Shown piece by piece: positions 1 through 64,000 of a stretch of DNA of 64,000 bases. The notes below the pieces were generated by a model. It searched no databases. It saw nothing but the letters and a program-made list of their open reading frames with translations, and was not told where the DNA came from. The translations under genes were made by a program, and so were the position numbers. How positions within the stretch are numbered: the stretch's first letter is position 1; every line of letters starts with the position of its first letter. Origin of the DNA: Sedimentisphaerales bacterium (lineage in GTDB: Bacteria; Planctomycetota; Phycisphaerae; Sedimentisphaerales; Anaerobacaceae). The stretch lies in assembly GCA_963708075.1 (NCBI GenBank), contig OY970194.1, positions 7,072,001 to 7,136,000 on the forward strand, given 5' to 3'.

Positions 1-883
1 GGCGGCCGCCGGAAGTGCCGTGTGGTTCACCATCGTGCAGAAATGGGTCATTGGGGCCTTTTGCCTCCTATTGCATGGCCACGCACATCACCGGTCTGCT
101 GCTGGCGGCTCTGGTAATCTGGCGAGCGCCCAGGCAATTCGACGACGATGCAACCCCACGGCGCGTTATTGGCCCCTTGCCCGCAATCGGCTTGTCCATG
201 GTCGGTCTGGCCCTGGCCGGCATCCTGGCGGCCTGCCAGGTCGGCATTACTGCCTCCGGCCGTCTATCGCGGCGGCGAGTCGCAGAATGAACCTGCCTGC
301 CCTCGATCCTCACGCCGTGCCGCTGGTCGGTTCGCCGGACGCCCTCTACGTCGTCACCCTGCTCTTCGATTATAAATGCCCCCATTGCCAGCCATTGCAT
401 TTCATGCTCGATGAGGCGATTCGCCGCTACGGCGGCAAGCTGGCCTTTGCGCTGTGTCCGGCGCCGTTGAACAGCCAGTGCAACCCTTACATCCCCCGGG
501 ACGTGGATGCATACAAGGACTCCTGCGAACTGGCCGAAGTTGGCTTGGCGGTTTGGGTGGCCAAGCGCGAGGCGTTTCCTGCCTTCAACCGCTGGATGTT
601 CTCGTTGGAGTCCGGCGACCGCTGGCACCCGCGAAGCCTCGACGCCGCCCGGGCCAAAGCTGTCGAATTGGTTGGCCAGGCGAAGTTCGATGCCGCCCGG
701 GCCGACCCCTGGATCGACCGGTATCTGGAAACCTCTATTCGGATTTACGGCACCACCATCCAGGGCGGCAACAACGCCGTCCCCAAACTGGTTTTCGGCT
801 CGCGTTGGGTCATCCCCAAACCGTATGACGCAGACGACCTTGTTTCGATTCTGCAGGCCGGCTTGGCCGTGCCCATGCCCTAA
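1..883 (+). CDS. VKOR-like membrane oxidoreductase fused to a DsbA/thioredoxin domain; 5'-truncated by the window and frameshifted
   Basis: WFTIVQKWVIGAFC in one frame continues as YCMATHITGLLLAALVIW in another; removing one base near 66 gives the VKOR CxxC motif C-P-Y-C. Further shifts near 255-290 lead into a DsbA domain with FDYKCPHC and AVPKL (cis-Pro loop). Confidence 0.75.
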   Translation, partial: AAAGSAVWFTIVQKWVIGAFCLLLHGHAHHRSAAGGSGNLASAQAIRRRCNPTARYWPLARNRLVHGRSGPGRHPGGLPGRHYCLRPSIAAASRRMNLPALDPHAVPLVGSPDALYVVTLLFDYKCPHCQPLHFMLDEAIRRYGGKLAFALCPAPLNSQCNPYIPRDVDAYKDSCELAEVGLAVWVAKREAFPAFNRWMFSLESGDRWHPRSLDAARAKAVELVGQAKFDAARADPWIDRYLETSIRIYGTTIQGGNNAVPKLVFGSRWVIPKPYDADDLVSILQAGLAVPMP

Positions 884-896
884 CCCGCCAGCGACA

Positions 897-926
897 TTGA
901 CATCCCGGCCCGCGACCTGGTAGTAT
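897..926 (+). promoter_or_regulatory. Putative sigma70 promoter
   Basis: TTGACA (897-902), 18-nt spacer ending TGG, TAGTAT (921-926), upstream of the DUF1080 gene. Confidence 0.5.
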
Positions 927-1079
927 GGCATCATGCTTGGTGGGGCTTGGAGCAAGTTCTCCCGCCGGCGCAGTGCCGAGCAGTTACGCGTGCGCAAGAA
1001 GCAAGTTCCTGTCACGTCAATCAGGTGGAAAGGATCATCTGTGGCCTCAACCGCCCTCGGTCGTGATCGTCGCAGGTTC

Positions 1080-1835
1080 ATGGAGCGATGTTCCCACCTT
1101 GCTTTGTCCTTGCTTGGTCTGCTCCTGATCCTTCCCACGACCGGTTGTCAAACCAGCCCAACCAGCCGGTCTGAGTGGACCGCCCTCTTCAACGGCCAAG
1201 ACCTGTCCGGGTGGACGATCAAGTGCCAACCCCAAGACCAGGGCAAAGCCTTTTGGACTGTCGCGGACGGCTCCATTCTCTGCGACTCCATAGGGCGCAA
1301 AGACCACAACTACGTTTGGCTGCTGACCGAAAAGGAATTCGCCGACTTCGAGTTGCGATTGCAGTTCCAGGCCTACAGGGACTCCCCCGGCAACAGCGGT
1401 CTCCAATTCCGCAGTCGGTTTGACGAGACCGCCAACGGCGGTTGGTTGGACGGTCCGCAAGTGGACATCCATCCGCCGGAGTCGATGTCCTGGCGCACTG
1501 GCCTCATCTACGACGAGACGCGCGGAGAGCAGCGCTGGATCTCACCCAGTCTGAAGAACGCGACCATGGATCCCCGCTTCAAGCCGCCGTCCTACGTCTT
1601 CAAGTACGCCGATGACGGCGATGGCTGGAACGAGCTTGTCCTCATTTGCCGGGGAACCCATGTGAAGACGATCCTCAACGGCGCGGTGCGGACCGATTGG
1701 GATGGCGTCGGAGTGCTGGACAATGCCAGCCATGTCCGCCACAACGTGGGCCGGGTCGGCCACTTCGCACTGCAACTCCACACCGGGGACCAACTGCGGA
1801 TACGGTTCCGGGACATCCGGATCAGGGAACTCTAA
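1080..1835 (+). CDS. DUF1080 / 3-keto-disaccharide hydrolase-like exported protein
   Basis: Hydrophobic leader ending TTGC (possible lipobox); motifs LFNGQDLSGW, FADFELRL, NSGLQFRS, WNELVL, GHFALQLH, IRFRDIRIREL. Confidence 0.9.
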   Translation: MERCSHLALSLLGLLLILPTTGCQTSPTSRSEWTALFNGQDLSGWTIKCQPQDQGKAFWTVADGSILCDSIGRKDHNYVWLLTEKEFADFELRLQFQAYRDSPGNSGLQFRSRFDETANGGWLDGPQVDIHPPESMSWRTGLIYDETRGEQRWISPSLKNATMDPRFKPPSYVFKYADDGDGWNELVLICRGTHVKTILNGAVRTDWDGVGVLDNASHVRHNVGRVGHFALQLHTGDQLRIRFRDIRIREL

Positions 1836-1907
1836 CCTTGACGCTCGGGATCCGTCGCCAGGCCGTGTTACACTTCACGTGTTGATCCGCAACCGCACCA
1901 CGACTCA

Positions 1908-4688
<2,781 letters not shown>

Positions 4689-5218
4689 TTACACCTTGTC
4701 TTGGTGGCACTCGTGCCTGACGCCATCCTGTTCCCCGTATCCGGCACTCTCGACCTTGATCCCACTGCTGGGTGTCAGAGCAGATGAGGGCCCAAAATCC
4801 GAGTTCCCGTTTGCAAGGCAATCTTCCTGGCCCTGCCAAACCTGAACGCCAATGAAGAATCCAGGAAACAGAGCACTGATCTGTACCGTGCCTTCGTCGC
4901 GCAGAAAGATATGGAACAACTCAAACTCCGGCTCGCGAGATATTCTCGTCAGATTGTCCAGCACCAAACCGCGTATCGCCGGTACGGGTCCCCGATAGAG
5001 ACGTTTCGCGCCCAAGGACGAACGACTTCGTTAAACGGCCGATAGACCTCGTTGACCGGCAATCGCTTGGCCAGCTTTAGGGCTTCATCAAAGGCTATCG
5101 CCGTTGCTTGCTTCGGATCCGTGGCCCTTGGACTTGCCGCCATGTTGCGAAACGTCTTCGCCGTTCCCTGTTCGTTGTTAGTTGAATTCCTGCCGAGCAG
5201 GCTTCTCCAGAGGCTCAT
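4689..5218 (-). CDS. Hypothetical protein, apparently split by a frameshift near 5015
   Basis: AAGGAGG RBS before ATG 5218 (MSLWRSLLG...); overlapping ORF 4689-5015 continues in another frame. Confidence 0.5.
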
Positions 5219-5284
5219 GGAACCTCCTTTCACTGCGCTACAGAATCTGAGCAAAGAGAATCACGCATAGACCAACGGCAATCC

Positions 5285-6136
5285 TCATGGTGCAACTCGA
5301 AACACGCTGCCTTTGCCAATGACCATCTCGTGTGTGTCCCAAGCGCGCCAGAAGCAGCGCCGGGGATGAAAAGAGAGACGCAACGTAATGTCGTCCAGAA
5401 ACTCAACAAAGGCAGGCTCTTCAACTCCGTTAGCTTGCCTGAATTCCACTCTGACGCACCCTGGGCCTGGAGCCTCCTCCTTCTTATAAACGCCGTTGTC
5501 TTGGCGAGTAAACAGCTCGCAACTCCAACCTGCGCGCTGCACTAGGAGTAAACAACGCCACCGCGGGAGTTTCCACATGCGCATTGAAAGTACGAGCGGG
5601 GGCTCATCCTCGCGCAGATTCGAACTGCTTATTGAAATCGCGAAGTCAGGCGTAATATAAAGCCCTTTCGACCAATAGCCTCTTCTGCTCTGGTCGAGGA
5701 TGTTCTTCAACGTATAGATCCTCGTGCCCTCCGCGAGCAGGGCACGTCCCCCATCCCCCGATAGCGAGTAGATCTCATACCTAATAGTCTCGCCACGTGG
5801 TTCTTCTGCGCAGGACGTGCGGATACTCTGAGCCACAGATCGCGGCGATACGCCCCTGTCTTCTCCTTGCTTCTGACTGCTCAGTTGCCCGAACATGAGC
5901 AGATAACCACCGCCTTTGCTGGGATCGTTTGTCTCGAGGCGATACGCGCCACTGGCTACCGCCTCATAGTGAGCCGAGGTCATCTTCTCGCCGGACACCA
6001 TCTCTCCCGCCACGATCGTTCTCAGCCTCATTTCGTTCTTTGCAGTCTCGAGGTCAGCCACCCAAAGGCCGCGTATATGTCCATCTTCATCTTTAACAAG
6101 CGCCCACGGTTGCGTACCTTTCCTGTCAATCTGCAT
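5285..6136 (-). CDS. Hypothetical protein
   Basis: Long open frame (open to 6217); GGAG RBS before ATG 6136; no recognised motif. Confidence 0.55.
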   Translation of the reverse strand: MQIDRKGTQPWALVKDEDGHIRGLWVADLETAKNEMRLRTIVAGEMVSGEKMTSAHYEAVASGAYRLETNDPSKGGGYLLMFGQLSSQKQGEDRGVSPRSVAQSIRTSCAEEPRGETIRYEIYSLSGDGGRALLAEGTRIYTLKNILDQSRRGYWSKGLYITPDFAISISSSNLREDEPPLVLSMRMWKLPRWRCLLLVQRAGWSCELFTRQDNGVYKKEEAPGPGCVRVEFRQANGVEEPAFVEFLDDITLRLSFHPRRCFWRAWDTHEMVIGKGSVFRVAP

Positions 6137-6244
6137 GGGTATCTCCCGCACCTGCTTGACCCCTCGCTTTCTGTCCCGCGTCTGGAATCCTAATAGAGCC
6201 GTTACTCGGACCATCACCAGATAGGGACATTGTTACGTCCCTTT

Positions 6245-7009
6245 CTACACGGTATACCGTCGTGCTCGTCCTTTGATTTTGGCAACTGCGTTCTTGGCTA
6301 TGTCGCAGACTTCCGGATCAGTCTGCATTGCGTCAAGCAGCGGAATCGCCTCTGCTGCCAATCCGCCGATCTCTCCAAGCGTGAAGGCGGCACTCTCCCG
6401 AACATCACTATCCTGGTCCTGTAGTGCTTTAATAAGTGGCCCCACGGCTGGCTCCCCAAGCGATGCCAACAAGATCATGGCATTGCCGCGTTGCTTCGGC
6501 TCAGCCCTGAACTGACCAATTAGATCCTTTATGTAAGGTACCAACGCAGACCCCCCAATCCACTGCAGGAGAATGAGCGCATGGCCTCCAGAACCTCCTT
6601 GGCCTCGGAGTTGACTGATCAGTTGCTTTATGTGGGGCGCTAAAGCTGGCTGTCCAAGTTTCTGCAACAAGTTGGATGCCATCGCACCGCCTTCTCCCGG
6701 GAGCTTCTCGATCAATTCCTTGACGTGATGCGCAGCGACCTTCTCGAGAACACAAGCAGCACCAGCATCACCGGGCGTGCCCAGCGCATCGAGCAGGTCG
6801 GGAACGGCAACTTCCCCCATTTCTTTAAGAGCAATACTTGAATACACCCGGCCAGGGCCGTGCAGAGCATCTATCAAGTAGTGGATAGCTCTCTGGCCTT
6901 GTGCGGCGATAGCTCTAGCTGCCGCCATTCGTGTCTCATCACTGACCCAAAACCTCCATTTGGGCGCGTTCAACGTTTGGAGCAGTTCTTCGATCTCAGA
7001 TGGTTCCAT
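6245..7009 (-). CDS. HEAT-repeat (PBS lyase-like) protein
   Basis: Repeated LxxLGxxAVxxLIxAL units, e.g. LASLGEPAVGPLIKALQDQDSDVRESAAFTLGEIG; GGAG RBS. Confidence 0.85.
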   Translation of the reverse strand: MEPSEIEELLQTLNAPKWRFWVSDETRMAAARAIAAQGQRAIHYLIDALHGPGRVYSSIALKEMGEVAVPDLLDALGTPGDAGAACVLEKVAAHHVKELIEKLPGEGGAMASNLLQKLGQPALAPHIKQLISQLRGQGGSGGHALILLQWIGGSALVPYIKDLIGQFRAEPKQRGNAMILLASLGEPAVGPLIKALQDQDSDVRESAAFTLGEIGGLAAEAIPLLDAMQTDPEVCDIAKNAVAKIKGRARRYTV

Positions 7010-7047
7010 AGATTGCACTCCAGCCAACAAAGGGAATCCGAGGCAGT

Positions 7048-7398
7048 TCACGGTAAGGGATATTCGAACGGCCTATCCTCGTTGTCACAAGCATGACAGG
7101 TCCAGTATCGCTTCTGTCCTTTCGCAATTGCTTCACGGATTATCTTGGCCGTTTCCTGTGCCTTCTTCCGGCCGCGTGCCAACGCCTCCGGAGTCCAGTC
7201 TTCCATTGAAGCCACGAGATCCGTCCGAACCGGAACGGAACCGTCGGTGACGATCACAGTCGCCTTGGCCAACTGGAACCCTTGCTCCGTCGTCACAATG
7301 GTCGCATCTTCACCCACCCTGTAGATGTGTCCACACAAAGGGCAAGTCAGCACCCATGCTGCTTGCCCACGACCAAAAAGCGATTTGAATAATCCCAT
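7048..7398 (-). CDS. Small zinc-ribbon-like hypothetical protein
   Basis: CPLC...CHAC pair; N-terminus MGLFKSLFG. Confidence 0.7.
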   Translation of the reverse strand: MGLFKSLFGRGQAAWVLTCPLCGHIYRVGEDATIVTTEQGFQLAKATVIVTDGSVPVRTDLVASMEDWTPEALARGRKKAQETAKIIREAIAKGQKRYWTCHACDNEDRPFEYPLP

Positions 7399-7454
7399 TT
7401 CTTACCTGCCTCGGGGAGAATCAAAGCCGTCGGGTAAAGTTCTCATCCCTGCCA

Positions 7455-8006
7455 TCACAAGCCAACCTTTGCTCTCTCTGTCGCAGTCAAGAGGTCAGTC
7501 GGTAGAACGTATAATGGGTCAAAGCCAAGAGCCTCCTTGTCTGGAAACAGTGTGAATTGACAGGCAAACTCAGTTCCATCCCAGAAGAATTGGAAATGCA
7601 TATAGTGGTGGTGAGGGAAGTCACGTTGAACAGCACTCATTGTCGAGTTGAGATAGTCGAAGTACCCGCCGCCGTAGTATGCTTGCCTAGCCTCTTCGAC
7701 AGAGCATGGGAAAACCGAGACGCCGATGAAAAGATCATCCATCGAAGCCCCGCAACTATGCCTTTCGGCGTCCATCAGCGCCTCCTTCATCTTCACCACA
7801 GCAGATCCGCAGATGAATGCCCAGTGCTCCTCCTTCAGTCCCGCAACAGCCGCACGAGCCCAGTCGGCGGCACGACCTGACGGCGATGCTAGCATAACGC
7901 GGGTAAGGTGCTTTTGCACAAGTGTGCTTGGCTGGAATGATCCAATTGCCTCCTGTCGTTCAGAGGTTTTCTTAGTGGCACCAAAGATCGACTTGAATAG
8001 TCCCAT
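7455..8006 (-). CDS. Hypothetical protein
   Basis: 183-aa ORF with GGAG RBS; N-terminus MGLFKSIFG. Confidence 0.7.
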   Translation of the reverse strand: MGLFKSIFGATKKTSERQEAIGSFQPSTLVQKHLTRVMLASPSGRAADWARAAVAGLKEEHWAFICGSAVVKMKEALMDAERHSCGASMDDLFIGVSVFPCSVEEARQAYYGGGYFDYLNSTMSAVQRDFPHHHYMHFQFFWDGTEFACQFTLFPDKEALGFDPLYVLPTDLLTATERAKVGL

Positions 8007-8104
8007 CTATCATACTCCCTCTGGGAATCCCGTTCACCATCTGCTTATTTTGGCGCTTGGCGGTCCGATTCGACGCTCGCACATCCCGGCATCCGAAAAC
8101 AAAC

Positions 8105-8128
8105 TGGGACGTGCTTACTCACGTCCCA
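8105..8128. repeat. Perfect 9-bp inverted repeat in a divergent intergenic region
   Basis: TGGGACGTG-cttact-CACGTCCCA. Confidence 0.55.
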
Positions 8129-8496
8129 CAACAGGCACTGGCATGCCTACGCAAGAACGCTTTCGGCACGCCCCAATGCGGGTGCACCTTAGCGCTGCCT
8201 TGTGTCTGAAATTGCCAGTTTCGATGTGGACAGCAGCCGAAGCTACGCAACTGTCATGTAGTGGAAATCAGTTATCCGTTTCTCTCAATGCCTCCATTTC
8301 GAGCGTCTCTTGCCGGTCATGAGCCGGGAATCCCCCGACTTTCAAAACCGGGCTGACATTTTAAGCGAGCCCGCTCAATATGCCAAGGGGACCCGAGCAT
8401 GATTTTTTCACGTTCTTGACATTTTTCATATCTCACTTCAGTGTTTGTGTCGGTGATAAGATAAGAAGAACGTAACCGAAACAGCACGGATTGGCT

Positions 8497-9030
8497 ATGG
8501 GTCAGGACAAACGCACTCTGGACTTCCTGGGGCTCTTCGTGCGGCACCAGCAGGAGATCTATGCCTACATCCTGACTCTGGTGCCCCACGTGAATGACGC
8601 GGATGATTTGTTCCAGGACGGGATGACCGTAATGTGGCGGAAGTTCGATCAGTTCAAGCCGGGGACGAACTTCGCCGCCTGGGGCATTCAAATCATGCGT
8701 TATCAGATTCTCGAGTACCGTCGCAACCTGGCCCGCAGCAAACGAGTCTTGATGGGGGATGCGTTGTTCGATGCACTGATGGACCACATGCCCACTATTC
8801 AGGACGAACTGGCCGCTCGTATAGAGGCCCTGCGCAAGTGTCAGGCCCTCCTGGATGATCGGGCCAAGCGGATCATCAAGATGCGTTATGAGCACAACAC
8901 CCCGGTCGAGGAGGTCGCTTCCTACCTGAAGGTATCTCGCCGTCACGTCTACCACATTCTCGGCCAGATCAATAGTGTGCTGCTGCGATGCATGCGTAGG
9001 ACCTTGGCAGAAGGGAGCCATCCGGTATGA
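8497..9030 (+). CDS. ECF sigma-70 factor (Rhodopirellula/Verrucomicrobium-type)
   Basis: Region 2 IYAYILTLVP...DADDLFQ...WRKFDQF...FAAW and region 4 HTH; overlaps the downstream anti-sigma (ATGA). Confidence 0.93.
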   Translation: MGQDKRTLDFLGLFVRHQQEIYAYILTLVPHVNDADDLFQDGMTVMWRKFDQFKPGTNFAAWGIQIMRYQILEYRRNLARSKRVLMGDALFDALMDHMPTIQDELAARIEALRKCQALLDDRAKRIIKMRYEHNTPVEEVASYLKVSRRHVYHILGQINSVLLRCMRRTLAEGSHPV

Positions 9031-10577
9031 GTATGCCTCCTTTCCCGGACATGGATGAGCTGTTGCAGCGTCTGCTGGACGATCAGATTGAGCCCGACGA
9101 GATGCAGCGTCTTGGGAAGGCCATACGTGAGGACCCCCGAGTGCGGGACTATTATGTCGATAGCATGTTGGCCTGTGCCGTGATCCGCCGCTCCAGTCAA
9201 GTGACCGGGGAACTTTCCAAGTCGGATCTGATCCAGGCGCTCTCAAGCGGCACAAGTCAGGGCGGTTCCAAACGTGTTGTGCGGCACCTCTATGCGATCG
9301 CGGCGATCCTGATACTTGGGACCTTGATCATTGGGTCTCTGAGCTTGTTTCGGCATAAGGCTCAAGGCCCGGCGATTGGCAGCCTGGCCGGCGAGTATGA
9401 GGCTCAATGGCGAGGGTCTCATCCGCGTCCAGGCGAACTCCTGTACGTCGGTCCTTACGATCTGCGCGAGGGTGTGGCAAAGATGGATCTGGACCAGGGG
9501 ACGAGCCTCCTGCTCGAAGCTCCTTGCCAGGTCGAACTGATGGGTGTTGGGGAAGTGACCCTGAGAAATGGCAGGCTTGCCGCGGTGGTCCCTCCACAGG
9601 CAAAGGGTTTTCGAGTGCGAACACGCACGGCCCTCATTACAGACCTGGGTACGGAATTCGGCGTGATCGCCCGCTCCGACGGGAGCACCGAGGCCCATGT
9701 TCTGAAAGGTCAGATCACCGTAGCTCTCGATCCGAACCGATCGGGTCGGGCGACATCGCTCATTGTGAGTGAAGGGCAGGCCACGGCAGTTGACGTAAGC
9801 GGACGGACGATTCGAGGCGGGCTAGCGGCTCGGGCGGACCTCTTCCTCCTCCAACTGCCACCGTCCAGCCAGCCCTCCAGTCCGGTAGGACGACTGAATC
9901 TCGCCGACATCGTGGGCGGAGGCAACGGCCGTGGCACCGGCAGGTTGGATCGAGGCATCGATTTAGGGACCGGCCAGGCCTTCAAGGGTCCCGCGACTAC
10001 GATTCGGCGATCCCGGCGAAACGAGTTCCGGCCGTCGCCGCAGCTTCGTGGCGTTGACGGTGTGTTCGTGCCCAACGGAGCCTTGGGCCCGGTCGTGATC
10101 AGCTCCACCGGATTGACCTTCTCCCAGTGCCCTCAGACGACAGGAAGCTACTATGGTGGCCCGGCCAATAGCGGCAAGTTCTTTGACATCCCCAGTCAAC
10201 AGACCTATACGGTCCGGTTCCATGGCATCAGTTTTGACACGCCTGCACATCCGGCCTTGACCCTCCATCCCAATGCCGGTATCACCTTCGACCTGGACCA
10301 GATTCGCCAGGACAATCCCGATATTCAGATCAGTCGGCTCACCGCCGTGTGCGGCATCCCAAAGGACTTGCCTCACTCTCAGTTCAGCGACGCGGACGTT
10401 TGGGTTCTTCTGGATGGCGTCGTTCGTCTGCACCTGCGCTATCCTGCGGAGCAGAGCGTTATTGAGAAGGTGGACGTACCGATCACCGCCCAGATACGAT
10501 TCCTGACGCTGGTCACTACCTGCTCTGGGCGCGCGGACTATTCCTGGATATTCTTTGGCGATCCGTTTCTGCAGTAA
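9027..10577 (+). CDS. FecR-family anti-sigma factor with C-terminal NPCBM/NEW2-like domain
   Basis: One TM helix; FecR motif GFRVRT...ITDLGTEFGV...TEAHVLKG; C-terminal VWVLLDG...RFLTLVTT...WIFFGDP. Confidence 0.88.
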   Translation: MSMPPFPDMDELLQRLLDDQIEPDEMQRLGKAIREDPRVRDYYVDSMLACAVIRRSSQVTGELSKSDLIQALSSGTSQGGSKRVVRHLYAIAAILILGTLIIGSLSLFRHKAQGPAIGSLAGEYEAQWRGSHPRPGELLYVGPYDLREGVAKMDLDQGTSLLLEAPCQVELMGVGEVTLRNGRLAAVVPPQAKGFRVRTRTALITDLGTEFGVIARSDGSTEAHVLKGQITVALDPNRSGRATSLIVSEGQATAVDVSGRTIRGGLAARADLFLLQLPPSSQPSSPVGRLNLADIVGGGNGRGTGRLDRGIDLGTGQAFKGPATTIRRSRRNEFRPSPQLRGVDGVFVPNGALGPVVISSTGLTFSQCPQTTGSYYGGPANSGKFFDIPSQQTYTVRFHGISFDTPAHPALTLHPNAGITFDLDQIRQDNPDIQISRLTAVCGIPKDLPHSQFSDADVWVLLDGVVRLHLRYPAEQSVIEKVDVPITAQIRFLTLVTTCSGRADYSWIFFGDPFLQ

Positions 10578-10604
10578 GTATTCACTCTTTGGGAGGCTCG
10601 TGTC

Positions 10605-12914
10605 ATGACTGGCACACATCCTACGCTCCTCGCGTTGCTTCTGATCCTATCCGGCAATGTCGCTATCGCGCAGCCGCCGGCGGAGCCGCTGAGCTTGTGG
10701 TATCGCCAGCCGGCCAAGCAGTGGGTCGAGGCTTTGGCGGTGGGCAACGGGCGGCTCGGGGCGATGGTCTTTGGCGGTGTGGCGCAAGAGCGAATCCAAT
10801 TGAATGAAGATACGCTCTGGGCCGGCGGACCGTACGACCCGGCCAATCCCGATGCGCTTGAGGCATTGCCCAAGGTGCGGGAATTGATTTTCGCCGGCCG
10901 GTATCGGGAGGCCGGCAATTTGATCGGTCAGAAGATGATGGCCAAGCCCCTGACTCAAATGGCTTATCAGTGCGTGGGGGACCTGGTACTGGAGTTTCCG
11001 GACGCCAATGGCGTGACGGACTATCGGCGAGACCTCAACCTGGATACGGCCGTGGCCACGGTTGCGTATACGATCGATGGCGCGCGCTACACGCGAGAAG
11101 TCTTCTCCAGCCCCATAGATCAGGTCATCGTGATTCGCTTGAAAGCGGACAAGCCCGGCAAGGTCACGTTCACGGCCAGTATGAAAACGCCACAGAAGGC
11201 GTCGGTGACGGTGGAATCGCCCAATACTCTGGTGATGCAAGGCGCCAACGGAGGGGTTCGGGGGCTTGCCGGCGCACTGAAATATCAGGCCCGCGTGGCC
11301 GTTGCGGCTTCAGGTGGGCGGATTGTGCTAGGCGAGGACCAGATCACCGTCACCGAAGCGGATTCCGCCTTGCTGCTGATCGCGGCGGCGACCAGCTACA
11401 AGAGCTTCAAAGACGTGACCGGTGACCCCGAAGCGCTGACTAAAGGCGCCATCGACAAGGCAAGCAAGAAGTCTTTCGAGACGATGCTCAAGGACCATAC
11501 GGTTGCACATCAGGCGCTGTTTCGTCGCGTGACGCTGGACCTCGGCACGACTCCGGCTGCCCAACGTCCAACGGATGAGCGAATCCGCGATCCCAATAAG
11601 GTGAACGATCCACAACTGGCAGCCCTCTATTTCCAGTTCGGCCGGTATCTGCTGATCAGCAGTTCGCGGCCGGGCTGTCAGCCGGCGAATCTCCAGGGCA
11701 TCTGGAATGACAGCATGAACCCGCCGTGGCAAAGCAAGTACACCATCAACATCAATACTGAGATGAACTACTGGCCGGCCGAGCCGACGAACCTTGGCGA
11801 GTGCGTCGAGCCGCTCGTGGCGATGGTGATGGATCTCACCGAGACCGGCGCCCGCACGGCCAAGACCATGTACAACGCCGGCGGCTGGGTCACCCATCAC
11901 AACACCGACCTGTGGCGGGCCTCTGCTCCGATCGACGGTCCTCAGTGGGGCATGTGGCCGATGGGGGGGGCGTGGCTGTGCCTGCACCTGTGGGATCACT
12001 ACGATTATTCCCGTGACAAGGAGTACCTGGCCAGGGTCTATCCGGCCATGAAGGGGGCGGCGCAGTTCTTTCTCGATACGCTGGTCGAAGAACCCACACA
12101 CAAGTGGCTGGTGACGTGCCCGTCGCTGTCGCCGGAAAATGGGCATCCGTTCGGCACGAGCGTCTGTGCGGGACCCACGATGGACATGCAAATCCTGCGC
12201 GACCTGTTCACCAACTGCATCCGGGCGGCAGAGATCCTGGGCGTCGATGAAGATTTCCGCAAGCAAGCGACCGCCACCCGTCAGCGTCTGGCTCCGAACC
12301 AGATCGGCAGCGCCGGCCAACTCCAGGAATGGCTGGAGGATTGGGACATGAAGGCGCCGGAGATTCACCACCGCCATGTCTCGCACCTCTATGGTTCATA
12401 CCCGAGTGATCAGATTCATGTACGGACCACGCCGGACCTGGCGACCGCCGCTCGCAAGAGTCTGGAGATTCGCGGCGACGAAGCCACCGGCTGGGGCATC
12501 GGCTGGCGGCTGAACCTCTGGGCCCGCCTTCATGACGGCGAGCACGCCTATAAGATCCTCACTATGCTCCTGAGGTCAGAGCGGACCTACCCGAACATGT
12601 TCGACGCCCATCCACCGTTCCAGATCGACGGCAACTTCGGCGGCACCTCCGGCATCGGCGAGATGCTCCTGCAAAGTTGCGCGGGCGAGATTGAGTTGCT
12701 GCCGGCCCTGCCCAGAGCTTGGCCCAACGGCTCCGTCAAGGGCCTTCGCGCCCGCGGCGGCTTCGAACTGGACGTCCAGTGGAAGGAGAGTAAGCTCGTC
12801 AACGTAACCGTGCGTTCGCTCGCCGGCGGGTCCTGCCGGCTTCGCTACGGCGCCGTCACACGAGATTTGAGCTTGGCGAAGGGCCAGAGTGCTCAGTGGG
12901 ATGGAATCAAATGA
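10605..12914 (+). CDS. GH95 alpha-L-fucosidase/alpha-L-galactosidase
   Basis: LWYRQPA...GNGRLGAM, YFQFGRYLLISSSR, NINTEMNYW, HRHVSHL, PPFQIDGNFG; signal peptide. Confidence 0.95.
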   Translation: MTGTHPTLLALLLILSGNVAIAQPPAEPLSLWYRQPAKQWVEALAVGNGRLGAMVFGGVAQERIQLNEDTLWAGGPYDPANPDALEALPKVRELIFAGRYREAGNLIGQKMMAKPLTQMAYQCVGDLVLEFPDANGVTDYRRDLNLDTAVATVAYTIDGARYTREVFSSPIDQVIVIRLKADKPGKVTFTASMKTPQKASVTVESPNTLVMQGANGGVRGLAGALKYQARVAVAASGGRIVLGEDQITVTEADSALLLIAAATSYKSFKDVTGDPEALTKGAIDKASKKSFETMLKDHTVAHQALFRRVTLDLGTTPAAQRPTDERIRDPNKVNDPQLAALYFQFGRYLLISSSRPGCQPANLQGIWNDSMNPPWQSKYTININTEMNYWPAEPTNLGECVEPLVAMVMDLTETGARTAKTMYNAGGWVTHHNTDLWRASAPIDGPQWGMWPMGGAWLCLHLWDHYDYSRDKEYLARVYPAMKGAAQFFLDTLVEEPTHKWLVTCPSLSPENGHPFGTSVCAGPTMDMQILRDLFTNCIRAAEILGVDEDFRKQATATRQRLAPNQIGSAGQLQEWLEDWDMKAPEIHHRHVSHLYGSYPSDQIHVRTTPDLATAARKSLEIRGDEATGWGIGWRLNLWARLHDGEHAYKILTMLLRSERTYPNMFDAHPPFQIDGNFGGTSGIGEMLLQSCAGEIELLPALPRAWPNGSVKGLRARGGFELDVQWKESKLVNVTVRSLAGGSCRLRYGAVTRDLSLAKGQSAQWDGIK

Positions 12915-12982
12915 CGAATGATCGTCCGTCTACCGGCCGCAGCGGGGAACTGATGTGGACTGATCGTTTGAGGAGTATTGCC

Positions 12983-15103
12983 ATGCATCAATTTCGACAA
13001 CTTCTGGGACTCGTGGGCCTGGTCGCGCTGGCCGGCTGCATTGCTACGGGCGCGACGCCGCCTTCTTCGGGAATCTCCACTGATGCGGCAAAGCATTGGA
13101 CCGCGGACAATGGCAACGGCACTTACTCGAACCCGTTGTTTTATGAGGAGTTCGAGGACCCCGACATCATCCGCGTCGGCGAAGACTACTACCTGGCCGG
13201 CACCACCATGCACATGAACCCGGCCGTGCAGTTGATGCAATCCAAGGACCTGGTGAACTGGGAACTCGCCGGCTACTGCATGGACAGGCTCGACCTCGGC
13301 CCGGCCTTCCGCCTGGAAGACGGCAGAGGCATCTACGGCCGGGGCATCTGGGCGCCTTGCATCCGCTACCACAACGGCATGTTCTACGTCTTCTCCAACG
13401 TCAACGGCGCGGGCCTGCAGGTCTTCCGCTCCAAGTCGATTCATGGTCCCTGGGAGCGGAACCAACTGCCTGGAAGGCACGACCTGTCGGTTCTCTTCGA
13501 TGATGACGGCAAGATCTACCTCATCTCCGGCAACCGCAGCCCCTATCCTATCGAAGAGCTCGCCCCGGACCTCAAGTCCTTCGTCCCCGGTGTCCGCCGC
13601 CAACTGGATGCCAGGATGGGCGAAGGCCACCACCTCTACAAGATCAAGGGCAAGTACTACGACATTTCCGCGATCCCCGGCGCGACGACGGACCAGATGG
13701 TGGCTCGTGCTGACTCGATCGATGGCCCCTGGACCGTCGAGCGCATGGTCCAAGGCGAGTCCCTGGGCGTGCCCACCGTGGCACCCGCGCGCGTCACCGA
13801 CCGCGACCGCGGCCTGACCTTGCACCAGGGCGGCATGGTCAACACCCCCTCGGGCGAATGGTGGAGCGTCATCATGCAGGACCATGGCAGCGCCGGCCGC
13901 ATGGTCGCCCTGGTCCCCATCACTTGGGACAACGGCTTCCCCCTCATCGGTCTGCCGGGCAATCTCCGCAAGGCGCCCAATACTTGGATCAAGCCCAACA
14001 CCGGCCATACCCAGGATCCCAAGCCGTCGTTCATCCATGATGACAACTTCGACAGCGGCAAGCTCAATCCGCACTGGCAGTGGAATCACGTTCCCGATGA
14101 CACCAAGTGGTCCATCACCGAGAAGCCCGGGGTGCTTCGCCTCCATTCACTGCCGGCCAATGACTTCTACATCGCCCGCAACAGCATCTGCCAGCGGCCG
14201 CCGGCCCCTGAGTCCATTATGACCGTCGAACTGGACACGTCGGGCATGGTCGCGGGAGACACGGCGGGTCTGGCGCTCTTGAGTTCGCCCTATGCCTGGA
14301 TCGGCGTGGCGAAGTCCGCCGAGGGCACAACGCTGCAGATGCTCGACAACACCGGCAGCAGCGGTGGACGCCGAGGCGCCCCCGCGGCTCCGACCAAGCC
14401 TCCCACGATAGGCCCGGCCAATCCCCCTAAGCATCTCTGGCTGCGCGTCCACTGCAACTTCGACACCGATCAGGCCATCTTCAGCTGGAGCGACGACGGC
14501 AAGGAATTCACGCCTCTGGGCAATCCCTTCACCATGACCTTCCAGTTGACAACCTTCCAGGGCGTTCGCCCGTCCCTGTTCCACTACAACACGTCGGGAC
14601 AGCCCGGGGGCTATGTGGACTTCGATAACTACACGGTCGATGAACCGCGGGCGCGGGGCATCGAACGTGAGATCCCCATGGGCAAGACCATCGTGCTGAC
14701 CAGTGGCGCCGATGGCAGCTACCTGGCCGCCGACATACAGAACAACAAGCTGAGGAATGTCGCAGCCGACCCGAACAAGCCGGTCGCTCCTCAAGATGCG
14801 AAGTTCCAGGTCATCGATCTGGGCCTGGGTCGCGTGGCCCTCAAGGCCCCCAATGGCAAGGTTGTGTCCGTCGCGGGCCCTGAGAGCGTAGTCCTCAAGG
14901 ATCTCGCCGGCGCCAAGCCTGGCGATGCCGAATCGTTCCAGTGGATCAACCTGATACGAGGCGATACGATGCTCATGGTTCAGACAAACCATCAGTACCT
15001 CGCCACCAACCCCAACTCCCCCGGCGCGGTCACGGCGAACGCCCTCGGCGCCTCCGCCGCCCGCAAGAGCGGTGCGGAGTTCAAGTGGAAGGCTGTTGAA
15101 TAG
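12983..15103 (+). CDS. GH43 beta-xylosidase/arabinosidase with C-terminal beta-sandwich and a fascin/beta-trefoil-like module
   Basis: DPDIIRVGEDYY, SKDLVNW, WAPCIRYHNG, EGHHLYK, HQGGMV; GAGGAG RBS; LAGC lipobox-like leader. Confidence 0.92.
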   Translation: MHQFRQLLGLVGLVALAGCIATGATPPSSGISTDAAKHWTADNGNGTYSNPLFYEEFEDPDIIRVGEDYYLAGTTMHMNPAVQLMQSKDLVNWELAGYCMDRLDLGPAFRLEDGRGIYGRGIWAPCIRYHNGMFYVFSNVNGAGLQVFRSKSIHGPWERNQLPGRHDLSVLFDDDGKIYLISGNRSPYPIEELAPDLKSFVPGVRRQLDARMGEGHHLYKIKGKYYDISAIPGATTDQMVARADSIDGPWTVERMVQGESLGVPTVAPARVTDRDRGLTLHQGGMVNTPSGEWWSVIMQDHGSAGRMVALVPITWDNGFPLIGLPGNLRKAPNTWIKPNTGHTQDPKPSFIHDDNFDSGKLNPHWQWNHVPDDTKWSITEKPGVLRLHSLPANDFYIARNSICQRPPAPESIMTVELDTSGMVAGDTAGLALLSSPYAWIGVAKSAEGTTLQMLDNTGSSGGRRGAPAAPTKPPTIGPANPPKHLWLRVHCNFDTDQAIFSWSDDGKEFTPLGNPFTMTFQLTTFQGVRPSLFHYNTSGQPGGYVDFDNYTVDEPRARGIEREIPMGKTIVLTSGADGSYLAADIQNNKLRNVAADPNKPVAPQDAKFQVIDLGLGRVALKAPNGKVVSVAGPESVVLKDLAGAKPGDAESFQWINLIRGDTMLMVQTNHQYLATNPNSPGAVTANALGASAARKSGAEFKWKAVE

Positions 15104-15158
15104 AGACCCTTCCAATCGGTTCTTATCGCAGTGTCAATTATGAAAGGGAAGAACGGGT

Positions 15159-17705
15159 ATGCTTGAGAGACACATGGCATCGACAGTCCTACTTCTGTTG
15201 TCCCTGGCGTTATCCGCGACGTCCCTCGCAGCTGATCTCAAGCCGCGAATCATCGTGCTGACCGACATATCACCCATCACCGTGGAGCCCGATGACATGG
15301 AATCCATGATCCGGCTGATGGTGCATGCCGACCTGTTTGAAATAGAGGGCCTGGTCGCCACCACCGGCTGGAACAATAGCGGTGGTCAGGAACATCCCGA
15401 CCTCATCAAGAATGTGATCGACACCTACCAAGAAGACCTGCCCAGCCTGCGAAGACGCTCCGGCCAGGAAGGTCACCTGGCGGATGAGTCTCAGCAGAAG
15501 ATCGGCTACTGGCCAAGTCCGGACTATCTGCGATCGCGCACCGTCATGGGGAGCAGGAAGATGGGATTCAGCTTCATCGGTAAAGACAATGACTCCCCAG
15601 GCAGTGACCTGATCATCAAGATGGCCGACGAAAGGGATGATCGTCCCATCTGGATCCTTGTCTGGGGCGGCGCCAACACGCTTGCCCAGTCCGTCTGGCG
15701 TGCGCAACAAGATCGAGCCCCGGAACAACTCAGCGCGTTTCTGCACAAGATTCGCACCTATACGATCACCGATCAGGACCGCCCACAGCGCGGGGGGGCC
15801 TATGATTTCAGCTCTCACTACTGGATGCGCAAAGAGTTCCCCAAGGACCTGCTCTTTATCTGGGATGAATCCGCGTGGACATATCAGAATGGCACCGGAA
15901 GAGCCGACTGGGACAAGTATGCCAACCATATTCAAAACCATGGCAACCTCGGCCGCATGTATCCCAAATACAAATACGGCGTAGAAGGAGATACCCCCTC
16001 GTTTCTATACGTCACGCCTAATGGGCTGAACGATCCTGAGAATCCGGGCCATAGTGGTTGGGGTGGCTTTTTTGTCTGGGCCATGAGCATGGACAAGGAG
16101 ACCGAGGCGTATATAAACCATCGGGGAACCCAGGCGAATGCCATTTCCAGAAAGTATGAGGCTCGTTTCTACCCGGCGATCTTCAACGATTTTGCCGCCC
16201 GGATGGACTGGGCGAAGGATGGCGTGGGAAATCGAAATCCGGTGGTGGTCATCAACGGAGACAGTGGCATCGCCCACATCAAGCTCGCCCCCGCGCGAGA
16301 CGCTGCCATCGCCCTTGATGCTTCGGCCTCCCATGATCCGGACGGCGATAGACTGAAATTCTCATGGTGGGTGCTTTCCGAGGCGGGCACCTACAACAAG
16401 GACGTCAAGATCTCGGGCCCAGACGCGGCACGCGCCACGATCGCGGCTCCGTCGGACGCAGCGGGAAAGAGCATTCACGTCATCTGCGAGGTCACGGATG
16501 GCGGAACCCCTAACCTTACCAGTTATCGCCGGATCGTCCTGGAGCCGACCGGCGCCGCGACCGAGGGACTGCTGGCGCAGAAGCCGTCGGCCATCACCAA
16601 ACCGCGAGTGATCATCTTGTCGGACTTTCCACCGCTGGACGTTATTCCCGGAGGTGCGGGCCACGGGCCGGCCGAGAAGCGCAGCGACCCGGACGATGTG
16701 CAGTCGATGGTCCGCTTCCTGGTTTACGCGAACGAATTCGACGTCGAGGGGCTGGTGGCTTCGGCAGGCACTCTCGCCAACATCGCCAGGAAGCAGAACA
16801 TTCTGGACATCCTGGACCTCTACGACCAGGTGGATGAGAACCTGAGGAAACATGATTCCCGGTATCCGACGACGGGCCAATTGCGCGCGGTGACCTGGCA
16901 AGGCCGCGACGGCACTTGGGGCAAGCCGGCCACCGAAATCATCGGTAAGGGACGAGACAGCGAAGCATCGCAAGCCCTCATCAAGGTCGTGGACCGTCCC
17001 GATCCCCGACCGGTATGGGTGTGCGTTTGGGGCGGTCCGTGCGATGTGGCGCAGGCAATCTGGGAAGTGCAGAAGACACGCAGCCCTGCCGAGTTGGAGC
17101 GATTCCTCGGCAAGCTGCGTGTTTTCCTGATCGGGCTGGGGAATAAGCCGGCACAGGATGGCTCGGGACAGTGGATGCTCGACAATTTCCCGAACTTGTT
17201 CGTGATCGTCTCGCAAAAGACTTACGGAGGGATGTTCGCCCAGAACTCTCCCCTTGGGAACCTGGAGTGGCTCAACGCCAACATGCGCGAAGGCCACGGA
17301 CCGCTAGGTGCCGCTTATCCGCGGAGTGGGTTCAATCCAAATAGTCCGGGGCAGCAGGAGGGCGACACGCCTTCCTTCCTGTATCTTTACAGCGCCGTGC
17401 GCGGGATGAATGACCCCGAGAAGCCCGAACAGGAGAGCTGGGGCGGTCAATACATGCGGCGCGATCCTGCCAGGAAGCATTGGTATGACGGTCCGGGCGC
17501 GAAGAGCGTCTCCAAATGGCTGCCTGATATGCAAAGGGATTTCGCAACCCGCATGGACTGGTGCCAGGCTCCGCAAAGACCGGGGTCAGACCGTGAGCCC
17601 AACCTTGCCGGAAGCCTGGCAGCCACAGCACCCGGGAAGAGATGGGTTCGCATCGATGCTTCGGCCTCCAAAGACCCGGATGGTGATAATATGAATTCCC
17701 TGTGA
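15159..17705 (+). CDS. Protein with two DUF1593 (nucleoside-hydrolase-like) domains separated by an Ig-like domain
   Basis: KPRIIVLTD..EPDDMESMIRL / KPRVIILSD..DPDDVQSMVRF, two EGDTPSFLY and two FA(A/T)RMDW motifs; LDASASHDPDGD Ig-like domain. Confidence 0.88.
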   Translation: MLERHMASTVLLLLSLALSATSLAADLKPRIIVLTDISPITVEPDDMESMIRLMVHADLFEIEGLVATTGWNNSGGQEHPDLIKNVIDTYQEDLPSLRRRSGQEGHLADESQQKIGYWPSPDYLRSRTVMGSRKMGFSFIGKDNDSPGSDLIIKMADERDDRPIWILVWGGANTLAQSVWRAQQDRAPEQLSAFLHKIRTYTITDQDRPQRGGAYDFSSHYWMRKEFPKDLLFIWDESAWTYQNGTGRADWDKYANHIQNHGNLGRMYPKYKYGVEGDTPSFLYVTPNGLNDPENPGHSGWGGFFVWAMSMDKETEAYINHRGTQANAISRKYEARFYPAIFNDFAARMDWAKDGVGNRNPVVVINGDSGIAHIKLAPARDAAIALDASASHDPDGDRLKFSWWVLSEAGTYNKDVKISGPDAARATIAAPSDAAGKSIHVICEVTDGGTPNLTSYRRIVLEPTGAATEGLLAQKPSAITKPRVIILSDFPPLDVIPGGAGHGPAEKRSDPDDVQSMVRFLVYANEFDVEGLVASAGTLANIARKQNILDILDLYDQVDENLRKHDSRYPTTGQLRAVTWQGRDGTWGKPATEIIGKGRDSEASQALIKVVDRPDPRPVWVCVWGGPCDVAQAIWEVQKTRSPAELERFLGKLRVFLIGLGNKPAQDGSGQWMLDNFPNLFVIVSQKTYGGMFAQNSPLGNLEWLNANMREGHGPLGAAYPRSGFNPNSPGQQEGDTPSFLYLYSAVRGMNDPEKPEQESWGGQYMRRDPARKHWYDGPGAKSVSKWLPDMQRDFATRMDWCQAPQRPGSDREPNLAGSLAATAPGKRWVRIDASASKDPDGDNMNSL

Positions 17706-17721
17706 AAGAAGGAACTGCCCA

Positions 17722-18786
17722 ATGAAAAAGTCCAATCTCCCGTGGTTCATCATTATGGTGCTGCTGTCCGGCAGTGCCCTCCTCGCTGCCGCGGCCGCAC
17801 CAGCCACCCAGGCGGCCGCCGCTCGGGCCAAGCTGCCTTTTGCCACGCCGCTCCAGTGGAAGTCCACTGGCGTGCTGGTCAAGCCGGTCTCTGATGCAAG
17901 CCACACGATCGTGTCCGTCAAAGACCCAACTATCGTGCGCTACAACGATCTGTGGCACATTTACGCGACCGTCTACTCGACATCCGCCAGAACCTGGAAC
18001 ATGGTGTACCTGAACTTCAAGGACTGGTCTGAAGCCCCCAACGCCAAGCTGTACTTCATGGATCAGAATCCGAACCTGAGAGGGTATCACTGCGCACCGA
18101 GTCTGTTCTACTTCCGTCCGCACAAGAAATGGTACCTGGTCTTCCAGTCGCAGCAGCCTCAGTATTGCACCACCGACGATATTTCCAGGCCCCAAACTTG
18201 GACCAAGCCGCAGAACTTCTTTGGAGGACAACCTGCAAGCATGCCGAGGCTCCCAATCGACTACCACGTGATCGCTGACGACACGCACGCCTATCTGTTC
18301 TTCACCGGGGATGACGGTCGCTTCTATCGCAGTCGGACCAGGATCGAGGACTTCCCCAAGGGCATGAGCAACCCGGAGATCGCCATCCAGGATCAGCGAA
18401 GCAACCTCTTCGAGGCTAGTATCACCTACAAGATCAAGGGCACCAATACCTATCTGACCCTGATCGAGGCTTTGAGCCCGGCACGGTACTATCGCGCCTG
18501 GACATCCGACCGCCTCGACGGCCAATGGACGCCCGTTCCGGATGCCAACACGTGGGACAAGCCCTTCGCAGGGATCAATAACGTCACCTTCGAAGACGGC
18601 GTGGCGCCCTGGACCAGGGACATCAGCCACGGAGAACTGATTCGCGACGGATATGACGAAACGATGACCATCGACCCCAACAACCTGCAACTGCTTTACC
18701 AGGGTCGTGATCCGGCCAGTGGCGGGCGATACGAGCTGTTGCCCTATCAACTCGGCCTCCTGAAATTGGACCGTTCCGGGGAGTAG
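17722..18786 (+). CDS. GH62 alpha-L-arabinofuranosidase
   Basis: SVKDPTIV, APSLFYFRP, LFFTGDDG, LFEA, DISHGELIR..DETMTIDP..LQLLYQG. Confidence 0.95.
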   Translation: MKKSNLPWFIIMVLLSGSALLAAAAAPATQAAAARAKLPFATPLQWKSTGVLVKPVSDASHTIVSVKDPTIVRYNDLWHIYATVYSTSARTWNMVYLNFKDWSEAPNAKLYFMDQNPNLRGYHCAPSLFYFRPHKKWYLVFQSQQPQYCTTDDISRPQTWTKPQNFFGGQPASMPRLPIDYHVIADDTHAYLFFTGDDGRFYRSRTRIEDFPKGMSNPEIAIQDQRSNLFEASITYKIKGTNTYLTLIEALSPARYYRAWTSDRLDGQWTPVPDANTWDKPFAGINNVTFEDGVAPWTRDISHGELIRDGYDETMTIDPNNLQLLYQGRDPASGGRYELLPYQLGLLKLDRSGE

Positions 18787-18853
18787 AGCCGTTGGGGACA
18801 GACCCGCTCTATCTTGATCCGTTGAACAAGAGCCGTACAGAAAGGAACAAATC

Positions 18854-19969
18854 ATGAATATGAAGAAGACAGTCACCATTGCAGGCCTGGCGATCCTGTG
18901 GATCGGTGCGGCGCATGTTACGGCAGGCCAGGACGTGCCCGCGCTGAAAGACGTGTTCAAGGCCGACTTTCTGATCGGCGGCGCTCTGAACCGGAACCTC
19001 GTGACGGGTCGGGATCCCAATGCCGCCGCGATTGCCGAGAAGCATTTCAGCACCATCACTGCGGAGAACGACCTGAAATGGCAACGCGTCCATCCGCAGC
19101 CCGACCAATACAACTGGGAGCCGGCCGACAGCTACGTGGCCTTCGGCGAAAAGAACAAGATGTTCATTGTCGGCCATTGCCTCGTCTGGCATGCCCAGAC
19201 TCCTCGATGGGTGTTTCAGGACGATGCGGGCAACCCACCGACGCGCGATGCCCTCCTGGCGGGCATGAAAGACCACATCATGACCGTTGTGGGCCGCTAT
19301 AAAGGCCGCATCAAGGGCTGGGACGTGGTGAATGAGGCTCTCGCCGATAACGGCACGATGCGAGACACCCAGTGGCTGCGCATCATCGGCGAGGGCTCGC
19401 CAGACAAGAAGTGCGACCACATCGAGAGCGCCTTCCGGTGGGCTCGCGAAGCCGACCCCAATGCCGAGCTCTACTACAACGACTTTGGCCTGGAAACGTC
19501 GAAGGCCAAGTGCGACGCCGCCGTCGCGCTCGTGAAGGACCTCAAATCCAAGGGTCTGCGCATTGACGGTGTTGGCATTCAACTGCACGGCGGACTGATG
19601 CACCCCAGCGTCGAAGGTCTCGAATACGCCATCGCGTCCCTGGCCGCGACCGGCGTCAAGGTCATGATCACGGAATTGGACATTCGCACGCAAACCCGCG
19701 GTTATCGCGGCGCCGATATCAGCCGGGTCAGCCGGGCCAGCACGAACGATCCGACCGCCGCGGCCGCCGAGATGCAGAAGAAGCTTGCCGACAAGTACGC
19801 CGAGATCTTCTCCGTGCTACTCAAGCACAAGAAGGACATCACCCGCGTTACGTTCTGGGGTGTGTATGACAGGACCTCCTGGATCGGCGGCTCGCCGCTG
19901 CTGTTCGATCGGGACTACAGACCCAAAGAGGCGTTCTTTGCGGTGGTGAAGACTGCCCAGCAACAATGA
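18854..19969 (+). CDS. GH10 endo-1,4-beta-xylanase
   Basis: ENDLKW, GHCLVWH, WDVVNE (acid/base), YYNDF, ITELD (nucleophile), TFWG; signal peptide. Confidence 0.96.
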   Translation: MNMKKTVTIAGLAILWIGAAHVTAGQDVPALKDVFKADFLIGGALNRNLVTGRDPNAAAIAEKHFSTITAENDLKWQRVHPQPDQYNWEPADSYVAFGEKNKMFIVGHCLVWHAQTPRWVFQDDAGNPPTRDALLAGMKDHIMTVVGRYKGRIKGWDVVNEALADNGTMRDTQWLRIIGEGSPDKKCDHIESAFRWAREADPNAELYYNDFGLETSKAKCDAAVALVKDLKSKGLRIDGVGIQLHGGLMHPSVEGLEYAIASLAATGVKVMITELDIRTQTRGYRGADISRVSRASTNDPTAAAAEMQKKLADKYAEIFSVLLKHKKDITRVTFWGVYDRTSWIGGSPLLFDRDYRPKEAFFAVVKTAQQQ

Positions 19970-20215
19970 ACCTTGAAGAGAAGCCATCGGGGAGCCCAGA
20001 CAGAAATCTCAGCAAAAGCTTGCCTGTCACAGTACGGGACTCTCCATCGAGCGCTGCGTCAAGGACCTGCTGCCGTGCATGACCCTGAAAGAAGGGCACC
20101 TGGCGTTCTACAACGTCGACATGAGGTGAGTGGTCGAACCCGACGTATTCGAGATTATGATCGCCAACTGCCACGGGACAAGGACTTGCGGAGAGTCATA
20201 CCACATGTGAAATGA
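19966..20215 (+). pseudogene. GH3 beta-glucosidase/xylosidase deletion remnant
   Basis: Translates as ...LSIERCVKDLLPCMTLKE (GH3 N-terminal pattern) joined directly to GHLAFYNVDMR*VVEPDVFEIMIAN...RDKDL (GH3 C-terminal Fn3-like end); ATG overlaps the GH10 stop. Confidence 0.75.
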
Positions 20216-20693
20216 CATTGCCTGGTGTCATCCTGAGGTGTGGCCGCCCGTCTTCCGGATGATCGGGGTTCACCAGCCGATCTGCTGCACCAGAGCTCTG
20301 CCTGGAAACTGGAAGTGCTCAGGAGGTTCTCCAAAGCACGTGGGCAATTCCTCAGTAGCTCATCAGGAGCACGCGTACCGATCAAAATCGCCCGATTCCA
20401 CATCGAGATCTATGTCGCCAAAATGTCACCACACAAGTTCATTTTGATCGAATCGCACCTTCTCAAAACCCCTGTCAAGCACAAAAAAGCCAATTTTCAT
20501 GACGGCAATAGTACAACCAGTCCGTTGACCCCCTCGATCGAGGCCCTTCGGTCTCTCGGTCCGATGTTCCGGTCATGTAGCAGACCACGCATAGGAGACG
20601 ATTTGGTAGGTGGCGGATGTTGAGGGTGCGACAAGTTGAGAGTGGATGCCGCGACAAGCGTGTACCACCAGTCCGCGGGGCCGGCATGACTGG

Positions 20694-20972
20694 TCAGACG
20701 AGATGAAGATTGGCCAGAACAGTGCTATAGATCTCGCCGATCAGTTCGGCCGGCAGATCCAGGGTGATCTCACGGGTCCTGCCGTACCTGCCCCGGGAGA
20801 TGATCCGGCATTGCAGGAGGGAGTAGAGATCGAGCTCGGCCAGCATGTCACTGAAAACCCTCCCCGTAAGGGGTCGGACATCTGCCCGCGTACAGAACGC
20901 CCGGTAAGCGTCGTAGGCCTCGCCCGTACCGAGCACATGCTTCTTTGACTTCCGTTGTGCTTCGATGACTGG
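20694..20972 (-). pseudogene. Cdc6/Orc1-type C-terminal winged-helix fragment
   Basis: [24 protein letters not shown]....[21 protein letters not shown]....[13 protein letters not shown] matches the Cdc6_C pattern; no cognate AAA+ N-terminus in frame. Confidence 0.75.
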
Positions 20973-21559
20973 CTGCCGATGAAATGATAGATCTCCGGCT
21001 CATCAAACCACTCGGCCGTCTTGCGATGGATTTCCTCAACCGATGGGTTAAACCACAGGATAATCGTCCGATCCTCCAAGGCGCGAACATTGCTGCTGAG
21101 CGATCGCCACTCATTTGCGATTAGCATTGCGTTACTGGTCGTCATAAACTCCGTCGGCAGTTCCGGAACGGCCGTCACGGCATTGCTCAACCAACTGATT
21201 CGTTTGGTCCGTCGCGTATTGCACAGTGGCTTAAGGATGCGAACACAGTCGGGATTAGCATACAGGCGGTCGAGGTCATCGAGCACCACGGGGCTATCGC
21301 GGTAACGCCACAGGCCTTGGTACAGACCGAAAGGCTGGGGGTGCCCCTCTACGTACAGCGTCTTGCTGTGATGAGAATCATCAATACCCAATGCCTGCTT
21401 TACAGCTTCTGTCTTACCGATGCCAGGCTTGCCGAGCAACAAGACAAGATCCAGGGAGCCTTCGGCAAACTTACACAAATAGCGGTCCAGGTCGTGGTAG
21501 TTTGTCACCACGATAGCATCGTCGGGCATCGGAATCGAGTTGTCGGTCTTGGCAGTCAT
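20973..21559 (-). pseudogene. P-loop (AAA-like) ATPase, C-terminally truncated or fused out of frame to the Cdc6 fragment
   Basis: Walker A GKPGIGKT, Walker B VVLDD, ALEDR arginine-finger-like motif; low-complexity read-through after EIYHFIG. Confidence 0.7.
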
Positions 21560-21649
21560 GGGCGGAGGTACAGAATGCAAATGTGGGCGATTTTGAGACT
21601 TCCGCGCGTAAGTCCTTGTATATACAAGGCTGAAGATAGTCTCATGTTC

Positions 21650-22540
21650 TCAGCCGGTGGCCCTCATCGCAGCTTGATCCATGATGTGTTGAAACTCCGC
21701 CAGCATCGTAGGTCCGGCCTGTGAGAGGAAGCGGACTACCGCTGCATTGTTCAGAAGGCTCCGCAAGTATCCGACGACCACAACGAGATGGAGCATGTTC
21801 CGACCGTACTCCTCCTGGACCAGGTTGAACTCGTGTTCCATGTTGTTCATCTCTCTTTGCAGGCGAGCAACGTCGAGATCTTCCATTCCTTCTGGAGCAG
21901 TCTGTTGGCTGGGTTCCAGCACTTGGTCCGGCGAACTGGCCAAGACCAGGCACTTGGCGTAGGCAGCGGTGTAGTTGTTCGAGGCGATCATTACTTCAGC
22001 CATCTCGATCTGACGCATCGGCTTGACTTGCTTCATTTCCCGGATCGCCCCGGCCGAAGCCTTGCGCTCCCGTAGAAGGTCGACGGCCTCCGGACAGATG
22101 CCGGCCAGCAGGTCGCGTTTCTGCTTGATGGTGTCCACGTTCACGTTGAGCGTCTTGGCGATCCGTTCTTCTGATACTCCGTTTTTGATGGCACGTAGAA
22201 CCATGAAATGTTCCTGGATCGGCTGAAGCTGGTTGACCTTGTGGTTGTAAGTAAATGCTTCGTCATCAGTTGCGACAAGGCAGAACAAACTCTCGAATTT
22301 CAGACTCTTTGCGATCTCGAGACGTATGTGACCGTCCAGCATAAGGTAAGTGTCCTTATCGCCTTTGTTGGGGAACACGATGGGCGGCTTGATGATGCCG
22401 ACTTCCTGCATTGATGACTTGATTCGAAGATATCGTTGGGAAGAACGGATACCTTTGGGCAGACTCTTCAGCGGTAGGATCTTGTCTAAAGACAAGGTCA
22501 CGCCTTCTGGTTTGAAGGCTATCGGTACATTTTCTCGCAT
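21650..22540 (-). CDS. ParB-like protein with RepB C-terminal domain
   Basis: SMQEVGII.PPIV...YLMLDGHIRL, DDEAFTYN, QEHFMV, PMRQIEMAE. Confidence 0.88.
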   Translation of the reverse strand: MRENVPIAFKPEGVTLSLDKILPLKSLPKGIRSSQRYLRIKSSMQEVGIIKPPIVFPNKGDKDTYLMLDGHIRLEIAKSLKFESLFCLVATDDEAFTYNHKVNQLQPIQEHFMVLRAIKNGVSEERIAKTLNVNVDTIKQKRDLLAGICPEAVDLLRERKASAGAIREMKQVKPMRQIEMAEVMIASNNYTAAYAKCLVLASSPDQVLEPSQQTAPEGMEDLDVARLQREMNNMEHEFNLVQEEYGRNMLHLVVVVGYLRSLLNNAAVVRFLSQAGPTMLAEFQHIMDQAAMRATG

Positions 22541-22553
22541 ACACGTACCTTTC

Positions 22554-23432
22554 TCAGAGAACCTTTTCGGCCAAGTACTGCGGCAGTGAATCGAGCGATT
22601 CTGCTCGCAACAGGTTGATGAAATTCTCATCTGTAAAGAGCCGCTTCATCGCGGCAACGACGTACAGCAATTGGCGCTGGCACAGATGAGCTTGCTTGAC
22701 AACGGCCTGTTGCCGTGCCGTCTCGTCACGATAGGCCTCGAGCATCTTGTGTGTGGAAAGCGATTCAGGGGATCCTTCTTTGGTTTCACTGCCCTTGAAT
22801 CCACTATCTGCCCTCCGTTTCTCGATAAACGCACGGACTCTCAAGAGTTTCTTGCCCCGCAGGAGATTCTGTTCATATGCCTCATGAAGTGCCTTCTGAA
22901 TGCCTTCGTCATCGGAGGTAGCGATCTCGATGGCCACACTGAGCGGTATGCGGTGCTTTTCGACGGCTTGCAGGAGATCAGTCTCCCCATGTGTCAGCAG
23001 TCGCAAGACCCCGCTGACGTACGTAGGGGTCAGATCGGTTTTGGCGGCAATTTGTGAGATCTTATACCCGCGTTTCTTCAAAGTAGCGATCTCTTCCAGG
23101 AGTTCCGCCGACCGGGCCTGACGGTGCGCGAGGTTCTCGACAAGACTCATCAACAGCAGATCTTCGCTCGATGTGTTCCGCACTCGTGCGGGTATCATCT
23201 CCTCGCCCAGGCTGCGGAATGCCAGCAGGCGCCCTTCGCCGCATACCAGGTCGTAAGCACCCGGACCGTATTTCCCACTGGCAGGGGAGACAGTGATTGG
23301 TTTCTTCACTCCAATCGCCTTGATGCTCGAGATGATCTGCTTGAACTTCTCTTGCGCTCGTGACCGAGTGTTCACGATGTTGATTTGGTCAACGGGGATA
23401 GACAGTACGGGGTCGTCGTATTGGTAGGTCAT
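22554..23432 (-). CDS. ParB/RepB/Spo0J-family protein
   Basis: GVKKPITV...YDLVCGEGRL, LMSLVENL, HTH. Confidence 0.9.
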   Translation of the reverse strand: MTYQYDDPVLSIPVDQINIVNTRSRAQEKFKQIISSIKAIGVKKPITVSPASGKYGPGAYDLVCGEGRLLAFRSLGEEMIPARVRNTSSEDLLLMSLVENLAHRQARSAELLEEIATLKKRGYKISQIAAKTDLTPTYVSGVLRLLTHGETDLLQAVEKHRIPLSVAIEIATSDDEGIQKALHEAYEQNLLRGKKLLRVRAFIEKRRADSGFKGSETKEGSPESLSTHKMLEAYRDETARQQAVVKQAHLCQRQLLYVVAAMKRLFTDENFINLLRAESLDSLPQYLAEKVL

Positions 23433-23660
23433 GACCGTGCCTCAATTCGGGTTCGAAGTGCCAGTTGAGCAAATCCGTCCAAAGAATCAAACCGGTAGGT
23501 GTCAACATAAGCGGCATTGTGTTCCGCCAGACGCAGCGACGAGGTGTGAATGTCCCAAATCGGCAGAAGGTAAAAGTCGGATGGCTCGTCGTTGGCCTTG
23601 ATGAATGCCAGGATCGCGCTGACGAGTACTCCTCGATCTGTATCGAAACGCTCGGGGTTG
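23429..23660 (-). pseudogene. C-terminal stub of a serine recombinase of the recombinase-ParB-RepB cassette
   Basis: Reverse strand reads RFDT...ANDEPSDFYLLPIWDIHTSSLRLAEHNAAYVDTYRFDSLDGFAQLALRTRIEARS*, with the stop overlapping the ParB ATG (ATGA); catalytic N-terminus absent. Confidence 0.7.
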
Positions 23661-23738
23661 CTTTCGGCGCACCGGCCCCTTATGACAGGTGGTGTTCTAT
23701 CGCAGTCTCAAAGGCGTGGTCCGTGTGTTGGCCCGGCA

Positions 23739-24242
23739 TCAGGAAGCCGGGCCGCTGCGATCCAGTATGAATCGAGCCCGTTCCCGGCGGAGCATCTCGT
23801 AGGGCGTCACGCACTTGATGCCAAGGCCGATGCACGCGTCCGGAATCTTGATCTTGCGGCTGGAAGCCGATGGAATTTCGTGTGTCACGATGGTGTGGTC
23901 ACCCGCCTTTGCATGGGCCACGAGATAGTAGTCAGCCACCTGGAGAAATGTGTTTACGGCTGATGGCTCATATCGCTGTCCCGCCGCCCAATTACTGACT
24001 GTGGCCAACGCGGGCAAGACTGTCGTGTCCGGCCGAAGAAAGAATCCCGGGCCTCGGGCTTCGGCCCACCCCGACAACTCATCGGCGATAGCTTGGACCT
24101 CATCGCCCACCTTCTCGATGCTGAACAACTGCCCGGCGGCATTCCTTATGATGAGCCATTCCCAGAAGGCCGGACAGAAGTCGAGACCGTAGTGCAGGTT
24201 CTTCGCGAGAATGAACACGTCTGCGTCGAGGATATAGGCCAT
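23739..24242 (-). CDS. DUF4411 family PIN-like protein (putative toxin)
   Basis: YILDADVFI.AKN.HY..DFCPAFWEW, ADYYLVAHA, VTHE, KIKIPDAC. Confidence 0.9.
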   Translation of the reverse strand: MAYILDADVFILAKNLHYGLDFCPAFWEWLIIRNAAGQLFSIEKVGDEVQAIADELSGWAEARGPGFFLRPDTTVLPALATVSNWAAGQRYEPSAVNTFLQVADYYLVAHAKAGDHTIVTHEIPSASSRKIKIPDACIGLGIKCVTPYEMLRRERARFILDRSGPAS

Positions 24243-25384
24243 CAGATGCGCACCCCCAGGCTCTGCCCAAGATCCCGAAATGTCTCCATCTTCCTGAGGC
24301 CCAGCAGTCGAAAGGCTTCCGTGAAGGAAGACTGGCCCTCCAGTGTACTGACGACCAGGGCCCGGGCAAACCGCTTGCTCGCGCGGGCACCTAGGGTCAG
24401 ATAGAAATCCCCGCCCTTGCTCTTGGCAAGTGCACGCAAGCGGGTAACCTCCTCGTCGTAGGCTTGCTCAAATGTGGCTCGATCGATCCGCTTGGCATCG
24501 AGAATCCTGCGCAGGATCACGAGCGTGCTCACCTTAAACCTTCTGGCGAGCCGTGGCACTGCCGCGAGGGGTTCTTCGCGGTGCAATTCCTGCCTGAGCA
24601 CTTCAAGGGGAACAAGGAACTCGGCGGCGACGCGGTTGCACCAGACCTCAATCTGTTGCGACGGCGTCGATGCGGGGGTCACATCCGAAAGCGCACTTTC
24701 GCCGAGCCAGATGTGAGCGAGTTCATGTGCCAGGGTGAACATCTGGCCGGCTTTCGTATCTGCACCATTGATGAAGACGAGCGGGGCGTAATCGTCCACC
24801 AACGCAAAACCCCTGAATTCATCAATATCAAGCTTTCGCTGGTTGTTGCTGCCCACGACACCGCTACACATGACCAGTACGCCCAGATCGTCGGCCTGCT
24901 CGATGAAGTGACGCAGGGCCTCGGTCCACGTCCCGCAGTCCCGCCGCGCCTCCAGATCGAAATCTAGCGCCTGGCGCATTCGCTCGGCGACCTGTTCGAC
25001 GGGAGCGTCGCGGCGAAGCGAGCCCACGAAGCGCTGAGTCTTGTCTCCGACGGATCGGGCATGATCCCGATACCACGCCTGTCGTTGCTGGCAGAGATAG
25101 ATCGTGTCGAGTAGATTCGGGCTTGGTTGTTCGATCTCTCGGTTCGCTACCGTTCGAAGATCCGGGATGGGAATGCGCTCTTCGGGTGGCTGGGGCAGGA
25201 ATAGATACCCAACCGGCACATAGGTAGCCTTGGCGAAGGCCTCCAACTGCTTGAGTGTCGGCATCGTCTCGCCACGCTCCCAACGATCGTACTTCGGAAA
25301 GCGATTGCGCAGACTATCCACGCTGCGGTCAGCCCGTTCTCTCGCCCATCGCAGAATGTCAGGTTTCACCGTAACGCGGCTCAC
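24242..25384 (-). CDS. XRE HTH + ImmA/IrrE (M78) metallopeptidase
   Basis: LRWARER..WERGE..PTLKQL HTH; FRGFAL, FTLAHELAH (HExxH), EVWCNRVAAEFL; TGATG coupling to DUF4411. Confidence 0.92.
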   Translation of the reverse strand: MSRVTVKPDILRWARERADRSVDSLRNRFPKYDRWERGETMPTLKQLEAFAKATYVPVGYLFLPQPPEERIPIPDLRTVANREIEQPSPNLLDTIYLCQQRQAWYRDHARSVGDKTQRFVGSLRRDAPVEQVAERMRQALDFDLEARRDCGTWTEALRHFIEQADDLGVLVMCSGVVGSNNQRKLDIDEFRGFALVDDYAPLVFINGADTKAGQMFTLAHELAHIWLGESALSDVTPASTPSQQIEVWCNRVAAEFLVPLEVLRQELHREEPLAAVPRLARRFKVSTLVILRRILDAKRIDRATFEQAYDEEVTRLRALAKSKGGDFYLTLGARASKRFARALVVSTLEGQSSFTEAFRLLGLRKMETFRDLGQSLGVRI

Positions 25385-25824
25385 ATGCCAGTCTCCTGGT
25401 AAACACCGATCTTACCGGTCACCACTGCCAAAATCAATGCTGTGTGGTATCCTTGGATGGCTCCAACACACAATCGAGTCGTCGCAAGACCGCCGATGGC
25501 AGCATGAGTTCCCCCACATTAGCTCGGTCAGCACGCCCCTTGAAGAAGATTTGCTACAGACCATCTGAAAGTCGGATTTCTCACGGACCTTAGTCTCTTC
25601 ACGGGAGAACCAGCAGGTGAACTGTGTGCGGTAGCAGGCCAGAAACGAGCAGATTCGAAGAATCTCCCTACTGTAAGGGCGCCTCCGCGCGCCACTTACG
25701 TCAATCTGCAGGATTCTTCCCAAAAAGTACTTGTGCGCTCGCCAGAATCGCGCTAACCTGGATGCTGACTGATTGTCAGTATTGGAAAGGGCGAAACATG
25801 ACTCTGGCGATTTGAAAAGTCATT

Positions 25825-26085
25825 GTGTTGGGATTGATCGGTTCAATCCTTCTGTTGGGTAACATCCTGCTTGTGGCGAACTGGCTGGCTGAGCACGGCG
25901 TGGTGGATTGGGCCCGAGGCATTCGGGCGGAGTACCTGACCGGGACCGCGATCACGATCATCATTGTCCTGCTGATCCTTCTAGTCAGCCCGAGGGCTGG
26001 TGCCCTCATCCGCAGGTGTCCGGTGTGTGACCATGTGCTGGTGAGCAGGGGCAGGTATTGCGGGGAATGTGGGAGCAAGGTATAG
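25825..26085 (+). CDS. Small two-TM protein with C-terminal zinc ribbon
   Basis: Two hydrophobic segments then CPVC...CGECG; possible promoter TTGTGC-17-TAACCT at 25731-25759. Confidence 0.65.
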   Translation: MLGLIGSILLLGNILLVANWLAEHGVVDWARGIRAEYLTGTAITIIIVLLILLVSPRAGALIRRCPVCDHVLVSRGRYCGECGSKV

Positions 26086-26240
26086 TTCCTACGGCAGCAG
26101 GGCTTGTACCTATTTTGTACATGATTTCGTGCGCATGATGCTCAACATGCGCAAAATGCAGATTTGAGGTTGCTCCTTTGATGACAACGACTTACACGTA
26201 AATGCCGATGGCGTAAGATGTTGCGATCTTGCCCGGTAAT

Positions 26241-26285
26241 GAGCCCATAACCCGGAGGTCGGAAGTTCGAATCCTCCCCCCGCTA
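26241..26285 (+). tRNA. Degenerate 3' half of tRNA-Met(CAT); probable att-site remnant, not a functional tRNA
   Basis: gagccCATAAcccggaggtcggaaGTTCGAATCctcccccgcta resembles the anticodon arm, T arm and acceptor 3' strand of initiator tRNA; no 5' half or D arm upstream. Confidence 0.75.
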
Positions 26286-26439
26286 TTGAGGCAGCATCTT
26301 CAGGGACAGGTACTTGCGCCCGCAGGGTGCAGAAAATCATCGGTGTGTAACGCAAGCTCTCTCAGGCTATTAGCGTTGGAATCCTCGAACTGCGCGCGGG
26401 ATATGGCACAGTTGTGACCAGTCATGGGCCGGCAACTCG

Positions 26440-26700
26440 CGAGGCGTTCTCTATCGACGGCGGGCGCGTTGGCGTTATCGCCTGGCCGCCCGATAAGCTG
26501 CGGGTGGCTGGCTCCTTCAAGCGTGGCGAGCACACGCTGGAGATCGCTGTCGCTGGCAATCTGAGGAACATGCTGGGGCCGCACTTCAGCGGTGGCCTGC
26601 CCGGCATCTGGAGTTGGCTTTGGGAGGGCCAGAAGCTTCAACCCGCCGCCCACTACAAGCTCTCGCCCTGCGGCCTGAACGTACCGCCCAAACTGGAGGC
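26440..26700 (+). pseudogene. C-terminal beta-sandwich fragment of a glycoside hydrolase (GH2/GH106-like)
   Basis: IDGGRVGVIAWPPDKL...GEHTLEIAVAGNLRNMLGPH...CGL..PP; no N-terminal part. Confidence 0.6.
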
Positions 26701-26826
26701 CGGACGGGAGGCGAACGTCAAACGCGCGACCACATCGGACAACTATCCATCTTCAACACGCGTAGTGTGCACATACTCACCCAGGCCTGACGCGAGCGAT
26801 TCCCGGCTGTTAGTTCTGTTATCGAC

Positions 26827-26949
26827 ATGAAAGATGTCGGCCGGTACGAATTCGAGCCGGGTACGGTGCTTGCCTCTCATGCATATCTGGTCGCGGCCAA
26901 GGACGCGGTCGCTCTGCAACAGAAGTACCCCGATATCCATGGACGGTGA
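26827..26949 (+). pseudogene. Lamin-tail-domain-like fragment
   Basis: YEFEPGTVLASHAYLVAAKDAVALQQKYP resembles the LTD core (YxFPxGTxLxxxxYLVVAxD). Confidence 0.5.
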
Positions 26950-27108
26950 GACGGCGGTGATCAAGCCCATTCAAGAATTTGCGAAATGACTGGCCGCACT
27001 GCGCATAGATGGTTGGATGGTCAGTACCCGGTGGGCCGGAATCTGCTTGATATATGTGTTTGCGCACCATAGTGTTGTGGCATGTTCGATAGAGAAGGAG
27101 GTCACCCA

Positions 27109-29096
27109 ATGGTCACGAAACGAACACATGTCCGGTACATCGCGCTGGCCGGCATTCTCCTGGCTCTCATTCTCGCCCAGTCTGGATCCGCACAACAGGC
27201 CGACCGGGTGCAATGGTCCCATCTTTCCAGCACAAAGGGCCAGGTCCCGCCACCCGACGTCGGACGGCAGGTAGCCACGTTGATCCTCGATATCGACAAA
27301 GATGGCGTCAATGACTTTGTGGTCGCCAGCTATGAGAAGATCGCGTGGTTTCGTCGCTCGGTCGAGGGCTGGACGAGGAATGTTGTGGAGAATGGCGCCA
27401 CGGGAGTGCGCCTCGAAGCGGGCGGCGATTTCCTTGATATTGATGGCGACGGTGACTTGGATATCCTGGAGGGGGCCCAGTCGAAGGCCGGTGAAATCTG
27501 GTGGTGGGAGAACCCTTACCCCAGTTTCCAGGCCGACACGCCCTGGAAGCGTCACCAGGTCATCGCTGTGGGCGGCACGCACCACGACCAGATCTTCGGT
27601 GATTTCGACGGGGACGGAAAGACCGAACTGGCCTTCTGGTACAACGAAGGCATGCAATTGTTCCTGGCGGAGATCCCGACTGACCCGACAAAGCCGTGGC
27701 CGGTCACGCCCATCGCTCAACTCGGCGCCGGCAAGCAGCGGCCGGAGGGGTTCGCCAGGATCGACATCAATGGGGATGGAAAGCTTGACATCGTGGGCGG
27801 GGGCCACTGGTTCGAGCACATCGAGAGCACGACGTTCAAAACTCATCCGGTGGATGATGAGTACCGGTTCACCCGCTCGGCAGCAGGCGACCTGATTGAA
27901 GGCGGCTGGCCGGAAATCGTCATCAGCTCGGGTGATGGCGTGGGACCGCTGGCCCTTTACGAGCACAAGGACGGCCAGTGGAACAAACGCGTGCTTATCG
28001 AGCGCGTGGATCATGGCCATACTCTCCAGATCGCCGACATTGACCGCGACGGGCACTCGGACATATACACCGGTGAGATGTACAACCCTGGCGCCGGGGC
28101 CAGTTGCCGGCAATGGGTCCTTTACGGCGATGGAAAAGGCCAGTTCCAGACCCAATTGATCTCCACAGGCATCGGCAGTCACGAATCGCGAACCGGAGAT
28201 TTGGATGGGGACGGCGATATGGACATTCTGCAGAAGGACTTTCAGCAGGACCGGCGGGTGGATGTCTGGCTCAACAACGGCGCGCGCCCGGCGCTCGCGG
28301 CGTCGGCACCAGCGCCGGCTTCAAAGGCCCGGTTGGGCTTCAGCTTTACAGCCTTCGGGACATCTTCAAGGACAACGTGCCGCTGGGACTTCAGCTCACT
28401 CGCAACTTTGGCTTCGTGGAAGTCGAATTGGCCGGGACGTACGGATTGACGCCGGCGCAGTTCCGCCGGAGGCTCCAATGGTACGGTCTCAAACCGGTCG
28501 GCGGACACTGGTCCTACGAGCAATGGGAGAAGAACCCCGAGGCCGCGGTGAAGGAAGCCAAGGAGTTGAGCTTGCCCTATGCAGGCTGTGCGTGGATCCC
28601 TCACGAGGGCCCGTTCGACGAAGCCGCCTGCCGTCGTGCGGCGGCTGTCTTCAACAACGCGGGCAAAGTGGCGGCCGCACAGGGGATCAAGTTCTATTAT
28701 CACAATCATGGTTATGAATTCGTCCCGCACGGGGACGGTACGCTCTTCGATTTGCTGGTGAAGGAGACGAAGCCCGGCTTGGTCACTTTCCAGATGGATG
28801 TGTTCTGGACCGTGCATCCGGGCCAGGACCCGGTCGAGCTCCTGCGGCGCTATCCCGACCGCTGGGAGCTATTCCACATCAAGGATTTGAAGAAGGGCGT
28901 GCAGACGGGCAAGCTGACCGGCTCGGAGGATGTCCGCAATGACGTAGCGCTGGGCACGGGCCAGATCGACCTGGCCAGGATTCTGCGCGTTGCACAGGAG
29001 TTGGGAATCAAGCACTATTTCATCGAAGACGAGTCACCAACCGTCATCGAACAAATCCCACAGAGCCTACGATTCCTCGAATCGCTCTCGTGGTAA
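27109..29096 (+). CDS. Secreted FG-GAP/VCBS beta-propeller fused to a sugar-phosphate isomerase/epimerase TIM barrel; frameshift near 28285
   Basis: AAGGAGG RBS, signal peptide, multiple DxDGDGxxD repeats; second frame GPVGLQLYSLR, YHNH.YEF, FQMDVFW, HIKD, FIEDE lacks its own ATG/RBS. Confidence 0.8.
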
Positions 29097-29109
29097 TGGG
29101 AACCATCCA

Positions 29110-30627
29110 ATGAGGACTGCACACATGAGATCCTTTCTGATCATGCTGATCGTTTGCGCTGGTCTGGCCATTATCCCGAAGGACGCACTCGCCGCGGATC
29201 GGATGCCGGACACATCGAAGATGAATGTCCTGTTTATTATCGCCGAGGATTGGAGTGCGAACACGCCGGGCTGCTACGGCAATCCCATCTGCAAGACCCC
29301 GAATCTGGACCGTTTCGCCACCAGCGCTATTCGTTTCGACTCGGCGTACGTGCAGGCCGTCTGCTGCAATCCGTCCCGCAGCTCGTTCCTCACCGGATTG
29401 CGTCCGCTCACCAGCCGGGTCTGGAACAATGGTCAGGAGATGGACAAAAGCCTGCCGCCCAATACGGTCACTCTGCCGGAGTTGCTGAAGAAGAAAGGCT
29501 TCTACACCGCCGTCATCGGCAAGTTCTTCCACACGGTGGAATACGCCGAGAAGCAATTGCTCGCCTTCGACCGAATCGAAAGTTACGGCAAGCCCCCGGG
29601 ATGGGAAGGGCCCGGTCCTATCCTGACGTTCCCACCGGTCAAACGCGCCCAGAAAGACCCCGCTCCCAAGGACAAAAACAGCAGAGCCTACCGCGAGTGG
29701 CGCGTCCGCAATTCCGACCGCTACGGCGATTCGGGCCTGGAGCCTGAAGAAGAAGGTGACTATCGTAATGCGCAAATTGCCTGTGCGTTGCTGAAGGAAT
29801 TCGCGCAGACGAAAAAGCAGTTCTTCCTTTCGGTCCATCAATCGCGTCCGCACACGCCGCTCATCGCGCCGAAGAAGTACATCGACATGTACGACCCGGC
29901 GAAGATCCCCGATCCGCCCGCGCCGCCTAAGGTGGAGGGCAGCCTCTACCGTCGCCGCGTGACCGTTGGCAACCCGGATATCTTCATGAGGCAGCAGCCG
30001 ACGCCGCAGCAGGTCAAGGAGGCAATCGCCGCTTACTACGCCTGCGTGAGCTTCGTGGATAATAATATCGGTATGGTTCTCGACGAGTTGGAGAGGCAGG
30101 GCCTCGCCGGCAACACGATTGTCTTCATCATGGGCGACCACGGTTTCCATCTGGGCGATCATGGTTTCTGGTCCAAATATTCGATGCTCGAGGCCACACG
30201 GCGGGCACCGTTGTGGGTGCGTGTGCCGGGTGCGCCGGGCAATGGCCAGGTCTGCCGCGAGTTCGTGGAATTCGTGGACTTCCTGCCCACTGTCGGCGAG
30301 CTCGTGGGCCTTGACTTGCCCACCAATCTGGAGGGACTGAGCTTCTCGCCACTGCTGACCAATCCAAGCCGGCCCTGGAAGAAAGCCGTGTTCATGGTGG
30401 AGAACGAAAACAACCAGGTCGTGCGAAGCCGCAAGTTCAGTTACCTGGCGTTCCAGAAGGGGCCGGTCCCTGCGGCGCTATTCGACCTGGAGAAGGACCC
30501 GTGGGAGACAGTCAACCTCGCGGACGACCCGGCCTATGCAAAGACGCGGCAGGACATGGCTGAACTGCTGAAGGCCGGCTGGAAAGCGGCGCTACCCGAC
30601 CAAGCCGCCGCAAAGCCAAAAGAATGA
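29110..30627 (+). CDS. Sulfatase (S1, iduronate-2-sulfatase/choline-sulfatase-like)
   Basis: CNPSRSSFLTG (CxPxR), GKFFH, RPHTP, GDHGFHLGDH..WSK; signal peptide. Confidence 0.95.
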   Translation: MRTAHMRSFLIMLIVCAGLAIIPKDALAADRMPDTSKMNVLFIIAEDWSANTPGCYGNPICKTPNLDRFATSAIRFDSAYVQAVCCNPSRSSFLTGLRPLTSRVWNNGQEMDKSLPPNTVTLPELLKKKGFYTAVIGKFFHTVEYAEKQLLAFDRIESYGKPPGWEGPGPILTFPPVKRAQKDPAPKDKNSRAYREWRVRNSDRYGDSGLEPEEEGDYRNAQIACALLKEFAQTKKQFFLSVHQSRPHTPLIAPKKYIDMYDPAKIPDPPAPPKVEGSLYRRRVTVGNPDIFMRQQPTPQQVKEAIAAYYACVSFVDNNIGMVLDELERQGLAGNTIVFIMGDHGFHLGDHGFWSKYSMLEATRRAPLWVRVPGAPGNGQVCREFVEFVDFLPTVGELVGLDLPTNLEGLSFSPLLTNPSRPWKKAVFMVENENNQVVRSRKFSYLAFQKGPVPAALFDLEKDPWETVNLADDPAYAKTRQDMAELLKAGWKAALPDQAAAKPKE

Positions 30628-30724
30628 CGGCTGCCTATGGGTGGCCGGCCATCGACCAAGGGGCATAGACCACAAATGACAATGCAGGGTTCCGCGTTTG
30701 GGATCCTTTCAGGGGAGGACCACG

Positions 30725-31899
30725 ATGAGGCGTCCGAGTCGTTGTTTGAACAAGTCACTGCTGCTTTGGCTGGTCTTGACGATCATCGGCATTATGGATG
30801 CCGCGGCGGCGGATGGTAATCGCGCGACTGCTTTCCAGTGGATAAGGTCGAGCCCGGAAGATCAGGGGATGGACGGGCCTGGACTGGAGGAGATGAGGAG
30901 GTCCCTGGCCGACCACGGTACGAAAGGACTGCTTGTCATCCGGAACGACAGGATCGTGTGCGAGTGGTACCAGGAGGGGCACGGAGCAGACAAGCAGCAC
31001 TACACGGCGTCGATGGCCAAGGCGGTCGTGGGCGGCGCGTCGCTGGCTGTGGCCGTCAGCGATGGTCTGATCGCACTGGATGATCCTGCCGCCAAATTCG
31101 TGCCTCAGTGGAGAAGTGATCCACGCAAGTCGAAGATCACCATTCGCCATCTTGGCTCGCACACCTCGGGCATCGAGGATGCAGAAGCAGATGGCCTGCC
31201 GCACGATAAGCTCACCGGCTGGAAGGGCGATTTCTGGAAGCGTCTCGATCCGCCTCAGGATCCCTTCAGCCTCTCACGTGACGCCGCTCCGATGCTCTTT
31301 GAGCCCGGCGAGAAGATGCAATACAGTAATCCCGGTATCGCGATGCTGACCTACTGCGTCACGGCCGCGCTGCGGGATGCGTCGCACAAAGATATTCGCA
31401 CGCTGTTGCGTGAGCGCGTGATGCGGCCTATCGGGGTGGCGGATGCGGACTGGTCTGTCGGTTATGGCAGCACCTATACAGTGGATGGCTTACCCTTGGT
31501 CGGCTCCTGGGGCGGCGGCGGGTACACCGCTCGGGCAGCGGCACGCGTGGGCCGGCTCATGCTGCGCGAAGGCGATTGGGAAGGCAAACAACTCATCAGC
31601 CGCGAGGCAGTGAGGCTCGTCACTCGGGACGCAGGCACGCCGGGCAATTGTGGCATCGGCTGGTGGAGCAACAACGATGGTTCGTACCCCGAGCTGCCGA
31701 AGGACGCATTCTGGGGCTCCGGCGCGGGTCATCAAATCCTCCTGGTTATCCCCAGCCTGGATCTCATCGCCGTCCGCAACGGTGGGGATTTGGAAACGGC
31801 CGCCACCGAGCCCGGCCGCTTTCATAGTCCGGTGCGCCGGTACCTGTTCGGACCGCTGACGGAAGCGGTGCGACAGCCGGCACAAGAAAGGAGAGAAAA

Positions 31900-31903
<4 letters not shown>
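30725..31903 (+). CDS. Serine hydrolase, beta-lactamase/AmpC-like fold
   Basis: SMAK (SxxK), ITIRHLGSHTSG, YSN, GAGHQ; signal peptide. Confidence 0.9.
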
Positions 31904-33608
<1,705 letters not shown>

Positions 33609-33611
33609 CTA

Positions 33612-34757
33612 AGTAGGTAGCCAAAAGTTTTCACAGGAACGATTCTCTTCGCGTGTATGATGGGGTACATGCGAAGAACGAAGAGCGCCTCAGAACGTGG
33701 TTTCGATCGATATGATAAACATCGTCTTACGCGGGCCTTACAGGGGGTCGCTGACATTCGCACCTACCGGCGTATCGGAGCGATCCTGTTGGTGGCCCAG
33801 GGTCGGACGGTTCCGGAAGCAGCGCAGATCACCGGGACCCGGCCGTGGAGCGTCTATCGCTGGGTGCGGGCCTATCTGCACACCCATTGTCCAGACCGCC
33901 TGCAGGACGCACCGCGTTCCGGACGGCCTCCGGTCGCCACGCCGATCACGGACGCCCGTCTGGTACGCGAGTTCCGCCGGGACCCGATGCGTTTGGGCTA
34001 TCGCGCCACGGGTTGGACGGTGTCCTTGCTGGCAGATCACCTCCAGCAAAGGTACGGGTGTGCAATCTCGCCTCGTACCCTGCGGCGGCGGATGCGGGAC
34101 TTGGATCTGCGGTGGAAACGTCCCCGGTATGTCTATGCGACCAAGGACCCGAACCGAGCCCAGAAAAAGGGGGCCTGGTTCGCCGCCTGAAACGGATGCC
34201 GGCGCTGGCGGTGCTGTTGTTTTCGGATGCGACCATCCTCCGCTGGTTTCCGCCCTTGCGCTATGTGTGGGCGTTTCGCGGCGAACAGGCGCAGGTCAAG
34301 ATCACGGGTCAAAACGACAAACGGGTTCTGTTCGGCACGATCAATCCACGAACCGGACACCGGGTGGTCCTGCGTCGGCCCCGCCAGCGGCAAGAGGACT
34401 TTCAAGCCTTCCTGCGGGAGTTGCGGCGACGGTATCCCGGACGCCCGATTTGGCTGTTGCTGGACAAGGCCTCTTTTCATCAGGCGATCAAAAGCCAACG
34501 ACTGGCCACCCACTTGGAGGTGACCCTCTTGTGGTTGCCGAAGCAGTGCCCGGAACTGAACTCTCAGGATCATCTCTGGAAGGAGTTGAAACGGTTGATT
34601 GCGGCCAATCGCCAGTTCCAAACGATTGATGATGAGGCGGCCTACGCGGAACAGTGGCTCTTGGGACTAACTGCGACCCAGGGCCTCCGCAAAGCCGGTG
34701 TCTTGTCGGCGGATTTCTGGCTCAAGGCTTTTGTGTGAAGACTTTTGGCTACCTACT
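33612..34757 (+). mobile_element. IS630-family insertion sequence (1146 bp)
   Basis: Terminal inverted repeats AGTAGGTAGCCAAAAGT(T/C)TTCACA with one mismatch; TA duplicated at 33610-33611 and 34758-34759. Confidence 0.96.
33657..34738 (+). CDS. IS630 transposase, OrfA (HTH, 33657-34190) and OrfB (DDE) joined by a probable -1 programmed frameshift
   Basis: DAPRSGRP and HTH in OrfA; FSDAT, LLDKASFH, PELNSQDHLW in OrfB; slippery AAAAAGGGGG at ~34164-34173. Confidence 0.9.
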
Positions 34758-35725
34758 TAGTGTTGCTCTGGCTGGTCCTGGTAATCGCTCATGTCGTCTG
34801 CTCCGTCGGTGGGGCGGTGGCATTTGGCGGCTCTCATCCTGTTGCCGGTCCAAATGAATCGTTGGTCAGGGACTTGACCTTCTTTCTGAGCCGATTGCGG
34901 ACGCTGGACCACCTGCCCGAGTTGGAGCCGTCGCACACCGCCATGTCCAGCACTTGGGATCGCTCGGGTGGCAACTTTGATGGCTGGGATTTCAAACGTG
35001 TGGAAGACGGCCGAAACGTGTTGCTGGACGTGAACGGCCCCGGCTGCATCCACCGTATGTTCACCGGCTGGCTTGGCCAAGGCAAAGATATCCTGGGGCG
35101 ATCGGGTCCGGCCGGCACGCGACTGCAGATTCTCCTCGACCATGCCGAGCGCCCCGTTCTCGATCTGCCTGTGGAACGCTTCTTTGACGACCGCAACGGC
35201 CCGTTTCCATGCGACCTGGACCGAAGCTCTCGCAGCGCAGCCCGATAGGCCGCAATTCGGTCCGAAAGACATCCCGTGTCACATGGTGCTCGATCGCCAA
35301 GGTCCGGGCAAGTACGTCGGCGTCCTGCTGCACGTGCAGTGGCCCCATAAGGATTGGTGGGGCGAAGGGGACTGGCTGATCTGGACCGATGAGGACGGCT
35401 GGCCGCCAAGCTATCACGGCACGGGCAGCGAGGAGTACTTCAATTCCGGCTGGTGCAGCTTCGATCGCAAGGCGGTCTCGGGCTTCATCAAGACCCATCC
35501 GGGCGATGTGGCCCTGTACTCCTTTCACCTCAATGACGCCTTTCAGTTTCAGCATAATATCCGGGTGGCGGAAGAGACCTTCGGGATGGACGGGGCTGGC
35601 ATGATCGGCAATACTATCATTCATCGGGACCACCCGGTCTGGGGCAGCACGGCCTATTGGTACGCCCGGCCGCTTCAGTCGGCAGGCTCCAGTCCCAGGC
35701 AGATGACAAAGGAGAAAGGATCACC

Positions 35726-36937
35726 ATGAGTAGACTTCTGTCGTTCCGTCCGATCGTCCTGACGGCGGTGAGCTTATGTCTGACGCTCGGTGCGAGATCA
35801 GCCCTGGGCAACGAAAAGCCGGCCTCCGACGGTCGCATCGACGTGGCCACTATCTACTTCCCCGGTTATCATCGGGACATTCACTACGACGCCTGGTTCG
35901 GCGAGGGCTGGAACGAGTGGACGCTGCTTGCGGAGGCCCCCACGCGTTTCCCCGGCCAGCAATTCTTCAAGCCTCAGTGGGGCCCCTTTGACGAGGCCGA
36001 CCCGAAGTGGATGGAACGCCAGATCGCGCTGGCCGCCGATCACGGCATTACCGTCTTCATCTTCGATTGGTATTGGTATTCCGGCGTGAAGATCCTGCAT
36101 CGGCCGCTCGAAGAGGGCTTCCTGAAAGCCGACAACCGCGAGCGGCTCAAATACGCCCTCATGTGGGCCAATCACAATTGGGGCAACTATTTCCCCGTGC
36201 CGATCGACCGCCCGATGGACCGGCTTCTGCCCATCCGACACTCGGCCGCCGACTTCACGCGAGTGATGGACGAATGCATCAAGCTGCACTTTGGCCGGCC
36301 CAACTACTGGCGTGTGGGTGGCCGTCCCTATTTCTCGATCTTCGATCCGTGGGCCTTCATGCAGCAACTCGGTGGGCCGGAAAAGACGCGAGAGGTCTTG
36401 GACGCCGCACGCAAGCAGGTTGCGTCGGCCGGTCTGGGCCAGGTGCACTTCGCCGCATTCACCGGGGGCGCCGACGGCGTCCCGCAACTGCGCGAGGCAG
36501 GGTTTGACAGCACGACCTGCTACAACGTCACCGCCAGCGGCAAGGCCCGCTTGCCGCAGCAACCCCTGGATGACTATGCCGATCTGATGGCGCGACACGA
36601 GGCGTTCTGGAAGGAGATGGACGCAGGTATCCTGCCGCACGCGCCTACGGTGACGGTCGGCTGGGACCCGTCGCCGCGCTGGGTGAAGGACGCGCCATGG
36701 CCGCTTCCGGCGGACAAGGGCTACCCTTACAGCACGCTGGTAATCAACAACACGCCGGAACGCTTCGGTGAGCTATTCCAGAGGGCACTGAAACACGCCG
36801 AATCCGCCCGTCTGCGCCCGCCGGCCATCGTGATCAACGCATGGAACGAGTGGACCGAGGGCAGCGTGCTGCTGCCGGACGTGAAGTACGAGACGCGATT
36901 TCTGGAGGAGGTCAAGAACTCGCTCAGGCAGAAGTGA
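35726..36937 (+). CDS. GH99-like / WbsX-family glycoside hydrolase
   Basis: YFPGYH, EW, QIALAADHGI..F.FDWYW, LMWANH, GWDPSPR, INAWNEWTEG. Confidence 0.9.
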   Translation: MSRLLSFRPIVLTAVSLCLTLGARSALGNEKPASDGRIDVATIYFPGYHRDIHYDAWFGEGWNEWTLLAEAPTRFPGQQFFKPQWGPFDEADPKWMERQIALAADHGITVFIFDWYWYSGVKILHRPLEEGFLKADNRERLKYALMWANHNWGNYFPVPIDRPMDRLLPIRHSAADFTRVMDECIKLHFGRPNYWRVGGRPYFSIFDPWAFMQQLGGPEKTREVLDAARKQVASAGLGQVHFAAFTGGADGVPQLREAGFDSTTCYNVTASGKARLPQQPLDDYADLMARHEAFWKEMDAGILPHAPTVTVGWDPSPRWVKDAPWPLPADKGYPYSTLVINNTPERFGELFQRALKHAESARLRPPAIVINAWNEWTEGSVLLPDVKYETRFLEEVKNSLRQK

Positions 36938-36955
36938 GGAGTCAACCGAGCGGCC

Positions 36956-38932
36956 ATGAAGCACCACAAAACCACACGAATCATAGTTCCGCTGGTTCTC
37001 TTCTGTGCCGGCACCGTGAGCTGGGCTGCAGGGGAAGTCTCTGAGCCCATGCAACTCCGCCTGCCCGCCGAGGCGCCTGCCTCGGTGCGCGAGGTTCAGG
37101 ATCGCATCTACCGCGCTACGCAAAAGCAGGCGTGTTATCTGCTCGACGCCGTGCACCCGTGGAAAGATGATGCCGCGCTTCGCCTGCTGACGGACAGCAA
37201 AAGCGGCGAGCATTGGATTCGGCCCAACACCGGCGTGATTGAGGGCTTCGCCTTCCTGCATCGCTTCGGTCGGTACGACGAAAAGGTCGTGGGCGTCTCC
37301 CGGCCCGAACTCCTGGACGGCACAATTGTGCCAATGATACGCTACCTCGTCGCCACGCACGTCACCGGTTCGCGTCCGACAAGCGACGGCAAGAAGTGGG
37401 GCGATGCATGGCAGTCGGCACATTGGACGCAGATGCTGGGGCGAGGCGCATGGTTTGTATGGCCCCAGTTGCCTGTGGATCTGCGCGAGGGCGTCCGGCG
37501 AGTGGCGGCCCACGAGGCCGACCGCATCGCGCGCTCCGAGCCACCGCACCAGTTGCGCTCCGACACCAAGGCCGAGGAGAACGCCTGGAATAGCCAGGTG
37601 CTCTCTGTGGCGATACTCCTGCTGCCCGACGATCCTCGCTGCGCCGGCTGGGAAAAGGCGTACCAGAGATGGGTAATGTCGTCCTTCCTCCGCCCCGCGG
37701 ACAAACGCAATGAAGCCGTGGTAGACGGCCGGCCGGTGCGCGAGCAGTTCACCGGCGCGAACATTTTTGATGATTTTACGCTGGAGAACCACAACTTCGT
37801 CCACCCCGACTACATGACGACTTTCAGCTTGTCGCTGGGCTGTGCGCCGGATTTCGCGATGACCGGCCGCCGGATCCCCGAGGCGCTGCTGTTCAACGTG
37901 GCGCCCATCTACGAGAATTTGAAATGGATGCTCTTGCCCGACGGCGGTTTCGTGTATCCGAACGGGCAGGACTGGGAGCTGTTCCGCAATCCCTCCTGGC
38001 TTGGCAAGCACGTGCTGATGGCGGTGTGGGCGCTCGACCCGGATGCCTGGATGTGGGTGCTTCACACGCTGGACACGTTGGAAAAAATGCAGGCGCGCTC
38101 GACCGACGGAGCGGTCTTCCATCCAGGCGAGTATTTCTTTGCCTCGACCCAGTCGGACCTGCTCCGCTCGCTGGCCAACGCCTGGCTGTCGCTGCAACTG
38201 GCGGGAGAGGTCCCCAACGCGCCGCGCGAACGCATTGGGGTGCGTCGCTGGGACTCGGCCCAGGTGATTTTGCATCGCACACCCGACGCGATTCACACGG
38301 TGAGTTGGGGCGCCAAGGTCATGGCTCAGTGCGTGCCCAGCCGCCTGGATCGCGTGGTCTCGCCACACGAGCGCAACGGCATTGGCCACGTGCGCCTGGC
38401 TGGGGCGCGCGACGCTCTTGCCTTGCGAGTGCAGAACGCTGAGATCCGCGAAACGCCGGACGGATTCGATGCCTCCCTGACGGTGGACCATGGAAACGAG
38501 ATCCGGGCCCAGCTCCGCTTCCGCTCGGAACCCGACGGCTCGTTCTTGATGGCGGAGAAGCTCATCGCTCTTACGAACGTCTCTACCGCCGAAATTGCCA
38601 CCGGCCTCGTCGGCATCCTCAACAATCCGCATTGGATTTATGAGCACGCCCGCCGTCGCGTGACGGCCGATGACCAACTCATAGAAGTCGCATCATGCAG
38701 TAGGCAGCAGTGGCACTGGGAGGCCACCCGACGAATTGTCGTGGACGACGTGATCGTGGTTCAGTCCGATCGGCCGCTGCGGGCTTCCTATCTGGCGGCA
38801 GACCGCGCCGAGCGCGGACGGGTAACAGACCAATTGATCCTGAATCATCTGCCCGGCAACCGGAGTTGGACTACAGGCGAAACCCTCTCCGACTACCAGG
38901 TCGTCGTGCGCTGCGTGAAATCCAGACAGTGA
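36956..38932 (+). CDS. Secreted hypothetical protein, likely alpha/alpha-barrel carbohydrate-active enzyme
   Basis: Signal peptide; WQSAHW, DTKAEENAWN, ENHNFVHPDY, YPNGQDW; position in a glycan operon. Confidence 0.7.
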   Translation: MKHHKTTRIIVPLVLFCAGTVSWAAGEVSEPMQLRLPAEAPASVREVQDRIYRATQKQACYLLDAVHPWKDDAALRLLTDSKSGEHWIRPNTGVIEGFAFLHRFGRYDEKVVGVSRPELLDGTIVPMIRYLVATHVTGSRPTSDGKKWGDAWQSAHWTQMLGRGAWFVWPQLPVDLREGVRRVAAHEADRIARSEPPHQLRSDTKAEENAWNSQVLSVAILLLPDDPRCAGWEKAYQRWVMSSFLRPADKRNEAVVDGRPVREQFTGANIFDDFTLENHNFVHPDYMTTFSLSLGCAPDFAMTGRRIPEALLFNVAPIYENLKWMLLPDGGFVYPNGQDWELFRNPSWLGKHVLMAVWALDPDAWMWVLHTLDTLEKMQARSTDGAVFHPGEYFFASTQSDLLRSLANAWLSLQLAGEVPNAPRERIGVRRWDSAQVILHRTPDAIHTVSWGAKVMAQCVPSRLDRVVSPHERNGIGHVRLAGARDALALRVQNAEIRETPDGFDASLTVDHGNEIRAQLRFRSEPDGSFLMAEKLIALTNVSTAEIATGLVGILNNPHWIYEHARRRVTADDQLIEVASCSRQQWHWEATRRIVVDDVIVVQSDRPLRASYLAADRAERGRVTDQLILNHLPGNRSWTTGETLSDYQVVVRCVKSRQ

Positions 38933-38952
38933 AAACGATAGAGGAATCGAGT

Positions 38953-41496
38953 ATGGGCAGACAGGTGTTCCGTCCGGTCATCCTGGCGATGGTGAGCCTG
39001 TGTTTGGCGCTCTCTGTGAACTCGGCCCGAGGCGCTGTGCCGCCGCCTCCGCGGGACATTCAGGAGGTGCGGGCCGTGCTGGCCCAGGCGCCGCCGCCAC
39101 CGGCTGGCGAGCTGCGTCCGTTGAAGATTGTGCTGGCTGCAAACCGCAAAGATCACGGCCCGCACGAGCACGATTACCCGCGATGGATGGAGCGATGGAA
39201 AGTGCTCCTGGGCGGCAAGGAAGCAGGCACGGGACCGGTGAATCTGTATGGTCCGGCGGCCGATCTTTCGCAGGGCCCCCCGGCGGGCGCCGTGAATGTG
39301 AAGGTCGAGACCGCCAAGGACTGGCCGAGCGCAGAGCAATTCGCTCAAGCCGATCTCGTCGTTGTCTTCATAGGGACGGGTGGCTTTTGGAACGAGGCCA
39401 GATTGCGCGACGTGAAGGCCCTCCTGGATCGTGGCGGCGGATTCGTCGCCGTGCACTCGGCCATAATTGCCGAGCAGCCAACGGCCCGGCCGCTTGCCGA
39501 GTCGATTGGACTGGCCTGGGAGAGCGGCTATACTCTGTTCCGGCACGGGTCTATCGACCTGAAGGTCATTGCCCCCGAGCACCCGATCTGCAAGGGCCTG
39601 CCGCAGCAAATCCATTTTGAAGATGAGACGTACTGGCCGCTGGTGGGCGATGCCTCACGGATCGACCTACTGGCCACGGCCGACGAAAAGGCCAAGGACT
39701 CCGACCAGATGCGTCCCGAGCCAATGTTCTGGACCCTCACGGTCGGCAAGGGCCGAGTCTACAGTTGCGTCCTGGGGCACTACACCTGGACCTTTGACGA
39801 TCCCTATTTCCGCATCCTGCTCTTGCGCGGGATGGCCTGGGCGGCGGGCGAGTCCCCGTATCGCTTCGATCCGCTGGTGCTGTGCGGCGCCCGCACCTCG
39901 GAGCAGAAGCGCGCCGCCGCAGTGACGCTCCCCGACGCTGCGCCGGTCGCGCCGAATGCGAAGGACCCGAACCTGCTGTTGTGGCTGGATGCTTCGGACC
40001 GGGCGACGCTGACGGTCAACGATGACGGGCGCATCTCGGCGTGGTCGAATGTAGGGGCGAATAATCATTCGCCCTCACTGACCAGTTCCGCCGCGCAGCA
40101 GCCGCTTTATGTGGCCAAGGCGCTGGGCGGCAAAGCGGCCGCGCGATTCGATGGTGTTGACGATGTGCTCCGCGACACGACCTTTGGGCAATCGGCTCAG
40201 GCGTGGACGGTCGTGCTTGTTGTCACGCCGCGCTCGAACGCGGGGAACGGGCAGTTCCATGGGCTCCTGGCGACAAATCGGCCGGGGCAGAACGATTATG
40301 TGACTGGCCTGAACATCGACCTCGGTCCCGGCGAGACGCCGCAGTTTAGCGTACTCAACCTCGAAGGGCTCAAGGACTTGCCTGGCGCCACGAATCTCCG
40401 CACGGAGACGGCCCCGTTCGGCGAGGGCCAGATCATTATCTTGGGCACGGGCAATGGCCGCTCGCGGCTATGGATCAACGGAATTGAGGAAGAGGGCCGG
40501 GTGGCTAATGACGCTGTCACCGCGATGGACGAGCTTCGCCTCGGCGGGCGCTTCTACATGAATCAGGAACGCGGCTTCTTCCATGGTGACGTCTCGGAGG
40601 TCATGATCTACCAAACGTCGCTGACCGACCTCCAGCGTGCCGGCCTCTACGCATACCTGCTCCAGAAGTATGGCCCGGACATCAAGCCGCCGGCCGCTTA
40701 TACACTGGACGCCTGGGATTACCTGCCGGCTTATGATTGGGGCTCGACTCGTCGGCCCCTGGAGTCCATCGACGAGGCCGTTCGTTCTTCGCACAAAGAC
40801 GCGCGGGCCCGTACGACTCTCGAATCGCGGCTGATCGAAGTGCTGGCTGATCCATCTTCCACGCAGGCGGCCAAGGACTTTGTCTGCCGCCGTCTGGCGA
40901 TCATCGGCTCTGCGGCAAGCGTACCCGCTTTGGCCGAGCTTCTAAACGACGAGGCGCTCTCGAATATGGCCTGCTTCGCCCTGGAACGCATTCCCGATTC
41001 CGCGGTGGACGAGGCTCTGTGTCGGGCTCTGGACCGTGTGCCGGGCAAACTCCGAATCGGTGTGATCCATACGCTGGGCAATCGAAGCAGCCGGCTTGCA
41101 GTTGACCGTCTGGGCCGCCTGTTGGGTGATCAGGACGCAGCCACCCGCCAGGCGGCAGCCGGCGCCTTGGGCAAGATCAGCGATCCGGTAGCTATCGAGG
41201 CATTGACTGCGGCTTTGGACGCAGCGCCGACGGCTGGTCATCACTCCGCAGAGACGCAAAATCCGGCGTCTTTACAACTCGACGCTGCCACCCGGGCGGT
41301 TGTCGCGGATAGCTGTTTGAAATGTGCCGAGCAGTTGCATGCGGCGGGCAGGCGGGCCGAAGCCCTCACCATCTATGAAAAGCTCTGCAAGCAGGACGTG
41401 CCCCAGACCGTGCGGATCGCGGCCCTCCGAGGGGCAATTCTGCTGCGCGGGGCCGGTCGCGACGTCCCTGCTTCTCGAACAACGCACCAGCCATAA
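38953..41496 (+). CDS. ThuA-like + LamG-like + HEAT-repeat multidomain secreted protein
   Basis: KDHGPHEHDY, GGGFVAVH, DETYW, GRVYSCVLGH (ThuA); LWLDASD, RFDGVDD, FHGDVSEVMIY (LamG); HEAT repeats; C-terminus looks frameshifted or truncated. Confidence 0.85.
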   Translation: MGRQVFRPVILAMVSLCLALSVNSARGAVPPPPRDIQEVRAVLAQAPPPPAGELRPLKIVLAANRKDHGPHEHDYPRWMERWKVLLGGKEAGTGPVNLYGPAADLSQGPPAGAVNVKVETAKDWPSAEQFAQADLVVVFIGTGGFWNEARLRDVKALLDRGGGFVAVHSAIIAEQPTARPLAESIGLAWESGYTLFRHGSIDLKVIAPEHPICKGLPQQIHFEDETYWPLVGDASRIDLLATADEKAKDSDQMRPEPMFWTLTVGKGRVYSCVLGHYTWTFDDPYFRILLLRGMAWAAGESPYRFDPLVLCGARTSEQKRAAAVTLPDAAPVAPNAKDPNLLLWLDASDRATLTVNDDGRISAWSNVGANNHSPSLTSSAAQQPLYVAKALGGKAAARFDGVDDVLRDTTFGQSAQAWTVVLVVTPRSNAGNGQFHGLLATNRPGQNDYVTGLNIDLGPGETPQFSVLNLEGLKDLPGATNLRTETAPFGEGQIIILGTGNGRSRLWINGIEEEGRVANDAVTAMDELRLGGRFYMNQERGFFHGDVSEVMIYQTSLTDLQRAGLYAYLLQKYGPDIKPPAAYTLDAWDYLPAYDWGSTRRPLESIDEAVRSSHKDARARTTLESRLIEVLADPSSTQAAKDFVCRRLAIIGSAASVPALAELLNDEALSNMACFALERIPDSAVDEALCRALDRVPGKLRIGVIHTLGNRSSRLAVDRLGRLLGDQDAATRQAAAGALGKISDPVAIEALTAALDAAPTAGHHSAETQNPASLQLDAATRAVVADSCLKCAEQLHAAGRRAEALTIYEKLCKQDVPQTVRIAALRGAILLRGAGRDVPASRTTHQP
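40051..40078 (+). repeat. GTAG-type REP-like palindrome inside the coding sequence
   Basis: GTAGGGGCGAAT-aatc-ATTCGCCCtcac, translated as VGANNHSPS. Confidence 0.75.
41248..41275 (+). repeat. Degenerate GTAG-type REP-like palindrome inside the coding sequence
   Basis: gcagAGACGCaaaatccgGCGTCTttac, translated as AETQNPASL. Confidence 0.65.
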
Positions 41497-41552
41497 TTCG
41501 CGTCGGCAGGTGACGAGGTTTGCCTTGCCGATTAACACATTGGGAGTTGAGC

Positions 41553-42875
41553 ATGCCACACGAATACAAAACGAATCGGCGGCAGTTTGTCAAATGGGCC
41601 TGCGGAGCCGGGGCGGCTGTGACGCTTCCCTGCTGGGTGCCCGCGTGCGCCCTGGGGCTTGGCGCAAGCACCGCGCCCAGCAATCGCATCCGTATGGCGG
41701 CGATTGGACTGGGCTTCGGCTGGCAGATGTTCCTGCGCGATGACGTGCAGTACGTGGCCGTCTGCGACGTGCAGCAGCAGCGGCGCGAGGCGGCGAAGGC
41801 GTATGTAGAGGCTAAACAGGGCAGTGGGACTTGCACCGCGTACAATGACTTCCGCGAGGTCCTGGCCCGTGACGACGTGGACGCAGTCTACATCGCCACG
41901 CCCGACCACTGGCATGCGCTGGTCACAATTGCTGCCGCCCGGGCCGGCAAGCACGTCTATTGCCAGAAGCCGCTCACCCGGACCATCGCGGAAGGCCGGG
42001 CGGTGGTCGATGCCGTTCATCGCCACGGGATCGTCTTCCAGCATGGCACGCAGCAACGGTACGATGCTCGTATGCTCTTCGGCTGCGAGTTGGTGCTCAA
42101 CGGGTACATCGGCCAACTCAAGCATGTGCGGATCGGCAGTCCGGCCGGGATAACTTGCCCGCCGCAACCGCCGCAGCCCGTCCCCGCCGGACTGGACTGG
42201 GAGATGTGGCTGGGGCCTGCTCCCTGGGCCCCGTTCACGCCGCTGCGGATTCAGTCGCATCCCTGGTATCACATCTCCGATTACAGCATGGGCTACATCG
42301 CCGGCTGGGGTGTGCACCATGCTGATAGCGCAATGCAGGGCTCCGGACTGGATGAGTATGCGGGGCCGGTCGAGATCGAGGCCCGCGGCATCTTCCCCCC
42401 CGAGGGCCTGTTCGACAATCCGTACCGCTGGCAGATGCACTATACCTTCCCCGGCGGCCTGAAGTGGCACTGGACGGATTGCTTCGGTGACGGTTTTGGC
42501 TCCCGGTCGGGCCCCGATTGGCCGCAACATCGCATGGGTATCACATTCGAAGGTACCGATGGCTGGGTGTTCATCTGGCGCGACAAGGTGGATGCCTATC
42601 CCAAGAAGCTTCTTCGCGTTCGGATCGGCCCCAACGACAAAGTCCGTCTACAGGAGAACCTGCCGGGTGACTTCGTCGATTGCGTCCGGCGAGGAAGGCG
42701 GACCTGTGCCCCGGTCGAAATCGCCCATCGCTCGACGACCCTCTGTTCCATTGGCGCCATCGGCATGTTGCTGGGTCGCAAGCTGACCTGGGACCCGAGC
42801 CGCGAAGAGTTCGTCGGTGACGAGCAGGCCAACCGCCTTCGCGCCCGGCACATGCGCGGGCCCTGGGAGGTTTGA
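41553..42875 (+). CDS. Tat-exported Gfo/Idh/MocA oxidoreductase
   Basis: TNRRQFVK Tat motif; IATPDHWH, YCQKP, QHGTQQR, WLGPAP, WGVHHAD. Confidence 0.93.
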   Translation: MPHEYKTNRRQFVKWACGAGAAVTLPCWVPACALGLGASTAPSNRIRMAAIGLGFGWQMFLRDDVQYVAVCDVQQQRREAAKAYVEAKQGSGTCTAYNDFREVLARDDVDAVYIATPDHWHALVTIAAARAGKHVYCQKPLTRTIAEGRAVVDAVHRHGIVFQHGTQQRYDARMLFGCELVLNGYIGQLKHVRIGSPAGITCPPQPPQPVPAGLDWEMWLGPAPWAPFTPLRIQSHPWYHISDYSMGYIAGWGVHHADSAMQGSGLDEYAGPVEIEARGIFPPEGLFDNPYRWQMHYTFPGGLKWHWTDCFGDGFGSRSGPDWPQHRMGITFEGTDGWVFIWRDKVDAYPKKLLRVRIGPNDKVRLQENLPGDFVDCVRRGRRTCAPVEIAHRSTTLCSIGAIGMLLGRKLTWDPSREEFVGDEQANRLRARHMRGPWEV

Positions 42876-42965
42876 GGTCCACAGGACCATTTTCACAGTG
42901 ACTTGGCCGGAGGCTGTCGCCACTGCGAAGAGCAGGCTGGCAGTATTGGGCCTGAACGCCGGCCG

Positions 42966-45254
42966 TCATGGCAGCAGAGGTGCTGTTCCGGTGCCGCCGA
43001 GGGTAAGCTCTGCAACCGGCTCGTCGGGATCATTGCTGCCGATGGCCAGCTTCGCATATTCATAGCTTTGGGATGCGGCAGGCGTAAGACGCACAAGGAT
43101 TGTTCTGCCGGTCAAAGGAGAAACGGTGAAGGGAAGCGCCGGCGGTGACACGAGGCTATAGCCGGTCTTGTTCAGACCCACCAACTCAAGCGAGTGCACT
43201 TGCAGATCGGCAGTGCCGGTATTGTGGATGTCAAAGGCAAGGTCAGCATGAGAGCCGACGGCTGTCGGAGCAAACGCCAGGGCATCCGGGGCCAACTCAA
43301 TGTCGGGCTCCTGGGCAACGAACATGGCGGCGGGCAGCTCGAGCACCTGCCATTCGATGTGACTCTGCTGGCCGGGGAACTGGCGCTCAATGCGGAGGTT
43401 GTCGTCAGCCGTGAATTCCGCTGTCGAGAACGGCCGCGGGTAGAGGTCTCCGGTCCCGTTGCAGGTCTGGCCGTGGAAGAACATGGCTCTGCCGGTATCG
43501 ACAGGCTGTGCCAGGCGGCAGTCCGCGGACATCCAGCCGGCATCGTCGGAGAAATCGAGGCGGCCGTGCTGGGCCAACGCGGACGGACCAAAATCGACCA
43601 CGTGATACTCAATGTATCGCGTCCCGGTGGTCCCCGTGTACTGATAGAATTGGACGGTGTCCTTTGAGGCCAGGCGTCCGGCAACCGCCGAATAGGCCAG
43701 GCCGTTGACCGTCGACCGAGTCTGGTAGAGGAGAATGGAGGAATTGGGATTGACCGGCAGAATCTTGGCCGAGGCGGGCGCTGTCGCGGAGGCGCCGGTG
43801 AAATGCACGTTACCATGCTGGACGCCGGCAATTGCCGCCGGATCGAACTCGACGACGACCCAATTGTAATTGACCACGGAGTGTCCCGCGGCGGCCCTTT
43901 CTATGTGCACGGTTGTGGCCGAATTGACATAGGCGGTCAGGAGGGCCTCGTGGTAGTAGGTTCGAGCGGTGGAAGACGTGTCGGCGGTCACGAAGGCGAT
44001 GCATCGCGAAGGATCCACTCTGACCTCGGAGGCGGCGGCAGCGAGGACACGCCCTCCCGTTTGTGCTTGCGAGCCGCTCAGGGCGGCATCGACGGAACTC
44101 TGCTCATTGCCGAGCGATCCGCTGCCCCGATAAATCTGGAATTCCCGGCCGAGACACTCAATGACCTCCCAACTGACCCAGGTGGAATTCGCGGGCGAGG
44201 TTCGTTCGATTCTTATGGTGTCGGTATCCAGCAGGCGACCCCTGGCCATGACGACATTGGCATTCTCCTCTCCCGGCTGCCAACCGGTGCCGTAGCTGAA
44301 CAAGGCGAAGGCCCGGCCAGTATCGTTGACAGGCAGGACATCCACGTCGAAACGCGAGCCCTGAACTCTCGTTCGGCCGGATTGTACGCGATAGCCGGTA
44401 TGGTAGCCGGTCGGGCCATTCGTGGAGAAATCCACCGTGCCGTCGGTCCACTGGCCGCCGGCGGAGTTCCGGGCATAGAGTCGATAATAGTACTTCGTGG
44501 CGGCGTCCAGGTCCGTGAGGTCCAGGTAGAGGACCCCGGCCGCCTGCGGTCCAAGCTCTGTGAGATAGTCCCATCTCCTTGGGTCCGTACCGCCGTCATT
44601 CTCGCCCCAGTAGATGTGGACATTAGGGTCCTCGCCCCCTGTGTCAAGGATCTCGCCGCGGAGCCGGGCGGAGTTGCCTGTGACATACATTGCCGGCTTG
44701 TTGGTGATTTGGGGCCGCACTGTGGGTGTGAACGTGTAGTCGAGCGTGACGTTCAGGAATCCGCCCTGTGATGGGTAGAATTGTGACCTTGGATTGCCGT
44801 CTTTCACGAAGACGAATGTCGCCCGGTTGAACTGATTCTTCGTAGCGTTGTGATTCGTCAATTCGAACCGTATGTAATATGTGCCATCCGGCACTTGGAC
44901 GCCGCTACGGTCAGTCAGGTCCCATGTGATGGTGTGCTGTTGGTATGCCTTTGGCGTGGCGCCGGTGAAGCCGTCGAGGTTCGTTCCGTCGGCAGCGTTC
45001 CACTGCGTCAGATGACGATGCTCGATGACTCCCCATCGTCCGATCGTTTTGACGAAAGCGCCGGCGGCATTCTCGACCCAGACGGCCTGCACGTGCTGTG
45101 GTTCGAAGTTGAGCTCGCCTTTGGGCGAGGTCGTAGTGAACGTCACCACCAGTTTCCAGCCCGCGTAGAGGGGGGCCGCGCCGAGGCTGTGCCAGCCGAG
45201 CCACAGGATCGCTGCCCAGGCGAAGATGCTCTTCAGGGAATCACGTCGTCTCAC
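42966..45254 (-). CDS. Secreted DUF2271-domain protein with FN3-like domain, four ~90-aa beta repeats and a C-terminal ASH/choice-of-anchor-D-like Ig domain
   Basis: RRRDSLK leader; AVWVENAAGAFVKTI...DGFTGAT...WDLTD.SG..VPDGTY.I.FE (DUF2271 pattern); L.DL...TKYYYRLYARN; I.NTG.A.L.V...L.I.SNDPDEP. Confidence 0.8.
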   Translation of the reverse strand: MRRRDSLKSIFAWAAILWLGWHSLGAAPLYAGWKLVVTFTTTSPKGELNFEPQHVQAVWVENAAGAFVKTIGRWGVIEHRHLTQWNAADGTNLDGFTGATPKAYQQHTITWDLTDRSGVQVPDGTYYIRFELTNHNATKNQFNRATFVFVKDGNPRSQFYPSQGGFLNVTLDYTFTPTVRPQITNKPAMYVTGNSARLRGEILDTGGEDPNVHIYWGENDGGTDPRRWDYLTELGPQAAGVLYLDLTDLDAATKYYYRLYARNSAGGQWTDGTVDFSTNGPTGYHTGYRVQSGRTRVQGSRFDVDVLPVNDTGRAFALFSYGTGWQPGEENANVVMARGRLLDTDTIRIERTSPANSTWVSWEVIECLGREFQIYRGSGSLGNEQSSVDAALSGSQAQTGGRVLAAAASEVRVDPSRCIAFVTADTSSTARTYYHEALLTAYVNSATTVHIERAAAGHSVVNYNWVVVEFDPAAIAGVQHGNVHFTGASATAPASAKILPVNPNSSILLYQTRSTVNGLAYSAVAGRLASKDTVQFYQYTGTTGTRYIEYHVVDFGPSALAQHGRLDFSDDAGWMSADCRLAQPVDTGRAMFFHGQTCNGTGDLYPRPFSTAEFTADDNLRIERQFPGQQSHIEWQVLELPAAMFVAQEPDIELAPDALAFAPTAVGSHADLAFDIHNTGTADLQVHSLELVGLNKTGYSLVSPPALPFTVSPLTGRTILVRLTPAASQSYEYAKLAIGSNDPDEPVAELTLGGTGTAPLLP

Positions 45255-45780
45255 GGTTCAACTCCAGTTGTCTGTCATAAGAGGAGAAATCCTGAGGTGT
45301 CGCGCCATCGGCGGCCCTGTGCATCAGTTGGTCAGCCATCGCGCACGCAGTCCGGGTCACCTGTCCGAGAACAGCGCCAACTGCGGGCGAAAGCTGCATG
45401 CCATAGTCGATGACGGCCGGCTCGACGCCGAGTATCAGTACCCGTGGTCTCGATTTCGTAGGCAGCAACCGCAGGGCTGCTGCGATCCCCAGTTCGTGCA
45501 GCGAGACATGCTTAGGGACTTCGGCGTCGTTGACGTCGAAGCAATAGATCGACCCGGGCGAGCCGCCGGCAGCTACCGCGTCGATGGCCACGACCACGTC
45601 GACACTCTCGAACAACTCCAGCGCGTCGAGCAGGGCGGTGCCGACCTCCGCGAGGACGATGCCTTCGGGAGCCTGCCCGCTCAGCATCCGGATCGCGTGT
45701 ACGCCGACGCCGTCATCCATGAGCAGGACGTTCCCCAATCCCACGATTGCCGCACGAGCACGTTCCTGCCGCCGAACCAT
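45241..45780 (-). CDS. Hydrogenase maturation protease (HybD/HyaD family)
   Basis: IVGLGNVLLMDDGVGVH, IDAV, SLHELG, LGVEP; TGATG coupling to the large subunit. Confidence 0.95.
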   Translation of the reverse strand: MVRRQERARAAIVGLGNVLLMDDGVGVHAIRMLSGQAPEGIVLAEVGTALLDALELFESVDVVVAIDAVAAGGSPGSIYCFDVNDAEVPKHVSLHELGIAAALRLLPTKSRPRVLILGVEPAVIDYGMQLSPAVGAVLGQVTRTACAMADQLMHRAADGATPQDFSSYDRQLELNRETT

Positions 45781-47219
45781 CACAAGCCACCCAGTTTCAG
45801 TACGTTGCTCTTGTGCTTCGGCTTCACCACGTGTGCCGCACAATCCAGGCACGGATCGAACGAGTGAATCACTCTCATCACCTCGATAGGCTGGTCGACA
45901 TTCTGCACCGGCGTGCCGAGTAGAGCCTCTTCCAGCGGGCCAAGGATACCCCTGTTGTCACGCGGGGATGCATTCCACGTCGTGGGACTGATCACCTGAT
46001 AATGCGAAATCCTGCCGTCGGAGATTCCGAGCCAGTGTCCCAGCGCCCTTCGCGGCGCTTCCGTCAAACCCATGCTCGCAGCCGCGTCCGGCACCGTCGG
46101 CGGCTGATAGACAGGACCTTCCGGAATGAGTTCGTCGAGCCACTCGCGTGCGGCCATCGCGATTTTCATCGCCTCTCTCGCCCGAGCCAGATGGCGGTCC
46201 ATGACCGAGATCCCGTTGCGATAGTCGCCATTGATCCACATGCGAGCGAGAGGTCCCACCTCATACGGCCTGCCCTCATAGCGCGGGGCCTTAAGCCAGG
46301 AATAAGCGTACGTCTTGGACGCCGGATCGACTGCCTTCGTTTGACCTGAAGCGGGATGGAGGCCGTCGGTGTTGTTTTTGAACCATGAATGCGTCACGTG
46401 CTCCGCAATGGAAGCGGCGTCAAGCGGCAGGGGAGTTGCAGAGCCCTCCACAACGTGGCCGCCGGCGAGCAGTTGATCGCCCCCGGCGTCATCCAGTTCA
46501 AATACGCCATACGCCAGGAGATTCCCATACCCGCGTCCCAAGCCGAGGTAGTCGCTGTATTGCGAGGCGAGCTGCTCGGCGTCCGGTATATACCGGTCCT
46601 GGATAAAGCCAATCAGCTCATTCAGGTAGGCCCTGTAATTCGCGATGCGCTCCGGCCGGGGATTGGCTGTGAACCCGCCGGCGATATAGGCCGGAGGATG
46701 GGGCAGGCGGCCGCCGAACAGGGCCCCCATCTCGTGACCTTTGCGCCGCATCTCAAGGGCCTTGAGATAGCCGGCCATGAGAGTGTCGGAAGCCTTCTGA
46801 TCGAAGCGTCTGTCCACGTTCCACTCCGCCTGCCAGGGAGGCATGGCGGGTCCCGCGATGAAGTCGGGCAGCGCCAGAAGGTAGAAATGCAGGATGTGGG
46901 ACTCGATGAAATTGGCGGCATTCACCAGGTTGCGCATGATCCGCGCATTCGCCGGCACGGCGACGCCGCAGGCCGCGTCGAGGGCTTTGACCGCCGCCAT
47001 GCCGTGCGCCACGGGACAAACACCGCAAATCCGCTGGGTGATATGCTGCGCATCTCTCGGGTCGCGGCCGACGAGAATATTCTCGATACCGCGGAACATG
47101 ACGCCGCCGGCCTGGACGTTGACCACCTGCTGAATGCCGTTGACGGTATCAAACTCGACCTCGACCAGCAGGTGACCCTCCACGCGGGTCACCGGGTCAA
47201 AAGAGGCTGTCACTTTCAT
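45780..47219 (-). CDS. [NiFe]-hydrogenase large subunit, group 1 (1a-like)
   Basis: DPVTRVEGH, L1 QRICGVCPVAH, SHILHFY, YSWLKAPRY, L2 SFDPCLDCAAH plus a 16-aa cleavable tail. Confidence 0.96.
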   Translation of the reverse strand: MKVTASFDPVTRVEGHLLVEVEFDTVNGIQQVVNVQAGGVMFRGIENILVGRDPRDAQHITQRICGVCPVAHGMAAVKALDAACGVAVPANARIMRNLVNAANFIESHILHFYLLALPDFIAGPAMPPWQAEWNVDRRFDQKASDTLMAGYLKALEMRRKGHEMGALFGGRLPHPPAYIAGGFTANPRPERIANYRAYLNELIGFIQDRYIPDAEQLASQYSDYLGLGRGYGNLLAYGVFELDDAGGDQLLAGGHVVEGSATPLPLDAASIAEHVTHSWFKNNTDGLHPASGQTKAVDPASKTYAYSWLKAPRYEGRPYEVGPLARMWINGDYRNGISVMDRHLARAREAMKIAMAAREWLDELIPEGPVYQPPTVPDAAASMGLTEAPRRALGHWLGISDGRISHYQVISPTTWNASPRDNRGILGPLEEALLGTPVQNVDQPIEVMRVIHSFDPCLDCAAHVVKPKHKSNVLKLGGL

Positions 47220-47232
47220 CGTTGCCGGATCC

Positions 47233-48123
47233 TTAAGTGTAGAAGTTTCCGCCGGGGAAGTCGGGTTCGGTACATCCCAGGCATACGCTGTTGGCGTCCA
47301 CACACCAGTTCACGCCGTTGTTCCATCTGCGCTTCCAGCAGTCGCTGAAGGCTGTTTTGCCGCGACAGCCGAGATCGAGCACGCAGCAGTTGTCCTGTCC
47401 GAAACTTGTTGCCATAGTGCTGTTCAGGCGTGGGCAGTTGTCGTGCAGCTTGGCGCCATAGAGGGCGACGGGACGGTCATATGCGTCCAGCTCGATCTTG
47501 TTGCCCAGAATCAGTTGCACGACCGCCCAGGTAATCCAGTCCGGGTGGGCCGGGCACCCCGGGATGTTGATGACGCTCTTTCCTGTGGCCTCTTTGACGC
47601 TGATGATATCCGTCGGATTCGAGCCGGAACGGGGAATGCCTCCGAATGAGGCGCAGGTACCGACGCACAGGATCGCCGCGGCATCCGCGGCCAGATCGAG
47701 AACGGCCTGCTGATACGTGACTCGCTGGCCGTCATAGGTCCACACTTGGCAGGCGCGTCCACCGAACGCCCTGGCGACGCCGCCCTCGAGTGCAAGGACA
47801 TATCCGCCACGCGCCTGGGCCTCGTTGAGCATCGTGACCGCCGTCTCGCCGGCGGAGGACATCACGACGGTGTGATAGGCGAGATTGATCGAGTGGACCA
47901 GAATATCGTCTGCCGTGGTTTGGCCGGCGTCCGCGGCCGCGTCGATGCGGTTCAGAAAGGAGATCGAGTCCCCCTGACATCCGCTGCCATGCAGCCACAG
48001 GACGGTGGGAGCCGCCTTGCCCGTCAGTGCGGCCTCCAGGCGTCCGAGTAGCAGGGGGGTAAGGTTGATCGCTCCGGCACAAGCGGCACAGTGTCTAAGA
48101 AAGGTTCGGCGAGTGAGATGCAT
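47233..48123 (-). CDS. [NiFe]-hydrogenase small subunit, Tat-exported
   Basis: TRRTFL Tat motif; CQGD, GTCASFGG, PGCPAHP, HDNCPR, C..LGCRG, C...WN, WC.....CLGC; no C-terminal TM helix. Confidence 0.95.
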   Translation of the reverse strand: MHLTRRTFLRHCAACAGAINLTPLLLGRLEAALTGKAAPTVLWLHGSGCQGDSISFLNRIDAAADAGQTTADDILVHSINLAYHTVVMSSAGETAVTMLNEAQARGGYVLALEGGVARAFGGRACQVWTYDGQRVTYQQAVLDLAADAAAILCVGTCASFGGIPRSGSNPTDIISVKEATGKSVINIPGCPAHPDWITWAVVQLILGNKIELDAYDRPVALYGAKLHDNCPRLNSTMATSFGQDNCCVLDLGCRGKTAFSDCWKRRWNNGVNWCVDANSVCLGCTEPDFPGGNFYT

Positions 48124-48186
48124 CACCTGGCTCCAACTCCACTGGGTGGAATGAAAACATATCAGCCCGGACACTACATGACTATT

Positions 48187-48215
48187 CTTATACCAAATCG
48201 ACCCCGGAGTGTCAA
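48187..48215 (-). promoter_or_regulatory. Near-consensus sigma70 promoter of the hydrogenase operon
   Basis: Minus strand TTGACA, 17-nt spacer ending TGG, TATAAG; ~65 nt upstream of the small-subunit ATG. Confidence 0.7.
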
Positions 48216-48618
48216 TCGCACTCGCGACGAATCTCCGTGAATCCCCCGTGAATTCAGGGGAATTATGGCATTCGCCATCGGCAATAGCGGTATTGCGACA
48301 TCCAGTATAAAATGATTTGGATTCGAGAGTTGAAGGGGACCTATGGACAGATTTCCCGGAAACTCAAAGGGGATTGGACATCTTGCCGGACGGGATGCCG
48401 GGAGATAAAATGGTGTCTGTTCGCAACTATGTATACAGGATGAATTTCGAAGGAGAATCGGCATGAGGCGTGCCATACACAGGATCGCGGACCGGCTGCT
48501 GCGCATCCGCAGAGGCAGCCTTGCCTTGATCGCATCGGCCGCCGTGGTTTTACTTTGCCTGACGCTGTAAAGAGCATTCACCGCAAGAACAGGATACTGG
48601 AACACGAGAGGAGCACAC

Positions 48619-50152
48619 ATGATGGGTATGATCAGAACCTTCCTTCGGGGCGCCGCATTCGTTGGTATTTGTGCACTTTGCTGGAGTGCGTCGGTTCAGG
48701 CTCAGCCGGCGGCGAGCGAGACGCAGGTAGTTCCTGCGCCCGGGCAAGTGCCGCCATTGCCGCCACGACTGCCCGATGGAATCCCGGCATTCCCGGGGGC
48801 CTGGGGCGGCGGCATGTTTACCACCGGCGGCCGCGGCGGCAGGGTGATCGAGGTGACTAATCTGAACGACGGTGGTCCGGGCAGCCTGCGGGCGGCCACC
48901 CAGGAACAGGGTCCTCGTATCGTTGTTTTCCGCGTCGCCGGCATCATCCAACTGCAGTCGAACATCGACATTGACAATCCCAATATCACTATCGCGGGTC
49001 AGTCCGCGCCGGGCGACGGCATTTGTCTGGCTAACCAGTCACTGAACATCAACACGCGCAACGTCATCCTTCGTCATCTGCGCGTGCGGCGCGGCCGGCC
49101 CGAGGGAGGCCAGGGATCGGACAACATCGGTGGCAATCCCCAGGAGCAGATCATCGTCGACCATTGCAGCACCAGTTGGGGCATGGATGAGAACCTCTCG
49201 CTCTATCGCTATATGAAACCGCTGCCCGGCGGAGGTACCGTGAAACTGCCGGTCCAAAACCTGACCGTCCAGTGGTGCATTTCGAGCGAGGCGCTCAACG
49301 CCGGCAATCACGCTTTCGGCGGCACCTGGGGCGGGCGGGACTCCACGTTCCACCACAATCTCTTCGCCTGCAACACGGGACGCAATCCCTCCATCGGCAT
49401 GTCCGGCGAGTTCGACTACCGCAACAACGTGATCTTCAACTGGCGTCACCGCACCATGGACGGCGGCGATGAGAACCTCGCTGTTGAACGTGATCAACAA
49501 CTACTATAAGCCAGGTCCGGCAGTGAACGAGAACATGCGGAGCACGATCGCCCGGATCGAGGAACGCAACATGTATTCTCCCGGCCGGCAGTGGGAAGCC
49601 GGCAACTGGTACCCCAAGACGGCCGGTCGCGCCGGCAAGTGGTACGTCGCGGGCAACATCGTCGAGGGGTTCCCCGATGTCACCGCCGACAACTGGAAAG
49701 GTATGCAGGGTCCTGAGGAGATCGCCCGCGTCAACACTCCGTTCGAGGGCTGGCCGGTCAAGCAGGAAACCGCGACGGAGGCCTTCAACTCTGTGCTGAC
49801 CAGGGCCGGTGCGACTCTTCCCCGCCGCGACGCCGTCGATGTGCGCGTCACCGAAATGGTTCGTACCGGCAGGGTGACGGTCGGAAACGGTATCGTGAAC
49901 GATCCGAGAGAAGTGGGGGGCTATCCCGATTACTCCTTCTCGCCGGATGATGTACCGATCGATACCGACCACGACGGCATGCCCGACGAGTGGGAGAAGA
50001 AACACGAGCTGAATCCCGCCGACGCGTCGGACAGCAGCATCGACTCAGACCAGGACGGCTACACCAATGTTGAAGAGTATCTCAACAGGACCAATCCACA
50101 TGAGAAGATCGACTACAGGAACCTGGGAAACAACGTTGATACGATGAGTTGA
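48619..50152 (+). CDS. Pectate lyase (PL1-like), secreted; one-base frameshift near 49475
   Basis: PAFPGA.GGG..TTGGRGG.V..VTNLND.GPGSLR, IAGQSAPGDG, IVDHCSTSW..DE, RNP; continues in another frame as TSLLNVINNYYKPG; C-terminal DTDHDGMPD/DSDQDGYTN.EEY. Confidence 0.9.
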
Positions 50153-50200
50153 GGCGCAGGCCCTTGCGACTTGTGTCAGCCCGCATCCTCACCAGCGGCA

Positions 50201-50237
50201 AAGAAAAAGGGCCTGTACCCACGAGGAGTACAGGCCC
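50201..50237 (-). terminator. Rho-independent terminator of the 50266-51831 gene
   Basis: Stem GGGCCTGTAC (50209-50218) / GTACAGGCCC (50228-50237); A-tract on the left reads as a U-tract on the minus strand. Confidence 0.85.
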
Positions 50238-50265
50238 GAGATTACCTTTACATTTAGCCTCGCAT

Positions 50266-51831
50266 CTACTTGGTGCCGGGCAGTTCCGCCGGCGCGATCA
50301 GGTAGGCTACCGCGTTGATGAAGATCTTCTGACCTTCGGCGCTGAGGTTCATGACACCCCAATTGGTCTTCTGGCCCGAAACCTCCTGGGTACCGGCACC
50401 GAAGAACATGCGTGTGTCAACCGGGGTCTGGGTAGAAGTCCCATAGAACGGCTTGCCCGCGGGCCACTCGGCGATCAGCATGTTGCCATTGTCGGGCCGG
50501 ACAGCCAGAACCTTACCGTTGCCGGCGTCGGCCGTGTTGATGAAGCTTGCATACCCGCTGGCTGCATTCGGATCGAACCACCGAACCACATCGTTGGCGT
50601 CGAGTGCCACGCCCTCGAAAAGCGGATGATTCGGATCAATGGCCTTGAGGTCGTAGTAGGTCTTGCGAGCGTCCTGACTGGTGCTGTTGATCCACTTCCA
50701 CCGGTTGCTGGCGGCGATATACGAGCTCATCAGCATGACGGGGCTCTTCACGTTGTCCCATGCGGCGAGTTCCGCGGCGTCCGTAGCCATCCCGGCGCTG
50801 TTGCAGCCGCGAGCAAGGATGACCAGGTCGGCCGCATCGAGAACCGCCAGCTTGTTCGGATCGAGGGTCTCCCAGTAGCTGACCCAGCCGGTCCCGACGA
50901 GGGACCCCGGCATGTAGTCCACGTCATAGCCTGCTGCCGTGAGCAGATCCACAAAGCCCTGATCGCTCGGCACGTTAGCGTCTGTCGTCGAGGGGTACAT
51001 CGCCGAGACGAAGACAATGCTCTTGCCCTTGTTGACCATGAAATTGACGGCGTTCACGAACATTTTTTCGCCGTCTGCGGTCAGATTGTACATGCCGTCA
51101 GGAGCATAGTTCGGAGCGGTGTTCTTGCTGCCCGTACCGGCGACGAATAGCATACGGGGACCACCGGCAGTGAAGATGCCGGCTTCAAAGAATTTCTGCC
51201 CGGCTTCCCACGTCACAATGGAAACCAGACCGTCGCTGGCACGCGTGGCCAGTACCTTGCCATTGCCGGCATCCGTGACATCCTTGACCCAGTCCACGTT
51301 CCACTGAGCGCTCAGAGCCTCAACACAGCCATTGGGGTCGATGGTTACGCCAGCAAACACGGCATGCGCAGGATCAACCACCTTGAGCTTGGGCTCTTTG
51401 GCCAGCACCGTTCCGGTGCCGTTCAGCCATCCCCACTTGCCGCCGATGCGTGACATGTGTGCGCTCAGACTGATAAGAGGGGTGCTCACGGCGTTCCACA
51501 GGTTCGGCTCATTGTCGGCCGCCGTGGAGTAGGAACCGCTATCCGCGTTGCGGCTCAAGATGATCAGGTCCGCCGCTTCCAGTTCCGCGATCTTGTTGGG
51601 ATCCAGGGTGCGCCAGTACTGCTGGCCGTCAATGTACTCGTTTTGATTCTTGTAGATCACGTTGTGTCCCTGCACGGTCAGCAGGCCCACCCAGCCCTGG
51701 TCTCCGGGTGTGTTCGGCTCAACGGAGCCGTAGCCCTTGTTGTCCGAAACCCAGATAATATTGGCGGCCTGTACCACCGAGCCCAAGGCCAGAACCGAAA
51801 CCAGTGACAATAACACGAGTTCTCTACGCAT
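50266..51831 (-). CDS. Secreted protein made of two tandem ~245-aa homologous domains
   Basis: Signal peptide; duplicated DQG.V.LLT..G, YW.TLDPNK.A.L.AADL.IL.R, DAGNGKVLA.R, NL.A.G.K.F.NAV; GGAGG RBS. Confidence 0.85.
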   Translation of the reverse strand: MRRELVLLSLVSVLALGSVVQAANIIWVSDNKGYGSVEPNTPGDQGWVGLLTVQGHNVIYKNQNEYIDGQQYWRTLDPNKIAELEAADLIILSRNADSGSYSTAADNEPNLWNAVSTPLISLSAHMSRIGGKWGWLNGTGTVLAKEPKLKVVDPAHAVFAGVTIDPNGCVEALSAQWNVDWVKDVTDAGNGKVLATRASDGLVSIVTWEAGQKFFEAGIFTAGGPRMLFVAGTGSKNTAPNYAPDGMYNLTADGEKMFVNAVNFMVNKGKSIVFVSAMYPSTTDANVPSDQGFVDLLTAAGYDVDYMPGSLVGTGWVSYWETLDPNKLAVLDAADLVILARGCNSAGMATDAAELAAWDNVKSPVMLMSSYIAASNRWKWINSTSQDARKTYYDLKAIDPNHPLFEGVALDANDVVRWFDPNAASGYASFINTADAGNGKVLAVRPDNGNMLIAEWPAGKPFYGTSTQTPVDTRMFFGAGTQEVSGQKTNWGVMNLSAEGQKIFINAVAYLIAPAELPGTK

Positions 51832-52148
51832 GACTGACCTCCTTCCAAACAGGTGAAAACACTTTTGCTCTGAGGTTGTATCAGAGATCGCCCTCGTTCA
51901 GATCCGAGCGCAACCTCCTCCCTTCTTGATAGACCCAATATGAACGAGTCTACCAGCATGTACAACAAATGATAATAGTGGTGCCACAACAATCCATTAT
52001 CATTATAGACAGTATGGTTCCGCGGGACAACCCAGTATTGCGTTTTTCTCTCGCCATTTTGCGAACACGGCCGGTAAATGAACGATATCATGGCCGTCAT
52101 CGGTGTCACTTTAAGTGGCAATTCAATGCTGTTTCATCGGAAATCCTG

Positions 52149-52178
52149 TTGCACAGGAGGGCGTCAACGTGATATACT
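52149..52178 (+). promoter_or_regulatory. Putative sigma70 promoter
   Basis: TTGCAC, 18-nt spacer ending TGA, TATACT. Confidence 0.55.
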
Positions 52179-52283
52179 TGAATCGGTGCCACACATCCCG
52201 AGGTTAGTCTGCGCTGTGGCGGCCTCAAAACCGCCATGAGTTGCTATCGGTCACTTGATACTCTGCTGCTATGGAGGTTGGTC

Positions 52284-54893
52284 ATGACACGAAGACCGTG
52301 GTCCTCTTCTATCATCATCGCAATCTGTCTTACCGGCGCGGCGAAGGCTGCAACCTTTTATGTGGACGCTTCGGCTGCCACCACGGGCAACGGCTCGCTG
52401 GCCTCTCCATTCAAGACCATCGGCGAAGCCATAGCCGCCTCCGCCATGGGCGACGAAATCAGGATCGCCGGCGGCACCTATGATAATGAACCGGCGAACA
52501 GGGCTCTCAAGAGCCAGCAGACTATCCGCGGCAGCTATGACAGTTCCTTCACCACTTCCGATCCCACAGTGACTCCGACCATCATCGATATGGCGAGCCT
52601 GACCTCCCAGGAGCAGAATCGCACTTTCCGGTGCCAGGCCGTCGCGTCCTTTACCATCGAGAACCTGGTCATCAAGAACTCGTCTACGGGTGAATCGGGC
52701 AACACGAGCAATGGCGGCGCGATGTATATTCAAAATGGGAGCACGGGCCTCATCCGTCGCGTCTCGTTCATCAATTGCACCTCGAAATTTGAAGGTGGCG
52801 CCGAGAACGGCCCGGCCCGCGACGGCGGCGCGCTGTGTATACGTGACGCTTCGACGGTCGTTATTGAAGACTGCGTCTTCGATGGCTGCACCGCCGTCGG
52901 CAACGGCGGCGCCATCACCATGCGTAATGCCGGGGCCGGCAATAACGTAAAGATTCGTCGCTGTTTGTTCACCCACTGCGGCTCCAGGAACGGCGCATCG
53001 GCCATCCACGATCAGGATGCGGTCAGCCAGATTGAGATCGTGAACTGCATCTTCGCCAATAACGGGGTGGATGTGGTCATCCCCAGCGGAACCGCCCCAA
53101 GCAACTATGAGATCAGAGTCACAGACAGGTCGGCCCTCGTCTACAACTGCACGTTCGTCGGCAGCAACAACCCGGACGGATTCATGTTTGACGTCAGGGA
53201 CAGCGGCAATCAAGCCGGGGTAAAGAACATCGTCAACTGCATCATCGCCAATAACACGATCGCGAGCGGTGGTTCCGACTTTGCCGTTTTCAAGTATGTA
53301 GATGATTACAATGATGTCATAACTCTCCAGAACAACCTGTTCTTCTCCAACTCGGGCCTGGATCCGCTCGACTATACCGGCGCCAACATCATCGGCGCCA
53401 ACGGCAACATCACGGGCGAGCCGCAATTCGTCGACGCGACGAACGGCGATTACCATCTGAAGGCGGGTTCGCCGGGCGAGGATGCCGGCCAGACGTTGGC
53501 GCTCGTCCCTGACGATTTCGCCAGCACGGCCCGTCCAGTCGGTTCGGCTTATGACATCGGCGCGATCGAAGGCCAAGCCGCCCCGGAGCCTCTTTCCTAC
53601 AAGGTGCCGAGGGTTATGGCCACAGCCTCCAGTTCGCTCAATGCCGACTCAGGCCCCGGGAAGACAGTTGATGGGTCCGGTCTCAATGCCTCGGACCAGC
53701 ATGATACGAAGGTCGCAAACATGTGGACGAGCGCCGTCGGTCAACAGCCGCCGGTCTGGATTCAATATGAGTTCGACACCGTCTACAAGCTGGATCAGAT
53801 GTGGGTCTGGAACTCGAATAGCGAGCTTGAGTGGCTTCTTGGCTGGGGCGTGAAGACCGCGACGATTGAGTACTCCACTGACGGCACTGCGTGGACTGCG
53901 TTGGCGAATGTCCCTCAATTTGCCCGGGCTCCCGGCACCGCCGACTACAGTCACAATACGACGGTGGACTTCGGCGGCGTCGCTGCCAAGTTCGTCAGGA
54001 TAACCTGCACCAGCAGTTGGGGGGGCGGGGGGCAATACGGTCTGAGCGAGGTTCGGTTCTTCTACATTCCCGTCTCGGCCCGAGACCCTAATCCGGGCAC
54101 CGAGGCCAAGGGTGTGGCCCTGGATACGACTCTGAGCTGGAAAGCGGGCCGCGAAGCGGCTTCCCACGAGATCCATCTCAGCACAGACATGCAGGCGGTG
54201 ATCGACAGCACGGCTCCCGTCGCCACGGTGAGCCAGGCGGCGTACACACCGGCGAACCTGCAACTGGATACCACTTACTACTGGAAGGTGGTCGAGGTCA
54301 ACCAGGCCGAAAGTCCCAGCGCCTGGGATGGCGAGGTCTGGAGATTCTCCACGTCGCCATATCTGGTCATCGATGACTTCGAGAGCTACACGAATGATTC
54401 GCCCAAGCGTGCCTTCCAGACATGGATCGACGGCTCAGGCTTCTCAGCCGATGAGTTCTTCCCGAAGGGCCACCCCGGCAACGGCTCCGGTGCCCTTGTG
54501 GGCTACGACCCGGCGGCCGGCCCCATCATGGAGCGCACGATCAGACACGGCGGCCGACAGTCCATGCCGGTTGCCTATGACGGGCCATCCGAAACCACGC
54601 GGACCTTTGAGCCGGTGCAGGACTGGACCCGCGGCGGTATCCAGGCGCTGGTGCTGTTCTTCCAGGGTGAACCGAACAACGTGTCCGGCGAGCTCTACGT
54701 GAAGATCAACGGGACCAAGGTGCCGTACAGTGGCAGCGCCGGTGATCTGACGCTGGCGGAGTGGAAGCAGTGGAACATCAATCTGCCATCAGCGGCGGGC
54801 CTCGGGGCCGTCAAAACCCTGACGATCGGGGTCTCCGCCGGCCAGGGCATCCTTTACATTGACGACATTCGCCTGTATCGTTCCGCTCCCTGA
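52284..54893 (+). CDS. Secreted beta-helix (DUF1565-like start) + discoidin/F5-8-like + Ig-like + C-terminal beta-sandwich protein
   Basis: YVD...GNGS.ASPFKTI..A, GGA repeats, GDYHLKAGSP..DAG...DIGA.E, WIQYEFD..YKL..M.VWN, YYWKV.E, IDDFESY...YIDDIRL. Confidence 0.85.
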   Translation: MTRRPWSSSIIIAICLTGAAKAATFYVDASAATTGNGSLASPFKTIGEAIAASAMGDEIRIAGGTYDNEPANRALKSQQTIRGSYDSSFTTSDPTVTPTIIDMASLTSQEQNRTFRCQAVASFTIENLVIKNSSTGESGNTSNGGAMYIQNGSTGLIRRVSFINCTSKFEGGAENGPARDGGALCIRDASTVVIEDCVFDGCTAVGNGGAITMRNAGAGNNVKIRRCLFTHCGSRNGASAIHDQDAVSQIEIVNCIFANNGVDVVIPSGTAPSNYEIRVTDRSALVYNCTFVGSNNPDGFMFDVRDSGNQAGVKNIVNCIIANNTIASGGSDFAVFKYVDDYNDVITLQNNLFFSNSGLDPLDYTGANIIGANGNITGEPQFVDATNGDYHLKAGSPGEDAGQTLALVPDDFASTARPVGSAYDIGAIEGQAAPEPLSYKVPRVMATASSSLNADSGPGKTVDGSGLNASDQHDTKVANMWTSAVGQQPPVWIQYEFDTVYKLDQMWVWNSNSELEWLLGWGVKTATIEYSTDGTAWTALANVPQFARAPGTADYSHNTTVDFGGVAAKFVRITCTSSWGGGGQYGLSEVRFFYIPVSARDPNPGTEAKGVALDTTLSWKAGREAASHEIHLSTDMQAVIDSTAPVATVSQAAYTPANLQLDTTYYWKVVEVNQAESPSAWDGEVWRFSTSPYLVIDDFESYTNDSPKRAFQTWIDGSGFSADEFFPKGHPGNGSGALVGYDPAAGPIMERTIRHGGRQSMPVAYDGPSETTRTFEPVQDWTRGGIQALVLFFQGEPNNVSGELYVKINGTKVPYSGSAGDLTLAEWKQWNINLPSAAGLGAVKTLTIGVSAGQGILYIDDIRLYRSAP

Positions 54894-54930
54894 CCCGGAT
54901 TTCGTTCTGACGCCCAAGTAAGACAGACTA

Positions 54931-54959
54931 TTGCATTTCAGGGAGAAAAGTGGTATCTA
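54931..54959 (+). promoter_or_regulatory. Putative sigma70 promoter
   Basis: TTGCAT, 17-nt spacer ending TGG, TATCTA. Confidence 0.45.
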
Positions 54960-55017
54960 GCGTTTATATCGGTGATAACAGCAGGATCTGCGACATTATC
55001 TTGATCGGTGAGATATC

Positions 55018-55824
55018 ATGAGAACCGCGAGAGTGTCAAAGGCGTTCACGCTGATCGAGCTATTGGTCGTGATCGCAATCCTCGCGCTCCTCATGGCGAT
55101 TCTAATGCCGGCGTTGCAGCGCGTCCGCGAGCAGGCCAAGGAGGCGACCTGCCGGAGCAATCTGCATCAGTTTGCCTTGGCCCAGACGATGTACGCGGAT
55201 GACAGCGACGGAAGGTTTGTCTACGCCGGAACGTGCCTGATGGGCAAGAAAAGCGACGATAACAGTGATTACTGCCGTTGGCACGATCCGAACTGGCCCC
55301 ACACAGGTCCTTTCTGGCCGTACATTCCTGCAGAGAAGGTCAGGTTGTGTCCTTCCTTCGCTGTCCTCTCCAAGAGTGAAGGCGAGAAGCACCCGGGGCA
55401 TAAGCCGGGGATTCCTGTGATCCCGTACTACAGTTACTCCATGAACGGCCTGCTGGGCTCGGGCAAAGTAAGTGCCGGCGCGGGCGGCTTTCAGGACCCT
55501 GGCGCCCTCAGGATATCGGATGTCACCCGGCACCATGCCGAGGTCTTCATGTTCTCCGAGGAGAACATGTGGGCGCGAGGGGGTGATGAGAGCGTGCTCA
55601 ACGACAACGCCTTGATGCCCAACATGCGGGACTGGTTTGGGACATTCCACGGGACCAACGCCAGCAACCGCAATGGAGGTACGGTTAATGCCAGCTTTGT
55701 GGATGGCCACGTGCAGGAAGTGAAATCGGCTTTTGGAGAAGACCCGACGGACACGAGCCAGATGGAATATGGCCGATTCGAGAAGTATGGCTGGCCGCAC
55801 AGGAAGCCGCCTCTGACGCCCTGA
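55018..55824 (+). CDS. Prepilin-type N-terminal cleavage/methylation domain protein with C-terminal H-x-DG-type motif
   Basis: KAFTLIELLVVIAILALLMAILMPAL..VRE.A....C.SNL.Q; YSYSMN; FH...NASFVDGHV. Confidence 0.93.
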   Translation: MRTARVSKAFTLIELLVVIAILALLMAILMPALQRVREQAKEATCRSNLHQFALAQTMYADDSDGRFVYAGTCLMGKKSDDNSDYCRWHDPNWPHTGPFWPYIPAEKVRLCPSFAVLSKSEGEKHPGHKPGIPVIPYYSYSMNGLLGSGKVSAGAGGFQDPGALRISDVTRHHAEVFMFSEENMWARGGDESVLNDNALMPNMRDWFGTFHGTNASNRNGGTVNASFVDGHVQEVKSAFGEDPTDTSQMEYGRFEKYGWPHRKPPLTP

Positions 55825-55827
55825 TCG

Positions 55828-57411
55828 ATGGATCGTATGAAGAAATCAGCAGCTCTTGTTCTCATCATCGCCGCACTTGGGCTATCGGCATCCGCTCAGG
55901 ATAAACGCATCGAGAAGTGGGGCTTTCACGAGCTGTCCCTGCCCGGACCGACCGTGGGCAATCCATTTATCGGCATCGAGTTCAGCGCGGTATTTCAGAA
56001 TGGAGACCGCCGATACGAGCCGGAGGGCTTCTACGATGGCAACGGGACCTTCAAAATCCGCTTCATGCCGGATCGCGAAGGGATATGGACGTACAGGACG
56101 AAAAGCAACCGGGAAGCGTTGGATGGAAAAGAAGGTCAATTCCTGTGCACGCCGCCCTCGCCGGGTAATCATGGCCCTGTGCGGGTGAGGAATCAATACC
56201 ATTTTCAGTATGAGGACGGCACGCCGTTCCGGCCATTCGGGACGACGATCTACGAGTGGCCGTTTCAACTCGAGGCCAAACAGCAGGCCACCATTGAAAC
56301 GCTCAAGCACGCCCCCTTCAACAAGGCGCGGTTCCTGATCATTCCGCCCTGGCGCGAGCAGTACAATGAAGGGCCGAGTGCGCTGGACTGTTTTCCATTC
56401 GAAGGCACCTCCAAAGAGAATTGGGATTTCTCCCGCTTCAACCCAGTCTTCTTCCAGCGCGTGGAGCGCTGCGTGACGCAACTGCGGGACATGGGCATCG
56501 AATCGGATCTGATCATCTTTCGGCCGTACGACAACGGCAAATGGGGATTCGACGCGATGGACGCGGAGACCAACGACCGGTACGTGCGATACGTAGTCGC
56601 CCGTTTTGCGGCCTATCGCAATGTCTGGTGGAGCCTGGCCAATGAGAACAGCTTCGTCCGGCATCTGACGGACGAGGATTGGGACCGACTCTTCCAGCTT
56701 GTCCAGGCCCGCGATCCGTACGGCCACCTGAGGTCCATCCACAACGCCGACCGGATTTACGATCACAACAAGCCGTGGGTCACGCATGTCAGCCTGCAAT
56801 ACTACATGGCGGTCCGCTTTCCCGGCGTGTCGCCGCTGCTTCGCGACATCTATCGCAAGCCGATCATCCACGACGAAATCAACTACGAGGGAAACATCGA
56901 AAGCCGCTGGGGGCAGTTGTCCGGCGAGGAAATGGTATACCGCTTCTGGGTAGCGATTGTCGGAGGTGCCTACGTCACGCACGGAGAGACAAACGCTGGT
57001 GAACCCTTCGGCGACGGCTGGATTTCCACCGGCGGCACGCTGAGCCGGGAGAGCCCGGCAAGGATCGCCTTTCTGCGAAAGATCGTCGAGCAGGGGCCGG
57101 CTCAGGGACTCGATCCGATTGAGCAGTACTGGCAACCCAACATCGCCGGGCAGAAGGGACAATACTACCTCATCTATTTCGGCAAGGACCCGGTCAGGGA
57201 ATGGGCCTTCCTCCTGCCGGACGATGAACTCCAGCCGGGCATGCGGTTTCAGGTCGATCTGATCGACACGTGGAATATGACGATCACGCCGGTGGAACAG
57301 GTCTTTGAGGTCGAGCGGATGGACCGGTACAGATTCGCCGATAAGAGCAGAGGAAAGGTCGCCTTGCCGGGAAGACCCTACATGGCTCTGAGAATACAGC
57401 GGGTCAATTGA
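55828..57411 (+). CDS. DUF5060/DUF4038/DUF5605 apiosidase-like glycoside hydrolase
   Basis: GFYDGNG.FKIRFMP..EG.W.Y, HGPVRV, GTTIY, WWSLANE, SIHN, DE..YEG, YVTHGET, IDTWNMT. Confidence 0.85.
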   Translation: MDRMKKSAALVLIIAALGLSASAQDKRIEKWGFHELSLPGPTVGNPFIGIEFSAVFQNGDRRYEPEGFYDGNGTFKIRFMPDREGIWTYRTKSNREALDGKEGQFLCTPPSPGNHGPVRVRNQYHFQYEDGTPFRPFGTTIYEWPFQLEAKQQATIETLKHAPFNKARFLIIPPWREQYNEGPSALDCFPFEGTSKENWDFSRFNPVFFQRVERCVTQLRDMGIESDLIIFRPYDNGKWGFDAMDAETNDRYVRYVVARFAAYRNVWWSLANENSFVRHLTDEDWDRLFQLVQARDPYGHLRSIHNADRIYDHNKPWVTHVSLQYYMAVRFPGVSPLLRDIYRKPIIHDEINYEGNIESRWGQLSGEEMVYRFWVAIVGGAYVTHGETNAGEPFGDGWISTGGTLSRESPARIAFLRKIVEQGPAQGLDPIEQYWQPNIAGQKGQYYLIYFGKDPVREWAFLLPDDELQPGMRFQVDLIDTWNMTITPVEQVFEVERMDRYRFADKSRGKVALPGRPYMALRIQRVN

Positions 57412-57455
57412 AGCTCGTTTGTAGCCAGTAAGGCCGGGCTGGCCCCACCAGAACC

Positions 57456-58955
57456 CTACAGCAGTTGCCGTATCGCCCGAAGCCAACCCTGATACGCCAC
57501 GCGAGCCTTTTGCTGGTCTGCGTCTGAGCCGGGTGCGAACGACCTTCTACCCGCATTGAGTCTGGCGAGCTGGTCCATGCTCACGTAAATGCCTTGTTGG
57601 AGTCCCGCCATGTACGCGGCACCGAGGGCGGAGACATCCTGAATCTCGATATTGACCACGTCTGTTTGCAGCAGGTCCGCCAGGAACTGCATGACGAACC
57701 GATTCGTCGTGATACCGCCATCCACTCGCAGTTGCTGCAGGGGGATGCCGCTATCTTGTTCCATGGCGCCAATCACGTCCTTGATCTGGTAGGGGATGGA
57801 TTCCAGGGCGGCTCGCACAATGTGGTTCCTGTTGCAGCCGAAGGTCAGCCCCGTGATCGCCGCCTTAAGGTCCATCTGCCAGTGGGGGGCGCCGAAACCG
57901 CTGAACGCCGGGACTAAGTATACGCCGCTGCTGTCCGGCACGCTGCGGGCCATGGCCTCCGTCTCCCTGCTCTGGGCAAACAGGCCCAGATTGTCCCGCA
58001 GCCAGTTGATCGTCGCGCCGCAAGTGACAATGATGCCCTCCAGTGCGTAATCCACTCTGTCGGCCGTGCTCCAGCAAATCGTGGTAACCATCCCGGTCGT
58101 GGAGGCGATTCGCTTTGAGCCGGTGCTCAGCAGGATCGAGCATCCGGTCCCCAGTGTGGCTTTGGCCGTCCCCGCGGAGAAGCAGCCTTCGCCAAAAGCC
58201 GCCGCATGAGAATCGCCAATCATTGCACTGATCGGGATCGCTCGCGGAAGCAGGCCTTCGAAATCCGACGAGCCGTAGGAGAAGGATGAAGGTTTTGGGT
58301 CGGGGAGTCTGAGGCCCTGGAGGTTGAATTGTCTGAGCAAATCCCGGTCCCAGGCGAGGTGGTCAATATTAAAGAACAGCGTGCGCGAGGCATTGGTGTA
58401 GTCCGTGAAGAACCGCTGTCCCTTGGTCAGCTTGTGCAGGAGCCACGTATCCACGGTGCCGAACAGGGCTTGGCCGGCATTGACGGCCTCTCTTATCCGC
58501 AGATCGTTTTCATAGAGCCAAATCAGCTTTGTGCCGGAGAAATACGGGTCCATGATGAGACCGGTCCGCTTGATGACTTCTTGCTCGACGCATGAGCCTT
58601 TAAGGCGATTGCAGATCTCCACCGACCGCTTGCATTGCCACACGATTGCGTTGCACAAAGGTGTCCCGGCGGGCGTCCAGAGGCAAAACGTCTCTCTCTG
58701 GTTGGAGATGCCGCAGCATGATATCTGGGCCAGATCCGGCGACACCTCGACGCGAAACTGCTCCAGGCAGATCTTTACAGCGGCCAGGACATTCCGATAA
58801 ATCCCGAGCGGGTCCTGTTCCACAAATCCCGGGGCCGGAAAGGAGGATGTCAGTGGTTCAGTCCCTTTCGCGACCATTCGGCCCTCGCGGTCGAACACGA
58901 TGGCTTTCGTGCCGCTTGTACCCTGGTCTATGGCCAGGATGAAAGTGTTGCTCAT
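57456..58955 (-). CDS. FGGY carbohydrate kinase (glycerol-kinase-like; candidate apulose kinase)
   Basis: LAIDQGTSGTK, SNQRET, DPYFSGTK, GTVDTW, TDYTNASRT, GDSHAA, VDGG. Confidence 0.9.
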   Translation of the reverse strand: MSNTFILAIDQGTSGTKAIVFDREGRMVAKGTEPLTSSFPAPGFVEQDPLGIYRNVLAAVKICLEQFRVEVSPDLAQISCCGISNQRETFCLWTPAGTPLCNAIVWQCKRSVEICNRLKGSCVEQEVIKRTGLIMDPYFSGTKLIWLYENDLRIREAVNAGQALFGTVDTWLLHKLTKGQRFFTDYTNASRTLFFNIDHLAWDRDLLRQFNLQGLRLPDPKPSSFSYGSSDFEGLLPRAIPISAMIGDSHAAAFGEGCFSAGTAKATLGTGCSILLSTGSKRIASTTGMVTTICWSTADRVDYALEGIIVTCGATINWLRDNLGLFAQSRETEAMARSVPDSSGVYLVPAFSGFGAPHWQMDLKAAITGLTFGCNRNHIVRAALESIPYQIKDVIGAMEQDSGIPLQQLRVDGGITTNRFVMQFLADLLQTDVVNIEIQDVSALGAAYMAGLQQGIYVSMDQLARLNAGRRSFAPGSDADQQKARVAYQGWLRAIRQLL

Positions 58956-58962
58956 GCTCGGC

Positions 58963-59928
58963 TCACCTCTTCGGCGAATCCAGCAGTGCCTTGGCGGTGT
59001 GCGCCAGGCCCCGGGCGGATATGCCGTAATGCGTGAATATCTCCAACTGGCTTCCTGTCACGGTGTCTTCATCCGGAAATCCGACGATCCTGAAAGGCAC
59101 GTGCAGGCCCGCCTGCATCAGGATCGCAGCGCACGCCTCGCCCAGACCACCTGCACAACTGTGCTCTTCCACGGTCACGATAGCCTGACATTCCTCGCCT
59201 GCGCGGATCACGGCCTGTGTATCCAGGGGTCTGATCGTGTGCATGCTGATCACGCGGGCTGAAATCCCTTCCTTCTCCAGGTCCCCGGCTGCTTGGAACG
59301 CCTGAATCACCGTCTCTCCTGTGGCAATGAAAGCCACGTCATGGCCCTCGTGCACGAGCAGGGCCTTGCCAACCTCAAAACGTGTCCCAGGCCTGTGCAG
59401 GTGAGGCATGGGACGCTTGCCGAAGCGGATGAATACAGGATGGGACATTCCGGCGGAGGCTTTGATGGCCTCGGCGGTCTCCAGGTTGTCGGCCGGTACG
59501 ATGATCGTGCAGTTGGGGATGGCCCGCAGGACTGCTATGTCGTGGATCGAATGATGCGTGGACCCCAATGCCCCGTAGCTTACGCCCGCACTGATGCCGA
59601 TCAGCTTGACCGGCTGATCCGAATAGCATACGTCGTTCTTGATCTGCTCCAGCGACCGGGCCGTGAGAAAGCTCGCAGGAGACACCGCGTAGACGATTTT
59701 TCCGGTGGAGGCTAATCCCGCGGCAACGCCCACCAGGTTCTGTTCCGCGATACCGACCTCGATGATCTGGTCCGGCAGGGCGGCGGCGAATGGCGCCAGC
59801 TTCCCCGATCCTCGCGAGTCACTGGTCACCACCAGGACATCCGGGTTGTCCTTCGCCAGAGTCAGCAGAGTCTCTGCGAAGACATCCAGGTTCGCCTTGC
59901 CCAACTCGAAACCGGCATCCGAACTCAT
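58963..59928 (-). CDS. Transketolase C-terminal (pyrimidine-binding) subunit
   Basis: EVGIAEQNLVG.AAG, EQIKND, G.THHS..D, TVEEH. Confidence 0.93.
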   Translation of the reverse strand: MSSDAGFELGKANLDVFAETLLTLAKDNPDVLVVTSDSRGSGKLAPFAAALPDQIIEVGIAEQNLVGVAAGLASTGKIVYAVSPASFLTARSLEQIKNDVCYSDQPVKLIGISAGVSYGALGSTHHSIHDIAVLRAIPNCTIIVPADNLETAEAIKASAGMSHPVFIRFGKRPMPHLHRPGTRFEVGKALLVHEGHDVAFIATGETVIQAFQAAGDLEKEGISARVISMHTIRPLDTQAVIRAGEECQAIVTVEEHSCAGGLGEACAAILMQAGLHVPFRIVGFPDEDTVTGSQLEIFTHYGISARGLAHTAKALLDSPKR

Positions 59929-60761
59929 GCTTTCACTTCCCTCAGCATCGCTTCTAACTCCCGCTGTGCCTGCTCGTATTGTTGATCGTTGGGCACCTTA
60001 TGGTGCCATTCGGCCTGGTTCTCGATGAAACTGACGCCCTTGCCCTTCACGGTCTTCGCGATCACCATGCTTGGCTTGCCCGGCTCGAAGGGGACGCTGC
60101 CCAGGATGTTGGCCAGGGCGGTTACATCGTGACCCTCCACACCGCGAACAGCCCAGCCAAAGGCCTGAAACTTTGTCACGAGGCATTCGAGCCTGCACAC
60201 GTCCTCTGTGCGGCCGGAGATCTGCAGTTGGTTGCGGTCCACAATGGCCGTCAGATTGTCAAGGCGGTAGTGGGCCGCCGTCAACATGGATTCCCAGTTG
60301 GAGCCTTCCGCCAGTTCGCCGTCGCCGAGCAGCGTGTACACGCGATAGCCGGCGTTGTCCTTCCTGCCCCCCAGGGCCACGCCAACGCCGAAGGCCAGGC
60401 CATGACCCAGAGCCCCGGTGTTCTGCTCGATCCCACGGATCTTACGCGTCGGGTGGCCGACATAGGGCGACCGGTACCGGCACAAGGTTTCGAGGTCCGA
60501 TTCGGGGAAAAAGCCCTTGTCCGCCAGCACGACGTATAGGGCCTCCACGGAATGGCCCTTGCTTTGAACGTAACGGTCGCGGGCGGGGTCAGTGATGTTT
60601 TCCGGCGAGACATTCAGAACCCGGTTGTACAGGACGTTCAGAATATCGACGCACGACAGACTGCCGCCCGTATGCCCCGCCTTGGCCTTCTTGATGTATT
60701 TGAGCAGCCGGATTCGATACTGGATCGACTTGATTCTCAACTCTGCGTCTGTCATAGCCAT
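59925..60761 (-). CDS. Transketolase N-terminal (TPP-binding) subunit
   Basis: GHTGGSLS, SKGH, TGALGHG, GDGELAEGSNWE, KGKG, WHH. Confidence 0.94.
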   Translation of the reverse strand: MAMTDAELRIKSIQYRIRLLKYIKKAKAGHTGGSLSCVDILNVLYNRVLNVSPENITDPARDRYVQSKGHSVEALYVVLADKGFFPESDLETLCRYRSPYVGHPTRKIRGIEQNTGALGHGLAFGVGVALGGRKDNAGYRVYTLLGDGELAEGSNWESMLTAAHYRLDNLTAIVDRNQLQISGRTEDVCRLECLVTKFQAFGWAVRGVEGHDVTALANILGSVPFEPGKPSMVIAKTVKGKGVSFIENQAEWHHKVPNDQQYEQAQRELEAMLREVKA

Positions 60762-60914
60762 ATACTATACCACCAAGTACGTCGCAGCGCCAAACGTCGC
60801 GATCCCCGGATGTCCGGGTCCCCTTTGCAGTTGACAAAAGCGGGCACTTCACAGATAAAGCTATGGAGATGTGGCTGAGCCCCTGTGAGAGAACTGCGTA
60901 GGAGGCAGTCGCCT

Positions 60915-62405
60915 ATGGGTGCAGGACAGAAATCGACGCTTATCGAACGGCTCGACGCTTTGTATGAGTACGACCGCGAGCCTGTCACCGAGGACAAACT
61001 CCACGGCTGGAAGATCTTCTGGGCGACGTTTGCCGGGGAGCACATTGCCGGGACGGAATTCGTCATCGGCCCGCTGTTCGTCATGCACGGCTGCACGGCC
61101 GTCGACGTGCTGCTGGGACTGCTGATCGGCAATTTCCTGGCCGTCCTCAGTTGGGCCTTTATCTGTGCTCCCATCGCTGTCAAGACGCGCCTCACTCAAT
61201 ACTGGCAGCTCCGCAAACTCGGTGGCCCGTGGCTGACGGTGGCCTACAGCGCCGTCTTTGGTGTGATCCTGTGCGTGCTGGCCGGCGCGATGTTGCGCGT
61301 GTCGATGACCTCCATCGCATTGCCGTTCGAGAAGCTCTTTTCTCAGCCTGGGGCGGAGGCGGGCACGCTGCCCCAGTGGATGTGGGTCGCGATTGCCGTG
61401 GTGGTCGGCTCGGTGATCGCATGCCTGGCGGTGCTGGGATTCAAAGGCATGGCGATCTTCTCAAAGATGTCGGCGCCGTGGATGGTGGTTGTGTTTGTCA
61501 TCGCGGCCGTGGCGACGCTGCCGATGCTCGGCTGCCATTCGGCCGGCGATTTCTGGCGCGTGGCCAACGAGAAAATCTGGACCGGCAAGGTCGCCGAAGG
61601 CATGGGGCGGTTCACGATCTGGCACGTGATCGGCTTCGCGTGGCTGTGCAACATGCCGCAGCATTTCGGCATGGGCGACATGACCATTCTGCGGTTCGCA
61701 CGCAAGTGGCAGATGGGATTCTGCTCCTGTGCGGGCATGTACCTGGGGCACTATATCGCATGGGTCGCTTCGGGCATTCTGTGTGCGGCGGCGATCGACC
61801 AGGGAATCGCGACCGATCCGGGACCGATTGCCTACCTGGGAGCGGGACTGACCGGTGCGCTGTGCGTGGTCGTGGCCGGCTGGAACGTCGCCAGCCCGAC
61901 GCTGTACCGTGCGGGACTGGCCCTGCAGGTGGCCACGCCGAACTGGAGCCGTTGGCGCGTGACGACCATCGTCGGCGCGGGCATGATCGTCTTCGCGTGC
62001 ATGCCGGCGATCATCAAGCATCTCGACCTGTTGGTGACCACCAATGCACTCGTTCTACTCCCGCTGGGAGCGTTCATCTTCATCGACATTCGACTGTTCC
62101 CGAAGATCGGCTTGCAGTCCAACTATGCCGAGCGGACGGGCGCACTGATCAGTTGGCCGGCCGCGGCGGCGTGGATCCTTGCGACGTGTTTCTCCCTCGC
62201 GGCTTTTGTCTACAAGGGCTATGATCCGGTCTTTCCGATCTTCCTCGTGCTGCCCGAATGGATTGTCGCGGTGGTACTGTACATGGTCTTTGTCGCCGCT
62301 CAGCAGAGAATGGCCGGCGCGCGGGCCGGGCTTTCCCCTGTGACGACGGAGTTTCGCCCGGGTCAGGCCGGGCCGGTTCTCCACGGAAGGGAGAGATTGA
62401 CATGA
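60915..62405 (+). CDS. NCS1/purine-cytosine permease-family transporter
   Basis: About 12 hydrophobic segments; EY.REPV, AGEHIAGTEFVIGPLFV, D.T.LRFA, PTLYRAGLA. Confidence 0.85.
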   Translation: MGAGQKSTLIERLDALYEYDREPVTEDKLHGWKIFWATFAGEHIAGTEFVIGPLFVMHGCTAVDVLLGLLIGNFLAVLSWAFICAPIAVKTRLTQYWQLRKLGGPWLTVAYSAVFGVILCVLAGAMLRVSMTSIALPFEKLFSQPGAEAGTLPQWMWVAIAVVVGSVIACLAVLGFKGMAIFSKMSAPWMVVVFVIAAVATLPMLGCHSAGDFWRVANEKIWTGKVAEGMGRFTIWHVIGFAWLCNMPQHFGMGDMTILRFARKWQMGFCSCAGMYLGHYIAWVASGILCAAAIDQGIATDPGPIAYLGAGLTGALCVVVAGWNVASPTLYRAGLALQVATPNWSRWRVTTIVGAGMIVFACMPAIIKHLDLLVTTNALVLLPLGAFIFIDIRLFPKIGLQSNYAERTGALISWPAAAAWILATCFSLAAFVYKGYDPVFPIFLVLPEWIVAVVLYMVFVAAQQRMAGARAGLSPVTTEFRPGQAGPVLHGRERLT

Positions 62406-62584
62406 AGAGTGTTCTAAAGGCTATCTCGTTCGGCTCACTGGCGTTGATGTTGGCCGCTGCGGTTCTGGTCTTCGTCGGCCGCATGGAGCGGACCAGTTAC
62501 TTCATTGTGGCGCTGGTCGGAACGGCCGGCTGGTTCGCGTCCGTTCCATTCTGGATGAAGCGAGGCTTGCATCAATCCGAGTAA
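62402..62584 (+). CDS. Small two-TM membrane protein coupled to the permease
   Basis: ATGA overlap, GGAG RBS, MKSVLKAISFGSLALMLAAAVLVF...WF..VPFW. Confidence 0.75.
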   Translation: MKSVLKAISFGSLALMLAAAVLVFVGRMERTSYFIVALVGTAGWFASVPFWMKRGLHQSE

Positions 62585-62609
62585 CTTCAAGCGAGTGTGA
62601 GGAAGTGGC

Positions 62610-64000
62610 ATGGAAAGCGGTGACCTGCGCGTCGTGCGTCTACGCTGTGAATACCTGGTCAACCCCTTGGGAATCGACGAGACGAGGCCTCGTCTGAGCT
62701 GGAATATCGAGTCGGATCGGCGCGGGGTGCGTCAGACCGCCTGGCGAGTGAGGGTGGCCACCTCGGCCGAGTATCTGGCCCGGGGCGAGGCTGACCTGTG
62801 GGACAGTGGCCGCGTGGAAGACGACCGCACGGTGCATATCGAGTACGACGGGGTCCCGCTGGTTTCGCGCACGGCCTGTCACTGGCAGGTGCAGATCTGG
62901 GATGAGCAGGGGGGGACCGCTGTATCCGAGCGAGCGTTTTGGACCATAGGATTGTTGGAGCCGAGTGATTGGCAGGCACAGTGGATCGCCGCCGATCCTG
63001 ACTATCTCGCTCGTGCCGGACATGCCATCAAGCCGACCCGGACGGAACCTGGAACGCCGCCGTGGCTACGCAAAGCCTTCACAATCGATGGCCCGGTGCA
63101 GCGGGCGACGCTCTATGCCAGTGCCCGCGGCCTGCTCGACCTGCACCTGAATGGCAGGGCTGTGAGTTGGGATGTGTTTGCGCCGGAGTGGACCGACTAC
63201 CGCAAACGGATTCACTACCGCACGTACGATGTCACGGGTCTCGTCCGGCCGGGCGCGAACACGCTCGGCACTGTGTTGGGCGACGGCTGGTACAGCGGCT
63301 ACGTCGGTTGGCAGGAGACACGCGGGCGCTACGGGCTGCAAAACAGCCTCCTGGTCAAGTTAGAAATCGAGTTGGAGGATGGCACACGCCAGATTGTGGC
63401 CACGGACAATTCCTGGCGATGTGCGGCCGGGCCCATCCTGTGCTCGGATTTCATGATGGGCGAGACATACGATGCCCGCCATGAGTTGACAGGCTGGGAT
63501 GAGCGGCAGTACGACGACAGCGGATGGTCTCCCGTTCTCGCGGTGGACCCGCCGGGTGTCCCCTTGGTGGCCCAGCGGTCCGAGCCGGTGCGCGTTATCG
63601 AAACCATCGACCCGGTCTCCGTAAGCGAGATCAGGCCGGGTGTCTTCATCTATGACCTGGGACAGAACATCAGCGGCTGGGTGCGTCTGCGCGTCAGGGG
63701 ACCGGCGGGCACGAAGGTGATGCTACGCCATGGGGAGAGGCTCAGTCCCGACGGCACGCTCTACACGGAGAACCTGCGCCGAGCCAAGGCAACGGATGTG
63801 TACGTCTTGCGGGGTCAGGGCGAGGAAGTCTGGGAGCCGCGATTTACATTTCACGGATTCCAGTACGTTGAGTTGACCGGGCTGCCCGGTGTGCCCGGGG
63901 AAGGTGCCGTCACGGGGTGTGTCGTTCGCTCAGCTACAGCAGCGGCAGGTCGATTCGAGTGCTCCCACCCGGGGATTAACCGGTTATGGCGCAATGCTCT
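62610..64000 (+). CDS. GH78 alpha-L-rhamnosidase (runs off the window end)
   Basis: LRCEYLVNPLGID..RPRLSW, LWDSG, P.LRK.F, P.WTDY..R..Y..YDV, GDGWY, YDLGQN, PRFTFHGFQYVE; no signal peptide evident. Confidence 0.93.
   Translation, partial: MESGDLRVVRLRCEYLVNPLGIDETRPRLSWNIESDRRGVRQTAWRVRVATSAEYLARGEADLWDSGRVEDDRTVHIEYDGVPLVSRTACHWQVQIWDEQGGTAVSERAFWTIGLLEPSDWQAQWIAADPDYLARAGHAIKPTRTEPGTPPWLRKAFTIDGPVQRATLYASARGLLDLHLNGRAVSWDVFAPEWTDYRKRIHYRTYDVTGLVRPGANTLGTVLGDGWYSGYVGWQETRGRYGLQNSLLVKLEIELEDGTRQIVATDNSWRCAAGPILCSDFMMGETYDARHELTGWDERQYDDSGWSPVLAVDPPGVPLVAQRSEPVRVIETIDPVSVSEIRPGVFIYDLGQNISGWVRLRVRGPAGTKVMLRHGERLSPDGTLYTENLRRAKATDVYVLRGQGEEVWEPRFTFHGFQYVELTGLPGVPGEGAVTGCVVRSATAAAGRFECSHPGINRLWRNA

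Follow-up and report, generated by a model that had tools for sequence, protein, structure and literature searches.

We analyzed a window of 64,000 nt, the whole stretch of DNA from position 7,072,001 to 7,136,000 of the forward strand of contig OY970194.1 (assembly GCA_963708075.1, Sedimentisphaerales bacterium). According to the GTDB, the organism belongs to the lineage Bacteria; Planctomycetota; Phycisphaerae; Sedimentisphaerales; Anaerobacaceae. Unless the genome is named, positions are those of the window. The locus comprises four genes on the minus strand, arranged as an operon in the order [NiFe] hydrogenase small subunit, large subunit, maturation protease, and a predicted secreted protein of 762 aa. 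Their positions, order, and strand agreed with those given in an earlier reading of this DNA, hereafter the original prediction.

The spacing between successive genes is 13, -1, and -14 nt. The small-subunit gene runs from its best start, the ATG at 48123, to a stop at 47233, and the ATG of the large-subunit gene (47219) lies 13 nt past that stop. The TGA stop of the large subunit (45782-45780) shares one base with the protease ATG at 45780 (TGATG). The protease gene stops at 45243-45241, and the gene of the 762-aa protein overlaps it by 14 nt, starting with a GTG at 45254 and stopping at 42966.

The original prediction placed one promoter before the operon. A putative element, TTGACA (48215-48210), a 17-nt spacer, and TATAAG (48192-48187), was read by eye at 48187-48215 on the minus strand, 64 nt upstream of the small-subunit ATG; however, it was missing from the list of a consensus scan, which demands that the -10 hexamer end in T. 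The promoter and terminator scan resulted in signals at or below the shuffle expectation and in no convincing internal terminator. Likewise, the Rfam search of 42800-48800 resulted in zero matches.

Hydrogenase subunits and maturation protease

The small subunit (296 aa; 47233-48123, minus strand) was matched by Pfam Oxidored_q6 and NiFe_hyd_SSU_C and by TIGR00391 hydA, with 185.8 bits against a cut-off of 179.5. Its N-terminus, MHLTRRTFLRH, contains a twin-arginine motif of the Tat type, so that it is a predicted Tat substrate, as previously proposed. The best solved match was the small subunit of the Desulfovibrio vulgaris [NiFeSe] hydrogenase (2wpn_A, 193.9 bits), aligned end to end. The chain ends level with this anchor-less subunit, which bears out the claim that a C-terminal transmembrane anchor is absent. 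Asp52 (GCQGD; codon at 47968-47970, minus strand) replaces the second Cys of the proximal-cluster CxxC. All 10 small subunits compared from the partner-linked lineage have Asp at this position, whereas five of five unlinked relatives harbor Cys (C[ST]GC) and 2wpn_A reads GCTGC.

The large subunit (479 aa; 45780-47219, minus strand) was matched by Pfam NiFeSe_Hases with 396.9 bits, and its C-terminal motif, DPCLDCAAH, carries Cys and no selenocysteine. Against solved structures, the [NiFeSe] enzymes of group 1a scored 398-408 bits, versus 303 bits or less for standard [NiFe] enzymes and other groups. Judged by these best solved matches, the large subunit is closest to group 1a; the four-Cys proximal [4Fe4S] cluster of that group is replaced by GCQGD in the linked lineage. 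Membership in the [NiFeSe] HysAB subfamily was not indicated, as the motif is DPCLDC rather than DPUxxC and the NCBIfam scores fell under their cut-offs (NF033181, 559.8 against 600; NF045518, 503.7 against 780; NF045520, 245.9 against 470).

The maturation endopeptidase (179 aa; 45241-45780, minus strand) was matched by Pfam HycI (53.3 bits) and by TIGR00072 (103.2 bits, cut-off 47.45). Its predicted substrate is VVKPKHKSNVLKLGGL (45783-45830, minus strand), 16 residues by which the large subunit is extended at its C-terminus. Across loci, this extension tracks the protease gene: it is there if the protease is there and missing if the protease is missing. HypD was found elsewhere in the genome.

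The operon was said to contain no cytochrome, and, of the ORFs from 35657 to 54893, the 13 that were read contained neither CxxCH motifs nor cytochrome families. Group 1a hydrogenases normally have a cytochrome c3 partner encoded elsewhere, unlinked, and the absence of a cytochrome from the operon therefore proves little alone. Genome matches to cytochrome c3 (PF02085) were weak (23.9 bits or less), fell inside multihaem proteins of 483 and 706 aa, and lie more than 6 Mb from the operon.

The 762-aa partner protein and its predicted flavinylation site

The fourth gene (42966-45254, minus strand) encodes a predicted secreted multi-domain protein with 26 orthologues at 55-86% identity. Its structure model is all-beta, with a mean pLDDT of 68. 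Residues 1 to about 30 (45165-45254, minus strand) form a predicted Sec-type signal peptide, read from the sequence as a basic start, a hydrophobic core, and LGAAPLYAG, and modeled as a helix at residues 4-24. A Tat signal was rejected for this protein, as the RR pair is not kept among orthologues.

The signal peptide is followed by a DUF2271 beta sandwich at residues ~31-176 (44727-45164, minus strand). Membership in this family had been proposed, and the Pfam match to PF10029 lay above the gathering cut-off of 27.3 bits both with the whole protein (37.0 bits) and with the isolated domain (40.7 bits). Additionally, 64 of 66 aligned relatives match PF10029, and the 762-aa protein is the sole match in the genome. 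The domain was modeled with a pLDDT of 92.3 and a pTM of 0.86. Foldseek returned no match at E <= 0.001 for the domain model, only C2/FlgD-like sandwiches, and for the whole 762-aa model just generic multi-Ig proteins with a TM of ~0.1. A sequence search for a solved DUF2271 structure found none.

The remaining chain had been described as a stalk of FN3, beta repeats, and an Ig anchor. Residues ~178-280 (44415-44723, minus strand) form an FN3-like spacer; the model shows a beta sandwich with a pLDDT of ~80-90, but the Pfam fn3 match is sub-threshold (15 bits, cut-off 25). The beta repeats were recovered as a four-repeat module at residues ~283-643 (43326-44408, minus strand), which matches no known family; hhalign gave repeat-to-repeat probabilities of 85% for R1-R4, 70% for R2-R3, and 52% for R2-R4, and the module carries conserved Cys367, Cys418, and Cys598. 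The same module, at 51% identity, forms the C-terminal part of Peptidase_M64/FN3 proteins in Phycisphaerae that have no hydrogenase nearby. Since it also occurs on such secreted peptidases, most of the partner is not hydrogenase-specific. In the ESM Atlas, unnamed phage clusters were hit by the module with scores of 0.84-0.88, and we treat these as leads only. At the C-terminus, residues ~643-757 (42984-43328, minus strand) form an Ig-like domain matched marginally by the choice-of-anchor D model NF012200 (45.3 bits, cut-off 45). No sorting signal follows this domain, as the protein stops five residues later; a role as an anchor and a surface location were not supported.

Within the DUF2271 domain, the predicted ApbE flavinylation motif D94-G-F-T97-G98-A99-T100-P101 lies at 44952-44975 on the minus strand, with Thr100 as the predicted FMN site. 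The T-G-A-T codons fall at 44955-44966, exactly as originally given. Across 20 aligned orthologues, D94, G95, T97, G98, T100, and P101 are invariant, and A99 is kept in at least 90%, the sole exception being A99T. Among the 148 top relatives of the domain, 116 carry [ST]GA[ST] and 97 carry D..[ST]GA[ST]. A second TGAS, at residue 486, was rejected as a flavin site as it is not conserved. For a DUF2271 protein, flavinylation at [S/T]GA[S/T] was demonstrated experimentally, according to PMC8238504. As a prediction from sequence, the flavinylation site on this DUF2271 domain is well supported.

The apbE gene, expected elsewhere in the genome, was found in two copies away from the operon, the first with an N-terminal membrane or signal segment, and it was present in four of four orthologue-bearing genomes of relatives that were checked. 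The fetched flanks of the tested hydrogenase-linked loci (L078-L101 and L110-L112) contained no apbE. Among those domain relatives in the phylum that come closest without being orthologues, apbE lay in the fetched stretch at five of eight loci, directly adjoining the domain gene at three (L073, L076, and L077), and a hydrogenase was absent at all eight. An RnfG-like FMN protein is encoded elsewhere in the genome. The genome search for PepSY_TM (PF03929) at E <= 0.01 resulted in zero matches in this single-contig assembly of 92.8% completeness.

Linkage of the hydrogenase and DUF2271 genes across genomes

We sampled 24 genomes of the genus. Eight contain the hydrogenase lineage, all with an adjoining DUF2271 gene, and the remaining 16 contain neither. 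The partner homologue was thus present in 7 of the 23 other genomes, each time directly adjoining a large subunit at 61-78% identity. Four metagenome contigs contain a matching cassette. At all of these loci, the hydrogenase of this lineage adjoins the partner gene, so the chance neighborhood that would have spoken against the original prediction was not observed; nor was a lack of a DUF2271 match or of apbE in the genome, which would also have counted against it. In the tree, all 11 linked large subunits group in a single clade (SH-aLRT 99), within which eight make up an inner group (support 100/99).

The flanking genes vary from locus to locus. The partner of one branch shows an identity of just 32-34% and a length of 565 aa, lacking the repeat module; it retains DUF2271, the motif V-D-A-R-T-G-A-T-P, and the Ig-like end, which scored 37.6 bits against HYDIN/VesB Ig-like. 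The pairing persists at loci that lost the protease gene and where all flanking genes have changed; at one of the linked loci, L112, the genes overlap by 4 nt. In three contigs, the hydrogenase is reduced to remnants and the partner is without its C-terminal domain, while the 650-aa partner remainder is still an open frame with the motif retained. This remainder may work without this hydrogenase.

Outside the linked lineage, no full-length partner orthologue was found in a phylum sample of 400 genomes, and no partner-like gene was found near the closest unlinked hydrogenases (58% identity or less). Part of the ORFs downstream of these unlinked hydrogenases are artefacts of the high G+C, read in the wrong frame. 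The linked loci all fall in a single hydrogenase clade of one genus; the association may have a single origin, and shared ancestry partly accounts for its retention. The hydrogenase lineage and the DUF2271 gene were gained, kept, and lost together, and a functional link between the two proteins is well supported.

Proposed electron partner of the hydrogenase and known systems

The best explanation, which we hold to be somewhat probable, is that the cassette encodes a Tat-exported, anchor-less [NiFe] hydrogenase and a secreted DUF2271 protein with predicted covalent FMN, which likely replaces a cytochrome as the electron partner. Sec would export the partner, and once it is in the periplasm, the membrane-anchored ApbE (genome positions 198413-199456) would attach FMN to its Thr100. 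The Hyp proteins and the operon protease would mature the hydrogenase, and Tat would then export the folded enzyme. H2 would be oxidized at the [NiFe] site, with the electrons passing through three FeS clusters and from the distal cluster to FMN. The flavin head may be held or positioned within the cell envelope by the rest of the chain, from the FN3-like spacer through the repeat module to the Ig-like end. The reduced flavin might in turn pass its electrons to iron or some other acceptor outside the cytosol, or to the flavins of Rnf that face the periplasm. The reading of the FMN-bearing domain as the partner of the hydrogenase was thus partly supported, and it is flavinylation and electron transfer that we infer.

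In described flavinylation systems, a transmembrane module supplies the extracytosolic flavin. At this locus, the electrons of the flavin would come straight from H2 via the periplasmic hydrogenase with no transmembrane module, which fits a cassette without a membrane component and a genome without a PepSY-type protein. A purely periplasmic path from H2 to flavin conserves no energy by itself. The broader reading, a haem-free extracytoplasmic use of H2 in which a periplasmic [NiFe] hydrogenase with an Asp-ligated proximal cluster directly reduces the flavinylated DUF2271 head of a secreted stalk protein and H2 replaces the transmembrane supply module that all described ApbE-dependent systems use, is put forward tentatively, at slightly less than even confidence.

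It is unlikely that the 762-aa protein is a tether or scaffold localizing the soluble hydrogenase in the large planctomycetal periplasm or at a surface, with electrons leaving via an unlinked cytochrome c and any flavin serving another reaction. The beta-sandwich modules that make up most of the protein are of a surface or adhesin-like kind, the repeat module is common to secreted peptidases, and the genome encodes multihaem cytochromes, with group 1a classically pairing with an unlinked cytochrome c3. However, what both partner variants keep is the motif-bearing DUF2271 domain and the Ig-like end, the repeat module being dispensable; the motif residues are invariant among orthologues, which a pure scaffold would not need; and the cytochrome c3-type matches are the weak and distant ones (23.9 bits or less) described above. 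Somewhat less probable still is that the two genes are independent neighbors, the DUF2271 flavoprotein serving another task, such as the iron reduction proposed for PepSY-type DUF2271 systems, and co-travelling on one inherited or transferred cassette. The restriction of the linked loci to one clade of one genus, the DUF2271 relatives without a hydrogenase at eight of eight loci elsewhere in the phylum, and the partner frame that outlives the hydrogenase in three contigs are consistent with this. Nevertheless, start and stop codons overlap or abut, with the 4-nt overlap at L112, the link outlasted protease loss, partner divergence to ~33%, and the turnover of every flanking gene, presence and absence agree in 24 of 24 genus genomes, and there is no PepSY_TM module in the genome to feed the flavin instead.

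As sequence does not tell the direction of electron flow, the flavoprotein might instead gather extracytosolic electrons that the hydrogenase disposes of as H2, or the pair might balance redox state or protect the enzyme from O2. We consider this improbable. The closest characterized enzymes are periplasmic uptake hydrogenases, and a flavin, with a potential of roughly -200 mV, is poorly suited to donate electrons to protons at neutral pH, except where H2 stays very low. In its favor, the change from Cys to Asp at the proximal cluster recalls the Asp-ligated cluster of the O2-insensitive group 1h enzyme (PMC11023054) and suggests an altered redox tuning.

Returning to the H2-oxidizing pair, we found no description in print of a hydrogenase/DUF2271 pairing, and the original prediction knew of none. 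To our knowledge, the electron acceptor of all periplasmic uptake hydrogenases characterized so far is either a cytochrome or a b-type membrane subunit, and all ApbE-flavinylated systems described to date are supplied with electrons via a membrane module. Direct transfer from a hydrogenase to a flavinylated protein would, if true, add a third design and give polysaccharide-degrading Planctomycetota a reductant in their cell envelope that is driven by H2. The 150-residue flavin domain and the soluble heterodimer make a small testable pair for hydrogenase biochemistry, and the lineage-specific change from Cys to Asp offers another way to approach redox tuning or O2 tolerance in an enzyme resembling group 1a.

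Three known systems were compared with the locus. In the actinobacterial-type group 1h hydrogenase of Cupriavidus necator (PDB 5aa5), three Cys and one Asp ligate the proximal [4Fe4S] cluster (PMC11023054). The lineage of the window enzyme also has Asp at a proximal-cluster ligand position, but group 1h is distant (94.9 bits to the small subunit of the window).

The DUF2271 substrates of PepSY-like clusters (Meheust et al. 2021, PMC8238504) share PF10029, an extracytosolic location (predicted here), and an Asp-preceded [S/T]GA[S/T] with the protein studied here. Unlike them, the domain in the window heads a 762-aa multi-domain protein with a hydrogenase as the conserved neighbor, and the cluster contains no apbE, DUF4198, or PepSY-like gene. 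The word hydrogenase is absent from the main text of PMC8238504 and of PMC11334425.

HysAB of D. vulgaris (PDB 2wpn and 5jsu) resembles the window enzyme in the Tat-exported anchor-less small subunit, the dedicated endopeptidase, and an operon without a membrane subunit, and the large subunit is nearest to this group (408 bits). The window enzyme differs in having Cys in place of selenocysteine (DPCLDC) and Asp in place of the second proximal-cluster Cys. Whereas the partner of HysAB is a type I cytochrome c3, the conserved neighbor of the window enzyme is a predicted DUF2271 flavinylation substrate.

Operon layout and hydrogenase subunits

The four genes of the operon lie on the minus strand in tight succession. 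The small-subunit gene (47233-48123) encodes the twin-arginine signal MHLTRRTFLRH at its N-terminus, and the large-subunit gene (45780-47219) starts 13 nt past its stop codon. The protease gene (45241-45780) overlaps the large-subunit gene by the single base that its ATG has in common with the stop codon (TGATG), and the 762-aa gene (42966-45254) begins at a GTG located 14 nt within the protease gene. This layout reproduced the order of overlapping or near-abutting genes in the original prediction. The unit was limited to exactly four genes because the downstream neighbour (41520-42875) is convergent and the upstream neighbour (48619-49509) is divergent.

A promoter-like TTGACA-17-TATAAG on the minus strand (48187-48215) was read by eye and is putative; it was not among the hits of the promoter and terminator consensus scan, which returned nothing exceeding shuffle expectation. 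The 495 nt separating the operon from the divergent gene (48124-48618) are non-coding, and Rfam gave zero matches there and across the operon region. A 148-aa ORF at 48174-48620 looks spurious. The surroundings (30698-57411) encode DUF2961, WbsX, ThuA/HEAT, Gfo/Idh/MocA (with a Tat-like start), and F5/8 type C proteins, an apiosidase-like enzyme, and a DUF1559 protein with an N-terminal methylation motif. These genes are typical of polysaccharide-degrading Planctomycetota, and none of them is kept beside the cassette in relatives.

The small subunit matched Oxidored_q6 and NiFe_hyd_SSU_C (Pfam) and TIGR00391 (NCBIfam), the large subunit matched NiFeSe_Hases (Pfam), and the protease matched HycI (Pfam) and TIGR00072 (NCBIfam). 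Among solved enzymes, the large subunit scored best with [NiFeSe] group 1a (398-408 bits), and the other groups reached at most 303 bits. The small subunit aligned end to end with the anchor-less [NiFeSe] small subunit of D. vulgaris, and this full-length match, together with the twin-arginine signal, confirmed a Tat small subunit lacking a C-terminal anchor. A [NiFeSe] enzyme was ruled out, as the C-terminal motif is DPCLDC and every [NiFeSe] NCBIfam model fell below its cut-off.

The 7.5 Mb genome, a single contig, contains HypD and three more large-subunit loci. One of these (L069, G000:C1:1946900-1951300) encodes a paralogous exported hydrogenase with a 53%-identical large subunit. Its protease match falls in two pieces, possibly owing to a frameshift. 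After this hydrogenase come genes for a PQQ_2 beta-propeller, a Laminin_G_3 protein, and a GH9 enzyme, and no flavinylation motif was found near it. Neither a CxxCH motif nor a cytochrome family was detected in the 13 ORFs examined within 35657-54893, in line with the predicted lack of a cytochrome gene in the operon.

The DUF2271 protein and its predicted flavinylation motif

Judged from the sequence, residues 1 to about 30 of the fourth protein look like a Sec signal, and the DUF2271 domain occupies residues about 31-176. The predicted N-terminal DUF2271-like domain was verified by a Pfam match at residues 57-134 (37.0 bits, cut-off 27.3). A domain model built from 66 relatives, 64 of which also matched PF10029, gave a confident beta sandwich (pLDDT 92.3, pTM 0.86) with no close counterpart among solved structures. 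Beyond this domain, a model of the whole protein (pLDDT 68) is all-beta, with an FN3-like sandwich that is sub-threshold in Pfam, four weakly alike repeats (residues 283-643), and a closing Ig-like choice-of-anchor D domain (residues 643-745; 45.3 bits, cut-off 45, NCBIfam). The terms surface and anchor used for this protein were not borne out, since its C-terminus carries no sorting signal.

The four-repeat module (residues 286-643) recurs with 51% identity at the C-terminus of 1640-aa Phycisphaerae proteins with Peptidase_M64 and FN3 domains, encoded at L081 6095-11026 and L099 6140-11047. No hydrogenase was found within 10 kb of these two genes. It is a mobile module with two conserved Cys.

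The T-G-A-T codons lie exactly at 44955-44966, as predicted. In an alignment of 20 orthologues, D94, G95, T97, G98, T100, and P101 are invariant, and Thr100, the final motif residue, is presumably the FMN attachment site, in keeping with work on NqrC and ApbE. Queried against 1.84 billion representative proteins, the domain had 1376 relatives at E <= 0.001. Among the best 148 of them, 116 contain [ST]GA[ST] and 97 contain D..[ST]GA[ST], in almost every case at the corresponding position. Méheust et al. (PMC8238504) demonstrated that the cognate ApbE flavinylates a DUF2271 protein at the [ST]GA[ST] motif and that the modification is abolished by a Thr-to-Ala change.

From the apbE and hypA-F genes proposed for a search elsewhere in the genome, two apbE genes were found, and the hyp set was represented by HypD. 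The product of the first apbE (genome 198413-199456) has a hydrophobic N-terminal stretch of membrane or signal type. An FMN_bind gene is located 5 kb away, and both genes look like parts of an rnf cluster. Another FMN_bind domain (43.9 bits), within a 1290-aa open frame at G000:C1:4364991-4365218, is a second extracytosolic flavin candidate. All four orthologue-bearing genomes checked contain apbE, and the retrieved flanks of every hydrogenase-linked locus tested are devoid of it. For the nearest non-orthologous domain relatives, apbE occurred within the retrieved stretch in five of eight loci, directly beside the domain gene in L073, L076, and L077 and about 4-5 kb off in L071 and L074, which links the subfamily of this domain to ApbE. 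A PepSY-like transmembrane protein, which usually accompanies DUF2271, was not found in the genome.

Distribution of the pairing

A word-indexed search retrieved 26 orthologues of the fourth protein (55-86% identity). In species-representative genomes, small- and large-subunit genes were directly upstream in all four Planctomycetota loci (L078, L079, L080, and L082), and four metagenome contigs (L091-L094) showed the same arrangement. Within the genus, 7 of the 23 other genomes encode a fourth-protein homologue; the same seven, and only those, encode a 61-78% identical large subunit, adjoining each time, and the remaining 16 have neither. The proposed synteny of hydrogenase and DUF2271 was therefore recovered in every genus genome with such a large subunit. 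Four of the seven are the genomes of L078, L079, L080, and L082; in the other three (G407, G419, and G421), the partner is 32-34% identical, 565 aa long, and devoid of the repeat module. It still has DUF2271 (28.3 bits), the motif V-D-A-R-T-G-A-T-P, and the Ig-like end; 4 nt of its gene lie within the protease gene.

The 11 linked large subunits formed one clade (SH-aLRT 99), with the inner eight supported at 100/99. The cassette flanks vary between loci and include sulfatases, esterases, glycoside hydrolases, secretin, and RNase Y. Three results count against the pairing. We found no full-length orthologue of the fourth protein in a 400-genome phylum sample, no DUF2271-type neighbour beside the closest unlinked hydrogenases (at most 58% identical), and no adjoining hydrogenase in eight of eight loci of domain relatives elsewhere in the phylum. 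Because these three sets all lack it, the pairing is limited to one lineage of one genus within the reach of the search, and it may have arisen once. Among the closest unlinked relatives, the hydrogenase of L064 (genome G055, 58% identity) has a di-haem DHOR-family cytochrome gene (L064 12084-13493) immediately preceding the co-oriented small-subunit gene; this cytochrome may serve as a haem partner in the absence of the flavin partner.

The protease also varies. In seven protease-less loci (L078, L079, L080, L082, L092, L093, and L094), the large subunit terminates precisely at DPCLDCAVH; in five protease-bearing loci (the window, L091, and L110-L112), it carries a C-terminal extension of 15-16 residues (45783-45830, minus strand, in the window). 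The extension and its endopeptidase are lost together.

Decayed cassettes occur at L095 5442-7644 (L096 is identical) and L097 3038-5188, where all that remains upstream of the partner gene is either the N-terminal part of the small subunit (residues 1-82, frameshifted) or a C-terminal piece of the protease. The partner there keeps TGAT and stops at ...ELPAT[FL]VAQ, ahead of the choice-of-anchor D domain, which was lost through a stop codon or a deletion.

Candidate redox partner and comparison with known systems

The best reading is that the DUF2271 flavin domain is the redox partner of the hydrogenase. H2 would be split in the periplasm, and electrons would reach FMN on Thr100 by way of the FeS chain and, last, the distal cluster, with the flavin head positioned by the beta modules; the steps from flavinylation onward are our inference. 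Several observations agree with this reading: the genes are closely packed, hydrogenase and partner are gained and lost jointly, the motif is invariant, and membrane and haem components are absent. Alternatively, the fourth protein could be a tether, with electrons leaving through an unlinked cytochrome; the cytochrome c3-type matches of the genome are weak and fall in large multihaem proteins encoded over 6 Mb from the operon. It could also be an independent neighbour carried on the same cassette, or the cassette itself could be H2-evolving or protective.

Full-text searches, judged mostly from listings, found no report that pairs a hydrogenase with a DUF2271 protein or a flavinylated one. 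The word hydrogenase is absent from the main texts of PMC8238504 and PMC11334425, and the supplementary data of PMC8238504 may contain such neighbours. We describe the cassette as encoding a hydrogenase that resembles group 1a, together with its predicted flavin partner.

The small subunit differs from its unlinked relatives at one site. GCQGD was present in all 10 small subunits examined of the linked lineage, whereas five of five unlinked relatives have C-x-G-C, as does D. vulgaris. This replacement puts an Asp (Asp52; 47968-47970, minus strand) at one of the sites where a proximal-cluster ligand is predicted. In C. necator, the group 1h enzyme, which is insensitive to O2, has a proximal cluster with three Cys and one Asp (PMC11023054), and Asp52 of the linked lineage resembles that arrangement by residue type.
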